DNA of 52,703 nucleotides. Source: a virus. Lineage: Duplodnaviria > Caudoviricetes. Shown one piece after another: positions 1 to 52,703 of this stretch (positions are counted from its first letter, which is position 1; the number at the start of each line of letters is the position of its first letter). The notes beneath the pieces are model-generated. The model did no database searches and was not told where the DNA came from. It worked only from the letters and a program-made list of their open reading frames with translations. The stretch lies in IMG/VR virus record IMGVR_UViG_3300031857_000265, positions 1-52,703 of that record; one strand, written 5' to 3'. The position numbers and the translations under genes were made by a program.

Positions 1-1
1 G

Positions 2-109
2 TACGTAGACAGGTGGAACGGACAGAACCTGCACGCCTCCGTCGCACCCCTCGAGGGGGCGGAGGCGAGGAAGGCCGAGGTCACCAAGGCCAAATGGAGG
101 AAGTCGTGA
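2..109 (+). CDS. 3' end of an upstream gene (partial, hypothetical)
   Basis: Frame 2 is open from the window edge (YVDRWNGQNLHASVAPLEGAEARKAEVTKAKWRKS*); its TGA at 107-109 overlaps the GTG at 106 (GTGA coupling). Confidence 0.55.
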   Translation, partial: YVDRWNGQNLHASVAPLEGAEARKAEVTKAKWRKS

Positions 110-3100
110 AGCCCGTCGACCGGCGCGACGACCGCACCGCCCTCACGAGGGAGCAGGCCGTCGCCGCGGCGAGGTCAACGGGCTGCGAGGGGGCGCACGA
201 GGTGGAGGGCGGCTGGATGCCGTGTTCGTCGCCCGAGGAACTCAGGCGTGTTTCCGCCTCAGCGGAGAGCGACTCGTGGCTTGAGTCGTCCGTGTCCGAC
301 AAGGGCGGGGTCTCGCCGTCGGGCAGGAGGCGCAAGAGGCGTGTCCGCCGATGGGAGAACCTGGTGGAGAGGTCCTACGGAATGACGGGCGTACCGGGTC
401 TGGGTGTCGTTTCCGCCCCTCCCGCCAAGCCGACGTCGCCGATGGGCGACTCCTACGCCTCGGGACCGTCCGGGGTCATCACGCTGACGGCCGAGGGCAA
501 GGCGTTCGCGCCTTTCACCCCAGAGGTCGGCGACCCCGACGTGTACACCTCCCCCGACGCGGCGAGGATGCGGGCTAGGCAGGTCGGCTGTACGGGGATC
601 AGGAGGTACACCACGCCGTCGGGAAGGCAGGCGTGGATGCCATGCACCACCGGTGTCACCTTCGACAGGAACATGGGATACGGGGCGTACTCTCGTACGG
701 GGAGCCGCCTCGAGTCGGCGAGGGTCGAGCGGGAGGTGCGCAGGCAACTGAGGGCCGCCGGGTTCAGCGGCAAGAAGTCCGCCAGAAGGCTCGCCGCTAC
801 GCCGGCGAAGCCCTCGGAGAGGATCTCGGGCTCCTCCGTCAACAAGCCCGGCTCGTCCGCCTCGGCGAGGAGCGCATCGGGGATCGTGCTCTCGGCGGAG
901 CAGCAGAAGGCACTCGTCGTCAAGGCGAGGGAGCACAACGCCAAGATGCGCGAGGCGGGCAAGCAGAAGTGGTCGAGGACGTCGTCCGCCACGCTCAAGG
1001 CAGTCATGAGGCGTGGCATGGGGGCGTTCAGCTCGTCCCACCGACCCGACGTCTCCTCCCGCCAGCAGTGGGGAATGGGCAGGGTGAACGCGTTCTTGGT
1101 GATGCTCGAGACGGGCAGGCCGAAGAACCCGAGATACACGACGGACAACGACCTCCTGCCCAAGGGCCACCCCTGGAAAGAACGAACGGCCGGTGGTCAG
1201 TCCACCAAGAAGGAGCCGATCGACGCAGACAGGGACGGGTGGGTCGACGAGGGCAAGCCGACGAGGAGGTTCGTCGGTTTCAGCCTCCTCGGTCGCGCCG
1301 CTAGGTCGGGCGCGGCGAGGGCGAGGACGATGGACGTCGCCGGCTCCGGCGGTTCGAGGCGCGGCAAGAGGACCGTCCGCGTCTCGGCTGGGGGCGGCAT
1401 CGCCGGCAGGGCAAGGGCTAGGAGGTTGTCCAGAGAGATCGAGGGCACGGTGTCGCGCATCTCCGAGGGGAGGACGACGCGCCCCGACTTCAAGCCGAGC
1501 ATCACCGGGAACGTCCCGAAGAGGATCTCGTCCGACAGGCTGAGGAGGCTGAAGCCCCAACGCGTGAACCACAACTCGCTCGTCGCAACGCAGAGGGCCT
1601 ACCCGAAGGCTCCGATGCCCGAGGGCGAACACAGGGTCACCACGCTGAAGGAGCTCGGCACCGCCCCCGGGGGCGGCATCGGCAGCACGTTCGACCACTT
1701 CAAGATCGGCTCCGGGGAGATCCCCGCCGAGAGGAAGGCACTCCACGAGGAGATCATCCAGTCGATCCTGTTCGGCGGCGGCAAGTGGTCGCCGAAGAGG
1801 CAGGAGAAACCCGCCGTGTGGTTCATGGGCGGGGGGCCGGCCTCGGGGAAGACGTTCCTGAGGCAGGGCGGCTTCTTCGACACGCCATCCCGTGGCGAGG
1901 CGGTCCACCTCGACGCAGACGAGATCAAGCAGATGATCCCCGAGTTCGACTCGCTCGTCAAGGAACTCACGGACGCGGGCATGGACCCGACCGCCGCGGC
2001 GTCCGCCGTCCACTCCGAATCCACGTACATCCAGAGGCTTGCCATGGCCAGGGCCGCGGAGCAGGGCTTCCACATCGTCCTGGACAGCACGGGCGACGGT
2101 GGGCCGAAGAGCTTCCACTCCAAGATCGACGTCCTCAAGGCGGCCGGCTACAAGGTAAAGGGCAGGTTCGCAGACGTCTCGCTCGGGAAGGCGCTGTCGG
2201 ACGCGAAGACCAGGCAGAAGGAAACGGGGCGCGGAGTACCCGACGACGTCGTCATCGACACCCACATCGACGTGGCAAGGGCGGTGCTGTACGGACTGCA
2301 GTACGACATCTTCGACGACCTGGAGATAGTCAGCAACGAAAACCACTCGTCCCCAACGACCATGGCCGCGTTCAAGGACGGCGTGCTCGTTGTCCACGAC
2401 CCCAAGAAGTGGTCAGAGTTCATCAGCAAGGCCAAACTCGCCTTCACCAATGACTACGAGAGCGACTACTTCGGTGGGGCGGACAGGGGCGCACGGGGCC
2501 GGTCGCCTCGCTCCAAGCCGAGGAAGACGAGGGTAAGTGGTGTCGACGGGGCGGACATGCTCGTCGCCGAGCCGGTTGAGTCTCTTGCTGACGCCCTCCC
2601 GAAGACGGGCATTGACTACCGCAAGGTGAAGGCAGTACCGGCGGAGAAAAGGGCCGCGATCGCGAAGGCCTACAATGGCCTGCCCGACAGGTCGCCGGAG
2701 GCGAAGGCCGCCTACGACGCCCTCGAGGCCGAGATCAGGGAGCAGTTCCGCATGTTGACCGATGACCTCGGGGTGGAGGTCCAGTTTGTCGACGAGGACC
2801 CGTATGCCGACGCCGTGGAGATGATGGACGACGTGGAGAACAACGGTGTCCTGAAGGTGCTGAAGAGTTCTGCGACCGGTGGCCACCCGTATTGGTCGGA
2901 CGAGACCAACGACATGTTCCGCGCCGTCCACGACGCCTTTGGGCATGCCGCCACGGGGCGCGGCTTTGACAGGCACGGCGAGGAGGCGGCCTACCAGGCC
3001 CACCGCTCCATGGTCAAGGACGCCCTGGCGCGTCTCGCCCTCGCCACGGAGACGAGGGGGCAGAACTCATGGCTCATCGAGAACGGTGAGTTCCCCGAGC

Positions 3101-3561
3101 AGAAGATGGCACTCCTCGACGAGGAACTCGCCAAGCAGGCCGGCGGTCTGCCGCAGATGCCGATGATGGCGGCCGTCCCCGACGTCGACCCCCAGCAAGA
3201 GGCCCAGTACGACGTCCCCGCAACGGCCGACCAAGACAACGCCTTCGAGAGCACGAGGTGCCACCACGTGTCCGGCGGCAGGAGGGTCGCAGCCACCGAT
3301 GCGGAGACCGACAGGTCGTCGCTCTACTCGTCGCTCGGCGAGGACGTCAGACTGTCCCCCGAGTCGAGGCAGAGGCTGTACGAGTTCGCCGCCCGCGGGG
3401 GTCAGACCCTCGAGGGGTCGGGCTTCGACGAATCCAACCCCAAGATCGCCGCGTACTTCAAGAGGGCGAAGAAATCGGTCAAGAAGATCGGCAAGGGCAT
3501 CGTGGCGGACATCCCGACCTCGGCGGTCGAGTCGGTCCCCGACACCATCGGTGCGGGATAG
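106..3561 (+). CDS. Large multi-domain protein (~1151 aa) with a zeta-toxin-like P-loop kinase domain; probably head-associated
   Basis: GGAGG at 96-100 then GTG at 106, a better start than 13. Contains two GCxG...WMPC motifs, a helical LKAVMRRGMGAF..HRP..QQWGMGRVNAF domain, DADRDGWVDEG, Walker A MGGGPASGKT with HLDADEIK, IVLDSTG and RQKETGRGVP (zeta-like), and an NDMFRAVHDAFGH..GEEAAY domain. Lies directly upstream of the capsid gene. Confidence 0.75.
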   Translation: MKPVDRRDDRTALTREQAVAAARSTGCEGAHEVEGGWMPCSSPEELRRVSASAESDSWLESSVSDKGGVSPSGRRRKRRVRRWENLVERSYGMTGVPGLGVVSAPPAKPTSPMGDSYASGPSGVITLTAEGKAFAPFTPEVGDPDVYTSPDAARMRARQVGCTGIRRYTTPSGRQAWMPCTTGVTFDRNMGYGAYSRTGSRLESARVEREVRRQLRAAGFSGKKSARRLAATPAKPSERISGSSVNKPGSSASARSASGIVLSAEQQKALVVKAREHNAKMREAGKQKWSRTSSATLKAVMRRGMGAFSSSHRPDVSSRQQWGMGRVNAFLVMLETGRPKNPRYTTDNDLLPKGHPWKERTAGGQSTKKEPIDADRDGWVDEGKPTRRFVGFSLLGRAARSGAARARTMDVAGSGGSRRGKRTVRVSAGGGIAGRARARRLSREIEGTVSRISEGRTTRPDFKPSITGNVPKRISSDRLRRLKPQRVNHNSLVATQRAYPKAPMPEGEHRVTTLKELGTAPGGGIGSTFDHFKIGSGEIPAERKALHEEIIQSILFGGGKWSPKRQEKPAVWFMGGGPASGKTFLRQGGFFDTPSRGEAVHLDADEIKQMIPEFDSLVKELTDAGMDPTAAASAVHSESTYIQRLAMARAAEQGFHIVLDSTGDGGPKSFHSKIDVLKAAGYKVKGRFADVSLGKALSDAKTRQKETGRGVPDDVVIDTHIDVARAVLYGLQYDIFDDLEIVSNENHSSPTTMAAFKDGVLVVHDPKKWSEFISKAKLAFTNDYESDYFGGADRGARGRSPRSKPRKTRVSGVDGADMLVAEPVESLADALPKTGIDYRKVKAVPAEKRAAIAKAYNGLPDRSPEAKAAYDALEAEIREQFRMLTDDLGVEVQFVDEDPYADAVEMMDDVENNGVLKVLKSSATGGHPYWSDETNDMFRAVHDAFGHAATGRGFDRHGEEAAYQAHRSMVKDALARLALATETRGQNSWLIENGEFPEQKMALLDEELAKQAGGLPQMPMMAAVPDVDPQQEAQYDVPATADQDNAFESTRCHHVSGGRRVAATDAETDRSSLYSSLGEDVRLSPESRQRLYEFAARGGQTLEGSGFDESNPKIAAYFKRAKKSVKKIGKGIVADIPTSAVESVPDTIGAG

Positions 3562-3572
3562 CACCTTTCCAC

Positions 3573-3599
3573 TAGACACGCCACACGTCTTGCTACTCT
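3573..3599 (+). promoter_or_regulatory. Putative capsid-gene promoter (TAGACA ... extended -10 TGCTACTCT)
   Basis: TGn-TAnnnT in the intergenic gap; the -35/-10 spacer is short (15 nt). Confidence 0.45.
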
Positions 3600-3687
3600 T
3601 CGGGGCAGACAAGGAACGGCTGGGTGCTGACCTGAGCCACTGAGTCGGAAAACCGAACGCAAACAAACAAACAGGAGCAAAGCACCC

Positions 3688-5049
3688 ATGTCCAACGACA
3701 AAGCACGAATCAGCGAACTGCAGAACGCGCTTCGCAAGAAGATGGCCGACAACAAGGCCATCGCCGATTCCTTCAAGGTCGAGGAAGGCACCGTCGTGGT
3801 GTCGACCGAGCAGAAGGCGGCCTTCGACGCCAACATGCGCGACATCAAGGAAATCAAGGGCCTGATCGAGGGCCTCGAGTCCATGGGAGAGGTCAGCTCG
3901 TGGTCGAGCGAGCCCGCCGGCGACTCGGTTGGAGCAGCCGCGGCCGCCGGTTCGGCGGCCCGCCCCTCGTACGGCGCCAAGAGCCTCGGACAGCTGTTCA
4001 TCGACTCGCCCGAGTTCAAGTCGCTCAACGGCGGCAAGAACGGCGCGAACATGCCCAGCCCGTTCATCCTCAACTCCGGAGACATCACCGGATCCGGCTG
4101 GGGACAGAAGGACGTGTACAGCGGCTTGCTCGACACGACCGGCCTTTCGTTCACCGGTTTCGGAACCCGTGAGCGCGACCCGCTGGTGATCCCGCCGATG
4201 AGGACCCGTCGCGTCCGCGACCTCTTCCCGGCCCGCACCACCACCGCGGCCGTCATCGAGTACTTCCGCCAGCTGGGCTTCACCACCCCGCCGGTGGATC
4301 CGGCAACCGGCTACCGCGACACCAACGCCGCCGCCCCCGTGGCACAGCGCAGCGGTGGAGCCTTCGCCTCGAAGCCGCAGTCGTCCATGATCTTCGAGGG
4401 TCACCAGGCCCCCGTCCGCACGCTGGCCCACTGGGAAGCCGCGCACCGCAACGTGCTGGCCGACGAGCCCCAGCTGCGCTCGATCATCGACAACGAGCTC
4501 CTCTACGGTCTCCGTCTGCAGGAGGACTACCAGATCCTCCAGGGCGACGGCACCGGCGAGAACCTGCTCGGCGTGCTCGAGACCCCCGGCGTGCAGGAGT
4601 ACGCATGGGCCGATGGAGCCACGACCCCCGTCCCGGACACCAAGGCTGACGCGCTTCGCCGCGCCGCCACCCTGGCGTTCTTGGCCTACTACGAGCCGAC
4701 CGGCGTCGTTCTCCACCCGAACGACTGGGAAGACATCGAGCTGACCAAGAACACGCAGGGCACCTACCTCATGGCCGTGTCCATGCAGGTCGGCTCCGAG
4801 GCGAGGATCTGGCGCATGCCGGTCATCGACACCCCCGCCATCCCCGAGGGCACGGCTCTCGTCGGAGCCTTCGGCACCGGCGCCCAGCTGTACGACCGCG
4901 AGCAGGCGAACATCAGGATCAGCGAGCAGCACGCGGACTTCTTCGTCCGCAACGCCATCGTCATCCTCGCCGAGCAGCGTCTGGCCCTGGCCGTCAAGCG
5001 TCCCGAGGCGTTCGTCAAGGTGGACTTCACCACCGGCGCACCCGACTGA
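3688..5049 (+). CDS. Major capsid protein, HK97 fold
   Basis: 453 aa; N-terminal coiled-coil delta-like region, RRVRDLFP, KPQS, TLAHW, LRSIIDNELLYGLRLQED.QIL.GDG.GENLLG, VVLHPNDW, C-terminal FVRNAIVILAEQRLALAVKRPEAFV; SD AGGAG. Confidence 0.95.
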   Translation: MSNDKARISELQNALRKKMADNKAIADSFKVEEGTVVVSTEQKAAFDANMRDIKEIKGLIEGLESMGEVSSWSSEPAGDSVGAAAAAGSAARPSYGAKSLGQLFIDSPEFKSLNGGKNGANMPSPFILNSGDITGSGWGQKDVYSGLLDTTGLSFTGFGTRERDPLVIPPMRTRRVRDLFPARTTTAAVIEYFRQLGFTTPPVDPATGYRDTNAAAPVAQRSGGAFASKPQSSMIFEGHQAPVRTLAHWEAAHRNVLADEPQLRSIIDNELLYGLRLQEDYQILQGDGTGENLLGVLETPGVQEYAWADGATTPVPDTKADALRRAATLAFLAYYEPTGVVLHPNDWEDIELTKNTQGTYLMAVSMQVGSEARIWRMPVIDTPAIPEGTALVGAFGTGAQLYDREQANIRISEQHADFFVRNAIVILAEQRLALAVKRPEAFVKVDFTTGAPD

Positions 5050-5086
5050 CCCAGACGGAGTGAGTGGGGAGCGATCCCCCGAAGGA

Positions 5087-5114
5087 AAGGCCCCCGGAGA
5101 AATCCGGGGGCCTT
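5087..5114. terminator. Probable bidirectional intrinsic terminator hairpin
   Basis: AAGGCCCCCGGA-GAAA-TCCGGGGGCCTT, a perfect 12-bp stem between convergent genes. Confidence 0.8.
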
Positions 5115-5127
5115 CCTCGTTCTCGGG

Positions 5128-5508
5128 CTACTGCTTCCTGCCGTTCGCTATCGCCATCGTGTCGCCGCAACCGCGGAGCAGCATGACGGCGTCCTCCGTG
5201 GTGTTGGACGGGTCGTCCTCCCACGCGTAGATGTCACCCGTCTCGGAGTCGACGCACTCCCACGCCAACAGAGCGGCGGGGCGTGTCGTCTGCGGGACGT
5301 CCGTGGCTATTGCCTCTGGGTCATCGCTCAACTTCTTCCACGGGACGCCGGACGCGACCATGATCGCCCCGACGACGCTGACCGTCCCCGTTGCCCTGTT
5401 CCTGACCGCCCCTCTGCAGAGACCCCTCGTCGCCACCTCCCGCGCCGCGACCATGAGGATCGCCGACGCACGGGAGGTGTTCAGTTCAGAGAACGGCACT
5501 TCGGTCAC
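5128..5508 (-). CDS. Hypothetical protein (126 aa; resembles small actinophage DUF6197-type proteins)
   Basis: Only the last 126 codons of track ORF 5128..6924 look protein-like (VTEVPFSELN...AAREVATRGLCRG...VSVVGAI...WEDDPSNTTEDAVMLLR); GTG at 5508 overlaps the RNR stop. Confidence 0.7.
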   Translation of the reverse strand: MTEVPFSELNTSRASAILMVAAREVATRGLCRGAVRNRATGTVSVVGAIMVASGVPWKKLSDDPEAIATDVPQTTRPAALLAWECVDSETGDIYAWEDDPSNTTEDAVMLLRGCGDTMAIANGRKQ

Positions 5509-7424
5509 TTGACGGGGCAGGCCCCAGTCGCGCAGTCGTCGAGGTCGATGGACATCAGCCCCGCCTCCTCGGAGAGGGCGACGGAGAAGTCGATCTTGGA
5601 GAAGAGCTTCTCGTACTGCTCCTTGCTGACCTCCTCGTACGGGGGGAGCGGGAAGTTGTGGTCGGCGTGCAGGAGGAAGGAGACGCTCTTGACGCTGTTG
5701 TCGTAGTTCTCCTTGAGCCACTCCTTGATGGCGGGTAGTTCCTCCTTGCGGTAGTAGACGGTGACGGAGACGGCGTTGTCGGCCCAGTCCGTCTGCATCC
5801 GCTTGACCCACTCGAGTTGCTCGACGGCCGTCATGTCGGCGGCGAGGACGGAACCCTCGGGCGACTGGCACGGGAACTCGACGACCCATCTGGTGTGGTC
5901 CTCGCGCCCGTCGAGCCCGACGTCGGGGACGACCTTGTAGCCGCGCTTGCGACACTTGTCCACGAGCGGATCGGCGGCGCCGAACCGCACCCTGCGGATG
6001 TAGTACTTGGCGAAGGCGGGGTGGATGCCGGGGGTGACGCCGGGCAGGAGCGAGAGTGTTCCCGACGGCTGGACCGTGGTCAGCCTCACGGACGGCGTGA
6101 TGCCGGTCTGCTCCGAGAACCACTCGTCGTACTGCCTCAGGGCGTCGTACGCCTCGGGGAGCCACGAGAGTTGCTCGGGGGTGCATTGGAGGACTCCGGT
6201 GACCGACTGCCCGAGCCTGCGGTTCTTGTGGACCATCTTGGTGGTCTTCTCGTACGGGTACTCCATGGAGGTGACCGCCTTCTGCACCTTGTACAGGAGG
6301 CGCGAGATCTCCAGCAGGTCGTCCTTGGAGTTGATGTTCGGGAGGAAGATGGTTGACAGGTTGCAGGACTCGCCGTCGGCGAGGCCGATCTCGGCGCACG
6401 GGTTGAAGCCGTCGATTGTCGGGTCGGGTCGGTTCTCGCCGAGCCTGCCGACCTTCCTGGCCAGACCCCTGTTGATGAGTCCGTACGGCTCCCCCGATCC
6501 GTCGTAGCCGCGCCACAACTCGGAGAGGATGTGGTCGTAGGAGTCGGCGTAGACGCTGTTGTTGCTGTTTGCCCTCCACGCCGGGACGGAGCCGCTGGAC
6601 CAGTTCTTGGCCCTGAGGAACAGGACGTCGTCGGGATCGCCAATGGCGATCTGGGCAGAACGGCGGGACGAGCCGGAGATGACGATCCTGCCGATGATGT
6701 TGCAGATGTCGAGGACGTCGACCGACCTGAGCTTCTTGCCCGCGCGGGCCTCCATGACCTTGCAGATGTCCGTGATCCCGTCGATGAGCGCGCCCGGGCC
6801 GGAGGCGGTGCCGCCGAAGGTCTTGAGGGGTGCGCCGAACTCCCTGACGAGGATCGTCGAGTAGGTGAACGACTTGCCGGTGTAGAAGTACGACTTCAGC
6901 ACGGAGTGGACGAGCTTGCGCCACCCCTGCCTGCTGTCGGGGACGATGATGTCGGCGTCGTTGGTGCGTTCGTGGGCGATGGACACCCCGGTCTTCACCT
7001 TGGGCATCTCGTGGATGCGGGAACGCTCCACGGAGTAGCCCACACCGCCACCGAGCATCAGGTAGTCGAACAGCAGCTCGAAGTCCTCAATCTTCTCCAT
7101 GTTGACGAAGTAGCAGTTGTTGAGGCTGGTCCCGTTGTACTTGTTGACGAGCGGTGTACCGAGTTGCCAGAGTGCGCGCCCGGAGAGCGAACACCTGAGG
7201 TTGAAGATGTGGTCGAAGAGCCTCTCGGCCTCGTCGTCGGTCAGGTTCGCACCGATCTGGATGGCCCCGTTGATACAGCGCTCAATCGTCTCGGGCCAGG
7301 TCTCCTTCCTCCCCTCGACGTCGCGCGCGTACGTGCGCAGGTAGACGATCTCGCCGAGGCCACTGAAGCCCCACGGTGCTTGACGGTTGGTGTAGGAGGA
7401 CACGAAGTCCTTGGAGAGTGCCAT
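5505..7424 (-). CDS. nrdJ: Class II (adenosylcobalamin-dependent) ribonucleotide reductase, monomeric RTPR-like
   Basis: RTYAR..ETWPE, SGRALWQLG, LNNC, GGGVG, RRSAQI, finger-loop NPCAEI, CNL, TTVQPSGTLSLL, C-terminal CATGACPVK; no small subunit nearby. Confidence 0.92.
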   Translation of the reverse strand: MALSKDFVSSYTNRQAPWGFSGLGEIVYLRTYARDVEGRKETWPETIERCINGAIQIGANLTDDEAERLFDHIFNLRCSLSGRALWQLGTPLVNKYNGTSLNNCYFVNMEKIEDFELLFDYLMLGGGVGYSVERSRIHEMPKVKTGVSIAHERTNDADIIVPDSRQGWRKLVHSVLKSYFYTGKSFTYSTILVREFGAPLKTFGGTASGPGALIDGITDICKVMEARAGKKLRSVDVLDICNIIGRIVISGSSRRSAQIAIGDPDDVLFLRAKNWSSGSVPAWRANSNNSVYADSYDHILSELWRGYDGSGEPYGLINRGLARKVGRLGENRPDPTIDGFNPCAEIGLADGESCNLSTIFLPNINSKDDLLEISRLLYKVQKAVTSMEYPYEKTTKMVHKNRRLGQSVTGVLQCTPEQLSWLPEAYDALRQYDEWFSEQTGITPSVRLTTVQPSGTLSLLPGVTPGIHPAFAKYYIRRVRFGAADPLVDKCRKRGYKVVPDVGLDGREDHTRWVVEFPCQSPEGSVLAADMTAVEQLEWVKRMQTDWADNAVSVTVYYRKEELPAIKEWLKENYDNSVKSVSFLLHADHNFPLPPYEEVSKEQYEKLFSKIDFSVALSEEAGLMSIDLDDCATGACPVK

Positions 7425-7470
7425 TGGCCTGCCATCCCTTGCTGTGTTGATTGTTGGTTTGCTTGTTTCG

Positions 7471-7794
7471 TCAGATAATGCCGAGTTCCTCGGCCTTGCT
7501 CTTCGGCATGTATGCCCCCGCCTTGGCGACGAGGACGCGGGTCTTCGTCATGGAGGAAAGGGCCACCTCCCGGTAGACGTCCCTCTCGACGCGGACCATC
7601 TGCTCCTCCGCGGTCTTCTCCGCCAAGGGGGCAAACTGTACACGGATGCTGGGCGGTGGAGGGGCGTCGGGTGAATGGCTCACGCAGTCGCCCGTCGGGT
7701 GGCCGCAGATGATGCACGGCTGCCTGTCGGCCCTCAGTATCGAGACGCCGTCAAGGATCGTTTCCGATGATCCGGAGCCGCTGGAGGAGAACAT
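7471..7794 (-). CDS. Hypothetical protein with CxxC-H-C motif
   Basis: CIICGHPTGDC; ATG at 7794 lies 7 nt below a TAAGTT -10 box, so it is preferred over the track start at 7887. Confidence 0.65.
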   Translation of the reverse strand: MFSSSGSGSSETILDGVSILRADRQPCIICGHPTGDCVSHSPDAPPPPSIRVQFAPLAEKTAEEQMVRVERDVYREVALSSMTKTRVLVAKAGAYMPKSKAEELGII

Positions 7795-7892
7795 GACACC
7801 GAACTTACCGCGGTCGCTCGCGCCATCGGAAACCGAAAAGTGGTAGTGTTCGCGACCGCTTTCGCGGCGGTGAATCATTGACGCCAAACGGC

Positions 7893-7920
7893 TTGCGAAC
7901 CTCCGCCCGGGTGCTATTGT
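7893..7920 (+). promoter_or_regulatory. Putative promoter of the methyltransferase operon
   Basis: TTGCGA-16 nt-TATTGT with TGn extension; SD GAGGT before ATG 7959. Confidence 0.55.
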
Positions 7921-7958
7921 CGGGGGGAGCAGTACCTACCTAACCACTGAGAGGTGAC

Positions 7959-9284
7959 ATGAACAGACCCAAGGTTCTTTCGCTCTTCAGCGGCGCCGGC
8001 GGACTAGATCTCGGGCTTGAGCGGGCCGGGATGGAAGTCGTCGCGCTGTGCGAGATCGACCCCAAGGCGAAGATGGTGCTGCGCAAGCACTGGCCACACA
8101 CCCACATCTATGACGACGTAAGAGAGGTAACCCGTGAACGACTCATCGCAGACGGCATCGCCCGCCCAGACATTGTGGCAGGAGGAAGTCCCTGTCAGGA
8201 CCTCTCCGTTGCCGGACGTCGTAAGGGACTTGATGGATCTCGCTCAGGGCTCTTCTGGGAGCAGTGCCGGATCTCCGACGAAATCGGGGCGGACATCCTC
8301 TGGGAGAACGTCCCCGGCGCCCTATCTAGTAACAACGGAGCCGACTTCGCTGCCGTGCTGTGGGGAATCACAGGAGCACTCGTCGAGCTGCCCCCTAAGC
8401 AGAAGTGGGCCAAGTCCGGCGTCCTGGTGGGACCAAAGCGGACAGCCATCTGGCGTGTTGCCGATGCCCAACGTTTCGGAGTTCCCCAACGACGGCGTCG
8501 TATCTACGTTGTCGGATGTTCTGGAACCGTGGCACGAGGGCTTGCGCCGCTACTGCTTGAGTGCGCGGGCGGCCAAGGGAATCATCAGGCGGGCCGAGAG
8601 GCGGGGACGAGAGCTCCCCGAACCGTTGCGGACGGCTCTGACGACTCTAGCGGCCCAGGAGCCGGACGAGGAATCACCGACGGAGGACTGACCGCCTGGG
8701 TCAAATCCAAGCGGGCATCGTCCAACACGGACGACGACACGTGGCGCGACCAGCCGGTCAGCCCGACCCTCAACGCGTTCGACAACTCCGGGGAATCGCG
8801 GGCGACCGTGCTCACCGTCCAGGAGGGGGTGCTCCCGTTCACCGAGAACAGGTTCGCCCAGTACGCCGAGGGAGTCGGGGCGTTGCGCGCCTCGGGAGGG
8901 ACGCTCGGCGGCGGGTCCGAGACATTGTTGATCGACAACGCAGGGGTTGCCGCCTGCCTGAGGAGCGGGGGCGACGGCGGTGTCCCATCCAGCAGGGGGG
9001 AGAACCTCGTCGTCCAGCAGGACCGGATCGCCGACACGATCGGCTTCTCGCACACCCAGGGTCTTGACCACCAAGCGTCGACCGAGGCCTTCCCGACGCT
9101 GAGGGCCGAGGGCGGCGGGCACGCCGTCATGTACGACACCAGGTCGACCGTCCTCTTCCAGCAGAACCAGCGGGACGAGGTCAGGATCATGCCGGGGTAC
9201 GCCGGCTCGCTCAACGCCGAGAACGGCATGCACAACACCAACTTTCTCGTGCAACCGCAAGAGGACGACGGTGCCGACATCTGA
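7959..9284 (+). CDS. C5-cytosine DNA methyltransferase, catalytic N-terminal part (motifs I-VIII) plus about 5 TRD-like modules
   Basis: LSLFSGAGGLDLG (I), CEID (II), DDVR (III), GGSPCQDLS (IV), WENVPG (VI), PQRRRRIYVVG (VIII); motifs IX/X are absent. Confidence 0.92.
   Translation: MNRPKVLSLFSGAGGLDLGLERAGMEVVALCEIDPKAKMVLRKHWPHTHIYDDVREVTRERLIADGIARPDIVAGGSPCQDLSVAGRRKGLDGSRSGLFWEQCRISDEIGADILWENVPGALSSNNGADFAAVLWGITGALVELPPKQKWAKSGVLVGPKRTAIWRVADAQRFGVPQRRRRIYVVGCSGTVARGLAPLLLECAGGQGNHQAGREAGTRAPRTVADGSDDSSGPGAGRGITDGGLTAWVKSKRASSNTDDDTWRDQPVSPTLNAFDNSGESRATVLTVQEGVLPFTENRFAQYAEGVGALRASGGTLGGGSETLLIDNAGVAACLRSGGDGGVPSSRGENLVVQQDRIADTIGFSHTQGLDHQASTEAFPTLRAEGGGHAVMYDTRSTVLFQQNQRDEVRIMPGYAGSLNAENGMHNTNFLVQPQEDDGADI
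8134..8691 (+). CDS. Nested alternative-frame methyltransferase subunit (M.EcoHK31I beta-like)
   Basis: 185 aa in the +1 frame inside the MTase gene; own SD (AGAGAGGT 8121-8128) before GTG 8134; C-terminal SEFPNDGVVSTLSDVLE..RYCLSARAAKGIIRRAERRGRELPEPLRTAL resembles alt-frame beta polypeptides (recalled, not searched). Confidence 0.75.
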   Translation: MNDSSQTASPAQTLWQEEVPVRTSPLPDVVRDLMDLAQGSSGSSAGSPTKSGRTSSGRTSPAPYLVTTEPTSLPCCGESQEHSSSCPLSRSGPSPASWWDQSGQPSGVLPMPNVSEFPNDGVVSTLSDVLEPWHEGLRRYCLSARAAKGIIRRAERRGRELPEPLRTALTTLAAQEPDEESPTED

Positions 9285-9891
9285 TGGGTACAACAACTGT
9301 TTCACACCGTGGCCGGACATGGGGCAGGCGATCCGCGTCTACGCAGACGACGGGCCTTCGCCGACCCTTTCCTCGCACCACGTACTCGTCCTGCATCGTG
9401 TGATCGTGGCCAGCGAAGAGAACGACCCGTCCCTCTTCAGGAGGCAGAACTTCGGTTCCTACGTGGAGAGCGAACACACACAGGCACTCCTCGCCCGCGA
9501 CTACAAGGAGGGGACCGACCTCGTCGTCCAGCCCGTTTGGTGGGACGGAGGGGAAACCGCCCCGACCCTGACCGCAAAGGGCTCCGACCAGAGGATGCCC
9601 GACAAGGGGCAGTTGTTCGCGGTGCTGCAGGCCGTGCCGATCCAGGACGGGCGGGAGATCGAGAAGAAGCAGAACGGCTTCGGCATAGGCGAGCCGGGCG
9701 ACCCGATGTACACGCTGGACACCACCGGCGCACAGGCGGTCGGTTACGTGCTGTGCTTCGACGGCAAGCGGAACGACGACTTCAGGATGTTCGAGGACTA
9801 CTACCCGACGCTGACGCAGATGATGGGTACGGGGGGCAACAATGTCCCCATGATCATCCACGACATCCCTGGCGACGGGGTGTCCCGATGA
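9271..9891 (+). CDS. Methyltransferase-associated protein made of about 5 TRD-like modules
   Basis: GAGGA SD then GTG overlapping the upstream stop; PSPTLSS, QALLARDYK, TAPTLTA, PMYTLDT, YPTLTQMMGTGGNNVP. Confidence 0.7.
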   Translation: MPTSDGYNNCFTPWPDMGQAIRVYADDGPSPTLSSHHVLVLHRVIVASEENDPSLFRRQNFGSYVESEHTQALLARDYKEGTDLVVQPVWWDGGETAPTLTAKGSDQRMPDKGQLFAVLQAVPIQDGREIEKKQNGFGIGEPGDPMYTLDTTGAQAVGYVLCFDGKRNDDFRMFEDYYPTLTQMMGTGGNNVPMIIHDIPGDGVSR

Positions 9892-10274
9892 CCAAATACG
9901 AAAGGGTGCCGCCAGAGGGCGATGACGACACGGTCGCCGCCCTGACGGTCTCCGACCTGGTGAAGGGACAGGGCAACAACCAGTCCATGATGTCCGGCTA
10001 CCTCCAGGTGTACGCACTCCCGCAGGCGTTCTCGGTCAGGGAGGATGCGAAGGCGAACAACTTCCACGCCACCCCGACGGACACCGCGCTGTGCGTGAAC
10101 GCCCTCAGGCCGTCACCGCAGTCGCACCACGCACAGATCTTCATCGTTCAGGCGGAAGTGCCGTGCCAAGTCGACGGCTCGCCCATCGCCTCCACGCTCA
10201 GGGGTTTCGGGCACGGCTGGCAGGGCCAGCACAACTCAACCAACGCAGTCGTACAGGATGCGGAGGAGGGGTGA
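9888..10274 (+). CDS. Methyltransferase-associated protein made of about 3 TRD-like modules (128 aa)
   Basis: ATGA overlap with the preceding stop; VAALTVSD..NNQS, ALCVNALRPSPQSHHAQ, IASTLRG. This is the C-terminal part of track ORF 9309..10274. Confidence 0.65.
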   Translation: MTKYERVPPEGDDDTVAALTVSDLVKGQGNNQSMMSGYLQVYALPQAFSVREDAKANNFHATPTDTALCVNALRPSPQSHHAQIFIVQAEVPCQVDGSPIASTLRGFGHGWQGQHNSTNAVVQDAEEG

Positions 10275-11443
10275 GCGACGTTTACGGCTACGACGAGTAC
10301 AACGACTCCATCGCCGAAGAACTACACCATTCCCTGAGGGCCGGCACGAGGCAGTCCGTCGGTGTCGTACACCCACTCCCGGATGGCGTCAAGTTATTCG
10401 AGCCGATGTCGATGCGCGAGGAGAACTGGGCCGAGAGCGAGGTCAAGAACGCCCTCAGGGCCGGTGCCTCGAAGTCGTCCCACGCCGTCGTCTGCGAGGC
10501 CGTGGAGTCGGAGGAGCCGCAGGCGATCGCCTTCACCACGGAGCAGACCCCCAAGTTCTCGCCCGACCTGGCGTTCACCCTCACGGGCGGTTCGCCGTCG
10601 GGCGGTGGCCAGCCACAGTCCGTCATGCAGCGCGTCCAGATGCTCAACTTCCAGGGGAGCAAGGGGAACACCGTCGTGTCGGACGACGGGCAGTCATTCA
10701 CCCTCAACGCTATGCACGGCCACGACGTCCACGTCATCGCCTACAACATCATGGGCGCACCGCCGAGGGAGCCAGACAGGCCCAACGGCGGCTACTACGT
10801 CAACGAGACGCAGGTGACCAAGACGCTCGACGCCTTCGGCGACGGTCTCAACCCGAGCGTCAACCAGGGCGGCCTCGCCATAGTGACCAGGTCGTGGCCT
10901 GTGTCTTTCAGGGGAAGGGACGGAGGAATGACCGCAGAACAGGGCGAGGAGGGGATCGCCAACACGATCAGGGCTGGGCAGGGCGGGAGCGTCCGCCCCC
11001 ATGTCCTGATCAGCGAAGGCCCCGTGGGCACGCTCACCACGGACATGGGTACGAAGATGCAGGTCAACAACCAGTCCGTCGACAGCAATCACCTCCAGGT
11101 CTTCGCGGAAATCGTGCAAGACCCGGCAGGAACGGGTACTATCGGCACGACGGCGGGGCTGCCCGCCATAGACATGATTGACAAAGAAGGGAATGACATG
11201 ACCGCAAACTCGAACGCACTGGTAGTGAGGCGCCTGACCCCGCTGGAATGTGAGTTGCTCATGGGATGGGAGCCGGGCTGGACCGAGGTCGGCATCACCG
11301 AGAAGGGCGAACTCGTCGAGATGGCCGACACGCATCGCTACAGGATGTGCGGCAACGGTGTCGTCTCCAATGTCGCCCACTGGATCGGGGCAAGGTATGT
11401 CGCGTCCAAGCAGGCCGCGGGTGAATCGGTCGGTTCGTGGTAG
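10271..11443 (+). CDS. C5 methyltransferase C-terminal part: about 7 TRD-like modules plus motifs IX-X (390 aa)
   Basis: GGAGGAGG SD and GTGA overlap; ends VVRRLTPLECELLMGWEPGWT (IX) and RYRMCGNGVVSNVAHWIG (X). Confidence 0.85.
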   Translation: MSDVYGYDEYNDSIAEELHHSLRAGTRQSVGVVHPLPDGVKLFEPMSMREENWAESEVKNALRAGASKSSHAVVCEAVESEEPQAIAFTTEQTPKFSPDLAFTLTGGSPSGGGQPQSVMQRVQMLNFQGSKGNTVVSDDGQSFTLNAMHGHDVHVIAYNIMGAPPREPDRPNGGYYVNETQVTKTLDAFGDGLNPSVNQGGLAIVTRSWPVSFRGRDGGMTAEQGEEGIANTIRAGQGGSVRPHVLISEGPVGTLTTDMGTKMQVNNQSVDSNHLQVFAEIVQDPAGTGTIGTTAGLPAIDMIDKEGNDMTANSNALVVRRLTPLECELLMGWEPGWTEVGITEKGELVEMADTHRYRMCGNGVVSNVAHWIGARYVASKQAAGESVGSW

Positions 11444-11649
11444 GCGAGGACGACATCGTCTCCCGGGCGGAGGCGAGGGTCAACCTGGTCCTGTGGGGAG
11501 ACCCGAAGGACTCCTTCTCGGCGAGGGAACTCCTGTTTGTCGTTGACCTACCCGCACTGATTGCGGAGGTGAAGAGGCTTCGCACGGCACTCGAGGAATC
11601 GTCTTCCGAGGTTGAGACCCTCAAGAGGTTCGCCTCTTACGGCGGTTAG
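11437..11649 (+). CDS. Small hypothetical protein with C-terminal coiled coil
   Basis: 70 aa, overlaps the MTase stop; DLPALIAEVKRLR is a common phage motif. Confidence 0.6.
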   Translation: MVGEDDIVSRAEARVNLVLWGDPKDSFSARELLFVVDLPALIAEVKRLRTALEESSSEVETLKRFASYGG

Positions 11650-13826
11650 CGGACGTCGAACCTGAGCCTGCAGCGGCAGTTGATCGTCAGGTGTGGCGGG
11701 GCCGTCGGGTCGCCGGGGAATCTCAGTTCGTACTGTCCGACCTTGAACGCGTTTGCCAACGGGATCCTGTCGCCCTCGAGGAGGCGGTGCTCGGAGCGGA
11801 CCTTCTGGTCCTTGCGCGTCACCCACCGCTTGCCGACCGCTCCCGCCTGCTTGCCGCCGAACCACATCCCGGCGTTGTAGGCGGTCTGTGCCTCGTGCTC
11901 GGCGATGACCCTCTTCCTCTTGGCGAGGAGGTGGGCGAAGATGGCGATGATTGCGGCCTTCAGGAGGACATGACCCTCGTCCTCGTTGTCCTTCATCATG
12001 GCGACCGCCGTGATGATCGCCGCGGCGATCTCGTCCTTGGTTGAGTCGTTGGACTTCTCCACGCGCGCCATCTGATCGTTGACGTACTGGTCGACCTCTT
12101 CCTCGTCCGGCTCCATGGGCATCCCGGTGCGCTCGTTGGCCGTCCTCATGGCGTCCTCAACGATGGACTTGATCAGCGGCCTGATGTCTTCCCTCATCTG
12201 CCTGTTCCACACCTCGGTGTCGAACACCTGATCAACGACCAGGGATTCCGATGCCATCGCCTTGCGGGCCTTGGCCCCGGTGGCCTTCTCGAGCACGACT
12301 CGCTGTTGCCTCTCGAAGAACCTCTCCAGGTTCCCGTCAAGGATCTCGGCCCACCTGTCGGCGTCCGCCAGCTCCTTCGTGTCCCAAGAGTCGGTCATTG
12401 AGTTAGCGGGGGATTGCTTGACCCCCCACTGGCCGACGCTCGCCGAGGCGGAGAGCTCGGTGTCCGGCCCTTCCCCTGCTTCGGGTGCTTGGATCATCTC
12501 CTCGGGTGTCTCGGCCGCCGCCCCCTCGGGTGTTGTCTGGTCGGCGACCGGTGCCCCGGGTGGCATCGCCCCCGGCATACCGCCCATCTGCTGGGGTGGC
12601 TCGAGCTTCTTTTCCGTGTTGCCGATGGGGGCGAGGTTGGGGTTCGCCAGCATTGAGTCGGCGAGTTCCGACTCGACCTTCTTGCGGCCCGTCCCGTCCC
12701 TGTACTCGTTGGCGGTGATCAGGCCCGACGAGAACTCCTGCATGAGGTAGCGCTCGCGCTCGTTCTTGGCAATCTGCAACACCGGCACGTTGGAAACGTC
12801 GAAGTCGAAGTATAGGTCGGGGTGCAGGGCGTCCATGCCGCGGGCGAGCATCTCGAGGTGTTGTGGCATCGTCTCAAGCCAGAACACGCGGGTCTCCTCC
12901 ACGGCGTTGGAGAACGTCCTGCCGGAGGCGTTGCCGATGACGGATTCGGGGACGCCGAAGGCGGAGAGGATCTCCTCCTTGGAGATCTGCCTCATCTCAA
13001 TGTAGGAGGCGTCCCTCGGCGAAGCACCCGTGTCCACGTAGTCCACCCCGTCGGACGAGGCGATGACTGATGTGCCGCCGGCCTTGCCGATGTTCCCCCT
13101 GAAGCGGGACCTCAGCTCGTCCTTGTCGTCCTCGTCCATGTCGCCCTTGACGACGAGGAGTCCGCCCGGGCGACCGTCGTTGACGAGGAAGTTCCTGTTG
13201 TAGAACTTGGCGAGCGACTCGAGTTCCACGGCGATGCCCGCCGCCTCGAGCGGGGTCATCGACAGGTACGGGTCGAGGGGGTGCGGGTGCTTGAACCACA
13301 GCACGTTCTCGGGCTCGACATACTGGATGGGCATGTTGGGGAGCCTGACCTCAAACCTCGAGACGAACTTTTTGGGGTCGGGGATGGGCGACGTGTACTG
13401 CGGCGGCAGGAGGTGGATGGCGACCGGGTCGCCTCCCCTACCTCTGATGATCTCGACGAAACCGCCGCGGGTTGACGTGAGGAGCTGTGCCGACAGCCTG
13501 TAGCGGAAGGCGAAGGAGTCCTCGCCGGCGTTGGCCCTCCTGTTCAGGATGTCCAGCACGGCGGCGTCCTTGACGACCTTCCCGTCGGGCTTGTTCCCTT
13601 CCCTGCCCATGATTGGCAGGCGGGCCTGGTTCCCGGCGATGGCGTCAATGCAACGGTACACCCAGGTGACCTTCTTGACCCCGTCCCGATACACCCTCTC
13701 GATGTCCCAGGAGTCGTGGTATCCCCTCACCATGTAGGTGGGGTTGGTCGACACCGGGGCGCCGGCCGGTATCGCCTTGGAGCCCTCGTTGGAGAGGGAC
13801 TTATTGCTCCCGGAGTTCCAAGCCAT
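11646..13826 (-). CDS. Portal protein (HK97-like) fused to a C-terminal MuF/gp7-like minor head domain
   Basis: VYRCIDAIAGNQARLP, GMTPL-like SMTPLEAA, RPGGLL, EILSAFGVPESVIG, ITANEYR; C-terminal KRWVTRKDQKVRSEH...FPGDP....INCRC. Confidence 0.9.
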   Translation of the reverse strand: MAWNSGSNKSLSNEGSKAIPAGAPVSTNPTYMVRGYHDSWDIERVYRDGVKKVTWVYRCIDAIAGNQARLPIMGREGNKPDGKVVKDAAVLDILNRRANAGEDSFAFRYRLSAQLLTSTRGGFVEIIRGRGGDPVAIHLLPPQYTSPIPDPKKFVSRFEVRLPNMPIQYVEPENVLWFKHPHPLDPYLSMTPLEAAGIAVELESLAKFYNRNFLVNDGRPGGLLVVKGDMDEDDKDELRSRFRGNIGKAGGTSVIASSDGVDYVDTGASPRDASYIEMRQISKEEILSAFGVPESVIGNASGRTFSNAVEETRVFWLETMPQHLEMLARGMDALHPDLYFDFDVSNVPVLQIAKNERERYLMQEFSSGLITANEYRDGTGRKKVESELADSMLANPNLAPIGNTEKKLEPPQQMGGMPGAMPPGAPVADQTTPEGAAAETPEEMIQAPEAGEGPDTELSASASVGQWGVKQSPANSMTDSWDTKELADADRWAEILDGNLERFFERQQRVVLEKATGAKARKAMASESLVVDQVFDTEVWNRQMREDIRPLIKSIVEDAMRTANERTGMPMEPDEEEVDQYVNDQMARVEKSNDSTKDEIAAAIITAVAMMKDNEDEGHVLLKAAIIAIFAHLLAKRKRVIAEHEAQTAYNAGMWFGGKQAGAVGKRWVTRKDQKVRSEHRLLEGDRIPLANAFKVGQYELRFPGDPTAPPHLTINCRCRLRFDVR

Positions 13827-14017
13827 CAGTCAGCCCCGAGCAGGTAGGACGCAACGAACGCACAACATCCGAGAGAGATGAACCCGGCGGCCGGCAGGAT
13901 CATGAAAACGCCGACCGGGACGCTCGCCACGAAGACGCCGAGGAGCAGGTAGGCCATGAACCTCCTCGGTCCGACTTGGTCTTTGATCTTTCGCAACGCG
14001 CGGCGCGGTAATCTCAC
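13826..14017 (-). CDS. Small membrane protein upstream of portal
   Basis: 63 aa with two hydrophobic segments; TGATG coupling to the portal start; -10 TAAGGT 6 nt upstream of GTG. Confidence 0.7.
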   Translation of the reverse strand: MRLPRRALRKIKDQVGPRRFMAYLLLGVFVASVPVGVFMILPAAGFISLGCCAFVASYLLGAD

Positions 14018-14076
14018 GCTACCACCTTACATTCGCAGGGGATGTGGGCAGGGCAGATGCTAGTAGATGGAGAACC

Positions 14077-15387
14077 ATGGCCAAGGACTGGGAGGAGGTA
14101 CTGAGGTTCCTCAAACCAAAGGAACCCCCGTACTGCCCAGAGAAATCGTCCGTCCAGCAGCAGGTGTTCCTGAGGACCAACGCCATGGAGGCCCTGTTCG
14201 GAGGGGCGGCCGGCGGAGGCAAGTCCTCGGCCCTCCTGATGGCGGCCATGCAGTACGTGGATGTCCCCGGCTACTCGGCCCTGTTGTTCCGCCGCACCCT
14301 CCAGGACCTGACTTTGCCGGGTGCGCTCATGGATCGTTTCCGCGAATGGATCGCCCCCTACGACGACGTCCGCTGGAACGCGAACACCTACACGGCGACC
14401 TTCCCGTCAGGGGCCAGGATCAGTTTCGGCTACCTGAACAACAAGGACGACTACCTCCGCTACAAGGGCGTTGAGGTCCAGTTCATCGGGATGGACGAAG
14501 TCACCGAGATCCGAGAGTCCGACTACCGTTACCTCTTCTCCCGTCTCCGTCGCCCGTCCTCGGGCCCGCTGTCGCAGGTCCCGCTCCGCATGAGGTGCGC
14601 CTCCAACCCCGCCCCGAACTGGGTGAGGCAGAGGTTTCTGGTTGAGGGTCCCACGCACGGCAGGATCTTCGTCCCGTCCAAGTTGACGGACAACCCGGGA
14701 ATCGACCCCGAGTCCTACCGAAGGGCCCTGTCCGAACTGGACCCCATTGAGAGGAAGAGGCTGGAGGAGGGCGACTGGTGGGTCACCTCGCTCGGGTCAA
14801 TGTTCCAGCGACAGGACTTCGTCATCGTTGACCCGTTCGACGTCCCCGAGTTCTCCACCAGTTCGGCGAGGGTGGTCAGGTTCTGGGACATGGCCGCCAC
14901 CGAGCCGTCGTACTCAAACCCCGACCCCGACTGGACGGTCGGGACGCTCGTGATGTTCGACAAGGGCATCGCCTGGGTCATGGACGTGAAGAGGATCCGC
15001 GCCAAGGGCGAGGCGGTCGAGAGGCTCATAGCGGAAACTGCCGCCGAGGATGGCCCGACGGTGTCGATCAGGGTCGAGCAGGAGCCGGGGTCGGCCGGCA
15101 AGAACCTCCTGGACCAGTACGCCCGGTACGTCGTGCCCGGCTACGACTTCATGGGCGTACGGGCCACGGGCGACAAGCAGACGAGGGCGAGGCCGTTCGC
15201 CGCGGCCGTCGCCAACGGCAATGTCAGGGTTCTCTCGGCGTCGTGGCTGACCGAGTGGCTTGACGAAATGTCGTCCTTCCCGGAGGCCTGCAACCACGAC
15301 GACCAGGTGGACTCCGTGGTCGGTGCTTACACTTTTCTTGCGGGGCTTGGACTTCCGCAGAGAACCCGTGCTACCATCATCGTCTGA
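14077..15387 (+). CDS. terL: Terminase large subunit
   Basis: Walker A GGAAGGGKS, Walker B FIGMDEVTE, ASNP coupling motif, nuclease RFWDMAA...HDDQVDS; SD GGAG before ATG 14077. Confidence 0.93.
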   Translation: MAKDWEEVLRFLKPKEPPYCPEKSSVQQQVFLRTNAMEALFGGAAGGGKSSALLMAAMQYVDVPGYSALLFRRTLQDLTLPGALMDRFREWIAPYDDVRWNANTYTATFPSGARISFGYLNNKDDYLRYKGVEVQFIGMDEVTEIRESDYRYLFSRLRRPSSGPLSQVPLRMRCASNPAPNWVRQRFLVEGPTHGRIFVPSKLTDNPGIDPESYRRALSELDPIERKRLEEGDWWVTSLGSMFQRQDFVIVDPFDVPEFSTSSARVVRFWDMAATEPSYSNPDPDWTVGTLVMFDKGIAWVMDVKRIRAKGEAVERLIAETAAEDGPTVSIRVEQEPGSAGKNLLDQYARYVVPGYDFMGVRATGDKQTRARPFAAAVANGNVRVLSASWLTEWLDEMSSFPEACNHDDQVDSVVGAYTFLAGLGLPQRTRATIIV

Positions 15388-15416
15388 AGTACCCGTAACC
15401 TATTGAAAGAGGAACA

Positions 15417-15938
15417 ATGGCCGACAACGGTTGGAGCCATTCCGTGGAGTCCCTCATTGAGGACGCCCGCGCGAAGGCCGAAGAACTGTCGGGCGACAAG
15501 GACGGCCTCGCCGCCCTGATCGCCGACATCCATGAGATCAGGTCAGCGATCGCCGAGCTGTGGGAGTACTGCTCCGCCATGCTGGTCGCCCTCATGGGGG
15601 ACGACCCCGAGGTGGCGACGGGCAACAGCGTCATCGAGAAGAAGGTCGGGGCCCCGCGCAAGGCGTGGAGGCACGAAGAGATCTCCCGCGAGGTCGTCGA
15701 TCGCATCGTCGCCTCGTCCATCGACATGGACACCGGCGAGAGGATGAAGACGACCGAGGAGATGATGCTGGAGATGCTCTCCTACGGGGCCGTCTCGTAC
15801 TGGCGGGTCAAGAACCTGTCGAAGATCGGAATCGTCGCCGACGAGTACTGCGACGTCGGCGAACCCAAGACGTCGCTGGTGGTCAGGAACATCGGCACGG
15901 CCTTCTCGGACAAAGACAACGAGCAAGTGGAGGAATGA
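15417..15938 (+). CDS. Hypothetical protein
   Basis: 173 aa, SD GAGGA; extended -10 TGCTACCAT at 15369-15377; first gene of the recombination operon. Confidence 0.75.
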   Translation: MADNGWSHSVESLIEDARAKAEELSGDKDGLAALIADIHEIRSAIAELWEYCSAMLVALMGDDPEVATGNSVIEKKVGAPRKAWRHEEISREVVDRIVASSIDMDTGERMKTTEEMMLEMLSYGAVSYWRVKNLSKIGIVADEYCDVGEPKTSLVVRNIGTAFSDKDNEQVEE

Positions 15939-15939
15939 C

Positions 15940-16662
15940 ATGAACAACAACAACAACAACAATGACCTGTACCTAGCACTCTCCGACCCATTCCCCGTGG
16001 AGATGGAGAGGACCGTCACCAAGAGCGGACGGTCGCTCACCTACCTCCCGATCGCCGAGGTCATCAACAAGATGAACAAGGTCGTCGGGGTCGGCAACTG
16101 GTCGAGCGAGATCGTCTCCGTGGGCAGGGACTCCCTCGACCCGGATTGGGTCGTCGCCCACGTCAGGGTCACCGTCGCCGTCCCCAACGCCAAGTCGGAT
16201 GACCGGATCATTGCCCATTACGACGGCGTCGGCGGGCAGCAGGTGAAGCGCAAGAAGTCCGGCGAGATCGTCGACCTCGGCGACGAGTTCAAGGGCGCCG
16301 TCTCCGACGCGCTCAAGAAGGCGTTGCAGCAGATCGGCCTCGGCCTGTACCTCGCCCGCACCGAGGACGCCATCTACGCCGACGAGGCGTACGAACCCCC
16401 GACCCCCGCCCCGGAGAAGCAGGCCCCGAAGACGAAGGAGAAGCCCGCCGAGCCGTCCGAGGAGGACAAGCTCTGGGCCACGTTCGACGAACACCTGTCC
16501 GGGATGGATAAGGGCGAGAAGGCCGCGCTGGCCGAGTGGTGGCAGGACAAGTACCCCGGGGAGCCGAAGCCGAAGCGTGGCACCGCCACCAAGGCGCAGT
16601 TGAAGGACTGCGTCGCCGAGATCCTGCGCATCAAGCTCGGCGCAACCATGCGGGAGGAGTGA
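15940..16662 (+). CDS. Rad52/Rad22-family (Sak-like) single-strand annealing protein
   Basis: LTYLPIAEVINKMNKVVGVGNWS and FKGAVSDALKKALQQIGLGLYL signatures. Confidence 0.85.
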   Translation: MNNNNNNNDLYLALSDPFPVEMERTVTKSGRSLTYLPIAEVINKMNKVVGVGNWSSEIVSVGRDSLDPDWVVAHVRVTVAVPNAKSDDRIIAHYDGVGGQQVKRKKSGEIVDLGDEFKGAVSDALKKALQQIGLGLYLARTEDAIYADEAYEPPTPAPEKQAPKTKEKPAEPSEEDKLWATFDEHLSGMDKGEKAALAEWWQDKYPGEPKPKRGTATKAQLKDCVAEILRIKLGATMREE

Positions 16663-17429
16663 CCGTGGCGCAGATGCCCGAGAGGCTCTCGCCGTCGTCG
16701 GTCTCCACTTGGTTGCAATGCCCCCTGAAGTTCAAGCTCAGCAGGATCGACAAGATCCCCGACGAACAGACGGAGGCGCAGGCGATCGGCAACATGACGC
16801 ACGAGGTCCTTGAGGCCCTGTTCAAGGAAGAGGCAGGCTCGAGGACGGTTGCGTTCGCCAGGGCGACCATGGTACAGATCTGGCACGACAAGTGGCAGAA
16901 GCACGCCGAGGATGTCCTGGGCCTGTCGCCGTACGCACAGCACATGATGAGGTGGAACGCCTGGCAGTGCGTCGAGAACTACTTCTCCCTAGAGGACCCG
17001 AACGGCCTCGAGCTCGCCGGGATAGAGGACGAGGTCAGGGGACATGTCGCCGGTGTCCCGATCCTCGGCTTCATCGACAGGTGGACGGTCTCCGACGGGG
17101 TCGCCACCATCGGCGACTACAAGACGGGCAAGGTGTCCAAGCCACCGTACGACAGGGACAAGAAGTTGCAGTTGATGATCTACGCCGACCTAGTCGAGGA
17201 GACGAAGGGGGTGAAAGTCGGCTCGTCGGAACTCATCTACCTCAAGGGCAAGGGCACGAGAGTAGTGTATGAGCCGACCGATGAACTCAGGTCGGAGACC
17301 CGGGACACGGTCGCACGGATCTGGAAAGAACTACAGGAATCATGCGAGACCGACAACTTCAGCACCAACAGGACGAAGCTCTGCGACTGGTGCTCCTACA
17401 AGCCGACGTGCCCCGCCTGGGGCAGGTGA
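16659..17429 (+). CDS. PD-(D/E)xK RecB/Cas4-like exonuclease with 4-Cys cluster
   Basis: LSPSS...QCPLKF, GNMTHEVLE, GFIDR, IGDYKTGK, QLMIY, CDWCSYKPTC; GTGA overlap at 16659. Confidence 0.88.
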   Translation: MTVAQMPERLSPSSVSTWLQCPLKFKLSRIDKIPDEQTEAQAIGNMTHEVLEALFKEEAGSRTVAFARATMVQIWHDKWQKHAEDVLGLSPYAQHMMRWNAWQCVENYFSLEDPNGLELAGIEDEVRGHVAGVPILGFIDRWTVSDGVATIGDYKTGKVSKPPYDRDKKLQLMIYADLVEETKGVKVGSSELIYLKGKGTRVVYEPTDELRSETRDTVARIWKELQESCETDNFSTNRTKLCDWCSYKPTCPAWGR

Positions 17430-17433
17430 CGCG

Positions 17434-17952
17434 ATGATGTCCGACGAGACCTTCGCCAGGCTCGTCGCCGACGACGTCAAGAACAGGGTCACCGACGAGC
17501 AGAGGCAGTACCTGAGGCTCTCGGAGAACAGGGACAGGTGGATGATCAACATCATCGCCCTGCTCAGGAACCTCGACCAGCAGGTCAGGGACATCGAGGC
17601 CCACGAGGAGAGGGACAGGGAGATCTACGGGACACTGGGCGAGGACGGCATCAGGCTGCTGGCCGAGGCGCAGGCGGCGTCGGACGAGCGCAGGAAGAAG
17701 GTCCTCCGCTTCCGCTACCACGTGGAGAAGAGGCTCGACGAGTGCGAGCGGATCAACATCGCCCACGACGACCATGACACGGAGCCGGACAGGCCCATCC
17801 TCCGCAGGGCCATCGAGAAGCACCGGGAGATGACGGAACAGGTCGGGATCAACCCGACCGAGATCGACACCGCGCTCTGGGCGTCGCTGGGCGGAGAGTG
17901 GAAGTTCGCCGAGATCGACGTCGACAGGCTGTCGGAGGAGTTGGACGATTGA
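17434..17952 (+). CDS. Hypothetical helical protein
   Basis: MMSDETFARLVADDVKN...; protein-like portion of track ORF 17269..17952, operonic spacing. Confidence 0.7.
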   Translation: MMSDETFARLVADDVKNRVTDEQRQYLRLSENRDRWMINIIALLRNLDQQVRDIEAHEERDREIYGTLGEDGIRLLAEAQAASDERRKKVLRFRYHVEKRLDECERINIAHDDHDTEPDRPILRRAIEKHREMTEQVGINPTEIDTALWASLGGEWKFAEIDVDRLSEELDD

Positions 17953-18248
17953 GGAGGCGTTCGGCCAAGAAGGAGGCCGAGTACGTCCTGCGGAGGCCGT
18001 TGGTCGCCCGTCTGCTGGCGGAGCGCCCGTGGTGCGAGGCGTGCCCCAAGTTCGCCGCGCACGACAACCTCATGGTCTACATCCGCAGGCCGTCGGTTGA
18101 CGTCCACGAACTGGTGAGGCGCTCGCAGGGCGGCTCAATACTCGAGGAGTCAAACCTCATGTGCGTCTGCAGGGAGTGCCACCGCAGGATCGGCAACGAG
18201 CCCCAGCTCGCCTTCGACCTCGGCCTGGCGAGACACGCCTACGACTGA
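17949..18248 (+). CDS. HNH endonuclease
   Basis: CEAC...DVHELVRRSQGG...NLMCVCRECH; TTGA overlap start. Confidence 0.85.
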   Translation: MRRRSAKKEAEYVLRRPLVARLLAERPWCEACPKFAAHDNLMVYIRRPSVDVHELVRRSQGGSILEESNLMCVCRECHRRIGNEPQLAFDLGLARHAYD

Positions 18249-18877
18249 CCGTCGAAGGAGCCAATCCTCGGGACGATGCGGGAAGAGCCGTTGAACGCCT
18301 CGCGCACCCGCTCCCCGTCCTCCGTTGTTATCTCTCCCCCATACAGGAGTTTGCCGGGGCTGTAGCCGCCGCACGAGTTCACGAGGTCCGCCACCCCGAA
18401 CATGGCGATCATGATCCTCCTCCTGCGCCAGTCGGGGTGGGTGTAGATCTGCTGGACGATCGGGTCGCCCTTCCGCCAGGTCAGTTTCGCCACGAAACCG
18501 AACAGGTCGTCCTTTTTGACCCCAGCGTCGGCGAACTGTTGCTCCGTGAGCACGGTCCCCGTCGGGAACCTGCCGTCGGCGTAGGCCAGCAGGGCCAAGT
18601 GCGGCGGGTCGAGGTGGGCGCCGTCGAACAGGGCGAACCACAGCTTCGTCATGTTCTCGTACGGCCCGAAGACCTCCTCCCTGTGGTAGTGGGCAACCAA
18701 TCGCCCGTCGTCGCCCATCTCGCACCACCCGTAGACGTCCTGCTCGGGTGGCGCCTCGCCCTGCGTGAGACCGCCGTCGCGGGTGCTGGTCTCAGACCTG
18801 ACGAACCTGATGTCGGCCCACCCGTCGTCCAGCACTCGGCCGGTGTTCCAGGCGTACACGTAGGGGAACTTGCTCAT
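18239..18877 (-). CDS. Putative GNAT-fold acetyltransferase
   Basis: IVQQIYTHPDWRRRRIMIAMF resembles GNAT motif A (acetyl-CoA loop); ITTEDG downstream. Confidence 0.55.
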   Translation of the reverse strand: MSKFPYVYAWNTGRVLDDGWADIRFVRSETSTRDGGLTQGEAPPEQDVYGWCEMGDDGRLVAHYHREEVFGPYENMTKLWFALFDGAHLDPPHLALLAYADGRFPTGTVLTEQQFADAGVKKDDLFGFVAKLTWRKGDPIVQQIYTHPDWRRRRIMIAMFGVADLVNSCGGYSPGKLLYGGEITTEDGERVREAFNGSSRIVPRIGSFDGQS

Positions 18878-18897
18878 GGCGGCGATGCTACAGGGGC

Positions 18898-18926
18898 AAA
18901 GGAAAAGCCCCCGGTTCCCCGGGGGC
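18898..18926 (-). terminator. Intrinsic terminator
   Basis: GCCCCCGG-loop-CCGGGGGC stem followed on the minus strand by TTTTCCTTT; downstream of gene 18959..19606. Confidence 0.8.
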
Positions 18927-18958
18927 CCTTCCTCGTGCCTTGTCGGGTCGGCGCTCTG

Positions 18959-19606
18959 TCAGTCCCAGATGCGGACGGGTGCGGTGAGTGTGTTGCCACC
19001 GACGCCGGTGTACGAGACGAAGATCGTCGCCGTGCCGGTGTAGGGCGTGTACTCCGACCAGTCGCCGCCGTCCGCATACACGAACAGCGAGAGGAACTCG
19101 TCCTCGTTCATGACCGACAGGTCGGTCTTGTAGCCCTGCGGGCCGGTGTCCCAGTTCCACCACGTGGTCATGTCCTCAACCGAAGGCAGGGACTTGGTGG
19201 TGCTGCGGTATACGGCCACCGTGTCGTTGACGTCGTCGAGCTGCACCTGCTGGTCGTAGGGGTTGTTGCCGCTTCCGGCACCCGTCTCGTCGTCTCGGAA
19301 GTCGGGGTTGCCGAACCAGCACGTCGGCTTGTCGTTGCTGGCCATGTCTCCCCAGACCCAGTTGTTGTCCGACACGAAGCCGCCGGTGTTCTTGGCGTTG
19401 CGGGTCTTGATGGCCCCGAGGCGCAGGATGCGTTCGGTGCTCCACGGATTACCGTCGTCGTCCTCGCCGCTGAGTCCGTCGTCGGCGGTGAACCAGATCT
19501 TCTCGATCTTGACGCGGAAGGGGAACGAGACGTTCACGTACTTCTTGAACTCACCGTCAACCGCGTAGTTGAGGGCGAGGATTGAGGGGGGGATGATTCC
19601 CGACAT
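18959..19606 (-). CDS. Hypothetical protein, paralog of the adjacent gene (possible virion protein)
   Basis: 215 aa starting MSGIIPPSIL; SD AAAGGAA. Confidence 0.7.
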   Translation of the reverse strand: MSGIIPPSILALNYAVDGEFKKYVNVSFPFRVKIEKIWFTADDGLSGEDDDGNPWSTERILRLGAIKTRNAKNTGGFVSDNNWVWGDMASNDKPTCWFGNPDFRDDETGAGSGNNPYDQQVQLDDVNDTVAVYRSTTKSLPSVEDMTTWWNWDTGPQGYKTDLSVMNEDEFLSLFVYADGGDWSEYTPYTGTATIFVSYTGVGGNTLTAPVRIWD

Positions 19607-19632
19607 CGGGTGTTCCTTTCCGCTTTCTGTGG

Positions 19633-19995
19633 TCAGTCGGCGACGCCGACGTACGAGATGGCGACGAGGATGCCCGCGCCGGCGGTGCCGGAGCCGACCT
19701 GGGTGACGTCGATGTCGATGATGTTGCCCGTGCGGAAGACGAAACCGTCATCCGCGATCGTTCCGGTCGCCGTCGCCGAGAACTCGTTGGCGGGGATCGT
19801 GAAGGTTCCGATGGTGGTCGTGGCGGCCTGCATGCGGGCGATCAACGACGCTCCGGTGGGTGCGGTCTTGAGGCCGGCGGTGGCGTTGGTCATCTTGCCG
19901 TCGCACGGCATGACGATGCGCAGGACATTGTCGGCCACGCTGAGGCTTCCCTCGGCCTGGATGGTGAAGATTGACTTGGGGATGATCCCGGACAT
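19633..19995 (-). CDS. Beta-rich hypothetical protein (possible virion/decoration protein)
   Basis: 120 aa starting MSGIIPKSIF; TAPTGASLI...IDVTQVGSGTAGAG pattern; SD AAGGAG. Confidence 0.7.
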   Translation of the reverse strand: MSGIIPKSIFTIQAEGSLSVADNVLRIVMPCDGKMTNATAGLKTAPTGASLIARMQAATTTIGTFTIPANEFSATATGTIADDGFVFRTGNIIDIDVTQVGSGTAGAGILVAISYVGVAD

Positions 19996-20101
19996 GAGTT
20001 TGCTCCTTCTGACGACTTGTGTTGTCGTGGGAAATGTAGCAGTTTGGGTTCACGGCATTGGCTAGACAGGCGACGCCGTTAGTTGGTACGATCCGCAGCG
20101 C

Positions 20102-20602
20102 ATGGATGTCGTCGGCGTTGACCTGAGCCTCACCTCAACGGGGGTGGCGACGCCGTCCGGCACTTCCGCCGTCTCGGTTGCGTCGACCGGCGTGGCCAGG
20201 CTCGTCGGCATCAGAGACTCCGTCATGTCGCTCGTGTTGTCCTGCGACAATCCGCTCGTGGTGGTGGAGGGGTACTCGTTCTCCTCCAGGAACTCGCACG
20301 CCCACGCACTCGGGGAGCTGGGCGGCGTTTTCAGGGTTGCGCTCTTTGAGGCGCGGGTGCCGTACGTCGACGTTCCCCCGACATGTAGGGCGAAGTTCGC
20401 CACGGGGAAGGGGAACGCCGGCAAGAGCGAGGTAGTGTCTTCCGTGTCGGCCAGGACGGGAATCGTCTGGTCCGGCAAGGGGGCGGAGGACATGTGCGAC
20501 GCGTGGATCCTCCAGGAGATGGGGCTAGCGCTCCTCGGGCGGGCCAGACACGACTGGCCCAAGGAGAACCTCTCCGCGCTCGACAAGATTCAATACCAAT
20601 GA
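20102..20602 (+). CDS. ruvC: RuvC-like Holliday junction resolvase
   Basis: VVGVDLSLTSTGVA, VVVEGYSF, LGELGGV, KFATGKGNAGK, DMCDA. Confidence 0.88.
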   Translation: MDVVGVDLSLTSTGVATPSGTSAVSVASTGVARLVGIRDSVMSLVLSCDNPLVVVEGYSFSSRNSHAHALGELGGVFRVALFEARVPYVDVPPTCRAKFATGKGNAGKSEVVSSVSARTGIVWSGKGAEDMCDAWILQEMGLALLGRARHDWPKENLSALDKIQYQ

Positions 20603-20612
20603 CGACTAAAGG

Positions 20613-20969
20613 ATGAACATGAAGAACGGCAGGGGAACACCCATCAGTCAAGTCGAGGTAGAGGAGGAGATACTCCGCCTCGTCGGCGACTTGGAGTCAG
20701 AGACCGAGGCCTTCGAGACGCTGTCCCTCGACGCCGCGAAGAAGGAAGCCAGATTCAAGGGGGAGTGGGCGAAGGCATACCTGTCCGCCAGCGGCTCGAT
20801 CAAGGAGAGGGAGGCGTGGGCCGACTACCAGATCTCCGACGCCCACATGGACTGGAAGATCGCCGACGGCCTGCTCAGGGCGAAGAGGGAGAAGCTTGCT
20901 AGTATCAGGTCGTCAATCGACGCGCTCAGGACTCTGAACGCAAACGTCAGGGCGCAGGTGATGTCGTGA
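20613..20969 (+). CDS. Hypothetical coiled-coil protein
   Basis: 118 aa helical ORF between ruvC and ParB with tight spacing. Confidence 0.75.
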   Translation: MNMKNGRGTPISQVEVEEEILRLVGDLESETEAFETLSLDAAKKEARFKGEWAKAYLSASGSIKEREAWADYQISDAHMDWKIADGLLRAKREKLASIRSSIDALRTLNANVRAQVMS

Positions 20970-21742
20970 ACCACAACATCAACCCGTCCCTCGCAGATCT
21001 TGCCCTGCCTGTCGAACTCCTCGAGCCGCTGCCCGGAAACCCGCGCATCGGTAACGTCGACGCGATCGCGGCGTCCTACAGGGAGTTCGGGCAGGTCAAG
21101 CCCATCGTCGTGAAGGAACAGCCCGGTGGCACCTATGTCGTCGTCGCCGGCAATCACCAGCTGCAGGCCGTCAAGAAACTCGGTTGGTCGCACATCGCCG
21201 CCGTGCAGATGGACGGCGATGACCAGCGCGCCGCCGCGTTCGCACTCGTGGACAACAGGGTTGCGGACCTCGGGCGCACCGACCCCGCCCTCCTCCACGA
21301 CATCCTCTCCAACGTGTTCGACGAGTTCCCGGAACTGTTCGAGCAGGTCGGATGGGACGAGTACGAGGTCGCCTCCATCGGGACAGACATCGAGGAGTTG
21401 TACAGCTCCGTCAACGGCAACGGCGCGGCCGGTGCCTACATCCCGCCCGTGCTCGTCGACCCCGTTCCCCAGATGACCGTCGAGACGAGGGACGACGGGT
21501 CCAAGCAGTACGCCGCCCCCTCAACCGTTGACCAGAAGGCCACCGCGGCCCAGGGTGCGGCCGCGGCTGGTGGGACGGGGGCCAAGCAGGCTGTGTTCTC
21601 GTTCAGCCTCGTGTTTGACGACAACGCGCAGATGAGCAGGTGGTGGGACTTCGTGAAGTGGCTGAGGGCCAACCCCGCCTACGACGGCGACACCATCGCC
21701 TCCAAGGTGATGTCGTTCATTGACGCACACAGCGAGGTCTGA
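20966..21742 (+). CDS. ParB/Srx-like N-terminal domain protein
   Basis: LEPLPGNPRIG, IAASYREFGQVKPIVV, VVAGNHQLQA, ALVDNR. Confidence 0.88.
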   Translation: MNHNINPSLADLALPVELLEPLPGNPRIGNVDAIAASYREFGQVKPIVVKEQPGGTYVVVAGNHQLQAVKKLGWSHIAAVQMDGDDQRAAAFALVDNRVADLGRTDPALLHDILSNVFDEFPELFEQVGWDEYEVASIGTDIEELYSSVNGNGAAGAYIPPVLVDPVPQMTVETRDDGSKQYAAPSTVDQKATAAQGAAAAGGTGAKQAVFSFSLVFDDNAQMSRWWDFVKWLRANPAYDGDTIASKVMSFIDAHSEV

Positions 21743-21743
21743 C

Positions 21744-21971
21744 ATGTGCGAGAGTTGCGAATACTGCGGTGGCGAGAGGCACGGCCCGACCGCCTGCCCT
21801 CTGGTGAAGAGCGTTGAGTTCTTCCCCGACGGGAGTGTCAAGAAGGTGGAGAAGTACGACCGCAACGTCATGCCTCGGTTCGGCACCACGACGTCCGTGT
21901 CGGGGTGGCCATCCAACCTGACGGTGCGGCTGCAGGACGGGTCGCCCAGCGACAAGGAAGAACCGCATTGA
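21744..21971 (+). CDS. Small Cys/His-rich hypothetical protein
   Basis: MCESCEYCGGERHGPTACP...; ATG 2 nt after the ParB stop. Confidence 0.6.
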   Translation: MCESCEYCGGERHGPTACPLVKSVEFFPDGSVKKVEKYDRNVMPRFGTTTSVSGWPSNLTVRLQDGSPSDKEEPH

Positions 21972-22171
21972 CCGACTACTGGCGCAACAAACTTGTTGAC
22001 AGGTTCGGCCCGGAGGTCGTCGTCAAGTGCTGTCGCCTGCACAAGGGTCACTACAACGGTGGCAGGTGGGGTCTGTGCGGGGCGTGCGGGCGGAGGCCCG
22101 AGATCGTCCAGATGACGTGGGAGGAAGCCGACGCAGAGATTGCCGCGGCGAGGGGGGATGGCGATGTCTAG
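21968..22171 (+). CDS. Small Cys-rich hypothetical protein
   Basis: TTGA overlap; KCCRLH...CGACG. Confidence 0.55.
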   Translation: MTDYWRNKLVDRFGPEVVVKCCRLHKGHYNGGRWGLCGACGRRPEIVQMTWEEADAEIAAARGDGDV

Positions 22172-23309
22172 GCAGAGGATGTTCCTTGACATGTCGTGTG
22201 TTGACGCCGCGCGCGAGCGCATCAGGCACGTGTACGACACCTTTGACACCGTGTGCGTCCAGTTCTCCGGCGGAAAGGACTCGACCGCCGTCCTGTACCT
22301 CGCCAAGGAAGTCCACGAGGAGCGCGGCCTCGGCCCGGTGAAGGTCATCTTCCGCGACGAGGAGATGGTCAGCCCTCTCGTCGTCGACTTCGTGGAGAGG
22401 GTTCGCAACTACGACTGGGTGGACATGGAGTGGTACTGCCTGCCGGTCGGGCAGGAGTGCTGGGTGCTGGGCAAGCGCGAGTACGTCCTGCTGTGGTCGG
22501 AGAAACGCAGGCTCGAGGGCAGACTCATCAGGCCCATGCCGCCGTGGGCGATCCACGCCGGGCACTTCGGGGCGACGGCGACGAAGCCGTTGCCCGAACC
22601 GATCGACTACTACACGATGCAGGGGAAGAGGGGGCGCACAGCCTTCATCACGGGGGTCCGCGCCAACGAGTCAATGGTCAGGTTCCGCTCGGTGGTGAAC
22701 AAGCTCAACGAGAACTACATCACCCGCCCCTACAAGCTCCAGAAATCCATACCTCTCATGCTGGCGAAACCCATCTACGACTGGGTGGCTGCCGATGTCC
22801 TCAAGTTCCTGCAGGAGGAGCACGGTGCTGAGTGGTGCGAGTACTACGACGTCGCCGCGATGGTCGGGGGCGTGCAGAGGGTGGGCATCCCCCTCCACTC
22901 CGTCGCCATACGCCGGCTGAGGGACTACACCGCCGCCGAGCCGTGGTGGTTCGACAGGCTGTACGACTGCTTCCCGCAGGTCGACGCGCAGTACAGGCTG
23001 TGGCCGGAGTTCGACGTCGACGCCTACATCAACGACTACGCGTCGGAGGGGTGGGACGGCGTGAAGAGGTGCATCGAGGAGAACATGCTCACCCCCGGCA
23101 TCAGGAGGACGGCGATGGCGGCCGTGGCCGACTTCAGGAAGAAGCACATCAACGACCCCGTCTCCTACCCGATCTCGTGGCTCATCAGGACGCTCGTGAT
23201 GAACGAGTTCCACACGACGTCGGCGAGGCCCGTCGGCCCGAAGACCAAGGACTGGAAGAGAAAGATGGCGGCGGAGCAGGAGTACGCCGCGGAACACGAG
23301 GGTGAATGA
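22164..23309 (+). CDS. PAPS-reductase-like PP-loop protein (IbrA/YbdN-like)
   Basis: DAARERIRHVYDTFDTVCVQFSGGKDS, FRDEE, GVRANESMVR, KPIYDW; start 22158 or 22164. Confidence 0.85.
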   Translation: MSRQRMFLDMSCVDAARERIRHVYDTFDTVCVQFSGGKDSTAVLYLAKEVHEERGLGPVKVIFRDEEMVSPLVVDFVERVRNYDWVDMEWYCLPVGQECWVLGKREYVLLWSEKRRLEGRLIRPMPPWAIHAGHFGATATKPLPEPIDYYTMQGKRGRTAFITGVRANESMVRFRSVVNKLNENYITRPYKLQKSIPLMLAKPIYDWVAADVLKFLQEEHGAEWCEYYDVAAMVGGVQRVGIPLHSVAIRRLRDYTAAEPWWFDRLYDCFPQVDAQYRLWPEFDVDAYINDYASEGWDGVKRCIEENMLTPGIRRTAMAAVADFRKKHINDPVSYPISWLIRTLVMNEFHTTSARPVGPKTKDWKRKMAAEQEYAAEHEGE

Positions 23310-23865
23310 CATGAACATTGAGACCGTGAACATCAACTCGCTGAGGCCAGCCCGCTGGGCGACCACCCACCTGCTGCGCCCCGACGAGAGACTCCTGATC
23401 CAGTCGATGTCCGACTGGGGGTGGTTGCAACCGCTGGTCGTCCGGGCCGAGGACAGGACGATCATTGACGGGAACCTCAGGTGGGTCATCGCAAAGGAGG
23501 AGAGGCCGGTCTCGGCCAAGGTCGGCGAGGACGTCCCCGTCGTCTGGGTCTCCTGCGACGAGGTGGACGCGATGGTCCTCCATGTCCGGCTGAACAGGGC
23601 GAGGGGCATGCAGGTGGCCACCAAGCTCTCCTCGCTCCTGAAGTGGGTCGCCGCGTCCGGCAAGTACGACGCACGGGCGATCAAGAACATGCTGGTGATG
23701 ACGGGCGAGGAGTACGAGGTCCTGGCCGACGGGCAGTACCTCAAGCGCAAGTCCATCAAGGAGCACTCCTACTCAAGGGGCTGGGTCCCCGTCGAGGCCC
23801 CGAAGCCCGGGGTGGCCATCGCCGGCGAGATGCGCTTCGAGAGGCCGGCTAACAGGGACAACTGA
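23302..23865 (+). CDS. ParB-like domain protein (IbrB-like)
   Basis: LLIQSMSDWGWLQPLVV, IIDGNLRW, HVRLNRARG; overlaps the PAPS-reductase-like gene. Confidence 0.82.
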   Translation: MNDMNIETVNINSLRPARWATTHLLRPDERLLIQSMSDWGWLQPLVVRAEDRTIIDGNLRWVIAKEERPVSAKVGEDVPVVWVSCDEVDAMVLHVRLNRARGMQVATKLSSLLKWVAASGKYDARAIKNMLVMTGEEYEVLADGQYLKRKSIKEHSYSRGWVPVEAPKPGVAIAGEMRFERPANRDN

Positions 23866-23926
23866 GCGGGCGGTCGCTTGTGTTACTGTGTCCTCGACCA
23901 CGCCGAGCCGACGGAGGAGCGCAGAA

Positions 23927-24307
23927 GTGCCTCAATCAAGAGTTGGAGCAGACACCGAGAGGGACATGATCATGGGCCCCGGCGTCCTGTATGACACGGG
24001 CGGCAGGGAGCCGAACGCGGTCGGCTTCGGCGCACCCGGCGAGAGCCTCCAGGCCCCGCCCGTCCCCGGGACGGGTGCCGGCAGGACGCTGGAGAACCCG
24101 CCCGGCGGGCCAGAACCGACACCGGCGCCGGCTGGCGGCGGCACGCCACGAGCCGCAGTCCCGCGCACCCCGACCGCCCCGAGGGGGACGGCGGCCCCGA
24201 GGACCTCCGGGACGAGGGCCCCGAGGAACAGCAACAGGTCCAGGAGGCAGGGCGGACTGCTTTCCCGCGCCCTGAGAGGTGTCGCCCGCAGGCTCCGCGG
24301 TCGCTGA
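23927..24307 (+). CDS. Low-complexity Pro/Gly/Arg-rich hypothetical protein
   Basis: GGAGG SD before GTG 23927; TGTTACTGT extended -10 near 23881; basic C-terminus. Confidence 0.55.
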   Translation: MPQSRVGADTERDMIMGPGVLYDTGGREPNAVGFGAPGESLQAPPVPGTGAGRTLENPPGGPEPTPAPAGGGTPRAAVPRTPTAPRGTAAPRTSGTRAPRNSNRSRRQGGLLSRALRGVARRLRGR

Positions 24308-24320
24308 TTAGGAGGCAGAA

Positions 24321-24944
24321 ATGCTCGTAACAGTGCGCGAGCTGGCCGCCTACATGGACCGGCAACTGACGAACAGGCAGCAGGACGCGGCCGAACTGGT
24401 GATTGCTGGCCTGCAGGCCGAGATCGAGGCGTACATCAACAGGCCGGTCGAGATCAGGGAGTTCACCGAAACGCACATCGTCCCCGAGGACACCCTGTAC
24501 ATCAACACGGAGGCGTACTTCTACGACAGGGCGCTGGACACCACCAACGCCAACATCCGCGTCCTGATGCCCACATACACCATCCATCTGGCGAACGCCC
24601 CGATCACCTCGGTTTCCGAGGTCCTGCTCCACCCCTTCGGCTACCCCGCACCCAGCCCGGTGACCTTCAACGAGGGGCAGCAGTACCTGGTCAGAAAGTA
24701 CGGCCTTGACCTCTACTCGGTGTGGGCCGGCGACATGATCGAGGTCACCTACGAGGCGGGTATCGCCGAGAACGCCTACATCAAGCAGATCCTCATCCGC
24801 GCCGCCTCCCGCGAGATGCAGAACATGACCGACGACGTCGTCGGCCTGAAGGACTTCCAGAACAGGGGCGCAACCGTCGCCGACATTGGTTTGATGCCGG
24901 GCGAGAAGGCCGGCCTCGACAGGTTCAGGCGGAAGAAGGTATGA
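24321..24944 (+). CDS. Head-tail adaptor/connector
   Basis: MLVTVRELAAYM...AEIEAYINR, PITSVSEV, IEVTYEAG; first neck gene. Confidence 0.75.
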   Translation: MLVTVRELAAYMDRQLTNRQQDAAELVIAGLQAEIEAYINRPVEIREFTETHIVPEDTLYINTEAYFYDRALDTTNANIRVLMPTYTIHLANAPITSVSEVLLHPFGYPAPSPVTFNEGQQYLVRKYGLDLYSVWAGDMIEVTYEAGIAENAYIKQILIRAASREMQNMTDDVVGLKDFQNRGATVADIGLMPGEKAGLDRFRRKKV

Positions 24945-25417
24945 GCACCGTCTCCATCAAGGTGACCGTCGACTACGACTCCATCACCGCCGCCCGCAAG
25001 AACATGGGTTCGTACAGGGCCCCCCTCCAGGAGGGCGTGAACTACCTGCGCACGGCCTTCCAACAGAACTTCGACTCGCAGGGAATGATGGTCGGCGGGT
25101 GGCAACCGCTGTCCCCGTTCACCAGCGCGTGGAGGGCGAGGAACGGTTACCCGCCGGTCGCCCCCATACTCGTGAACAACGGTTCGCTCAGGGCCGCCGT
25201 CCTCGCCGGGCGTGGCGACATCAGCGCCAAGGACGCCAGGCTGACGATCACCAACAGGGTGGCGAAGTTCCACCAGTACGGGAGCACCAAGACGAGACTC
25301 CCCCAGCGTGAGATCGTGTTCGAGCCGCCCGGGTTCGCCCAGTTGATGGCGCGCCGCATAAGGGCGCACATCATGCCCAACACATTCACCGCCGACCTCA
25401 GGGCGTTGTTCCCATGA
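24941..25417 (+). CDS. Virion morphogenesis / tail completion protein (Mu gpG-like)
   Basis: QNFDSQG..GWQPLSP, ILVNNGSLR, AKFHQYG..LPQREIV; ATGA overlap. Confidence 0.8.
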   Translation: MSTVSIKVTVDYDSITAARKNMGSYRAPLQEGVNYLRTAFQQNFDSQGMMVGGWQPLSPFTSAWRARNGYPPVAPILVNNGSLRAAVLAGRGDISAKDARLTITNRVAKFHQYGSTKTRLPQREIVFEPPGFAQLMARRIRAHIMPNTFTADLRALFP

Positions 25418-26031
25418 TGTCTGGGCCGTGGTCCGCGAAGGAGTACGTCTCGTCGTACCTCCAGGAGGATCTGCCGAAACGCATCAACGGGTACAGGAAC
25501 CTGTGGCAACTCGACTCCGACAGGTTGCCCCTGCCCGAGAAGTACTTCTCGTACGAGCCGCCCGCCCTTGACTACTGGCCGATGCTGATCACGGTTGCTC
25601 TGGCGACCCCCTCGATGACCAGGATCGACTACACCGACGGCATGAACCCCGTGTACAGGGTTGCGTACAACATGCGGACGTACATCTGGGTGAGGCAGGA
25701 TCACGCCGAACTCGCCACGGAGAGCAGGGACAGGCTGACCACCGTCGTCAGGTCGGCCCTGCTCGACAGGCAGTCGCTGGTCTCGGCGGACGACGAGGGG
25801 CACGACCTGCTCGTCGACGAGACCTCAATGAGGGAAGAGTTCTCCGACATCACGTATGTGAAGGGCGACAGGGCGGTTACGGGATCGTTCATCGCCTACA
25901 CCCTGTTGCTCAACGAAGCGATCACCCGCCCGAACCTGTTCACCCCGACGGCGACGCCGAGCAACCCGAACATCGGCACTAAGACGCAGACGATGGTCAC
26001 CTACGGGGTCCTTTCACCGGACGAGGCTTGA
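25414..26031 (+). CDS. Probable tail terminator / neck protein
   Basis: 205 aa; position between neck genes and sheath. Confidence 0.55.
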   Translation: MMSGPWSAKEYVSSYLQEDLPKRINGYRNLWQLDSDRLPLPEKYFSYEPPALDYWPMLITVALATPSMTRIDYTDGMNPVYRVAYNMRTYIWVRQDHAELATESRDRLTTVVRSALLDRQSLVSADDEGHDLLVDETSMREEFSDITYVKGDRAVTGSFIAYTLLLNEAITRPNLFTPTATPSNPNIGTKTQTMVTYGVLSPDEA

Positions 26032-26049
26032 CTGGGTTAGGATTCCGGC

Positions 26050-26421
26050 GTGGCAAAGGTTCAGGTCTTCAACATGACGTACGGTCCTGTCGTCATCTCG
26101 TCCAACGGGGCGATCGTGAAGGCCCGTTCAACCGCGGAGGCAGACGACTCCGACCCCGCCTTGACAGCTGCTGTCAAGAAGGGTCGTGTGGTGATAAAGT
26201 CCGCGAGGCAAGAACCCAAGGCCGAAGAGCCGAAGGCGGAAGCGAAGCCGGAAGAACCGAAGCAAGAGGAAGCACAACCGTCCGAGGCGCCAGCGGAGGA
26301 CGAGGAACAGGCTCCCCAGGCCGAGGAGGAGGCCGGCGAAACCGAGGGCGAACAGCCCGAGGAACCGGAAGAGAACAAGTCGAAGAGGCCAAGTAGGTCG
26401 AAAGTGGCGAAGGAGAACTGA
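26050..26421 (+). CDS. Acidic hypothetical protein preceding sheath
   Basis: 123 aa with Glu/Pro-rich tail; TGATG-coupled to the sheath gene. Confidence 0.65.
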   Translation: MAKVQVFNMTYGPVVISSNGAIVKARSTAEADDSDPALTAAVKKGRVVIKSARQEPKAEEPKAEAKPEEPKQEEAQPSEAPAEDEEQAPQAEEEAGETEGEQPEEPEENKSKRPSRSKVAKEN

Positions 26422-27899
26422 TGCCCGGCGTAGTCGTCAACACAGGAGTGAGGGTCGGAGGCGTCGGCGTCGAGACCGCACCCAGCAGCACGTTCTTCGT
26501 GGTCGGGACCGCCAAGCGCGGCCGCACCTCCGCGCCCGTCGCCGTCCGCAGCATGCAGGACTTCGAGACCGAGTACGGCTCGTACGACGCGAACTGCACC
26601 CTCCACCAGCACATCAGGACGTTCTTCGAGGAGGGCGGCATCCGCGCCGTCGTCCAGAGGGTCGTCGGCCCCGACGCGGAGAACGGAACGGTCAACCTCC
26701 AGGACGCCGATGCCGACACCTGCATCGTCCTCACGGCCGCAAACGCCGGAGCGTGGTCGTCCGACATCTCGGTTACGGTCCTCGCCGAGGCGGGCGCCTA
26801 CTCCATCTCGGTCAGCCTCGACGGCGTCGAGATCCTGTTCGGTGGCGGTTTGACCACCCCCGCCGAGGCGATCACGCTGATCAACAACACGATCTCGCAC
26901 GTCCTGGTCGCCAGCGCCGGTGCGTCGAGCATCATCCCCGACAGCCAGACCGAGTCCCTCTCGGCCGGCGACGACGACATCGACAACGTGTTGTTCACCA
27001 ACGACAGCTTCGCCGCCGCCCTGGACAACTTCGGCGAGGACTACGGCACCGGTGCGGTGTCGATCCCCGAGAAGTACGGGACGACCATCTGGAACGCCCT
27101 GAGGAGCCACGCGGTCGAGTACAAGAGGATCGCCATCTGCGGTTTCGACCCGGAGGCGTCATCCACCTCGGCCATCTCCTCGGCATCGGCCTACGGCGGT
27201 GCAACCGCCGGGGCGAAGTCGCAGGGAAGCCACATGGCGTTCTACTGGCCCTCGGTCACCATCCCCGAGGACAACGGCGGCACCCTGAACATCTCCCCGG
27301 AGTCGTTCGTCGCCGCCGTCCGCGCCAGGAGCATCGTCGACAACGGTGGCCCGTGGAAGCCGGCCGCCGGCGTTGGATCCGCGGCGAGGTTCGCCGTCGG
27401 CCTGTCGAATGACGGTTCGGCCACCAAGGTGACGAAGTCCGTGGGCAACGCCCTGGACGCCGGAAGGGTCAACGCCATCAGGGTCATCGACGGCCAGATC
27501 CGCATCTACGGAGCCCGCTCGGCGTCCGCCGACGAGACCAACTGGCGGTACATCACCTACCGCGACACGGTGAACCAAATCGCCACCAACTGCGAGAACG
27601 CGCTCGAGCAGTTCGTGTTCAGCCCGATCGACAGCAGGAAGAACCTGTTCGGGGCCATCTCCTCGAACCTGGTCTCCATCCTCGAGGCCGTGAAGGACCT
27701 CGGAGGCCTGTACCCGATGGTGGACGCCCTCGGTACGCAGGTCGACCGCGGCTACTCGGTCGAGGTGTCGGACGCGCTGAACCCGATCAACGATCTTGCC
27801 GAGGGCAGGATCGCCGCGAGGGTCGGCGTGCGAGTGGCCGGCGTCGCCGACCTGATCACCCTCACCATCACGAAGTCGAGCCTCACGGCCGCACTCTGA
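26421..27899 (+). CDS. Tail sheath protein
   Basis: MPGVVV start, FFEEGG, FYWP, GPWKPAAG, RVNAIR..GQIRIYGARS, WRYITYR, FVFSPID. Confidence 0.9.
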   Translation: MPGVVVNTGVRVGGVGVETAPSSTFFVVGTAKRGRTSAPVAVRSMQDFETEYGSYDANCTLHQHIRTFFEEGGIRAVVQRVVGPDAENGTVNLQDADADTCIVLTAANAGAWSSDISVTVLAEAGAYSISVSLDGVEILFGGGLTTPAEAITLINNTISHVLVASAGASSIIPDSQTESLSAGDDDIDNVLFTNDSFAAALDNFGEDYGTGAVSIPEKYGTTIWNALRSHAVEYKRIAICGFDPEASSTSAISSASAYGGATAGAKSQGSHMAFYWPSVTIPEDNGGTLNISPESFVAAVRARSIVDNGGPWKPAAGVGSAARFAVGLSNDGSATKVTKSVGNALDAGRVNAIRVIDGQIRIYGARSASADETNWRYITYRDTVNQIATNCENALEQFVFSPIDSRKNLFGAISSNLVSILEAVKDLGGLYPMVDALGTQVDRGYSVEVSDALNPINDLAEGRIAARVGVRVAGVADLITLTITKSSLTAAL

Positions 27900-27918
27900 G
27901 CAGAAGGAACGAGAACAC

Positions 27919-28434
27919 ATGGCAAAGATCTCACAGCGCCAGGTACTGGCCAAGGTCATCCCACTGAGCGGCAAGGGGGGACAGGACCTCACGGCCAACA
28001 ACACGAAGTTCAGCTCGGCCACCCGCCCCTACTTCTCGCAGGTGTCTGGCGGAGAGATCCAGGCCTCGGTGGAGAAGGTGTACGACGGCGGATCGACCTT
28101 CCCGGAAGTGCTCCCGTCGGTCATCGAAGTGGGCGACGTCACCGTCACCCGCCACTACGACCCGTCCTCGGACGCACAAGTCATCTCGTACTACAGGGAC
28201 AAGGTCGGCAAGCAGTTCTTCAGGGTCGAGATCCTCACGCTCGACGCGGACGGCAACCAGACCGGCTACACCCGCAAGTACGAGGACTGCATCCTCGTGA
28301 ACATCACCGAGCCCGACGGCGACGCCTCCTCGGGCGGCCCGGCGACATTCTCGCTGACGTTCTCGGTGAGCAAGTCGACCGACGTGGCCTACACCGGTAC
28401 GCCGAACCCGGGCGCCGCCACCGTCGTCGCCTGA
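27919..28434 (+). CDS. Tail tube protein
   Basis: Follows sheath; FSQVSGGE, VGDVTVTRHYD, EPDGDASS..ATFSLTF. Confidence 0.8.
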   Translation: MAKISQRQVLAKVIPLSGKGGQDLTANNTKFSSATRPYFSQVSGGEIQASVEKVYDGGSTFPEVLPSVIEVGDVTVTRHYDPSSDAQVISYYRDKVGKQFFRVEILTLDADGNQTGYTRKYEDCILVNITEPDGDASSGGPATFSLTFSVSKSTDVAYTGTPNPGAATVVA

Positions 28435-28499
28435 CCGAAACCGCGCACCCGGCGTGATAGTGTCCGTCGTGTCTTACCACGACACTACGGAGGCTACAC

Positions 28500-28991
28500 A
28501 TGGACAGCATCAACGATGACGAGATGTATTTGCCGTCGGCTTCGGCGGGCGAATCCACACTCGACAAGTTGCGAGCGGAACTGACGAAGCGCGTCAGGAG
28601 GCCCGAGATCTTCCTCGAGGTCCCCGAGCGGCCGAGCATCGCGGTCCGCTACTCGCCGAACATCACCCAGAACCAAGTCAGGGCCTGGCGCAGGAACTCG
28701 GGCGAGGACACCAAGAACGGGATGGACGCGACCAAGTTCGCCTGCTACGTCCTGGCCAACACCTGCACGGGCATCATGCTCGACGGGGAACTGGCCCGCA
28801 ACGAGCGCGGCGAGGAACTCGTGTTCGGATCCGACGACATCATGAAGATGATGGACGCCGACCGCGTCCAGGACGCGATCCGTGCCATCTACGTCGTCGA
28901 GCCGCACATCGAGGCGACCGCCCTCGCCGTCATGGAGGCCTCCGGGTTCAACGACTCGGTGGAACAGGTGGACCCTACGAAGCAGCCCTAG
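28500..28991 (+). CDS. Tail assembly chaperone (G-like)
   Basis: Between tube and tape measure genes; ends VDPTKQP. Confidence 0.7.
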   Translation: MDSINDDEMYLPSASAGESTLDKLRAELTKRVRRPEIFLEVPERPSIAVRYSPNITQNQVRAWRRNSGEDTKNGMDATKFACYVLANTCTGIMLDGELARNERGEELVFGSDDIMKMMDADRVQDAIRAIYVVEPHIEATALAVMEASGFNDSVEQVDPTKQP

Positions 28992-29170
28992 ACTGGCTGC
29001 TCGAAGAACCACACATCATCTCCGCGGCCCGCATCGCCGAGATGTTCCACATCGACCCCATGACCGTTCTGGAGTCGGACGACGTCACATGGATGCTTCG
29101 CGTCGCTTGTGCTAGGGTGGTTGCGCGCGACCACGAAGAACAGGCGAACAAGATGAGGCAAGCGAACTGA
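28970..29170 (+). CDS. Tail assembly chaperone extension (T-like), probably reached by a -1 frameshift
   Basis: -1 frame reads GPYEAALDWLLEEPHIISAARIAEMFHIDPMTVLESDDVTWMLRVACARVVARDHEEQANKMRQAN*; absent from the ORF track. Confidence 0.65.
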   Translation, partial: GPYEAALDWLLEEPHIISAARIAEMFHIDPMTVLESDDVTWMLRVACARVVARDHEEQANKMRQAN

Positions 29171-29203
29171 CGGTCGCCGTCTTTGCGTAGGAGGTGACCG
29201 ATC

Positions 29204-32200
29204 TTGAGCATGATCCCGAGCGGGGCTGATGCCTCGGTAAGCATCAAGGTCGACGTCGACGACGCTGGGGCGCAGGCACGGATGGCCGCCCTCGAGGCGA
29301 GGATGAAGGCCCTCGAGAAGCAGTCCGAGAGGTCCGGCAAGGCAGCCGGGAGTTACGGGCAGCGCCTCGACGACATGTCCAAGAGATCGTCGAGGGCCGA
29401 CAAGTCGAACAAGGACCTGCTCAAGACGGGCGACGCCCTGAGGAAGATGTTCGGCGGCTTGGGCAAGATCGTCAAGTTCGCCACAATCGAGTTCGGGCTG
29501 ATGACCGCGGCCCTCGGTGCGATGCAGTTCGCGCTGTGGGCGGGGCAGACGGCGATGAAGGGCTTCCACGCCCTCCTGCGCGCCACGGGTGCCGCGGCCG
29601 GAGTCGCCGTCGGAGCGATAGCGACCGTCCTCGGGGCACTCAGGGAACTTCAGTCGGTCAAGCTCGCACCGATCATGGGTGGAATCGTCGAGTCCAGGAC
29701 GCAGACGAACGCCTTTTTCGCCGACAGGCGGTTCGCCATGTTCGACCAGAAGACGATGGCGGGCATCCTGCAGTCGGCCGCGGAGCAGGGCAGGGTAATC
29801 GACGCGACATTCCGCAACGAACTGGCCAAGCTCGCCAACTACTCGCTCGGCGACCCCAAGAAGCTCGCCGAGATCCAGAAGACGTTCCAGCAGATGTCGA
29901 AGGACGGCAAGGTCACCGTCAAGACCTACGAGGACCTGAGGGCCGTCTCGCCCGCGCTCGCCAAGGCCTTCGACGAGATGGCGGGGGGGACGAAGAAGGG
30001 CGAGGCAGCGGCGAGGGCAGGCTCTGTCTCGTACCAGAAGTTCTTCGACGCCGTGATGGCGGGGAACCTCGAGGCCCTCAAGCCGTTCCAGGGCGCCTTG
30101 GACAACATCAACTCAACGCTCATCGGGACGCTGAAGGGTGCGTTCGTCGGGGTGAAGGAACAGTTCACCCGCATGGGCGAACCGCTCCTCGCCGGGCTCA
30201 GGAGGCCCATCACGATCCTCGAGCGGGAGATCAGCCTGTTCGTCCTGAAGGTGAACGGGACCGTGCAGAAGGTGTTCCCGACCCTGTTCGACGTCAAAGA
30301 CGAGAACAACAACACGATCACGAGGGTATTCGACAGGCTCGCCACCTCCATCAACACCAACATGGGGAAGATCTCGGGCTGGGTCGAGTCGATCAGGGGC
30401 TGGGGCAGGTCGGTCAGCGACTTCTTCGGGAAGCTCGGCAACGGCCTTAGGCACTACTCGCGGGGATGGGACAAACTGTTCGAGGGGATACTCAGGCCCT
30501 TCGGGCAGGAGTTCGTCTCCACCCTCTCGCACCTATTCGACACGTTCAACAAACTGATCGAGGACCAGCCCCTCGGCTCCTTCGAGAGGATGATCAGGGC
30601 CGTCGGGGAGGCCGTCCGCAACCTGATCACCGGGTTCGGGCAGCTCAAGGCGGCCATTGCGCCCGTTTTCGCCGCCTTCTCCAACATTCTCGGCGTGCTG
30701 GCAAAGCTCACCTCGCTGCCGGGCATCCAGTTCCTGATCCCCATGCTTCTCATGGGTAGGTTCATGCGGGGCAGGGCCGGCGGTGGCGGGGGCATGGGTG
30801 CTGTTGGTGCTGCGGCGGGGGCGTCGATGTTCGCCTCGGCCACCCCGGGCATGGGGTTGCTCGGCATGGCGGCGATGCCGCTGATGATGGGTATGAGCGG
30901 CTTCGGCACCAGGACGAGGTACGGGGCGGCCAGTGCCGGCAACTACGCGGCCAACCGTGCCGCTGGAGCGGGGAGGATCCCCTCCGCGCTGTTCTCCAGC
31001 CCCCTCGGTTTCGGATTCGCCAGCAACAGGCGCGACGGCATGGGTCGCGGTGTTTCGGCAATGTTGGCCGGCTCCGCCGCCAGGGGCGCGATGGCGCAGG
31101 GCTTCGTCGATCGGAGGGGTCGCACGATCACCGGTTCCGTCGCCGCCACCCAGCAGGCGAGGATCGACGCGCTGATGGCAAACCGGGCGCAGATGCAGAG
31201 CATCCTCGGCCAGACCGGGGCCGGGGACGACATCAGGAAGTACATGAGGAACCAGGGCTACGACTTCGTGGCCGGGGATCCCAACGCGAGGAAGGGCTCG
31301 ATCACCGCGGGCGACCATTACGTGAACAGGAACGACCCCACCGCCGGCCCCATGACCGCGGCCCAGGCCAAGGCTCTGCAGTCGCAGGAGGCGAAGGACG
31401 CCATCGCGGCTCGGAGGAGGTACAACGCCGAGCAGATAAAGCAGGGCAGGCAACAGGCCATCCAGACGGGAAAGATCCAGGGCAGGGAGGCGGGCAGGGC
31501 GTTCGTAAGGGACTCCGCCGCCAGGTTCGGCAAGGCGGCCGGCATGGTCGGTGCGACGGTCGGACTGACGATGATCGGCGGCATGCTCTCGCAAAGCGCC
31601 GGGACCAACACGGCGAAGGCCGGTCTCGGCGGGGCCATGTCCGGCATAGGAATGGGCGTGGGGATGGGCGCGGCGTTCGGCCCCGCCGGCATGGCGGCCG
31701 GCGCCCTGATCGGCGGGGCCATCGGCCTGTTCACGGGGATGGGCAACGCGAGGCAACAACGGGAGGCGGAGAAGCGCCAGGCGCGGGAGTTCGTGAACGA
31801 GACCGTGTTCGGTGGCAAGACGTTCAACAGGTCGGAGGACTTCAGGCAAGCGCGCGCAGACGCGGCGAAACTGCAGCTCGACATCATGAAGCTCGGCGAC
31901 GGCGAGGGGAGCCTCAAGGCGCAGATCGCCGCGATCGACGCCAGGAGGGCGGAGACGATAGACGCGGAGACCAGCCGCGTAATGGGGGCGGCCCGCGCCG
32001 AGTTCGGCGACGAGTACGACATCACGAACGACGCCGCCGCGCTCGAACTCATGGGTCAGGAGTTGATCAAGAACAAGAGGTTGACCGACGAGTACATCAA
32101 GGACATCTTCGGCGATGACGGCGTGGCCAGCAGCATGGGCGAGCTCAACGACGCGATCGCCTCCGTCTACGACACGGGGGTCGGCAGGAACGACAAGCAG

Positions 32201-33745
32201 ATAAGGGAATCGCTTGACGCCGAGCGCAAACAGCTGGAGAGCGACATCGGCAACCTCGACACCGCCAACAACTCGCTGGCCAAGGCCCTGCAGGAGATCA
32301 CGAAACGGGAGAACCAGTACAACGAGATGGTCGGCAAGACCATGTACACCCTCGAGGGGACGGGTGTGGCGACGGCGGAGGTGGCCGCCCTGTTCGACGA
32401 ACTCGGCCTGTCCATCGAGGAGACGAGCGTCGGCATCCACGAGTTCAACCGCCTGATCGGGATGACGGGCGACCTGGCCGCCGACAGGGCCACCGGCGCG
32501 GGCAGGATGGGGAGGTCCCTGCTCGCCGACAGCCAGCTCCAGAGCGACCTGGCCGAGGGGAGGAGCAGGCTGCGACAACAGCTCGAGGACACGTTCTCGT
32601 ACACGGGGCCGATGTCCAAGGACGAGGCAACGATCGTCGTCGGGCAGACGGTCAACGAGATCGTCGGCAACGCCATGGCGGAATACGCCGCCGGCAACAT
32701 CAAGTTCTCGGATTTGGTCGGCGTGGGGGAAACCCCGGGCATGCTCCAGAACCAACTCGCCGGACTCGTGTACGGGGCCGCCGAGGCCGGGCTCTCGCCC
32801 GAACTCGTGAGCGGCCTCGCCGACGCCGTCTTCGGCGAGGGCAAACTCATCGACCAGGCGAACCAGGCGAAGACCGACCCGTTCAAGAGGGCGCAGTTCG
32901 ACGCGGTGTTCAACCAGGATCTCACCTCGAAGATGGACAACCTCGCGCTGGACTTCGGTGCCAAGATAGCGGAGGGCTCGATGTCGGTGCCCGAGGCCCT
33001 CGAAAGTGCGACTAGCGAACTGGTCACGTGGCTGGAAGATCCCATGAACGGGGGGCTTGAGGTCACACCCGAGACGGAGTCCAAGCTGAAGAACCTCCTG
33101 TCGGGGACCATCATGAACGCCCCGCAGGCCATGGCGGATGCGATGCGCTCCGCCGGCATGGACGTCGCCGCGATGATCCGCGCCGCCATGACCGGTGCGA
33201 CCTACAACCCCTCGGCCGTGGCGGCCAGGCTGGACCCATCACTCAACCCCTACGGCGGGACGGGCAACCCGAACATCGACAGGCCGCAGCCGGTAAAGGA
33301 ACCGCCCCCGCCGTCGGGCGACACGAGGACGAGCAGGTTCTCCCGCGTCATGTCCGCCCACGCTCGCCTCAACTCCATGGTCCCGGGCAGGCGGATCGTC
33401 ACCTCCGGCATCAGGGACACGATGCTCGGGTCGATCGGGTCCGACCACTCCACGGGGTCGGCCTACGACCTCGTCGGCGACAACCTCGTCTCGTACGCCA
33501 ACAACGTCAGGAACGTGGGCGGGTTCGCCGAGTTCCACGGCGGCGGCTCCGGCAAGCACCTCCACGTCGTCCCGCCGGTCGGGGACACGACGACGTCGAG
33601 GGCGGGCGGTTACGGCGGCTCGTCGTCGACCAACTACTACAACTTCGAGATCAGCGGAGGCCCCGGCATGGATCCCGACGACATCGCCGAGGCGGTCATG
33701 CGTAGGATCGAGAGGGCCGAGAGGAACAGGAGGGAGAGGGTGTGA
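29204..33745 (+). CDS. Tape measure protein with C-terminal M15/LAS-type peptidase-like domain
   Basis: 1513 aa, Ala/Gly-rich helical with hydrophobic stretches; SD AGGAGGT; C-terminal VTSGIR..SDHSTGSAYDL...KHLHV. Confidence 0.9.
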   Translation: MSMIPSGADASVSIKVDVDDAGAQARMAALEARMKALEKQSERSGKAAGSYGQRLDDMSKRSSRADKSNKDLLKTGDALRKMFGGLGKIVKFATIEFGLMTAALGAMQFALWAGQTAMKGFHALLRATGAAAGVAVGAIATVLGALRELQSVKLAPIMGGIVESRTQTNAFFADRRFAMFDQKTMAGILQSAAEQGRVIDATFRNELAKLANYSLGDPKKLAEIQKTFQQMSKDGKVTVKTYEDLRAVSPALAKAFDEMAGGTKKGEAAARAGSVSYQKFFDAVMAGNLEALKPFQGALDNINSTLIGTLKGAFVGVKEQFTRMGEPLLAGLRRPITILEREISLFVLKVNGTVQKVFPTLFDVKDENNNTITRVFDRLATSINTNMGKISGWVESIRGWGRSVSDFFGKLGNGLRHYSRGWDKLFEGILRPFGQEFVSTLSHLFDTFNKLIEDQPLGSFERMIRAVGEAVRNLITGFGQLKAAIAPVFAAFSNILGVLAKLTSLPGIQFLIPMLLMGRFMRGRAGGGGGMGAVGAAAGASMFASATPGMGLLGMAAMPLMMGMSGFGTRTRYGAASAGNYAANRAAGAGRIPSALFSSPLGFGFASNRRDGMGRGVSAMLAGSAARGAMAQGFVDRRGRTITGSVAATQQARIDALMANRAQMQSILGQTGAGDDIRKYMRNQGYDFVAGDPNARKGSITAGDHYVNRNDPTAGPMTAAQAKALQSQEAKDAIAARRRYNAEQIKQGRQQAIQTGKIQGREAGRAFVRDSAARFGKAAGMVGATVGLTMIGGMLSQSAGTNTAKAGLGGAMSGIGMGVGMGAAFGPAGMAAGALIGGAIGLFTGMGNARQQREAEKRQAREFVNETVFGGKTFNRSEDFRQARADAAKLQLDIMKLGDGEGSLKAQIAAIDARRAETIDAETSRVMGAARAEFGDEYDITNDAAALELMGQELIKNKRLTDEYIKDIFGDDGVASSMGELNDAIASVYDTGVGRNDKQIRESLDAERKQLESDIGNLDTANNSLAKALQEITKRENQYNEMVGKTMYTLEGTGVATAEVAALFDELGLSIEETSVGIHEFNRLIGMTGDLAADRATGAGRMGRSLLADSQLQSDLAEGRSRLRQQLEDTFSYTGPMSKDEATIVVGQTVNEIVGNAMAEYAAGNIKFSDLVGVGETPGMLQNQLAGLVYGAAEAGLSPELVSGLADAVFGEGKLIDQANQAKTDPFKRAQFDAVFNQDLTSKMDNLALDFGAKIAEGSMSVPEALESATSELVTWLEDPMNGGLEVTPETESKLKNLLSGTIMNAPQAMADAMRSAGMDVAAMIRAAMTGATYNPSAVAARLDPSLNPYGGTGNPNIDRPQPVKEPPPPSGDTRTSRFSRVMSAHARLNSMVPGRRIVTSGIRDTMLGSIGSDHSTGSAYDLVGDNLVSYANNVRNVGGFAEFHGGGSGKHLHVVPPVGDTTTSRAGGYGGSSSTNYYNFEISGGPGMDPDDIAEAVMRRIERAERNRRERV

Positions 33746-34596
33746 GTACAGTCCTCCCCCCGCGGCCGTTCCTCCAGATCGTCAGGAACAGCCCAACCAC
33801 CGCCCCACCGAGCGTCAGGACGCAGGCGAGGACGGCGACCGTGTCGAGCAACCTGACCCTCGCCGAGATGACGGCGAGGCGCGGTTCCGCCAGGCCCGGC
33901 GCGGCCCGCTCCGTTGTCTCGGCGTGGACAGCGAACACCGCCGACGCCGTTATTCCAGCCGGCTCTGGACAGGCGGTCACAGTTCTCCCCGCGCCGAGCA
34001 GGCTCAAGATCGTGTCGTTCGCAACCGTCTCGGCGACCAGCACGGAGAGGGTCACCTACTCCTTCGTCATCTCGCCCAACGAGGTATCCGCGAGCAGGAC
34101 GGGGATCAACTACACGGAGATCGGGCGTCCCGGCAGGAAACCCCTCCTCAGGTCGGCATCGCTCAACCTCCAACAGCTGACGATCACCGTGATGGTGCTC
34201 AACGAGGACAGGTCGTACCTGTCGTCGGCGCAGGCGCAGGTGGACGCGCTGGAGGCCCTGTCCCGGCTGGACTACGACCTCTCGATCGTCTACGCGGGCG
34301 TTGACCCCGCGAAGAGGTGGAGGCTCACCGACCTCCGTTACAGGTCGGTCCGCAGGAACGCCGCGAACGACGTGTCCATCGCCGAGGCGGACCTCACCTT
34401 CACCGAGGTGACGGCCATGCCCGCCGTCGTCCCGGGCATGCCGACAATCAAGGACGTGCCGCAGTCCAGGAACACGGCGGCGAACCCTGGCGCCACGACC
34501 CCGGGGCAGCGCGGCGGAAGCCAGGCGATCATCGACAGGATCATCGCCGCCGGTCCGACACCCAACAACCCCGGCACATCCGGGGGCGGGGTATGA
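33742..34596 (+). CDS. Tail tube initiator / baseplate protein
   Basis: Directly after TMP; YTEIGRPGRKPLL, WRLTDL, AEADLTFTE. Confidence 0.65.
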   Translation: MSTVLPPRPFLQIVRNSPTTAPPSVRTQARTATVSSNLTLAEMTARRGSARPGAARSVVSAWTANTADAVIPAGSGQAVTVLPAPSRLKIVSFATVSATSTERVTYSFVISPNEVSASRTGINYTEIGRPGRKPLLRSASLNLQQLTITVMVLNEDRSYLSSAQAQVDALEALSRLDYDLSIVYAGVDPAKRWRLTDLRYRSVRRNAANDVSIAEADLTFTEVTAMPAVVPGMPTIKDVPQSRNTAANPGATTPGQRGGSQAIIDRIIAAGPTPNNPGTSGGGV

Positions 34597-36077
34597 TAAC
34601 CGGCGTCCTGCTCGGCGACATCGGCGAACGGGGGCGGGTGGTTGCCAAGAACAGGAAGGACGGGACGGTCGTCCTGGCCGCCGCCGCCCCCCACAACCTG
34701 TCCGTCGGCGACATGGTGACGGTCTCGGGCCTCGGGGCGGGGTGGGACGGGACTTTCACGATCCTCGCGGTCGCCTTCGGCGTCCTGTTCTCGTACTCGT
34801 CCGCGGGCGTTGACGTCGCCCAGGTCGCCGCAACCGGCACGTACGCGAGGTCTGACGGCCCGGCGGCCGACATCTCCGAGATCATCACCAGGATGAGCGT
34901 GAGCCTGACCGCGGCGGAGGTCAGCCAAGTCAGCATCTCCGTCGTCGACCCGGGGTTGGTGTACCTGAACGCCAACTACTTCCAGCTCAGGCAGAAGGTC
35001 AAGTGCCTCGGCGAGGTCTTCGAGATCGCCGCCGTCGAGGTGTCGCAGGGCAACGCCGGGGAGACCGTAACCATCGACTGTCGCCTCACGGGGATCCAAC
35101 AACTCAAGAGGGATAAGGGTTCCGCCGTGTTCACGGCGGGGTCGGCGACGTCGTTCGCCTCGGAGAGGGCGAGGCTCGTAGGCCTTGACTTCTTCGGGGA
35201 AAGCACGGCCGCCAAGGCGACCATCTCCAGGATCAGGAACGACACCACGGACGAGTCGACGTGGGACGTCATCAAGAGGCTGGCCGGCGAAAACCAGTTC
35301 GTCACATTCGAGACCGGGGGGCGTCTCTTCTTCACCTCACAGCAGTTCCTGCTGGGCAAGTACGCGATCTCGGAACAGTCGGCCACCCCCGGCTTCCTCA
35401 CCACGGTCGTGAGGTGGCGGCCGAGGTTCGGGACCATTGAACTGGAGGGGGCCGCGTCAACCTCAACGGCGGCACTGACGCTTCCGGCGATCGTCGGGCC
35501 ACCGGGCAGGCCGACGCTGAAGAAGGGCTCGAAGGACACCGAGCATGTGAGGTATGTGCAGAACGTCCTCAAGCAGAGGGCGGGGCAAGGGACCCTGGTC
35601 GTCGACGGCATCTTCGGGACGAAGACGTACAACGCCGTGGTCAACCTCCAGAGGTTCTTCAGGACGCCCGCCAACGGGACGGTCGGGACCGTAACGTGGC
35701 AGATCATTGACTTTCTCGCGTCCGGCTACACGGGTGCCGACTCGGGCAGGAGTTTCGTGGTGGAGCCGATCGAGTGCCCCGAAGTCCGCAGGTCGGACGA
35801 CACTTACGAGGAGATGACCGCCACGTTCCGCGTCGACAGGGAGGTGGGGAGGAAGTTCAGGCCCGGCATGACCATCACCATCGAGGGAATACCCGGTTTC
35901 ACGGCCAACCTGTTGGTGAACGAGGTCTCCTGGGAGGAGGGGACGCCCGACCCGGTGTCCGTATCTGCGTCAACACCCAGCCTGCCCACCGAGTACAAGA
36001 AGAGGCAGGAACTCCTGGCCAAGGTAGACCTGACGGGCGGAGGTTTCACCAACACGGCCGCAGGAGGATTCGCGTGA
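34593..36077 (+). CDS. Baseplate hub protein with inserted peptidoglycan-binding domain
   Basis: ATGA start at 34593; ESTWDVIKRLA hub motif; PTLKKGS..VRYVQNVL..VDGIFGTKTYNAVVNLQ..GTVGTVTW (PG_binding_1-like). Confidence 0.75.
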   Translation: MITGVLLGDIGERGRVVAKNRKDGTVVLAAAAPHNLSVGDMVTVSGLGAGWDGTFTILAVAFGVLFSYSSAGVDVAQVAATGTYARSDGPAADISEIITRMSVSLTAAEVSQVSISVVDPGLVYLNANYFQLRQKVKCLGEVFEIAAVEVSQGNAGETVTIDCRLTGIQQLKRDKGSAVFTAGSATSFASERARLVGLDFFGESTAAKATISRIRNDTTDESTWDVIKRLAGENQFVTFETGGRLFFTSQQFLLGKYAISEQSATPGFLTTVVRWRPRFGTIELEGAASTSTAALTLPAIVGPPGRPTLKKGSKDTEHVRYVQNVLKQRAGQGTLVVDGIFGTKTYNAVVNLQRFFRTPANGTVGTVTWQIIDFLASGYTGADSGRSFVVEPIECPEVRRSDDTYEEMTATFRVDREVGRKFRPGMTITIEGIPGFTANLLVNEVSWEEGTPDPVSVSASTPSLPTEYKKRQELLAKVDLTGGGFTNTAAGGFA

Positions 36078-36340
36078 ACCGCTACACCACGCCGCTAAAG
36101 AACGCATCGGTCCCGTTCAACCCCGTTGGCATCTGGAACGCCGTCGTCACAGAGGTTCCCGACCACAGGCTGAAGGTCAGGGTCCCGAGGTTGTCAGGCG
36201 ACATGGAGTACGGCCCCCTCTACGTCCTCGGTCGCGAGGACGACGTGTACGAGGTCGGCGACCTCGTGGTGGTGACGTTCCTCGAGGGCAGGCAGGACGA
36301 GCTCATAGTCATCGGAAGAGTCAGGCAAGGCGCGCCGTGA
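36074..36340 (+). CDS. Short baseplate spike/OB-fold-like protein
   Basis: GTGA start with AGGAGG; KVRVPRL..EYGPL..VGDLVVVTFLEGRQDELIVIG. Confidence 0.65.
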   Translation: MNRYTTPLKNASVPFNPVGIWNAVVTEVPDHRLKVRVPRLSGDMEYGPLYVLGREDDVYEVGDLVVVTFLEGRQDELIVIGRVRQGAP

Positions 36341-36375
36341 TCCCGGGCGACGTTCTTGTGGCAGAATGGCGAACG

Positions 36376-36723
36376 ATGGAACTCCTTTCCCTACCCTTCA
36401 GGATCGGCGCAGACGGCAGGGCCGACAGGATCTGGCAAGGCTCGGACGCCCACGCCCAGCAACAGGCCGTCCAGTTCGTGTCGACGAGGGTCGGGGAGCT
36501 CGCCATGTCGCCCCTGTACGGGTTGCAGGACCCCGCGTTCAGGCGAACCGACGCCGCCGAAGTGGTCGTTGGAATGGCGACATTCCACCCCGGGGTCCAG
36601 CTGAACTCCGTGTACGTCTACGGCGACGAGTCGGGCATGGGCGAGGTCGTGGTCGAGGTCGCCCCGGTGACGGGAACGAGCACCGCAACCGTGGCCGAAC
36701 GGAGCGTGGTCTTCAATGCCTAG
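36376..36723 (+). CDS. gp25-like baseplate wedge protein
   Basis: LSLPFRIG...TRVGELAMSPLYGLQDP. Confidence 0.75.
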   Translation: MELLSLPFRIGADGRADRIWQGSDAHAQQQAVQFVSTRVGELAMSPLYGLQDPAFRRTDAAEVVVGMATFHPGVQLNSVYVYGDESGMGEVVVEVAPVTGTSTATVAERSVVFNA

Positions 36724-38407
36724 TCCCGACGTCAGGAACTTCGTCGACCTGACCCTCTACGACCTGGACAGCCAGTCCATCTACCTCAGGGCCCTCGACT
36801 ACATGAAGGTCGTGTTCCCCGAGTTCGAGCCGACCGAGGGATCCCTCGAGTCGGTCATCCTGCAATCGGTGGCCATGGAGGTCGCCGACCTGGTGACCTC
36901 GATCAACAGGCTCCCCGGCGGTGTCGTGCAGGTCCTGTTGAGGTTGTTCGACGTCCAGAGGCAGGAGGGCGTACCACCGACGGCGGTCGTCCAGCTCAAG
37001 GGTGCGACGACGACCAGCTATGCGATCCCCGCCGGCACGAGGTTGTTCTACCAGTCAACCCTGAACTCCACGCCGCTCGTCCTCGTCACCGACACCGCGA
37101 CGACGCTCACCCACCCGAAGACCGTGAGCAGCGTCTCGGTCACCGACGACGTGGCCACCGTGACCACGTCCGACTACCACGGTTTCGCCGTGGGCCAGAC
37201 CGTAACGCTGGCCGGATTCACGGACACGGACTTCAACGACTCGTTCGAGATTGACTCCGTAGGGGACAAGACGTTCACGTTCGCCATCGTCAAGGCGAAC
37301 ACCAGCGAGACTCCGACCAGCGCCACCGCAACACCGCCGCTCTCCCACCCGGCGACGGCGTTCGTCCAGGCCACGGGCACGTTCATCACCGACGGGTTCA
37401 ACGGGATCCCCTCGGGGACAGCCCTCGACCTGCTGTCCGTGGTCCCGCAGATCGCCTCCGCATACCTTGCCTCAGTCGTGTCGGGCGGCCTCAACACGGA
37501 GGATGACGACACATACTTCCAGAGGGCCAGCGCAAACCTCGCCAGGGTCAACGACTCGCTGGTTACCGCCGACAACTTCACCCAATGGGTGGTGACATCG
37601 GGCGACTTCGCGGATGTGTACAGGGCGACAGCGGTTGACGCCGCCGACGCCGAGAGGCAGGAGAGTGCGGGGTCGGTTCTCCTCGTCGTGGCCCCGATTG
37701 ACGCGTCGTCCACGAACCTGATCTCGGGCGACGGAACGGGGATCTCGCAGTCCAGCCCCTCGTGGGGCGTGAAGGACGAGATCAGGCTCGCCGCGTCCCA
37801 GAGGTCGCACCCGCTGTTGGACATCAACGTCTCGGACCCGATGCTCGCCACCGTCTCGTGTGCCGTGAGCCTCTCACCGTTCGGCTCGACCACGGGTACG
37901 GCGGTTTCGGCCCTTGCGACATCGGTCATTGAGGGCATCGTCAACCCCAACACCTGGGATTGGTCGACGACGCTCCGCAAGAACGACATCATCGCGGCGG
38001 TATCCGCCACGACCGACGAGAACGGCGGCAGGGCCGTTGCGTACGTTACGTCGGTGGAGATCTCGCTGGACGACGTCGTCGTCCCCGCCAGCGGCGCGAA
38101 GAACAAGCCGTCGGCGACATTCTCCCTCGCCAGCACCACGTGGACATGCACGGTCTCCGCCGGCCATGACATGGACTCGTCCGACACCAACTACTTCGCC
38201 GTCTACCACTCGTCAACCGGCTGGTGGCTAAAGGAGGTGACCGTCACCTCGTCGACACAGTTCACCTTCTCCAACACTGGGATCGGGTCGACCACACCGA
38301 CGGACTGGGCCATCGTCGGCTACGTGGATTCTGCGACGGGCGACCTAATCCTCGACGACCAAGCACCGCTGGTCGTGTCGGGGTCACACGTGATCACGGT
38401 GGTCTAG
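36716..38407 (+). CDS. Baseplate J-like wedge protein
   Basis: PTEGSLESVILQ, IPAGT, GGLNTEDDDTYFQR, LVTADNF. Confidence 0.85.
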   Translation: MPSPDVRNFVDLTLYDLDSQSIYLRALDYMKVVFPEFEPTEGSLESVILQSVAMEVADLVTSINRLPGGVVQVLLRLFDVQRQEGVPPTAVVQLKGATTTSYAIPAGTRLFYQSTLNSTPLVLVTDTATTLTHPKTVSSVSVTDDVATVTTSDYHGFAVGQTVTLAGFTDTDFNDSFEIDSVGDKTFTFAIVKANTSETPTSATATPPLSHPATAFVQATGTFITDGFNGIPSGTALDLLSVVPQIASAYLASVVSGGLNTEDDDTYFQRASANLARVNDSLVTADNFTQWVVTSGDFADVYRATAVDAADAERQESAGSVLLVVAPIDASSTNLISGDGTGISQSSPSWGVKDEIRLAASQRSHPLLDINVSDPMLATVSCAVSLSPFGSTTGTAVSALATSVIEGIVNPNTWDWSTTLRKNDIIAAVSATTDENGGRAVAYVTSVEISLDDVVVPASGAKNKPSATFSLASTTWTCTVSAGHDMDSSDTNYFAVYHSSTGWWLKEVTVTSSTQFTFSNTGIGSTTPTDWAIVGYVDSATGDLILDDQAPLVVSGSHVITVV

Positions 38408-40036
38408 ATGTCCCACAGAAACCTGCTGACCACCGAAGAACAGGAAATAACCTACGTCCCCGGCCTGTGGGAGGTGTCCGGGACGAACACGATCTCGCGC
38501 TCGAGCGCACGATGGCGAGTCGCACCCGCGTCGTTGCTCCTGGCCAACACTTCGTCCTCGTCCGCAACCTGCAGGCTTGTCAGGAGTATCGACGTCGAGC
38601 CAGACAAGCAGTACAGACTCTTCGCTTTCGGCTACTCGGAAACCCCCGGCACGACCTTCGGCGTCAGGGCGAAGACGTATCTGGCGGCCTCGGCAACGCC
38701 GGAGGCCACGTACGAGTCCTCCACGGAGGCGTCCTACCAGAGGTGGACGCTCTCCTCGAGGGTTTTCACTACGGGGCAGGACACCGCTTCGGTGGATGTC
38801 GAGCTGTACGCCGAGGGTTCCCCGGTCTGGTTCGACCAAGTGGTCCTCATCGAATACCACGAGAAGCCGTACCACGCCTTCACGAACCTCGTCATGGGAC
38901 GCTTCCCTGAGTACATGATCGACTCCGACGAACAGACGTCCTACCACCTGTCAAGGTTCGTGGACCTGGGCGTCGAGCTCGGCGACGAGATACTCAGTGC
39001 CACGCTCGCCTTCGACTACATACCCGCCGTGGATGGCATCCCCGGGTACGACAGATGCACCCTCGTCGACCCCTCGTACTACCCCGACGAAACCGTGGCC
39101 AAGGCCGAGTGGCTCCCGTGGCTCGCCCAACTCGTCGGCGTCCAGGGTGTGAGGAGCGGGTCGAGTGGCCGCACCCCGTGGTTCTGGCTCGAGGAGGAGC
39201 GCGGCACGTGGTCGGAGATGGAGACAGAGATAGACCCGACCGCCAATCCCGTGTGGCCCGTGTCTTCGTTCACGAGGACCGCGGGGGTGGTGACGGCGAC
39301 GCTCGGGACACCGCAGACATCGGGACCCGCCTACTTCCCGGCGATCGGTGACGTCGTCGAGGTCACGAACGCAGAGGGCTTCTCCGGCTCGTACTCCGTC
39401 CTCACGTCCGACAGCGGCACGAAAGTTCTGACCTGGGCGCAGGATGCGTCCAACGGGACGTCGGCGGCGACGAGTTCGCTCAGGGTCTCCGACTCTTCGT
39501 GGGCGGAGATCGAGGCGGACAACCCCCTCGCCTTTGACACCGTCGCCGCACTCGCCCACCTCGTCCGCACGAGGGCCACCGGCCTCAGGGCGGGGACGGA
39601 CGCCGCGATTACCGCCGCCGTTAGGGCGGTCCTTGATGGTTATGAATCGCAGGGGACGGCACGGGTGTATGAGGGTGGCGGAATACTCGTCACCACCTCG
39701 GCGCCCCACCCGTTCGAGGCGGGGGACGAGGCTTGGATCTACGACTCAGCGGTGCCCGTGTTCAACACCGGGTGGGAACCTTCGCCGCAGACGGTCTCGT
39801 CGGTCATCGACGGGCAGTCGTTCGTCCTGTCGTCGGGCCTCGCCGACCTGGGATACGGCACGGCGGCATGCTGGGTGACCAACAAGAAGGTCGTTCTCGA
39901 GCGCGTTTCGCCGCTCTCGTGGGAGTTGACGGTGAAAACCGACGAGGCGCAGACGCAGGGTGTCGACCTCGTCGTGAGGGCGGCCAATCTGGCCAAACCC
40001 GCAGGCGTGGTCGTGTCTCACGGCTACAATACGTGA
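38408..40036 (+). CDS. Baseplate wedge / P2 gpI-like tail protein with N-terminal CBM-like domain
   Basis: EWLPWLAQLVGV, GTDAAITAAV, KPAGVVV; N-terminal beta-sandwich (VEPDKQY...VWFDQVVL). Confidence 0.7.
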   Translation: MSHRNLLTTEEQEITYVPGLWEVSGTNTISRSSARWRVAPASLLLANTSSSSATCRLVRSIDVEPDKQYRLFAFGYSETPGTTFGVRAKTYLAASATPEATYESSTEASYQRWTLSSRVFTTGQDTASVDVELYAEGSPVWFDQVVLIEYHEKPYHAFTNLVMGRFPEYMIDSDEQTSYHLSRFVDLGVELGDEILSATLAFDYIPAVDGIPGYDRCTLVDPSYYPDETVAKAEWLPWLAQLVGVQGVRSGSSGRTPWFWLEEERGTWSEMETEIDPTANPVWPVSSFTRTAGVVTATLGTPQTSGPAYFPAIGDVVEVTNAEGFSGSYSVLTSDSGTKVLTWAQDASNGTSAATSSLRVSDSSWAEIEADNPLAFDTVAALAHLVRTRATGLRAGTDAAITAAVRAVLDGYESQGTARVYEGGGILVTTSAPHPFEAGDEAWIYDSAVPVFNTGWEPSPQTVSSVIDGQSFVLSSGLADLGYGTAACWVTNKKVVLERVSPLSWELTVKTDEAQTQGVDLVVRAANLAKPAGVVVSHGYNT

Positions 40037-40054
40037 CGAATCGGAGGCAGGCAA

Positions 40055-41464
40055 ATGACGATCGGGGCGACAACTAGGTTCGGTTTGACCACGTGGTCGT
40101 CGGGAGACGACGCCTTCGGGCGGGCGCAGTTCCAGCAGGCGAACCTCTCGATCGACAACCTCGCCGCCATCTTCAGGTCGGGGACGACCGCGGCGACCCC
40201 GGACCCCACGGAGCCGTCCCACCAGAAGACCTTCTGGTACGACACGACGACATCCGTCCTCTACTACAACGACGGTTCGACATGGAGGCCGGTTGACGAC
40301 AAGGCCATCTCCGGCGACGCATACACGGTCGTGGCCGGGAGCGTCTCGTCCCCCCAGGGCTCCTCGGCGAGGATCGCCCGCGCCGACCACAAGCACGCCG
40401 TGTCAACGGCCGCGGCGTCGACCATCAGCGGCTCCAACTCCGAGGGAACATCGTCCTCGCTCGCAAGGGCCGACCACAACCACAACATCGCCGCTGGGAC
40501 GGTGAGCGCAACAATGCTCGCCGGCAACATCGGCAAGGCCCTGCTGGCGACCGACGTCGTGAAGGCGAACGGCGGGCTGTCCTTCGACACCACCAACGGG
40601 CTGTCCGTGAACACGGGGGCAACGATAGAGCTGTCGTCGAACGCCCTCATCGTCAAGGCGAACACCATCGACCAGACGCACCTGACGGCGAGCGTCGCCG
40701 GAAACGGACTTGCCGGCGGTAACGGCACAGCCCTGTCGGTAAACACCGACGGCACGACGCTCGAGATCAACTCCGACTCCCTCAGGGTGAAGGACTCCGG
40801 GGTGGGCAAGGCCAAGCTGAACTCCGACGTCGTCAAGGCCAACGGCGGCCTCGTCTTCGCCGCCCTCGACGGCCTGTCCGTCAACACCGACGGGACGACG
40901 GTGGAACTCTCGGCGGGCGGTGCGGTCAGGGTGAAGGACTCCGGCGTCGGCAAGGCGAAGCTCAACTCGGACGTCGTCAAGTCGCTCGGAGGCCTAACCT
41001 TCTCGAGCGGCGACGGGCTGTCGGTGAACACATCGGCAACGGTCGGCCTATCCTCCGGCAACCTCATCGTCAACACGGGCAGCATCGGGCCGACGCACCT
41101 CACCGCCGGAGTGGCCGGCAACGGCATCACCGGCGGCGCCGGGACCGCCCTCGCCGTCGTCCCCGACCCCAACGGCGTGGCCACGGGGGTGGCCAGCATC
41201 TCGGTCGGCGCCTCCGGCGTAAAGGTCAACGGCGGCATCGTGTTCACCTCGGCCGGCACCCCGAGCGCCTCTTACCCCGACGGGAACATGAGCGTGGACA
41301 CCACGAACCACCTCCTCTACTACCGCTCGGGGTCCGCGTGGAGGAACGCCCTATGGGCCGCTGGCACCGTCAACAGTGCGCCTTCGGCCAAGGGGGTGTG
41401 GGTCTCCAACGGGACGGCCCCCACGACGCAGGGTTCGGTCGGCGACATCTGGATCACCTACTAA
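40055..41464 (+). CDS. Tail fibre-like protein with internal repeats
   Basis: TTRFGLTTW start, ARADHxH repeats, repeated GLSVNTDGTT.E....RVKDSGVGKAKLNSDVVK, C-terminal GDIWITY. Confidence 0.7.
   Translation: MTIGATTRFGLTTWSSGDDAFGRAQFQQANLSIDNLAAIFRSGTTAATPDPTEPSHQKTFWYDTTTSVLYYNDGSTWRPVDDKAISGDAYTVVAGSVSSPQGSSARIARADHKHAVSTAAASTISGSNSEGTSSSLARADHNHNIAAGTVSATMLAGNIGKALLATDVVKANGGLSFDTTNGLSVNTGATIELSSNALIVKANTIDQTHLTASVAGNGLAGGNGTALSVNTDGTTLEINSDSLRVKDSGVGKAKLNSDVVKANGGLVFAALDGLSVNTDGTTVELSAGGAVRVKDSGVGKAKLNSDVVKSLGGLTFSSGDGLSVNTSATVGLSSGNLIVNTGSIGPTHLTAGVAGNGITGGAGTALAVVPDPNGVATGVASISVGASGVKVNGGIVFTSAGTPSASYPDGNMSVDTTNHLLYYRSGSAWRNALWAAGTVNSAPSAKGVWVSNGTAPTTQGSVGDIWITY
40730..41030 (+). repeat. 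Tandem ~144-nt (48-aa) imperfect repeats in fibre gene
   Basis: TCAGGGTGAAGGACTCCGG...GACGTCGTCAAG at ~40782 and ~40926. Confidence 0.8.
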
Positions 41465-41473
41465 GGTCCGCCA

Positions 41474-43267
41474 ATGGCCGTCTATGTGAAGACCGCGGGC
41501 GGGTGGACCGAGGTCACCAACACCGCCCCCAACATCAGGGTCAAGACGGGTGCGTCCACATGGACGGAGGCATCCATCGTCTATGTGAAGAACGCATCCG
41601 GGTGGCAGGTCGTATGGGACAACGCCGCGACCCCTCCCCTCTATTCCTCGTCGTCAACCGCCGCCGCCGGCGCAGGCTCGCCGGACAAGTCGAGCTACAC
41701 GCTGAACTGGACGCAGCCGACCGTGTACAGCTTCAACAGGTACGAGTTCACCAGCGACGGTGGCACGACGTGGGGAAGCCCCAGCACCAACGCCGCGCTC
41801 AGGGCCTACACGTGGACGAACCTCGACTCGTCCACCTCCTACACGTTCGGCGTCAGGGTCGTCACCAACAGCGGGCGCACGGGCGAGCTCCTCAGGACGG
41901 ACACGACGGCGAACGGCAACCCCCAGCCCGTCACGTCGCTGTCCTCCTCGGGCATCACCCCGACGCAGGCGGACATCTCGTGGACGGCGTCGACGTCCAC
42001 CGACCTGGCCGCGTCAAACAGGTACGAGATCTGGGCATCCGGGGCGACCTCGGCGACATTCTCCCAGAACGGCACGTCGAAGACGATCACGGGGCTGACG
42101 CAGAACACCTCCTACACCTACACGGTGTACGCCGTCGACTCGGGCGGGCTCAAGTCAAGCGGGGTCTCCGTCACGTTCACGACGACGAACGCGAACCCGC
42201 CCGCGCCCACCGTCTCGGGCCTCAGCAAGCAGGACGACGGCACGAGCAGGACGACGACGGCGGCCGTCCAGAAGGGGTTGACTTTCTCGGTCTCCTACAG
42301 CGGGGAGGCCGTCTCCGCCGTGGCGGAGCTCAGGAACTCGGCGAACACGCAGACGCTCCAGACGGTGACCCTGTACGGCACGGGCAACAGGCAGACCTCG
42401 ATCAACCAGAACGTCTCGTTCACCGGCCTCTCCGAGAGCACCTCCTACATCTGCAGGGTCGTGGTGACGGACGCCAACTCCGGCAGCACCACGACCGATT
42501 CGGCCGCCTACACGACGAACGCGGCCTACGAGTACGAGAGGACGGCATCCGACAACTGGACCGTCGCCGACGTCCCCCTGACGCAGGACCGCGGCCCGAG
42601 CGCCCTCGCCATGAGGGCATCATCAAGCGTTTCGGGGCGCAGCGCCAACTCGGTGTTCTCCCCCAACGGCGGCTGGGTGTCGGGGTCCAACACGGCCTCC
42701 GAGTCCGGGACCTCCTACGAGTACATCGCGTGGCCGTTCGACTGGTCGTGGTCGGGCGTGGACAGGTACATCACCTACTACACGAGGCCGGCGGGCGGGA
42801 GCCTGGTGACGAACACGGTTCAGAACAGGTTCATCTGCGGCTTCCGCTACAGCATCTGGGTGAACGCGTCCATCAAGGACATCAAGATGTACGTCTCCCT
42901 GGGCAGGGGCTACACGACGAGCGTCAACGCCACCGATTGGAGCAACAACGGGGCGGTCCTCGGGACGATCCCGTACGGGGGCGGCAACGGGTACAACACC
43001 GCCTACACCTACTACGCCCAGAACAACTCGACGGGCGACGGCGGGGGCGACCCGAACGAGATCGACCACCTCCCGTCCGCGTACTTCTTCCCCACCCAGG
43101 CGTACGAGTGGGAGGGGTCCGGCCTCCTCATCAAGTTCACCGGCACGAGGCTGAGTACGCATACCGGGGGGTACTCGTACTCCACCGGGTTCAGGCAGAC
43201 CTGCACGGGCATGGCGGTCAAGATGCTCTACAGGAGTTCCGTGACGGAGACGCCCTACTACCGCTGA
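41474..43267 (+). CDS. Fibronectin type III repeat virion protein
   Basis: LNWTQP..NLDSSTSYTFGVRV; ISWTAS..GLTQNTSYTYTVYAVD; GLSESTSYICRV. Confidence 0.8.
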   Translation: MAVYVKTAGGWTEVTNTAPNIRVKTGASTWTEASIVYVKNASGWQVVWDNAATPPLYSSSSTAAAGAGSPDKSSYTLNWTQPTVYSFNRYEFTSDGGTTWGSPSTNAALRAYTWTNLDSSTSYTFGVRVVTNSGRTGELLRTDTTANGNPQPVTSLSSSGITPTQADISWTASTSTDLAASNRYEIWASGATSATFSQNGTSKTITGLTQNTSYTYTVYAVDSGGLKSSGVSVTFTTTNANPPAPTVSGLSKQDDGTSRTTTAAVQKGLTFSVSYSGEAVSAVAELRNSANTQTLQTVTLYGTGNRQTSINQNVSFTGLSESTSYICRVVVTDANSGSTTTDSAAYTTNAAYEYERTASDNWTVADVPLTQDRGPSALAMRASSSVSGRSANSVFSPNGGWVSGSNTASESGTSYEYIAWPFDWSWSGVDRYITYYTRPAGGSLVTNTVQNRFICGFRYSIWVNASIKDIKMYVSLGRGYTTSVNATDWSNNGAVLGTIPYGGGNGYNTAYTYYAQNNSTGDGGGDPNEIDHLPSAYFFPTQAYEWEGSGLLIKFTGTRLSTHTGGYSYSTGFRQTCTGMAVKMLYRSSVTETPYYR

Positions 43268-43310
43268 CGTCTAGGGTTTCCCGGCAGGGGTGGCGTGTAG
43301 TGTCTCCTCG

Positions 43311-43694
43311 ATGTCCCCGGAAGCAGCCTCAGGAGTAACAGCCGTAGTCGTGGCCCTGATCTCGGGGCTTTTCGTCTGGCACACCCAGAAGGACGGCAAC
43401 AAAGTGTCGAAGATCAACGCCGTCATGGACGCATACGACTCAATCGTCAAGAACCTGCAGGCCGAGGTCGACAGGATGAAGCACGACATGGACGACATGA
43501 GGTCGGCCATGGAGGAGTGCGAGAGGCGCAACCAAGCCCTCGGAGCAGAGATCGCTAGCCTCAAGCAACAGGTCGAGAGCCTCGGCGGAAAGCCCGCCTC
43601 GGAGTCGGTCGCCGCGAAGAAGCCGGCCCGCAAGGCCCCGGCGGCCAAGAAGACCCCCGCAACGAGGACTGCCAGGAAGACGAAGGGGGCCTGA
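43311..43694 (+). CDS. Membrane-anchored coiled-coil protein (holin/lysis-associated candidate)
   Basis: N-terminal TM (GVTAVVVALISGLFVW), coiled coil, Lys/Ala-rich tail. Confidence 0.6.
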   Translation: MSPEAASGVTAVVVALISGLFVWHTQKDGNKVSKINAVMDAYDSIVKNLQAEVDRMKHDMDDMRSAMEECERRNQALGAEIASLKQQVESLGGKPASESVAAKKPARKAPAAKKTPATRTARKTKGA

Positions 43695-43695
43695 C

Positions 43696-43911
43696 GTGGT
43701 CGGTGACGGCGACGACGAGGCCGTCATCCGGGAAGCCATGTCGGCACTATCCCCGGAGGGCGGGGTCGTCACCCACTGGGTGATGGTCATGGAGGTCTTC
43801 ACCGACGAGGACAGGGATCTCCACGTCGCAACCTCGCAGGGGATGACGCCGTGGATGATGATGGGGATGCTCGAGGCCGCCAAGGAGATGACGCTGCCGG
43901 AAGAGGAATGA
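43696..43911 (+). CDS. Small hypothetical protein
   Basis: 71 aa; VVTHWVMVME...MTPWMMMGML. Confidence 0.65.
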   Translation: MVGDGDDEAVIREAMSALSPEGGVVTHWVMVMEVFTDEDRDLHVATSQGMTPWMMMGMLEAAKEMTLPEEE

Positions 43912-43973
43912 CCTGCTACCGTACCCGTGTTGCGCAACGCCTATGATTGCCATGTCAATCGGGAGGTAATCTG

Positions 43974-44339
43974 GTGATCGCCGGCATCTACAACATCACC
44001 TGCGACCAGGGGAGCACGTTCGAGCGCGTGTTCAGGGTTACCTATCAGGACGACATCGACCCCAACCTGTACCACCCCTACGACTTCTCGGGGTACACGG
44101 CGAGGATGCACATCCGCCGGGACGTTTCCGCCACCTCGACGCTCGCCATCCTCACGACCGAGAACGGCTCGATCTCCATCGACGGCCCCGAGGGGGTCGT
44201 CACCATCTCCATGACCGCCTCCCAGACGGCGGCGATCGAGCGTTCGGGCGTCTACGACATCGAGCTGATCGCCCCCAACCTCAGCGTCCAGAAGATCGTC
44301 CGCGGGGACTTCAACCTCAACCTGGAGGTGACGAGGTGA
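43974..44339 (+). CDS. Ig-like virion protein (BppU/LtfC-like)
   Basis: YNITCDQGSTF, DFSGYTARMHIR, GVYDIEL; SD GGGAGGT before GTG 43974. Confidence 0.75.
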   Translation: MIAGIYNITCDQGSTFERVFRVTYQDDIDPNLYHPYDFSGYTARMHIRRDVSATSTLAILTTENGSISIDGPEGVVTISMTASQTAAIERSGVYDIELIAPNLSVQKIVRGDFNLNLEVTR

Positions 44340-44944
44340 GCGAGACGAGGATCGTCGTCGGGCAGGAGGTAAGCAACGTCTACATCTCCGCCGACACGAC
44401 CAACCTCGTCGAGGTCACCGATTCCTCGCAGAACCTCGTCGTCGTTTCCCAAGAGTTGCAGAACGTCATCAACGTCGTCACCCGGGGGATGCAGGGTCCG
44501 GCGGGCACGCAGATCATCGACGGGGAGGGTGCGCCGTCCAACTCGATCGGCAGGATCGGCGACTACTTCTTCGACAGACCGAACGGGAGGCTGTACGGCC
44601 CCAAGACGGCCCTCGGGTGGGGCAACACCTACATCCAACTGGCCGCGTACCTGGCCCTCAACGACCTCACGGACGTGCAGTCGGCCGGGGCGGCCGACCA
44701 GGACGTCCTCATGTACAGGGACGCGACCGACACGTGGGTCAACCAGCGGATAAGGTACAGGCACGAACAGCCCGTCCCGTCCGACGAGTGGACGGTGAAC
44801 CACGGTCTCAACACCAAGCCCGCCGCCGTGTCGGTGTTCGACACCTCCCAGGAGATGGTGTTCGGCGAGGTTGACCACGTGAACGAATCGCAGCTCATCC
44901 TCAGGTTCAGCGCGGCCTTCGCGGGGGTGGCGTACCTGACATGA
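44336..44944 (+). CDS. Virion structural protein (fibre-associated)
   Basis: [39 protein letters not shown]. Confidence 0.7.
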
Positions 44945-47900
44945 GCGTCAAGCACCTATCCCTCATCAACGCCTCAGGGCTGTCCGTCCACGGCGTCGAG
45001 ATCGACCCGTACGGCGCGACGACGGGGCAGATCCTCAGGTACAACGGGACGAAGTTCGTCCCGGCGCAGAGCATCGACGGGGTCGTCATCACGTCGGCGC
45101 ACGACGGGCAGATCCTCATCTACAACGGCACGAACTGGGTCAACGGCTCCTACCCGACGAACGAGCCGACCGGCCACGAGGACGCCACCCAGAGCACGCT
45201 CGACTTCGACACGGGCACGCGCATCTTCACCATCGCCCCAGCGTCGACCTCTCACGCCGTGTGGTGCAACGGCAAGCGGTACGTAAAGACGACGGCCGAG
45301 ACCGTCACCCTCCCGAACCAGTCGGATCTCTACTTCGTCTACTACAACTCGTCGGGATCGCTCGCCTACTCGACGACGTTCTTCGACCTCCAGACGCAGG
45401 CCCCGGTCGCCTACATCTACTGGAACTCCACGGACGGGGCCGACCACTTCTTCGCCGACGAGCGCCACGGCATCACCATGGACTGGGCGACGCACGAGTA
45501 CCTCCACAGGACCAGGGGGGCGGCGATCGCCGGCGGCTTCGGGGTCAACAACTACACGACCACGGGCAACGGCTCGCTGGACGCCCACGCCAAGATCGAC
45601 ATCGCTAACGGCGTCTTCTTCGACGAGGACAAGAAGATCGAGATCACCCACTCGGCCTCGCCGGTGTACCACTCGTTCCAGCAGGTGCTCCAAGGCGGGG
45701 CGGAGATACCGATCTTCTACCGCACCAACAGCCACTACAGGAGGGACGCCGCCACCAAGTTCCCGATGAAGCAGGGCACGGCGAGGGTCACCTACAACAA
45801 CTACAGCGGCGGGTTGTGGTCCACCCCAGACATCGACAACAACAAGTTCGGCGTCACCTTCGTCGTCGCCACGAACGACGTCCACGCCCCCGTGATCGGC
45901 ATGCTCGGCCAGGCCCAGTACACCGACCAGGGGTCGGCGGAGGCGGCGAGGTGGGAGGACATGGTCCTCGACGACTTCCCGGTCTACGAGTTCCGCCCCC
46001 TCTACAAGATCGTCTACCAGACGGCCAACGCCTACGCGAACACGCCCCACGCCAGGATCACCGCGGTCGTCGACATGCGTGTCGCCCTCACGCCCGGCGG
46101 CTCCGTCCCGGCGACCCCGGTGACAGACCACGGCTCCATGACCGGCCTGTCCGACGACGACCACACGCAGTACCTCACCGATGCGAGGCACGACGCCCTA
46201 GATCACAGCACCGCGCTCGGGTCCGCCGTCCTCGACGACCTCGGCGACGTGTCCGTCCCGTCCCCGTCGTCCATGGACGTCCTCCAGTGGAACGGCACGG
46301 CGTGGGTCGGTTCGCAGGTCGTCGGGCCACAAGGTGCACAGGGCACCCAGGGACCCCAGGGGCCACAGGGCGACACCGGCGCACAGGGCGCACAGGGAGC
46401 TGTGGGCGCACAGGGAACGACCGGACCGCAGGGCGCGCAAGGCGGGGCTGGACCCCAGGGCGCACAGGGTCCGGAGGGCTCGGCCGGCACTCAGGGACCG
46501 CAGGGCTCGCAGGGCGCGACGGGCAGCGAAGGCGCACAGGGCCCGACCGGACCACAGGGACCACAGGGGGACGTGGGGCCACAGGGGGTTCAGGGAGCGC
46601 AGGGTCCCACGGGTCCCCAAGGGTCGGTCGGACCCCAGGGGTCCCAAGGCGCCACCGGGCCACAGGGCGAACAGGGTGCGCAAGGTGTTCCCGGACCGCA
46701 GGGAGAACCTGGCCCCCAAGGAGCACAAGGCGCGACCGGCAGCACCGGCCCGCAGGGACCCCAGGGTTCGGAGGGTCCACAAGGACCGCAGGGCGACATC
46801 GGCGTGCAGGGTCCGCAGGGACCGCAGGGCGATACCGGCGCACAGGGTCCGCAGGGTGCGCAGGGCGCACAAGGGGCGACCGGGCCACAGGGGGTCGAGG
46901 GACCGCAGGGCGCCGAGGGCGCACAAGGACCGTCGGGTCCGCAGGGCGGTGCTGGCCCACAGGGGCCGCAGGGCGACGTCGGGCCCCAGGGACCGCATGG
47001 CTCGACTGGCGCACAGGGGGCGACGGGATCGCAGGGTGCCGAGGGACCGCAGGGTGCGGTGGGGCCACAGGGCGCCACGGGTCCCCAGGGTCCGCAAGGC
47101 TCGACCGGCCCGCAGGGTTCGGTCGGACCACAGGGCGAGGTCGGCCCGCAGGGCGCGACCGGACCGCAGGGGTCGGTCGGACCACAGGGTGACACGGGAC
47201 CGCAGGGGTCAACCGGACCGCAGGGTGCGACGGGAGCGCAGGGACCGCAGGGGGCCGCCGGCCAGTCCTCGAGCTTCTACAAGTACAAGGTGACGACGGG
47301 CTCGACGAGCGGCAACCCCGGCACGTCGTACATCTCGTACAACAACTCCTCGCAGACGTCGGCAACACAACTGCAGGTGAACCACATCGACCTCGACGGT
47401 TACGACATCGACCTGTTCCTCGGCGTCATCTCCACCGGCGATGTCGTCTACATCCAGGACGCCGGCAACTCGAACAACTATCAGAAGTTCATCGCAACGG
47501 GGACTGTTACCGACCACGGGAACTCGTGGGTCGACATCCCTGTGTCGCACGACTCCTCGGGCGGTAGCGGCCTCTCTGGATTCGCCAACGACCTCGGCGT
47601 TCTCCTCGTCATCGCCAACATCGGCCCGCAGGGTCCGCAGGGAGCCGCCGGGTCAAACGGCGCACAGGGCGCTACGGGGGCGCAAGGGGCGACGGGTGCC
47701 CAGGGTCCCCAAGGGGCCACCGGCGACACCGGACCCCAAGGTGCGGTCGGCCCGCAGGGTGCGGTCGGCCCGCAGGGATCACAGGGCGGGGACGGAGCAC
47801 AGGGGTCGACCGGCCCACAGGGCGCGACGGGGCCACAAGGGGCGGAAGGCCCACAGGGCGCGACGGGGTCACAAGGGGCGGAAGGCCCACAGGGCGATAC

Positions 47901-49470
47901 TGGCCCGCAGGGTTCGGTTGGCCCGCAGGGCGATGTCGGCCCACAAGGCGCGACTGGTCCACAAGGCGCGACAGGGCCGCAGGGCGCGACGGGGCCACAG
48001 GGGGATGTCGGCGCACAGGGTGCCACCGGTGCGCAGGGCGCGACGGGACCGCAGGGGGCAACGGGGGCGCAGGGGGCAACGGGGGCGCAGGGACCGCAGG
48101 GGACGACAGGCCCCCAGGGGGACACCGGCCCCCAGGGCGCGACGGGTGCGACGGGAGCCCAGGGGTCGCAGGGACCCTCCGGGCCACAGGGTGCGACGGG
48201 CCCGCAAGGACCGCAGGGCGCAACGGGGCCCCAAGGCGCCACGGGCGCACAAGGCGCACAAGGCGCACAAGGCGGCACCGGGCCACAGGGCGCGACCGGG
48301 CCACAGGGTGCGACGGGTCCCCAGGGCGCGACCGGCGCCCAGGGCGCGACTGGCCCCCAGGGCGCAACCGGCGCAACGGGTTCGCAGGGTCCGCAGGGTT
48401 CCCAGGGCGCAACCGGGGCGACGGGCTCGCAGGGTCCGCAGGGCGCACAGGGGCCAAGCGGCCCGACGGGGACCCTCGACGCCCTGTCCGACGTGACGGC
48501 CCCGTCGCCATCGCCGACGGACTTCCTGATGTGGAACGGAACCGCATGGGTGAACGAGGCGATCAGCCTCGGCACGGACACCACCGGCAACTATGTATCC
48601 GGCGTCTCCGCCGGGACCGGCATCAGCGTCTCGCACACCCCCGCCGAGGGTTCCACGGCGACCGTCTCGGTTGACACCACCTACTCCGGCTTCGCCCCCG
48701 TCGGTGCGATGCTGCCGTGGGCCGGTGGCGCCAACACGACGGCCACGTACACGAACTCGGACGTGCCGTCGGGGTGGTTGTTGTGCGACGGCCAGGCCGT
48801 TTCCAGGACAGGCACCTACGCCGCCCTGTTCGCCGTCATCGGGATCCGCTACGGGCAGGGCGATGGCAGCACGACGTTCAACCTGCCGAACCTCATGGGG
48901 CAGATCCCCGTCGGCAGCAAGACCGCGAACGCGGCGACGAACAACGTTCGCGTCACCTCGGTCTCCATCTCCACGGCGAACAGCACGGCGAACCACGCCC
49001 ACTCGATGAACGCATCGAGCATAACGAACGCAAACGCCGTGGCCGACCACGCCCACAGCATGAACGCCTCGAACGTGACCATCACGGCAGACCAGGGCGG
49101 GCACACCCACTACACGGCCGGCAACATCACGATTGTCGCCGCCAACGACGACCACGTGCACCCGTACTTCAAGCCCAACTCCGGCGTGAACGGATACAAC
49201 ACCGGTACTGCCACCGTCTTCAGCCACACGCACAACTCGGGCTGGAACTCGTTGAACGCACAGGGCGGCAACGTGACCGCCCTCTCGTCGACGCACAACC
49301 ACTTAGCGTCGGTCTCCGTCGGTACGCCGGTGGCGACCTCGGGCAACGCGACGCTACACTCGCACACGAACACGATAAGCATCGGTACGCCGGTGGCGAC
49401 GTCCGGGAACGACACCGCCCACTCACACACCACGGCGGGACAGAACGTCGTGTGGATTATCAGGTTCTGA
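44941..49470 (+). CDS. Collagen-like tail fibre with tail-collar domain and HxH metal-binding tip
   Basis: Two Gly-X-Y blocks; [44 protein letters not shown] (collar); eight HxH motifs; ends VVWIIRF. Confidence 0.9.
46324..47268 (+). repeat. Collagen-like Gly-X-Y block 1 (~105 triplets)
   Basis: GPQ/GAQ/GAT-dominated 9-nt periodicity. Confidence 0.95.
47623..48477 (+). repeat. Collagen-like Gly-X-Y block 2 (~95 triplets)
   Basis: GPQGAT-dominated repeats. Confidence 0.95.
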
Positions 49471-49483
49471 CCAGGAGGGTTGG

Positions 49484-50185
49484 ATGAGGATCCAGGACGC
49501 ACCGAGGACCGACGGCATGGCCCCATTGCCCGGTTACTTCTACAAGAAACCAGGAGTCTCCGACCACTACGGGCTCTTCTCCTTCACGAGGATCATCAAC
49601 CCGTCGGAGGAGGACTTCTCGGAGGTCGCCAGCGAACAGAGGTGCGACACGATGTCGACCGTCGGCCCGACGGGGTTCCACCGGTGGGACGACGGGCGGG
49701 GCACGTGTTCGTGCGGGTCGGCGGACAGGCCGTACAGGTTGACGGGCCACCACCACATCACATTCCCCGAGTTGAAGGTGCTCGCCCCCGTAATCGACGT
49801 TCGCCCGTACACGATCATCATGTACATGGAGCTGAAGAACCCCGCCGACGAGGTCGCCAGCATCGAGGGGCTGCACACGGAGCATTGCCGCACCCTCCAA
49901 GAACTGTTCAGGCTCATGTACGAGTGGAAGTACGCCCACGACATACTCGGCAGCAGGGAGGAGATGGCGAAGGTCTGCGCGGGGGCGATCAACATGCTCG
50001 ACATACCTGCGGAGGTCCAGCGGTGGATCACCGAGGAGATGCCTCCCGAGAAGGTCGGGCGCTACCTAGCCGGCTCGACGGAGGCGAGGACAAGAAACGA
50101 AGACATCCCGGACATCCCTGATCTGTTCGGCGAATGGTTGTACGGCAAGATCAGCACGACAAGGGGTATTGGGACCTATGGATAA
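49484..50185 (+). CDS. Hypothetical protein (possible fibre chaperone)
   Basis: 233 aa, SD AGGAGG; immediately after the fibre gene. Confidence 0.7.
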   Translation: MRIQDAPRTDGMAPLPGYFYKKPGVSDHYGLFSFTRIINPSEEDFSEVASEQRCDTMSTVGPTGFHRWDDGRGTCSCGSADRPYRLTGHHHITFPELKVLAPVIDVRPYTIIMYMELKNPADEVASIEGLHTEHCRTLQELFRLMYEWKYAHDILGSREEMAKVCAGAINMLDIPAEVQRWITEEMPPEKVGRYLAGSTEARTRNEDIPDIPDLFGEWLYGKISTTRGIGTYG

Positions 50186-50891
50186 TGTCGGGTTCAGGTG
50201 GCTCGGCGGGCCGCAAACGGGGATTCTCGTCATTGACGGCCTCGTCGGGGAGGAGACCGTGGGCAGGCTGCTCGAGAAGATCGCACCGATCTACGCCACG
50301 ACGGCGAAACAGGGCAGGACGCTGGGCGGTCTCGACACGGCGACGAAGTACAGCATGGATCTCGGCCTGAGCGAGCACAACGCCGCCGAGAGCGGCTACG
50401 AATGGGACGAGGAGTACGCCGACATAGAGCAGTCGTTGACCCTCTCGCTCACCATCGCGGTCAACTACTACAAGTCCAAGGTCAGGTCGTTGTACTCGTG
50501 GAACGACATCGAGGACACGGGGTTCAACATCCAGATGTACCCCGCCTACTTTGGCAGGTACGTCGAACACGTTGACTCGTCGCCGGCGGACACGAGGTCG
50601 ATCTCGAGGGTCCTCGCGGCCCTCTTCTACCTGAACGACGTGGACCTGGGCGGGGAGACGTCTTTCCCGGATCACGGGCTTGAGGTGAAGCCGAGGGCCG
50701 GCAGGCTGGTCCTCTTCCCCGCCCTCTGGACGCACACCCACAAGGCGGAAGTACCGCTCTCGGGGGACAAGTGGATCATCAACACCTTCCTCGTCTCCGG
50801 CACGGCCATGAACATGGTGAGGCACTACGAGGCACGGGACGAACGACACCACCACCACGATCACGAGGCGCATCACGACCACCAGCACTAA
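50178..50891 (+). CDS. 2OG-Fe(II) oxygenase, prolyl-4-hydroxylase-like
   Basis: HVD, RVLAALFYLNDVDLGGETSF, VKPRAGRLVLFP, HTH, KWII; C-terminal His-rich tail. Confidence 0.88.
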   Translation: MDNVGFRWLGGPQTGILVIDGLVGEETVGRLLEKIAPIYATTAKQGRTLGGLDTATKYSMDLGLSEHNAAESGYEWDEEYADIEQSLTLSLTIAVNYYKSKVRSLYSWNDIEDTGFNIQMYPAYFGRYVEHVDSSPADTRSISRVLAALFYLNDVDLGGETSFPDHGLEVKPRAGRLVLFPALWTHTHKAEVPLSGDKWIINTFLVSGTAMNMVRHYEARDERHHHHDHEAHHDHQH

Positions 50892-50919
50892 CAAGAGGTG
50901 GTCTTTGTAGGATGTGCCG

Positions 50920-51732
50920 ATGATCTCAGTATGTACCCCTATCCACAACACCGACCCGGACATCCTCGCCAGAACATGGGCGAGCCTCAAGGCCCAAACA
51001 TTCACCGACTGGGAGTGGGTTGTTTGGGACGACAGCACCAACGGCGACGCGTGGAGACAGGTCTACGGCTTCTCGTCAGACGAGAGGTACAACATCGTCG
51101 CCCACCGCTCCCACGTCCACTGCGGGTCCATCGGGAGGGTGAAGCGCAGGGCGTTCATGGTGGCCGAGGGCTCAATCCTCGTCGAGCTTGACCACGACGA
51201 CGAACTCACCCCCGACTGCCTGCAGGCCGTCCACGATGCGTTCCTCGACCCCGTCGTCGGGTTCGTCTACTCGGACTGGTGCGAGATACTGCCGGACGGG
51301 CAGTCGGGGAAGTACCCGCCCGGCTGGGCGTTCGGGCACGGCTCGGAGTACTGGTCGGAGGAACACGGGGTCTGGGTCATGTCAGCCCCCGAGATCAACC
51401 CGCAGACCATCAGGCACATCGTGTCCGCCCCCAACCACGTGAGGGCATGGAGGTCGTCCGTGTACGACGCCCTCGGCGGCCACGACCCGTCGCTCCCCGT
51501 GGCCGACGACTACGAACTTGTCGTCAGGACATTCCTGGCCACGAGGTTCTCCCACATCCCGAGGATGCTCTACAGGCAGCACATCGGCCCGTCTACCGCC
51601 CAGAGGGTCAGGAACGACCAGATACAGGTCCTCGTGGCCGACATCGCAGGCAGGTACGACGCGGCGATCACGGAGAGGTTCGCCCAAATCGAGGCGGGTT
51701 CGCCGACGCATCTCGTCAACGATACACGATGA
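50920..51732 (+). CDS. Glycosyltransferase family 2
   Basis: ISVCTPIHN, WEWVVWDDS, ELDHDDEL (DxD), ADDYELVVR. Confidence 0.9.
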   Translation: MISVCTPIHNTDPDILARTWASLKAQTFTDWEWVVWDDSTNGDAWRQVYGFSSDERYNIVAHRSHVHCGSIGRVKRRAFMVAEGSILVELDHDDELTPDCLQAVHDAFLDPVVGFVYSDWCEILPDGQSGKYPPGWAFGHGSEYWSEEHGVWVMSAPEINPQTIRHIVSAPNHVRAWRSSVYDALGGHDPSLPVADDYELVVRTFLATRFSHIPRMLYRQHIGPSTAQRVRNDQIQVLVADIAGRYDAAITERFAQIEAGSPTHLVNDTR

Positions 51733-51804
51733 CATTGTTGGTCTAGCCTTGTCACAAGGAACGCCCGAGGATAGGGCGTTTGCGGACTACGGAGACGGAA
51801 GAAC

Positions 51805-52703
51805 ATGGCAAAGTTCCTGACGAGCATCGACCTGCAGAAGAACCAGCTCGTCCGGGCGCGGATCGAGAACCTGTCCGACGACCCGCTCAACCCAGTCGCC
51901 GGACAGGTCTACTTCAACACCGGCTCGCACAGGTTGCGCTACTACTCGGGAACGGCGTGGATCGAGATCGACGCAGCCGTCGAGTCGATCTCGGCGGATT
52001 CGCCCCTGAGCACCAGCGTCAACGGCACGACCGTCACCATCTCCATCGCCGAGGCCGACTCGACACACGACGGCTTCATGACGATGGAGTACGCCGCCAT
52101 GCTGACCGACGCCACCAATGCGGCGACCGGCGGCAAGCTCGTCAAGAGGGATTCCAACGGGGACTTCTCCGCAAACATGATCACCGCCGACCTCACGGGC
52201 GACGTGACGGGAACCGTATCCTCCCTGTCGAACCACGACACGGATGCCCTCGCCGAGGGGACGACGAACCTCTACTACCTCGACACCCGGGTCCAGGCCA
52301 ACAGGCTGGACCAGATGGCCGCGCCGACCAGCAGCGTTTCCCTCAACTCGCAGAAGATCACCAGCCTCGCCGACCCGACCAGCGCCCAAGACGCCGCCAC
52401 CAAGGCCTACGTCGACGCCGCGAGGATGGGCCTGGACTTCAAGGAGTCCGTGCGCCTCGCCACCACGGCCACCGACGGCAACCTCGACCTGAACGGTGCG
52501 GAGACGATCGACGGCAAGGCGACATCGCCGAACAACCGAGTCCTCGTCAAGAACCAAACCAACGCCGCCGAGAACGGCATCTACGTCGTCAAGGCGGGGG
52601 CGTGGCAGAGGGCGGCCGACGCCAATGGCACGGCGGACACGGGCGAGGTCACCTCGGGCATGTTCGTCTTCGTCGAGGACGGCAACACCCAAGCCGATTC
52701 CGC
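51805..52703 (+). CDS. Virion structural / fibre protein (partial, runs off window)
   Basis: MAKFLTSIDLQKNQL...GQVYFNT..., QKITSLADPTSAQDAATKAYVD, KESVRLAT, RVLVKNQTNAAENGIY; open to the window end. Confidence 0.8.
   Translation, partial: MAKFLTSIDLQKNQLVRARIENLSDDPLNPVAGQVYFNTGSHRLRYYSGTAWIEIDAAVESISADSPLSTSVNGTTVTISIAEADSTHDGFMTMEYAAMLTDATNAATGGKLVKRDSNGDFSANMITADLTGDVTGTVSSLSNHDTDALAEGTTNLYYLDTRVQANRLDQMAAPTSSVSLNSQKITSLADPTSAQDAATKAYVDAARMGLDFKESVRLATTATDGNLDLNGAETIDGKATSPNNRVLVKNQTNAAENGIYVVKAGAWQRAADANGTADTGEVTSGMFVFVEDGNTQADS

What the first reader, a model, noticed from the sequence alone, without database searches (positions are those of the whole stretch)
7959..11443. Multi-piece C5 DNA methyltransferase with about 20 target-recognition-like modules over four coupled genes
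Seen: motifs I-VIII lie in 7959-9284 and motifs IX-X lie ~2.7 kb downstream in 10271-11443. Between them are ~20 short divergent units centred on a 'TL/AL/SL' core: VSPTLNA, VGALRA, AACLRS, AFPTLRA, AGSLNA | SPTLSS, QALLAR, APTLTA, MYTLDT, YPTLTQ | VAALTV, VNALRP, ASTLRG | HHSLRA, KNALRA, AFTLTG, SFTLNA, TKTLDA, ANTIRA, VGTLTT. Two genes (9271-9891, 9888-10274) consist only of such units. Every junction is a start/stop overlap (two are 4-nt ATGA/GTGA; two have clear SD sequences), which argues against random frameshift decay. Known: the TL dipeptide marks C5-MTase TRDs; Bacillus phage multispecific MTases (SPR, phi3T) carry a few tandem TRDs; M.AquI is a two-chain enzyme. Inference: a hetero-oligomeric, expandable multispecific methylase with free-standing specificity cassettes that could shield the phage from many host restriction systems.
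Basis: partly seen in the sequence, partly recalled or inferred. Interest (0 to 1): 0.9.

Follow-up and report, generated by a model that had tools for sequence, protein, structure and literature searches.

The report
Four-piece phage cytosine methylase, twenty cassettes
A freshwater phage encodes a DNA cytosine methyltransferase as four overlapping genes that together carry about twenty swappable target-recognition-like cassettes, plus a hidden fifth gene in another reading frame, which probably lets the phage disguise its DNA from many host restriction enzymes.

Summary
Window 7959-11443 carries four same-strand ORFs in three frames. O1 has C5-methyltransferase motifs I-VIII and O4 has motifs IX-X. 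About 810 residues between them divide into 20 short units enriched in a Thr-Leu core.

The split is neither assembly error nor decay:
- Contigs from three other studies bridge all three junctions without indels.
- Five diverged relatives also have four pieces.
- dN/dS of the unit regions is 0.07-0.14, like the neighbouring RNR and portal genes.
- 14 of 14 strain SNPs in 9245-11095 fall on third codon positions.

Each unit has its own distribution among about 120 related viral loci. Units occur in any order and in any chain, so they behave as cassettes. All breaks lie between cassettes and have overlapping stop and start codons.

Still inferred: that each cassette is an active TRD, and that the cassette-only chains O2 and O3 work in trans. 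AlphaFold gave low confidence.

Multispecific and two-chain C5 enzymes are known. Four chains, cassette-only chains and about 20 cassettes were not found in print, so I call it a new variant of a known kind.

Extra: a conserved +1-frame ORF (8134-8691) is overprinted on the catalytic core. It occurs family-wide, including inside phage P1 dmt.

The parts
7959..9284 (+). O1: catalytic N-part of the C5 methyltransferase (motifs I, IV, VI, VIII in aa 1-190), a linker, then units U01-U05
   Evidence: Pfam PF00145 positions 2-161, E 2.6e-36. P78-C79-Q80, E116-N117-V118 and R178/R179/R181 are invariant in 89 sequences. dN/dS vs L001 is 0.19 for the core and 0.14 for the units.
8688..9260 (+). Units U01-U05 (O1 aa 244-288, 289-326, 327-354, 355-393, 394-434)
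   Evidence: Each unit finds its own set of related loci, 7-41 by phmmer. The five keep this order in all five close relatives, with U11 inserted in L016.
9271..9891 (+). O2: cassette-only chain, units U06-U10 (aa 5-48, 49-88, 89-120, 121-159, 160-198)
   Evidence: No Pfam, PHROG or NCBIfam family beyond a marginal PHROG hit. dN/dS 0.10. 504 representative clusters at E <= 1e-3, including stand-alone 90-206 aa proteins. All 6 listed strain SNPs fall on its third codon positions.
9888..10274 (+). O3: cassette-only chain, units U11-U13 (aa 4-43, 44-88, 89-124)
   Evidence: dN/dS 0.08. U12 is found in 59 loci and lies directly before motif IX in short single-chain relatives. Stand-alone 88-130 aa homologues without a Pfam domain exist.
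10271..11443 (+). O4: units U14-U20 (aa 3-36, 37-76, 83-120, 121-158, 159-206, 207-247, 248-279), then motifs IX-X (aa about 300-375)
   Evidence: PF00145 positions 258-320. TIGR00675 positions 251-326, E 2.3e-5. In the alignment of 83 sequences the motif IX positions R41, L43 and L51 are invariant and the motif X positions G82 and N83 nearly invariant. dN/dS is 0.07 for the units and 0.24 for the core.
9271..9284 (+). Junction 1: GTG start of O2 overlaps the end of O1 (+1 frame change), SD-like GAGGA upstream
   Evidence: The stop, the start and the 16 nt before them are invariant in L001/L002. The same break is present in L015, L016 and L018. Contigs of 3 other studies bridge it with 0 gaps.
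9888..9891 (+). Junction 2: ATGA stop/start overlap of O2 and O3
   Evidence: The break is present in L015, L016 and L018. It is absent in L001/L002, where 16 extra nt fuse the two frames. It lies in an inter-unit linker.
10271..10274 (+). Junction 3: GTGA stop/start overlap of O3 and O4 with a strong SD
   Evidence: ATGA at the same place in L001/L002. The break is present in all five close relatives.
8134..8691 (+). Overprinted ORF (185 codons, +1 frame relative to O1) with a conserved C-terminal domain of about 65 aa encoded at about 8494-8688
   Evidence: Across 90 loci, nucleotide entropy by O1 codon position in O1 aa 196-225 is 1.5-1.65 / 0.8-1.0 / 0.8, so the wobble position is that of the +1 frame. 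In 8494-8688 the alt frame has pN 0.02-0.12 and pS 0.32-0.46, while the O1 frame has pN 0.16-0.23 and pS 0.05-0.13. The frame is open in 90 of 90 loci. The motif is found in 69 of 93 loci in the +1 frame and 0 of 93 in the +2 frame. It lies in the +1 frame of a C5 core in 73 of the 74 bacterial-genome loci that hold the motif (80 fetched). GAGAGG lies 7-8 nt before GTG 8134.

Best explanation
This is a functional phage operon for a C5 DNA methyltransferase, made as four separate, translationally coupled polypeptides.

O1 supplies the AdoMet-binding and catalytic part (motifs I-VIII). O4 supplies motifs IX-X, which complete the fold, as in the two-chain enzyme M.AquI.

About 20 cassettes of 28-48 residues lie between the two cores: 5 on O1, 5 on O2, 3 on O3 and 7 on O4. 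They are the counterpart of the tandem target-recognizing domains of the multispecific Bacillus-phage enzymes. Most likely one cassette at a time docks with the core on DNA and sets one target, so the enzyme methylates many different sites and shields phage DNA from many restriction systems.

Cassettes are gained, lost and shuffled by recombination. The gene tolerates breaks at cassette boundaries when a start codon and SD arise next to the stop.

Shown: the gene architecture, its conservation, purifying selection in each frame, and the cassette behaviour.

Inferred: that cassettes are active TRDs with separate specificities, and that the cassette-only chains O2 and O3 are recruited non-covalently.
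For: 1. Family membership. PF00145 and TIGR00675 match O1 and O4, and the catalytic residues are invariant.

2. Not an assembly artefact. Contigs of X9, X11 and X16 (three other studies) bridge all three junctions with 0 gaps. No indel is listed in 7959-11443. 19 runs hold at least 73% of the sampled words.

3. Selection in each annotated frame.
- dN/dS vs L001: O1 units 0.14, O2 0.10, O3 0.08, O4 units 0.07. RNR is 0.06 and portal 0.07.
- 18 of the 20 listed strain-SNP places outside the overprinted ORF are third codon positions, including 14 of 14 in 9245-11095.
- The GC phase switches at the junctions.

4. Conserved split. L001, L002, L015, L016 and L018 (60-85% aa identity) all have four pieces. 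Junctions 1 and 3 are shared by all five.

5. Breaks at cassette boundaries. All five distinct break points seen lie between cassettes and have a start codon at or overlapping the stop.

6. Splitting is common. 49 of 118 related loci (34 of 94 unique) are not one ORF. 19 of the unique ones are two overlapping pieces in different frames, with a start codon 1-35 nt before the stop in most of them (89 nt is the extreme listed).

7. Cassettes.
- Each unit finds a different set of loci, 3-59 by phmmer and up to 62 after one iteration.
- Order is scrambled in distant relatives. The same unit sits in different chains: U11 is in O3 here, in piece 1 of L016 and in piece-2-type proteins P0096-98; U18 is in O4 here and in P0095.
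- Short single-chain relatives have only 1-4 recognised units between motifs VIII and IX.
- A strain variant in X16 lacks U16 in frame.
- The TL core is enriched.

8. Cassette-only proteins recur. 16 of the 93 O3 hits have no Pfam domain. P0095-98, P0103 and P0106 are further examples.

9. Precedents.
- M.AquI and M.EcoHK31I are two-chain enzymes, and fragment complementation is known (PMC3404938, passages).
- Tandem TRDs in Bacillus phage enzymes protect against many R-M systems (PMC12707154 and PMC8936443, passages).
Against: No result here shows methylation, any specificity, or that a cassette folds like a TRD.
- AlphaFold gave pLDDT < 50 for O3 alone, and for the whole variable region of a single-chain relative.
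- The units share only an 8-12 residue core. 7 of 190 profile pairs reach probability >= 50. Common origin of all 20 is therefore not demonstrated.
- No unit matched a solved C5 enzyme's TRD.
- O2 and O3 are fused in L001/L002, so separateness is not needed for function.
- SD support at junction 2 is weak.
- Some cassettes could be inert.
- That the cassette-only chains act in trans is inference only.
Confidence: 0.55

Rival explanations
1. Core-only enzyme. O1 and O4 form an M.AquI-like two-chain methylase that uses one or a few cassettes. Most units, and the O2 and O3 chains, have another role: non-specific DNA binding, scaffolding, or decoys that bind restriction sites or restriction enzymes. 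They are not separate specificities.
For: The units share only a short core. AlphaFold predicts no defined fold for them. Purifying selection shows function but not which function. I recall, from no call, that inactive 'pseudo' TRDs have been described in Bacillus phage enzymes.
Against: Cassettes occupy the position of the TRD. In short relatives one to four recognised units fill the variable region, where the TRD lies, with some residues unassigned. Free shuffling with retention fits autonomous recognition modules better than a scaffold.
Confidence: 0.2
2. One polypeptide by recoding. Ribosomes shift frame or hop at the three junctions, so a single protein of about 1,160 aa is made.
For: The pieces are collinear with single-chain relatives. 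The frame changes are +1, -1 and -1.
Against: I saw no slippery heptamer or shared shift site at the junctions when reading. Junction sequences differ between relatives, while a start codon next to each stop is kept; the SD-like run was checked only at junctions 1 and 3 of L001/L002. The P-site codons before the stop vary among the two-piece relatives.
Confidence: 0.07
3. Decay or artefact: a once-continuous gene broken by frameshift mutations or assembly errors and now non-functional.
For: Single-ORF relatives exist (69 of 118 loci). Junction 2 corresponds to a 16-nt indel relative to L001.
Against: Independent contigs agree. dN/dS is 0.07-0.14 in every piece. SNPs fall on third positions of each frame. 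The same breaks are kept at 60-85% aa identity.
Confidence: 0.03

Closest known systems
Multispecific C5 methyltransferases of temperate Bacillus phages (SPR, phi3T, rho11s, H2, SPbeta type)
   Same: A phage enzyme with one catalytic core and several short target-recognizing domains in tandem in the variable region. It protects against many R-M systems (PMC12707154 and PMC8936443, passages).
   Different: Those are single polypeptides with a few TRDs (number recalled, from no call). Here there are about 20 cassettes on four chains, two of them cassette-only. Homology of the cassettes to the Bacillus TRDs was not tested.
M.AquI (two-chain C5 methyltransferase)
   Same: The split lies inside the variable region. 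The larger chain has motifs I-VIII and the smaller has IX-X (PMC3404938, passage). O1 and O4, and the 19 two-piece relatives, have this layout.
   Different: M.AquI has two chains and one specificity. Here there are four chains, with two extra chains that carry no conserved motif.
M.EcoHK31I
   Same: A heterodimeric C5 enzyme whose small chain is encoded entirely in another reading frame inside the large chain's gene (PMC2836561, passages). The overprinted ORF 8134-8691 has that gene layout.
   Different: The EcoHK31I beta chain carries motif IX. The overprinted domain here shows no profile similarity to the motif IX-X region (hhalign probability 0.03), and O4 has its own motif IX.
C5-like N-terminal domain of phage P1 Dmt, and Burkholderia phage Bcep22 gp25
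   Same: Same MTase family: the core motifs, a U07-like cassette, and the same +1-frame overprinted ORF (NC_005856.1 66710-67201).
   Different: Both are single chains. P1 Dmt is fused to a Dam-type domain according to its record's note. In the stretches I printed I saw one U07-like cassette in P1 Dmt; I did not map my unit profiles on either protein.
HsdS specificity subunits of Type I R-M systems
   Same: Works alike in concept: a free-standing protein made only of TRDs lends specificity to a separate methylase (PMC12707154, passages).
   Different: An unrelated fold and an adenine methylase. This is an analogy only; no homology is claimed or tested.

Membership tests
C5 DNA methyltransferase (Pfam PF00145 / TIGR00675) | Motif I (AdoMet-binding glycine-rich loop) and motif IV with the Pro-Cys catalytic dipeptide | tested here: met
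   O1 aa 5-187 match profile positions 2-161. P78, C79 and Q80 are invariant and S8 and G12 nearly invariant in 89 sequences.
C5 DNA methyltransferase (Pfam PF00145 / TIGR00675) | Motifs VI (ENV) and VIII (Q-R-R) | tested here: met
   E116, N117, V118, R178, R179 and R181 are invariant; Q177 is nearly invariant.
C5 DNA methyltransferase (Pfam PF00145 / TIGR00675) | Motifs IX and X after the variable region | tested here: met
   O4 aa 302-374 match profile positions 258-320, but at 18.5 bits, under the 22-bit cut-off alone. TIGR00675 positions 251-326, E 2.3e-5. The motif IX and X columns are conserved in 83 sequences.
C5 DNA methyltransferase (Pfam PF00145 / TIGR00675) | Transfers methyl to C5 of cytosine in DNA | not testable with these tools
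   No methylation data. Only contigs were laid.
Multispecific phage C5 methyltransferase | Several autonomous TRDs in tandem between motifs VIII and IX | tested here: inconclusive
   20 units behave as independent, shuffled cassettes at that position and the TL core is enriched. A TRD fold could not be shown (pLDDT < 50).
Multispecific phage C5 methyltransferase | Each TRD confers one distinct target sequence | not testable with these tools
   Needs methylome mapping of deletion variants.
Multispecific phage C5 methyltransferase | All TRDs and the core on one polypeptide | tested here: not met
   Four ORFs in three frames, confirmed in independent contigs.
M.AquI-type split C5 methyltransferase | Break inside the variable region, with I-VIII on one chain and IX-X on another | tested here: met
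   O1 and O4. The same layout occurs in 19 two-piece relatives.
M.AquI-type split C5 methyltransferase | Exactly two chains, which together are active | tested here: not met
   Four chains here. Activity is not testable.
M.EcoHK31I-type (subunit overprinted in the large subunit's gene) | A second ORF in another frame inside the MTase gene, under selection | tested here: met
   ORF 8134-8691.
M.EcoHK31I-type (subunit overprinted in the large subunit's gene) | The overprinted chain carries motif IX | tested here: not met
   hhalign of the overprinted domain (A7) against the motif IX-X alignment (A5): probability 0.03, 2 aligned columns.

The most novel reading that the evidence does not exclude
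C5 methyltransferases of this phage family are modular holoenzymes. A split catalytic core (O1 and O4) is served in trans by exchangeable TRD-only specificity subunits (O2 and O3), the C5 counterpart of HsdS. A fifth, overprinted protein (8134-8691) is conserved in hundreds of phage and prophage enzymes, including P1 Dmt, and may be a further subunit or regulator. About 20 specificities would then come from one catalytic centre.
Probability: 0.3. Interest if true: 0.9.

Novelty: new variant of a known kind. Interest (0 to 1): 0.72.

Why it matters
If the cassettes are active TRDs, this is the most multispecific DNA methyltransferase described. It would also be the first C5 enzyme with free-standing specificity chains. 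That would be:
- a natural toolkit of about 20, and family-wide many more, portable recognition modules;
- a direct explanation of how broad-host or restriction-exposed phages escape many R-M systems with one enzyme.

It also shows that C5 genes split at cassette boundaries are common in viral metagenomes (49 of 118 loci). Annotation pipelines will mislabel these as pseudogenes or hypothetical proteins.

The overprinted ORF is independent of all this. It is a strongly supported, apparently unannotated overlapping gene inside a well-known enzyme family and inside model phage P1, so it can be tested directly at the bench.

Tried and rejected
Searches and models that gave nothing usable:
- Megablast of the region against the phage collection: no match. 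tblastn there matched only the two cores.
- Self-BLAST of the four proteins: only weak hits.
- AlphaFold2 of O3 with a 58-row alignment: mean pLDDT 48. I ran no fold search on it because the model is too poor.
- AlphaFold2 of a single-chain relative (L073, 375 aa): core pLDDT > 90 but variable region 184-305 < 50. The TRD-fold test therefore failed for want of a usable model.
- Complex prediction with O1 aa 1-243, O4 aa 280-390 and O3 as partner: verdict 'no answer', score 0.00, controls not run. This is evidence neither for nor against binding.
- PDB sequence searches: only the N-core of O1 matches solved C5 enzymes. Nothing significant for O4's units, for P0243 or for the overprinted-domain profile.
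- Promoter and terminator scan of 7400-11800: 0 promoter-like sites and 4 terminator-like sites against 2.6 expected. Uninformative.
- RNA run X20 holds one 221-nt contig over 7958-8178. The share is too small, and DNA carry-over is possible, so it is not evidence of expression.

Tests on the overprinted domain:
- Against E. coli Dcm, alone and as a 16-row profile: the best local alignment falls on Dcm's post-motif-VIII stretch, but E is 0.21 and 0.047, with probability about 1% or less. A lead only.
- The one bacterial locus with the motif in frame 0 (L173) contains masked N runs and cannot be read.

Literature: six searches found no paper on a C5 enzyme with more than two chains, on TRD-only chains, or on an ORF overprinted in this family. 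Only the held open-access library was searched. I opened no supplementary files. Figure S2 of PMC8936443, an alignment of TRDs, might bear on TRD comparison.

Rejected readings: split inteins (I saw no intein-sized insert; I ran no test for one) and pseudogene decay.

Full report
WHAT IS THERE

The window is a 52.7-kb linear IMG/VR virus record, estimated 36% complete. It has capsid, terminase and tail-fibre genes by Pfam and ORFs that read as a portal and a class II ribonucleotide reductase, which I named from their sequence and ran through no family search.

Between the reductase (5505-7424, minus strand) and the portal (11646-13826, minus strand) lie four plus-strand ORFs:
- O1, 7959-9284
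- O2, 9271-9891
- O3, 9888-10274
- O4, 10271-11443

O1 aa 5-187 match positions 2-161 of Pfam PF00145 (E 2.6e-36). O4 aa 302-374 match positions 258-320 (E 1.5e-3, below the cut-off on its own). TIGR00675 and a whole-record search agree. In an 89-row alignment the Pro-Cys-Gln of motif IV, the Glu-Asn-Val of motif VI and the arginines of motif VIII are invariant. Motifs IX and X are conserved in an 83-row alignment.

- a 14-nt overlap, GTG...TGA;
- ATGA;
- GTGA.

There are good SD-like runs before the first and third starts and a weak one before the second. The codon phase richest in G+C changes exactly at the three junctions.

IS THE SPLIT REAL?

Independent assemblies. 19 public runs hold at least 73% of the sampled words of 7900-11500; all 20 rows that hold any part of it come from 11 studies, and 8 rows may be the source sample. 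I laid contigs of three studies that are not flagged as the source. Each of X9, X11 and X16 bridges all three junctions with no gap, and no indel is listed inside 7959-11443.

Strain variation. Of the 20 listed variant places outside the overprinted ORF, 18 are third codon positions of the annotated frames. That includes 14 of 14 between 9245 and 11095.

Divergence against the syntenic relative L001 (about 78% nucleotide identity), as dN/dS:

| Region | dN/dS |
|---|---|
| Units of O1 | 0.14 |
| O2 | 0.10 |
| O3 | 0.08 |
| Units of O4 | 0.07 |
| Reductase | 0.06 |
| Portal | 0.07 |

The other relatives give low pN with saturated pS. The four pieces are therefore coding, each in its own frame.

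CONSERVATION OF THE ARCHITECTURE

Three scans of viral contigs returned 125 loci. The five distinct close relatives (L001, L002, L015, L016, L018; 60-85% aa identity) all have four pieces.
- Junctions 1 and 3 are shared by all five. The stop, the start and the SD-like run of junction 1 are nucleotide-invariant in L001/L002, and junction 3 is ATGA there.
- Junction 2 is present in L015, L016 and L018. In L001/L002, 16 extra nucleotides fuse O2 with O3.
- In L001/L002 a 27-nt insertion makes a new break between U12 and U13, again with an ATG overlapping the stop.

Every break lies between units. Piece ends are acidic, as expected if an SD is embedded in the coding tail.

Among the 118 loci that have both cores, 69 are one ORF and 49 are not. 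After removing duplicates that is 60 and 34, the window included. Of the unique split loci:
- 19 are two overlapping ORFs in different frames, and in most of them the downstream piece has a start codon 1-35 nt before the upstream stop (89 nt is the extreme listed). They often break at the same cassette boundary.
- L025/L026 carry an in-frame stop. L045/L046 are ambiguous. I count none of these four as support.

THE UNITS

I divided the 811 variable residues into 20 units of 28-48 aa, by coordinates. Thr-Leu occurs 13 times against 3.5 expected (0 of 5000 shuffles).

Each unit, searched alone, finds its own set of loci: from 3 (U06, U16, U18, U20) to 59 (U12) by phmmer, and up to 62 (U10) after one iteration. 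Profiles built from those hits map the units in relatives:
- Close relatives keep the order but gain and lose units.
- Distant single-chain enzymes carry the same units in other orders, for example L019, L021 and P0165.
- The same unit type sits on different chains in different phages.
- Short single-chain relatives have only one to four recognised units between motif VIII and motif IX, which is by definition where the TRD of a C5 enzyme lies.
- A strain variant in run X16 lacks U16 in frame, as does L001.

Similarity between units is weak. 7 of 190 profile pairs reach hhalign probability 50 or more (U11-U20 98, U09-U17 85, U15-U19 70). HMM cross-hits are otherwise confined to the 8-12 residues around the core.

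CASSETTE-ONLY PROTEINS ELSEWHERE

Among proteins of 70-224 aa, O3 finds 93 hits. 16 have no Pfam domain, including 88-130 aa proteins made only of units. The rest are mostly 200-aa 'beta-type' pieces that end in motifs IX-X.

Scored against 1.84 billion representatives, O2 finds 504 clusters at E <= 1e-3:
- stand-alone proteins of 90-206 aa with no Pfam family;
- single-chain enzymes of up to 892 aa, with PF00145 at both ends.

Piece-2-type proteins start with U06 and then differ in their units.

WHAT COULD NOT BE SHOWN

AlphaFold2 gave pLDDT 48 for O3, and pLDDT < 50 for the variable region of a confident single-chain model. The TRD fold therefore remains untested.

No data bear on specificity or on assembly of the chains. 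The mechanism I commit to is inference from the precedents read: an M.AquI-like core of O1 and O4, cassettes used one at a time like the TRDs of the Bacillus phage enzymes, and O2 and O3 recruited in trans.

A FIFTH CODING FRAME

O1's core showed an oddly low synonymous divergence, and the GC phase favoured another frame in 8439-8708. An ORF in the +1 frame (8134-8691, 185 codons) explains both.

Openness of the frame:
- Around the stretch after motif VIII, the stop-free run in the +1 frame has a median of 163 codons, against 36 in the +2 frame, across 93 unique loci. This holds also at 46-50% G+C.
- 69 of the 93 carry a conserved motif in the +1 frame and none in the +2 frame.
- The frame is open in 90 of 90 aligned loci. 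The upstream stop clusters at O1 residues 50-69 (53 loci) and 100-109 (20 loci).

Which frame is selected, over O1 residues 196-225: the least conserved nucleotide position is O1's first codon position, which is the third position of the +1 frame.

Against the four close relatives:

| Stretch | Frame | pN | pS |
|---|---|---|---|
| 8494-8688 | +1 (overprinted) | 0.02-0.12 | 0.32-0.46 |
| 8494-8688 | O1 | 0.16-0.23 | 0.05-0.13 |
| O1 aa 59-178 | O1 | - | 0.22-0.24 |
| O1 aa 1-58 | O1 | - | 0.52-0.68 |

The C-terminal domain of about 65 aa has 12 invariant columns in 63 sequences. Its mean column identity is 52%, against 32% for the methylase core. GAGAGG precedes GTG 8134 by 7-8 nt.

Spread:
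- One degenerate pattern finds 491 stretches in bacterial species genomes. 80 loci were fetched and 74 of them hold the motif; in 73 of those 74 it lies in the +1 frame of a C5 core.
- 129 phage records match, among them P1 dmt and Bcep22 gp25, in both cases in the +1 frame and unannotated in those records.

Identity of the domain:
- It has no Pfam, PHROG, NCBIfam or PDB match.
- The protein atlas places it with 'hypothetical protein' clusters, largely viral by their few taxon records.
- It is not a motif IX copy.
- Its best, non-significant, alignment to E. coli Dcm falls on the stretch after motif VIII.

The layout recalls M.EcoHK31I, whose beta chain is encoded in another frame inside the alpha gene (PMC2836561, passages). 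Its function here is unknown.

COMPARISON AND VERDICT

Tandem TRDs are known, and two-chain C5 enzymes are known. Four chains, TRD-only chains, about 20 cassettes and the overprinted ORF were not found in six literature searches of the held library.

I file the locus as a C5 methyltransferase, because the defining motifs are met. It is a new variant of the multispecific and split kinds, not a member of either as defined: the one-polypeptide criterion and the two-chain criterion are not met.

Noticed in passing
window 8134-8691 (+): A +1-frame ORF overprinted on the methylase core. Its C-terminal domain of about 65 aa is under purifying selection while the O1 frame there is not. It is conserved family-wide and is present, unannotated, inside phage P1 dmt (NC_005856.1 66710-67201) and Bcep22 gp25. 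Function unknown.
   Followed up: yes
window 10522-10630: A contig of run X16 joins 10522 to 10630 with 11 other letters, a net loss of 96 nt. This is a strain variant that lacks unit U16 in frame, matching the absence of this stretch in L001.
   Followed up: partly
proteins P0254 and P0256 (227 and 226 aa): Database proteins in which motifs I-IV of the methylase run in frame into the sequence that is the +1-frame ORF elsewhere. This may be a further natural split or fusion form, or a 1-nt error.
   Followed up: no
protein P0246 (304 aa): The overprinted-type domain appears at the C-terminus of a protein with HNH endonuclease Pfam domains. The domain may therefore also exist outside an overlapping context.
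   Followed up: no
L109:5335-6771 (+): A single-chain relative carries a U15-type unit after motif X, at its C-terminal end. Cassettes may also sit outside the VIII-IX interval.
   Followed up: no
protein P0220 (908 aa): A relative with the methylase N-core has HNH_3 and sigma-70 region 4 Pfam matches near its C-terminus.
   Followed up: no
window 13-3561 (+): An ORF of 1182 aa with a Zeta_toxin (PF06414, E 4e-23) kinase-like domain, plus DUF3721 and DUF5824 matches, at the start of the record.
   Followed up: no
window 44941-49470 (+): An ORF of 1509 aa with 8 stretches of collagen triple-helix repeats and a phage tail collar domain, probably a tail fibre.
   Followed up: no
window 7471-7887 (-): A 138-aa ORF directly upstream of the methylase on the other strand. 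It is conserved in L001 (4187-4579), contains a Cys/His cluster and has no Pfam match.
   Followed up: no
window 7958-8178: One 221-nt contig of a metatranscriptome run (X20) covers the start of O1 with one difference. The share is too small to claim expression.
   Followed up: partly

Follow-up and report, generated by a model that had tools for sequence, protein, structure and literature searches.

M.EcoHK31I, a C5-methyltransferase of E. coli, is composed of alpha and beta chains (Lee, Kam and Shaw 1995, as cited in PMC2836561 and PMC3404938). In the account given by PMC2836561, the alpha gene contains, in a different frame, the entire coding sequence of the beta chain, which is needed for activity. 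Its N-terminal 42 residues are dispensable in vitro, and internal start codons can serve as well; the large chain is reported there to have no motif IX, which is supplied by the small chain. An earlier note on the DNA studied here had referred to this alternative-frame arrangement, which was confirmed from that source. A second two-subunit C5-methyltransferase, M.AquI, is split in the variable region between motifs VIII and IX (PMC3404938). In Streptococcus phage MM1, orf13 and orf14 (GenBank DQ113772) are designated “C5 methyltransferase alpha subunit” and “beta subunit”, these being annotation labels alone; the MM1 1998 record places alpha at 7480-8637 and the embedded beta at 7631-8056. A hidden second gene in a methyltransferase gene is thus an arrangement known from two earlier cases, and it is mostly unannotated.

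The methyltransferase locus and its embedded frame

The window (i.e. the whole stretch of DNA that was analyzed, 52,703 nucleotides of the viral record IMGVR_UViG_3300031857_000265) carries a C5-methyltransferase distributed over four coupled ORFs, and a further frame is open inside the first of them. The features are as follows.

7959-9284, plus strand: host gene, the first C5-methyltransferase ORF, with motifs I to VIII and then a long variable region (PF00145, phrog_116, phrog_363)
8122-8128, plus strand: Shine-Dalgarno-like GAGAGGT, 5 nt 5′ of the GTG of the embedded gene
8134-8691, plus strand: embedded “beta-like” gene, 185 codons and a TGA stop, GTG start, +1 frame relative to the methyltransferase ORF
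8134-8289, plus strand: N-terminal part of the small protein, over host motif IV, without detectable selection of its own and predicted to be disordered
8290-8505, plus strand: doubly constrained stretch, host motifs VI to VIII, from divergence data
8503-8655, plus strand: conserved C-terminal domain of the small protein (aa 124-174), over the host linker after motif VIII
9271-9891, plus strand: second cluster ORF, GTG start, 14-nt overlap with the first ORF (GC3 frame plot; weak phrog_16528 match)
9888-10274, plus strand: third cluster ORF, ATGA stop-start overlap, no Pfam match
10271-11443, plus strand: fourth cluster ORF, GTGA stop-start overlap, canonical motif IX (11228-11269) and motif X (11351-11374)

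The 441-aa product of the host gene matched PF00145 over aa 5-187 (E 2.6e-36), and phrog_116 and phrog_363 are both DNA methyltransferase families. Host motif I is located at 7986-8003. The fourth ORF matched phrog_16528 (DNA methyltransferase) with E 3.3e-20; for a longer ORF at 10091-11443, the C-terminal PF00145 match (aa 363-434) scored 18.1 bits, under the 22-bit cut-off. Across the ORF set, the C-5 cytosine methyltransferase motifs I, IV (PCQ), VI (ENV), VIII (QxRxR), IX and X are all present. The variable region gave one weak pair when its four ORFs were compared by BLASTP (E 7e-04), and on that single pair an internal repeat array is not claimed.

The embedded ORF lies one base ahead of the host frame and wholly inside the host gene, where it overlaps motif IV (8181-8207), motif VI (8301-8318) and motif VIII (8487-8516). 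The 185-aa frame over motifs IV-VIII, together with its GTG and upstream GAGAGGT, had been described in the earlier note and was found as described; so was the placement of motif IX in a different gene.

The small chain is encoded here as in M.EcoHK31I as described in PMC2836561, i.e. entirely inside the large-chain gene, on the same strand and in another frame. Two differences from that description were found. The M.EcoHK31I small chain provides motif IX, whereas motifs IX and X of the window enzyme are in its own ORF set, and M.EcoHK31I belongs to a restriction-modification system, whereas the window enzyme is surrounded by phage capsid, portal and ribonucleotide-reductase genes. Because the enzyme frame possesses canonical motifs IX and X, the rationale for the M.EcoHK31I beta chain (motif IX donation) does not apply here. 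The division of the window enzyme between motifs VIII and IX, into four coupled ORFs, resembles that described for M.AquI, and in some relatives of the window ORF the conserved domain heads a chain that continues into motifs IX-X. The subunit genes of M.AquI are arranged in series, not one inside the other.

MM1 is similar in that an embedded +1 ORF runs from near motif IV to after motif VIII, inside a complete C5-methyltransferase with motifs I-X. When the family alignment was compared to MM1 orf14 in hhalign, a probability of 99.1% was obtained (E 1.3e-18, 120 columns), a likeness that is partly imposed by the shared enzyme frame; BLASTP of the window's embedded ORF against orf14 gave E 3e-05. 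The MM1 enzyme differs in being a single 385-aa chain instead of four coupled ORFs, and its small ORF, at 141 aa, stops shortly beyond the initial part of the domain, so that the final basic helix and the LP motif are missing.

The heptamer GAGAGGT (AGAGAGGTAAC) is unchanged in the window and seven close relatives, despite spanning three synonymous sites of the host frame. A second copy is found 3 nt before the host ATG. Window-wide, the heptamer was not enriched (15 found, 10.7 expected). Internal in-frame ATGs of the embedded ORF occur at 8230 and 8464.

The window has a G+C content of 65% and holds 187 ORFs of at least 100 aa. In synonymous shuffles of the host gene, the whole embedded ORF stayed open in 15% of cases, but this form of the test is biased, being conditioned on the ORF being open; the fixed-window version was therefore relied upon, in which a 115-codon stretch of the embedded frame stayed open in 39% of shuffles. 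By itself, the open frame of the window is not beyond chance. The excess over chance resides in conservation, namely in the homologues of the C-terminus, the substitution pattern in relatives and the recurrence in distant loci.

Selection and recurrence

In all seven close viral relatives, the embedded frame is open and the GTG is kept, as is the upstream GAGAGGT. Values of pN/pS were pooled over eight pairs among the window and five distinct close relatives. In 8134-8289, the embedded-frame pN/pS was 2.17, similar to that of the third frame (1.74), and the host synonymous divergence (pS) was 0.408 vs. 0.649 upstream. Nucleotide divergence was 0.054 in 8290-8505 compared to 0.201 in 7962-8133; over the same intervals host pS fell four-fold, from 0.649 in the non-overlapped part to 0.162, and the embedded-frame pN/pS in 8290-8505 was 0.57. 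Positions 8392-8455 are identical across all eight sequences. In 8506-8655, the embedded frame had a pS of 0.413 and a pN/pS of 0.11, and the pN/pS of the host frame was 2.35. Purifying selection thus acts on the embedded frame in this interval and not on the host frame.

Where the small protein is strongly selected, it overlies the tolerant linker after motif VIII, not the catalytic motifs, and double constraint looks limited to 8290-8505. The earlier note had proposed dual coding of the catalytic DNA; constraint on both frames was seen over motifs VI to VIII, the embedded frame showed no selection over motif IV, and the strongest selection on it fell over the linker. Reduced synonymous variation across 8134-8691, which the note had suggested looking for, was found in the first two intervals (host pS 0.408 and 0.162, against 0.649 upstream). 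A dispensable N-terminus and a functional C-terminus are described for M.EcoHK31I beta in PMC2836561; the window matches this by evolutionary proxy only (pN/pS 2.17, 0.57 and 0.11 from one end to the other).

The last 70 residues matched 1871 representative proteins (50% identity clusters) at E≤1e-3, 18 of them at E≤1e-10, and full-length homologues exist that cover 76-92% of the embedded ORF. Within the domain, 13 columns are invariant in 77 sequences. In the N-terminal two thirds, much of the similarity across the family follows from conservation of methyltransferase motifs in the other frame and was not counted as independent evidence.

Distant loci were taken from two sources. For viruses, 593 pattern matches yielded 582 confirmed relatives, of which the best 80 were inspected; in 80/80 the domain overlaps a methyltransferase motif I-VIII match at motif VIII, always in the +1 frame of the same strand. 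The same overlap with motif VIII, in the +1 frame, was present in 79 of the 80 best bacterial genome loci, drawn from 574 relatives among 600 matches. The +1 frame upstream of the domain was open for a median of 104 codons vs. 13 for the +2 frame, with identical medians in the 17 loci below 50% G+C, and the embedded frame was open in loci as low as 43% G+C. Eighty entries (79 loci and the window) were considered for the fixed-window test, and 76 were tested. The 115-codon +1 stretch was free of stops in all 76, when 10.1 were expected from synonymous shuffles; the +2 frame was open in none. The expectation in the earlier note that the frame would be kept open in homologous phage methyltransferases was thus borne out in the close and the distant sets. 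In 37/76 loci, the embedded ORF had an SD-like 4-mer ahead of its first start, compared to a background of 12%, an enrichment that could partly reflect host-frame codons. Motif IX was in the same ORF as motifs I-VIII in 66/80 of the distant loci. Given a canonical motif IX in the host frame (in the window, in a downstream ORF), the small protein is not simply a motif IX donor.

Megablast of 7900-11500 against cultured phages returned no match. With the 70-aa domain of the window as the tblastn query, phages and plasmids also gave no match, a false negative of that query: when the homologous ORF of a distant locus (L066) was used instead, 215 cultured-phage records with the embedded ORF were recovered. 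In the best 30 of these 215, the second gene is listed only in three MM1 records. Besides Streptococcus phage MM1, the carriers include Mycobacterium phages Omega and NihilNomen and Caulobacter phage DMCA.

In P0052 and P0129, both metagenome proteins, the domain is followed by a variable region and then by PF00145 motifs IX-X in one chain; these fusions place the conserved domain within the usual order of the enzyme. Three other predicted proteins (P0016, P0165 and P0167) have a PF00145 N-terminus in the enzyme frame and continue into the embedded frame.

Taken together, 8134-8691 is a genuine, functional same-strand overlapping gene that is under selection and paired with the enzyme.

The small protein and its possible functions

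Confident fold in the AlphaFold model of the small protein was limited to aa 135-175, with helices at 135-140, 144-156 and 163-175 and pLDDT values of 94-96 over aa 141-170. The conserved domain is small, helical and rich in arginine and lysine. Searches of the small protein against Pfam, PHROGs and NCBIfam gave no match, PF00145 included. Neither the domain by itself nor a 77-sequence profile matched any PDB sequence at E≤10, nothing was found below E 2 in a Foldseek search of the PDB, and only “hypothetical protein” clusters, mostly viral, were returned from the ESM Atlas. Conceivably, the domain is equivalent to the segment after motif VIII of monomeric C5-methyltransferases, an equivalence that drew no support from any search.

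Complex prediction was carried out on a compact relative of the window's proteins (L011; 63% and 51% identity over the tblastn matches). For its 350-aa enzyme and aa 45-173 of its embedded protein, the predicted ipSAE was 0.74, and that of the best control was 0.54 (+0.20). In calibration, the mark was reached by 58/80 solved complexes and 2/110 mismatched pairs; this calibration is rough, since our own alignments were used. The runs agreed in at least 40% of contacts, and the pLDDT of the partner was only 54-57. The predicted interface comprises enzyme residues 161-171 (motif VIII) and 295-308 (motif IX) and partner residues 99-132. The score clears the best control only just, and this result could stem from memorized folds of monomeric methyltransferases. 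As a model, the prediction supports binding of the small protein beside motifs VIII and IX.

We consider it probable that the product of this overlapping gene is an accessory (beta-like) subunit that docks on the C5-methyltransferase. The additional subunit proposed in the earlier note is thus favored by the selection pattern, the recurrence, the MM1 annotation and the complex prediction, its role being a predicted one.

Alternatively, the gene could be real and selected while its product is not a methyltransferase subunit but a regulator of the expression or timing of the enzyme, or a separate overprinted phage function (e.g. nucleic-acid binding via the basic helix). The enzyme frame is complete without the small protein, with motifs I-X present, and a small, basic, helical domain that falls in no described family would suit such a function. 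However, the domain was found only where it overlaps motif VIII of this methyltransferase clade (the 80/80 and 79/80 loci above), in some proteins it continues in frame into the variable region and motifs IX-X of the enzyme, the complex prediction passes its controls, and in the precedent of M.EcoHK31I the beta chain is described as required for activity (PMC2836561). This explanation is considered unlikely.

Less likely still is that no separate small protein is made, and that some rounds of methyltransferase translation undergo a +1 frameshift near motif VIII and yield a truncated isoform composed of motifs I-VIII and the conserved C-terminal domain. Such a shift would account for the start of the domain exactly at motif VIII in every locus, for the undetectable embedded-frame selection in 8134-8289 and for the three predicted proteins that begin in the enzyme frame and run on in the embedded one. 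It would not require the approximately 100 codons upstream of the domain that are open in 76/76 loci, far more than a shift site needs, and start codons with SD-like signals are enriched at the 5′ end of the embedded ORF, with the GTG and SD-like motif invariant in close relatives. Neither a slippery sequence nor an in-frame stop was seen at the junction on inspection by eye, and M.EcoHK31I beta is described as being made from its own start codons (PMC2836561).

Finally, a chance open frame in G+C-rich DNA, with similarity that merely mirrors methyltransferase conservation in the other frame, would fit the base composition and ORF count of the window, the shuffles that leave its frame open and the family's N-terminal motifs, which result directly from reading motifs IV, VI and VIII in the +1 frame, but it is already contradicted by the selection pattern in 8506-8655 (substitutions synonymous in the embedded frame and replacements in the host frame) and by the fixed-window test, sits poorly with open frames at 43% G+C and is hardly credible.

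Proposed mechanism and implications

For the accessory subunit favored above, ribosomes would most likely initiate internally on the methyltransferase mRNA, at the GTG of 8134 with its SD-like GAGAGGT; they could instead start at the ATG at 8230 or that at 8464. Approximately the first 120 residues of the product are probably disordered, their sequence largely dictated by the methyltransferase motifs of the other frame, and the C-terminal 50-60 residues would form the conserved small helical domain. This domain would dock onto the catalytic domain of the C5-methyltransferase adjoining motifs VIII and IX, and it would complete or stabilize the hinge and DNA-binding region, the small protein being an accessory subunit of the kind described for M.EcoHK31I. 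Separate initiation, binding and an effect on methylation are what we infer for the small protein.

More tentatively, the embedded ORF may encode a second subunit, obligatory but hardly ever annotated, that is common to a very large clade of orphan C5-methyltransferases from phages and prophages, with at least 1871 clusters at 50% identity and hundreds of viral and bacterial loci in many phyla. In that case it might rank among the largest families that dsDNA phages have of long overlapping genes on one strand, and the “LFE...REAG” signature of the enzyme linker could be largely the shadow of the embedded gene. The small protein, not being a motif IX donor, might contribute, in trans, a hinge element by which activity or target choice is set; such an element would perhaps be specially useful for multi-module enzymes such as the four-ORF one of the window. 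We hold this wider proposal to be possible, with appreciably less confidence than the assignment of an accessory subunit at this locus.

In tailed phages, long same-strand overlapping genes that are selected in both frames are rare and little documented, and they are discarded by annotation pipelines. The locus is a clean natural case of two proteins sharing sequence, with the conserved domain of one placed over the tolerant linker of the other. If methylation requires the small protein, or its specificity is tuned by it, the predicted activities of many phage anti-restriction methyltransferases would be incomplete. Cloning of the annotated gene alone would, in that case, happen to bring the partner along, and codon-optimized synthetic copies would silently destroy it.

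Organization of the methyltransferase locus

The C5-cytosine methyltransferase gene starts at 7959 of the 52.7-kb viral contig (65% G+C), and its product matches PF00145 over aa 5-187 (E 2.6e-36). Genes for capsid and portal proteins and for a B12-type ribonucleotide reductase are its neighbours. The enzyme is divided among four ORFs (7959-11443) that are coupled in translation and lie in frames 0, +1, 0 and +2; the first contains the embedded ORF.

Features of the methyltransferase locus
7959-9284, + strand: enzyme ORF 1; PF00145; motifs I-VIII
8134-8691, + strand: embedded ORF, +1 frame of ORF 1; spans motifs IV, VI and VIII and 50 codons beyond motif VIII
9271-9891, + strand: enzyme ORF 2; GTG start; 14-nt overlap with ORF 1 at 9271-9284
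9888-10274, + strand: enzyme ORF 3; ATGA overlap at 9888-9891
10271-11443, + strand: enzyme ORF 4; GTGA overlap at 10271-10274; canonical motifs IX and X at its end

The 185-aa, +1-frame ORF that the earlier note had described across motifs IV-VIII was confirmed in the window, and motif IX, which the same note had assigned to a different gene, was located at the end of the last enzyme ORF. Motifs VIII and IX are about 900 residues apart. Many of the intervening segments resemble target-recognition modules by eye; a BLASTP comparison of the enzyme ORFs with one another for internal repeats yielded a single weak one. Additional modules are inserted in the enzyme of a close relative (L010).

Selection on the embedded frame

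The window contains 187 ORFs of at least 100 aa. Across the methyltransferase region, more than one frame holds long ORFs of spurious appearance (e.g. 8741-9067, and 8550-9320 on the minus strand), which a G+C content of 65% leads one to expect. When the host gene was shuffled synonymously, a fixed 115-codon stretch of the embedded frame stayed open in 39% of the shuffles. The openness of the frame in the window alone is thus not beyond chance, and the decisive evidence is comparative.

In seven closely related viral contigs, the embedded protein is 82-86% identical, and the frame, the GTG and the upstream AGAGAGGTAAC are kept in all seven. The window, L004, L006, L007, L009 and L010 supplied the eight pairs over which Nei-Gojobori counts were pooled; L005 and L008 were omitted because their translations are identical to those of L004 and L007.

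Pooled substitution values by region
7962-8133 (without overlap): host pS 0.649, pN/pS 0.10; embedded frame not a gene here
8134-8289: host pS 0.408; embedded pN/pS 2.17, no constraint
8290-8505: host pS 0.162, nucleotide divergence 0.054 (vs. 0.201 in 7962-8133); embedded pN/pS 0.57
8506-8655: host pN/pS 2.35; embedded pS 0.413, pN/pS 0.11

Host synonymous divergence falls four-fold over 8290-8505, the one stretch that looks constrained in both frames. The regional pN/pS values indicate that, past motif VIII, selection reads the embedded frame; the GC3 plot agrees. There, the enzyme frame behaves as a tolerant linker, merely kept open. The proposed dual coding is supported in that the embedded frame is selected, but the strongest selection lies over the linker rather than over the catalytic motifs. 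The bases that encode the "LFE" and "REAG" linker signature of the enzyme family also encode the residues most conserved in the embedded protein (8550-8606; enzyme alignment A3). Because selection in the close relatives follows the embedded frame at these positions, the signature may largely be a shadow of the embedded gene.

The last 70 residues of the embedded protein matched 1871 representative proteins at E<=1e-3; full-length homologues have 160-214 aa and cover 76-92% of the embedded ORF. Pattern scanning of viral contigs identified at least 582 confirmed relatives among the 593 matches listed. In all of the best 80, the domain match shares its strand with, and lies one base ahead of, an overlapping match to methyltransferase motifs I-VIII. 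Bacterial genomes contributed 574 relatives among 600 matches, with an equal overlap in 79 of the best 80. Acidobacteriaceae head the bacterial matches, followed by many other phyla. The closest cellular matches to the domain (53-63% identity) are nearly all from Acidobacteriaceae/Terriglobia (e.g. Granulicella, Silvibacterium, Edaphobacter, Terracidiphilus), a resemblance that hints at the phage's host lineage.

Upstream of the domain in the viral set, the median number of open codons was 104 in the +1 frame vs. 13 in the +2 frame; the medians were unchanged in the 17 loci with <50% G+C. Of 80 entries (79 loci and the window), the 115-codon test covered 76. The +1 stretch lacked stops in 76/76 (10.1 expected from synonymous shuffles), so the frame is kept open in homologous methyltransferases; the +2 frame was open in 0/76. 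An SD-like 4-mer lies ahead of the embedded ORF's first start in 37 of the 76 loci, vs. a 12% background. In 66 of the 80 distant loci, the enzyme frame specifies the whole methyltransferase as one chain, motif IX included; in four more, motif IX is found in an ORF further downstream, the layout seen in the window.

The small protein and its probable partner

The N-terminal family motifs of the small protein are simply what enzyme motifs IV, VI and VIII encode when read in the +1 frame; the enzyme dictates this similarity, which does not count as separate evidence. The independently conserved part is the C-terminal domain (8503-8655, aa 124-174), with 13 invariant columns in 77 sequences. AlphaFold, supplied with 78 sequences, predicted a mostly disordered chain with a confidently helical C-terminal end (helices at aa 135-140, 144-156 and 163-175; pLDDT 94-96 over aa 141-170). 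No described family or fold was matched in Pfam, PHROGs, NCBIfam, PDB sequences, Foldseek or the ESM Atlas.

Complex prediction was carried out with relatives of the window's proteins, namely the compact 350-aa enzyme of the relative L011 and residues 45-173 of the protein embedded in its gene. The prediction passed its controls (ipSAE 0.74 vs. 0.54 for the best control), the margin being the minimum allowed. In calibration, the ipSAE mark was reached by 58/80 solved complexes and 2/110 mismatched pairs, counts that hold only roughly because own alignments were used. Contact agreement between runs was at least 40%, and partner pLDDT at least 54. The predicted interface places the partner's conserved segment (99-132) against motif VIII (residues 161-171) and motif IX (295-308) of the enzyme. 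The prediction lends support to a putative binding of the small protein to the enzyme.

Some predicted metagenome proteins switch frames. P0016, P0165 and P0167 pass from the enzyme frame at their start into the embedded one; in P0052 and P0129, the domain is followed by a variable region and PF00145 motifs IX-X in a single chain. These proteins fall into two groups (P0016, P0165 and P0167; P0052, P0105 and P0129), in one of which motifs I-IV precede the embedded protein; switching also occurs at locus L047 (2752-3648). Known from protein sequences, they could be natural fusions, M.AquI-type splits or frameshift errors.

Given the predicted complex, the obligate pairing of domain and enzyme, the fusions that join them in frame, and the known precedents, we read the product as a probable accessory subunit that would dock beside motifs VIII and IX. 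The "fifth subunit" of the earlier note thereby gains computational support as an interpretation, the subunit role itself staying at the level of prediction. Since motif IX is present among the enzyme's own ORFs, the small protein does not donate it here; it might contribute stability, DNA clamping or target choice. That the protein is selected for some other role is unlikely, though the best of the alternatives. Its production as a +1 frameshift isoform is considerably less probable, with the long conserved upstream frame and the start signals speaking against it. A chance open frame is scarcely credible given the regional pN/pS past motif VIII and the 115-codon test.

Known two-frame systems

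Characterized C5-methyltransferases are mostly monomers, with M.AquI and M.EcoHK31I named as exceptions in PMC3404938. PMC2836561 bears out that M.EcoHK31I beta is encoded wholly in another frame of alpha; by the same account, both chains are required, the first 42 residues of beta are dispensable in vitro, and internal methionines are able to start translation. The window is linked to this enzyme by architecture and by the annotation of Streptococcus phage MM1, rather than by sequence comparison.

A query with the homologous ORF of locus L066 matched 215 cultured-phage records, including Mycobacterium, Roseobacter, Caulobacter and Pseudomonas phages and MM1. Among the best 30 of these, two features are annotated at the site in only three, all from MM1; its 1998 record lists genes for an alpha subunit (7480-8637) and, embedded in the former, for a beta subunit (7631-8056). 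MM1 alpha has motifs IX and X of its own, and MM1 beta is homologous to the embedded-ORF family (hhalign 99.1%, E 1.3e-18). In Mycobacterium phage NihilNomen (L003, 2986-4103), the methyltransferase is annotated as genes 123 (motifs I-VIII) and 124 (IX-X), and gene 123 contains an unannotated embedded-ORF match (record 67787-68197).

A full-text literature search, with most subscription journals outside its coverage, returned no paper describing a wide spread of such embedded ORFs. NihilNomen, a cultured phage, could serve as an experimental model. The two-frame methyltransferase arrangement is already known; it extends much more widely, and is annotated less often, than the accessible literature suggests.
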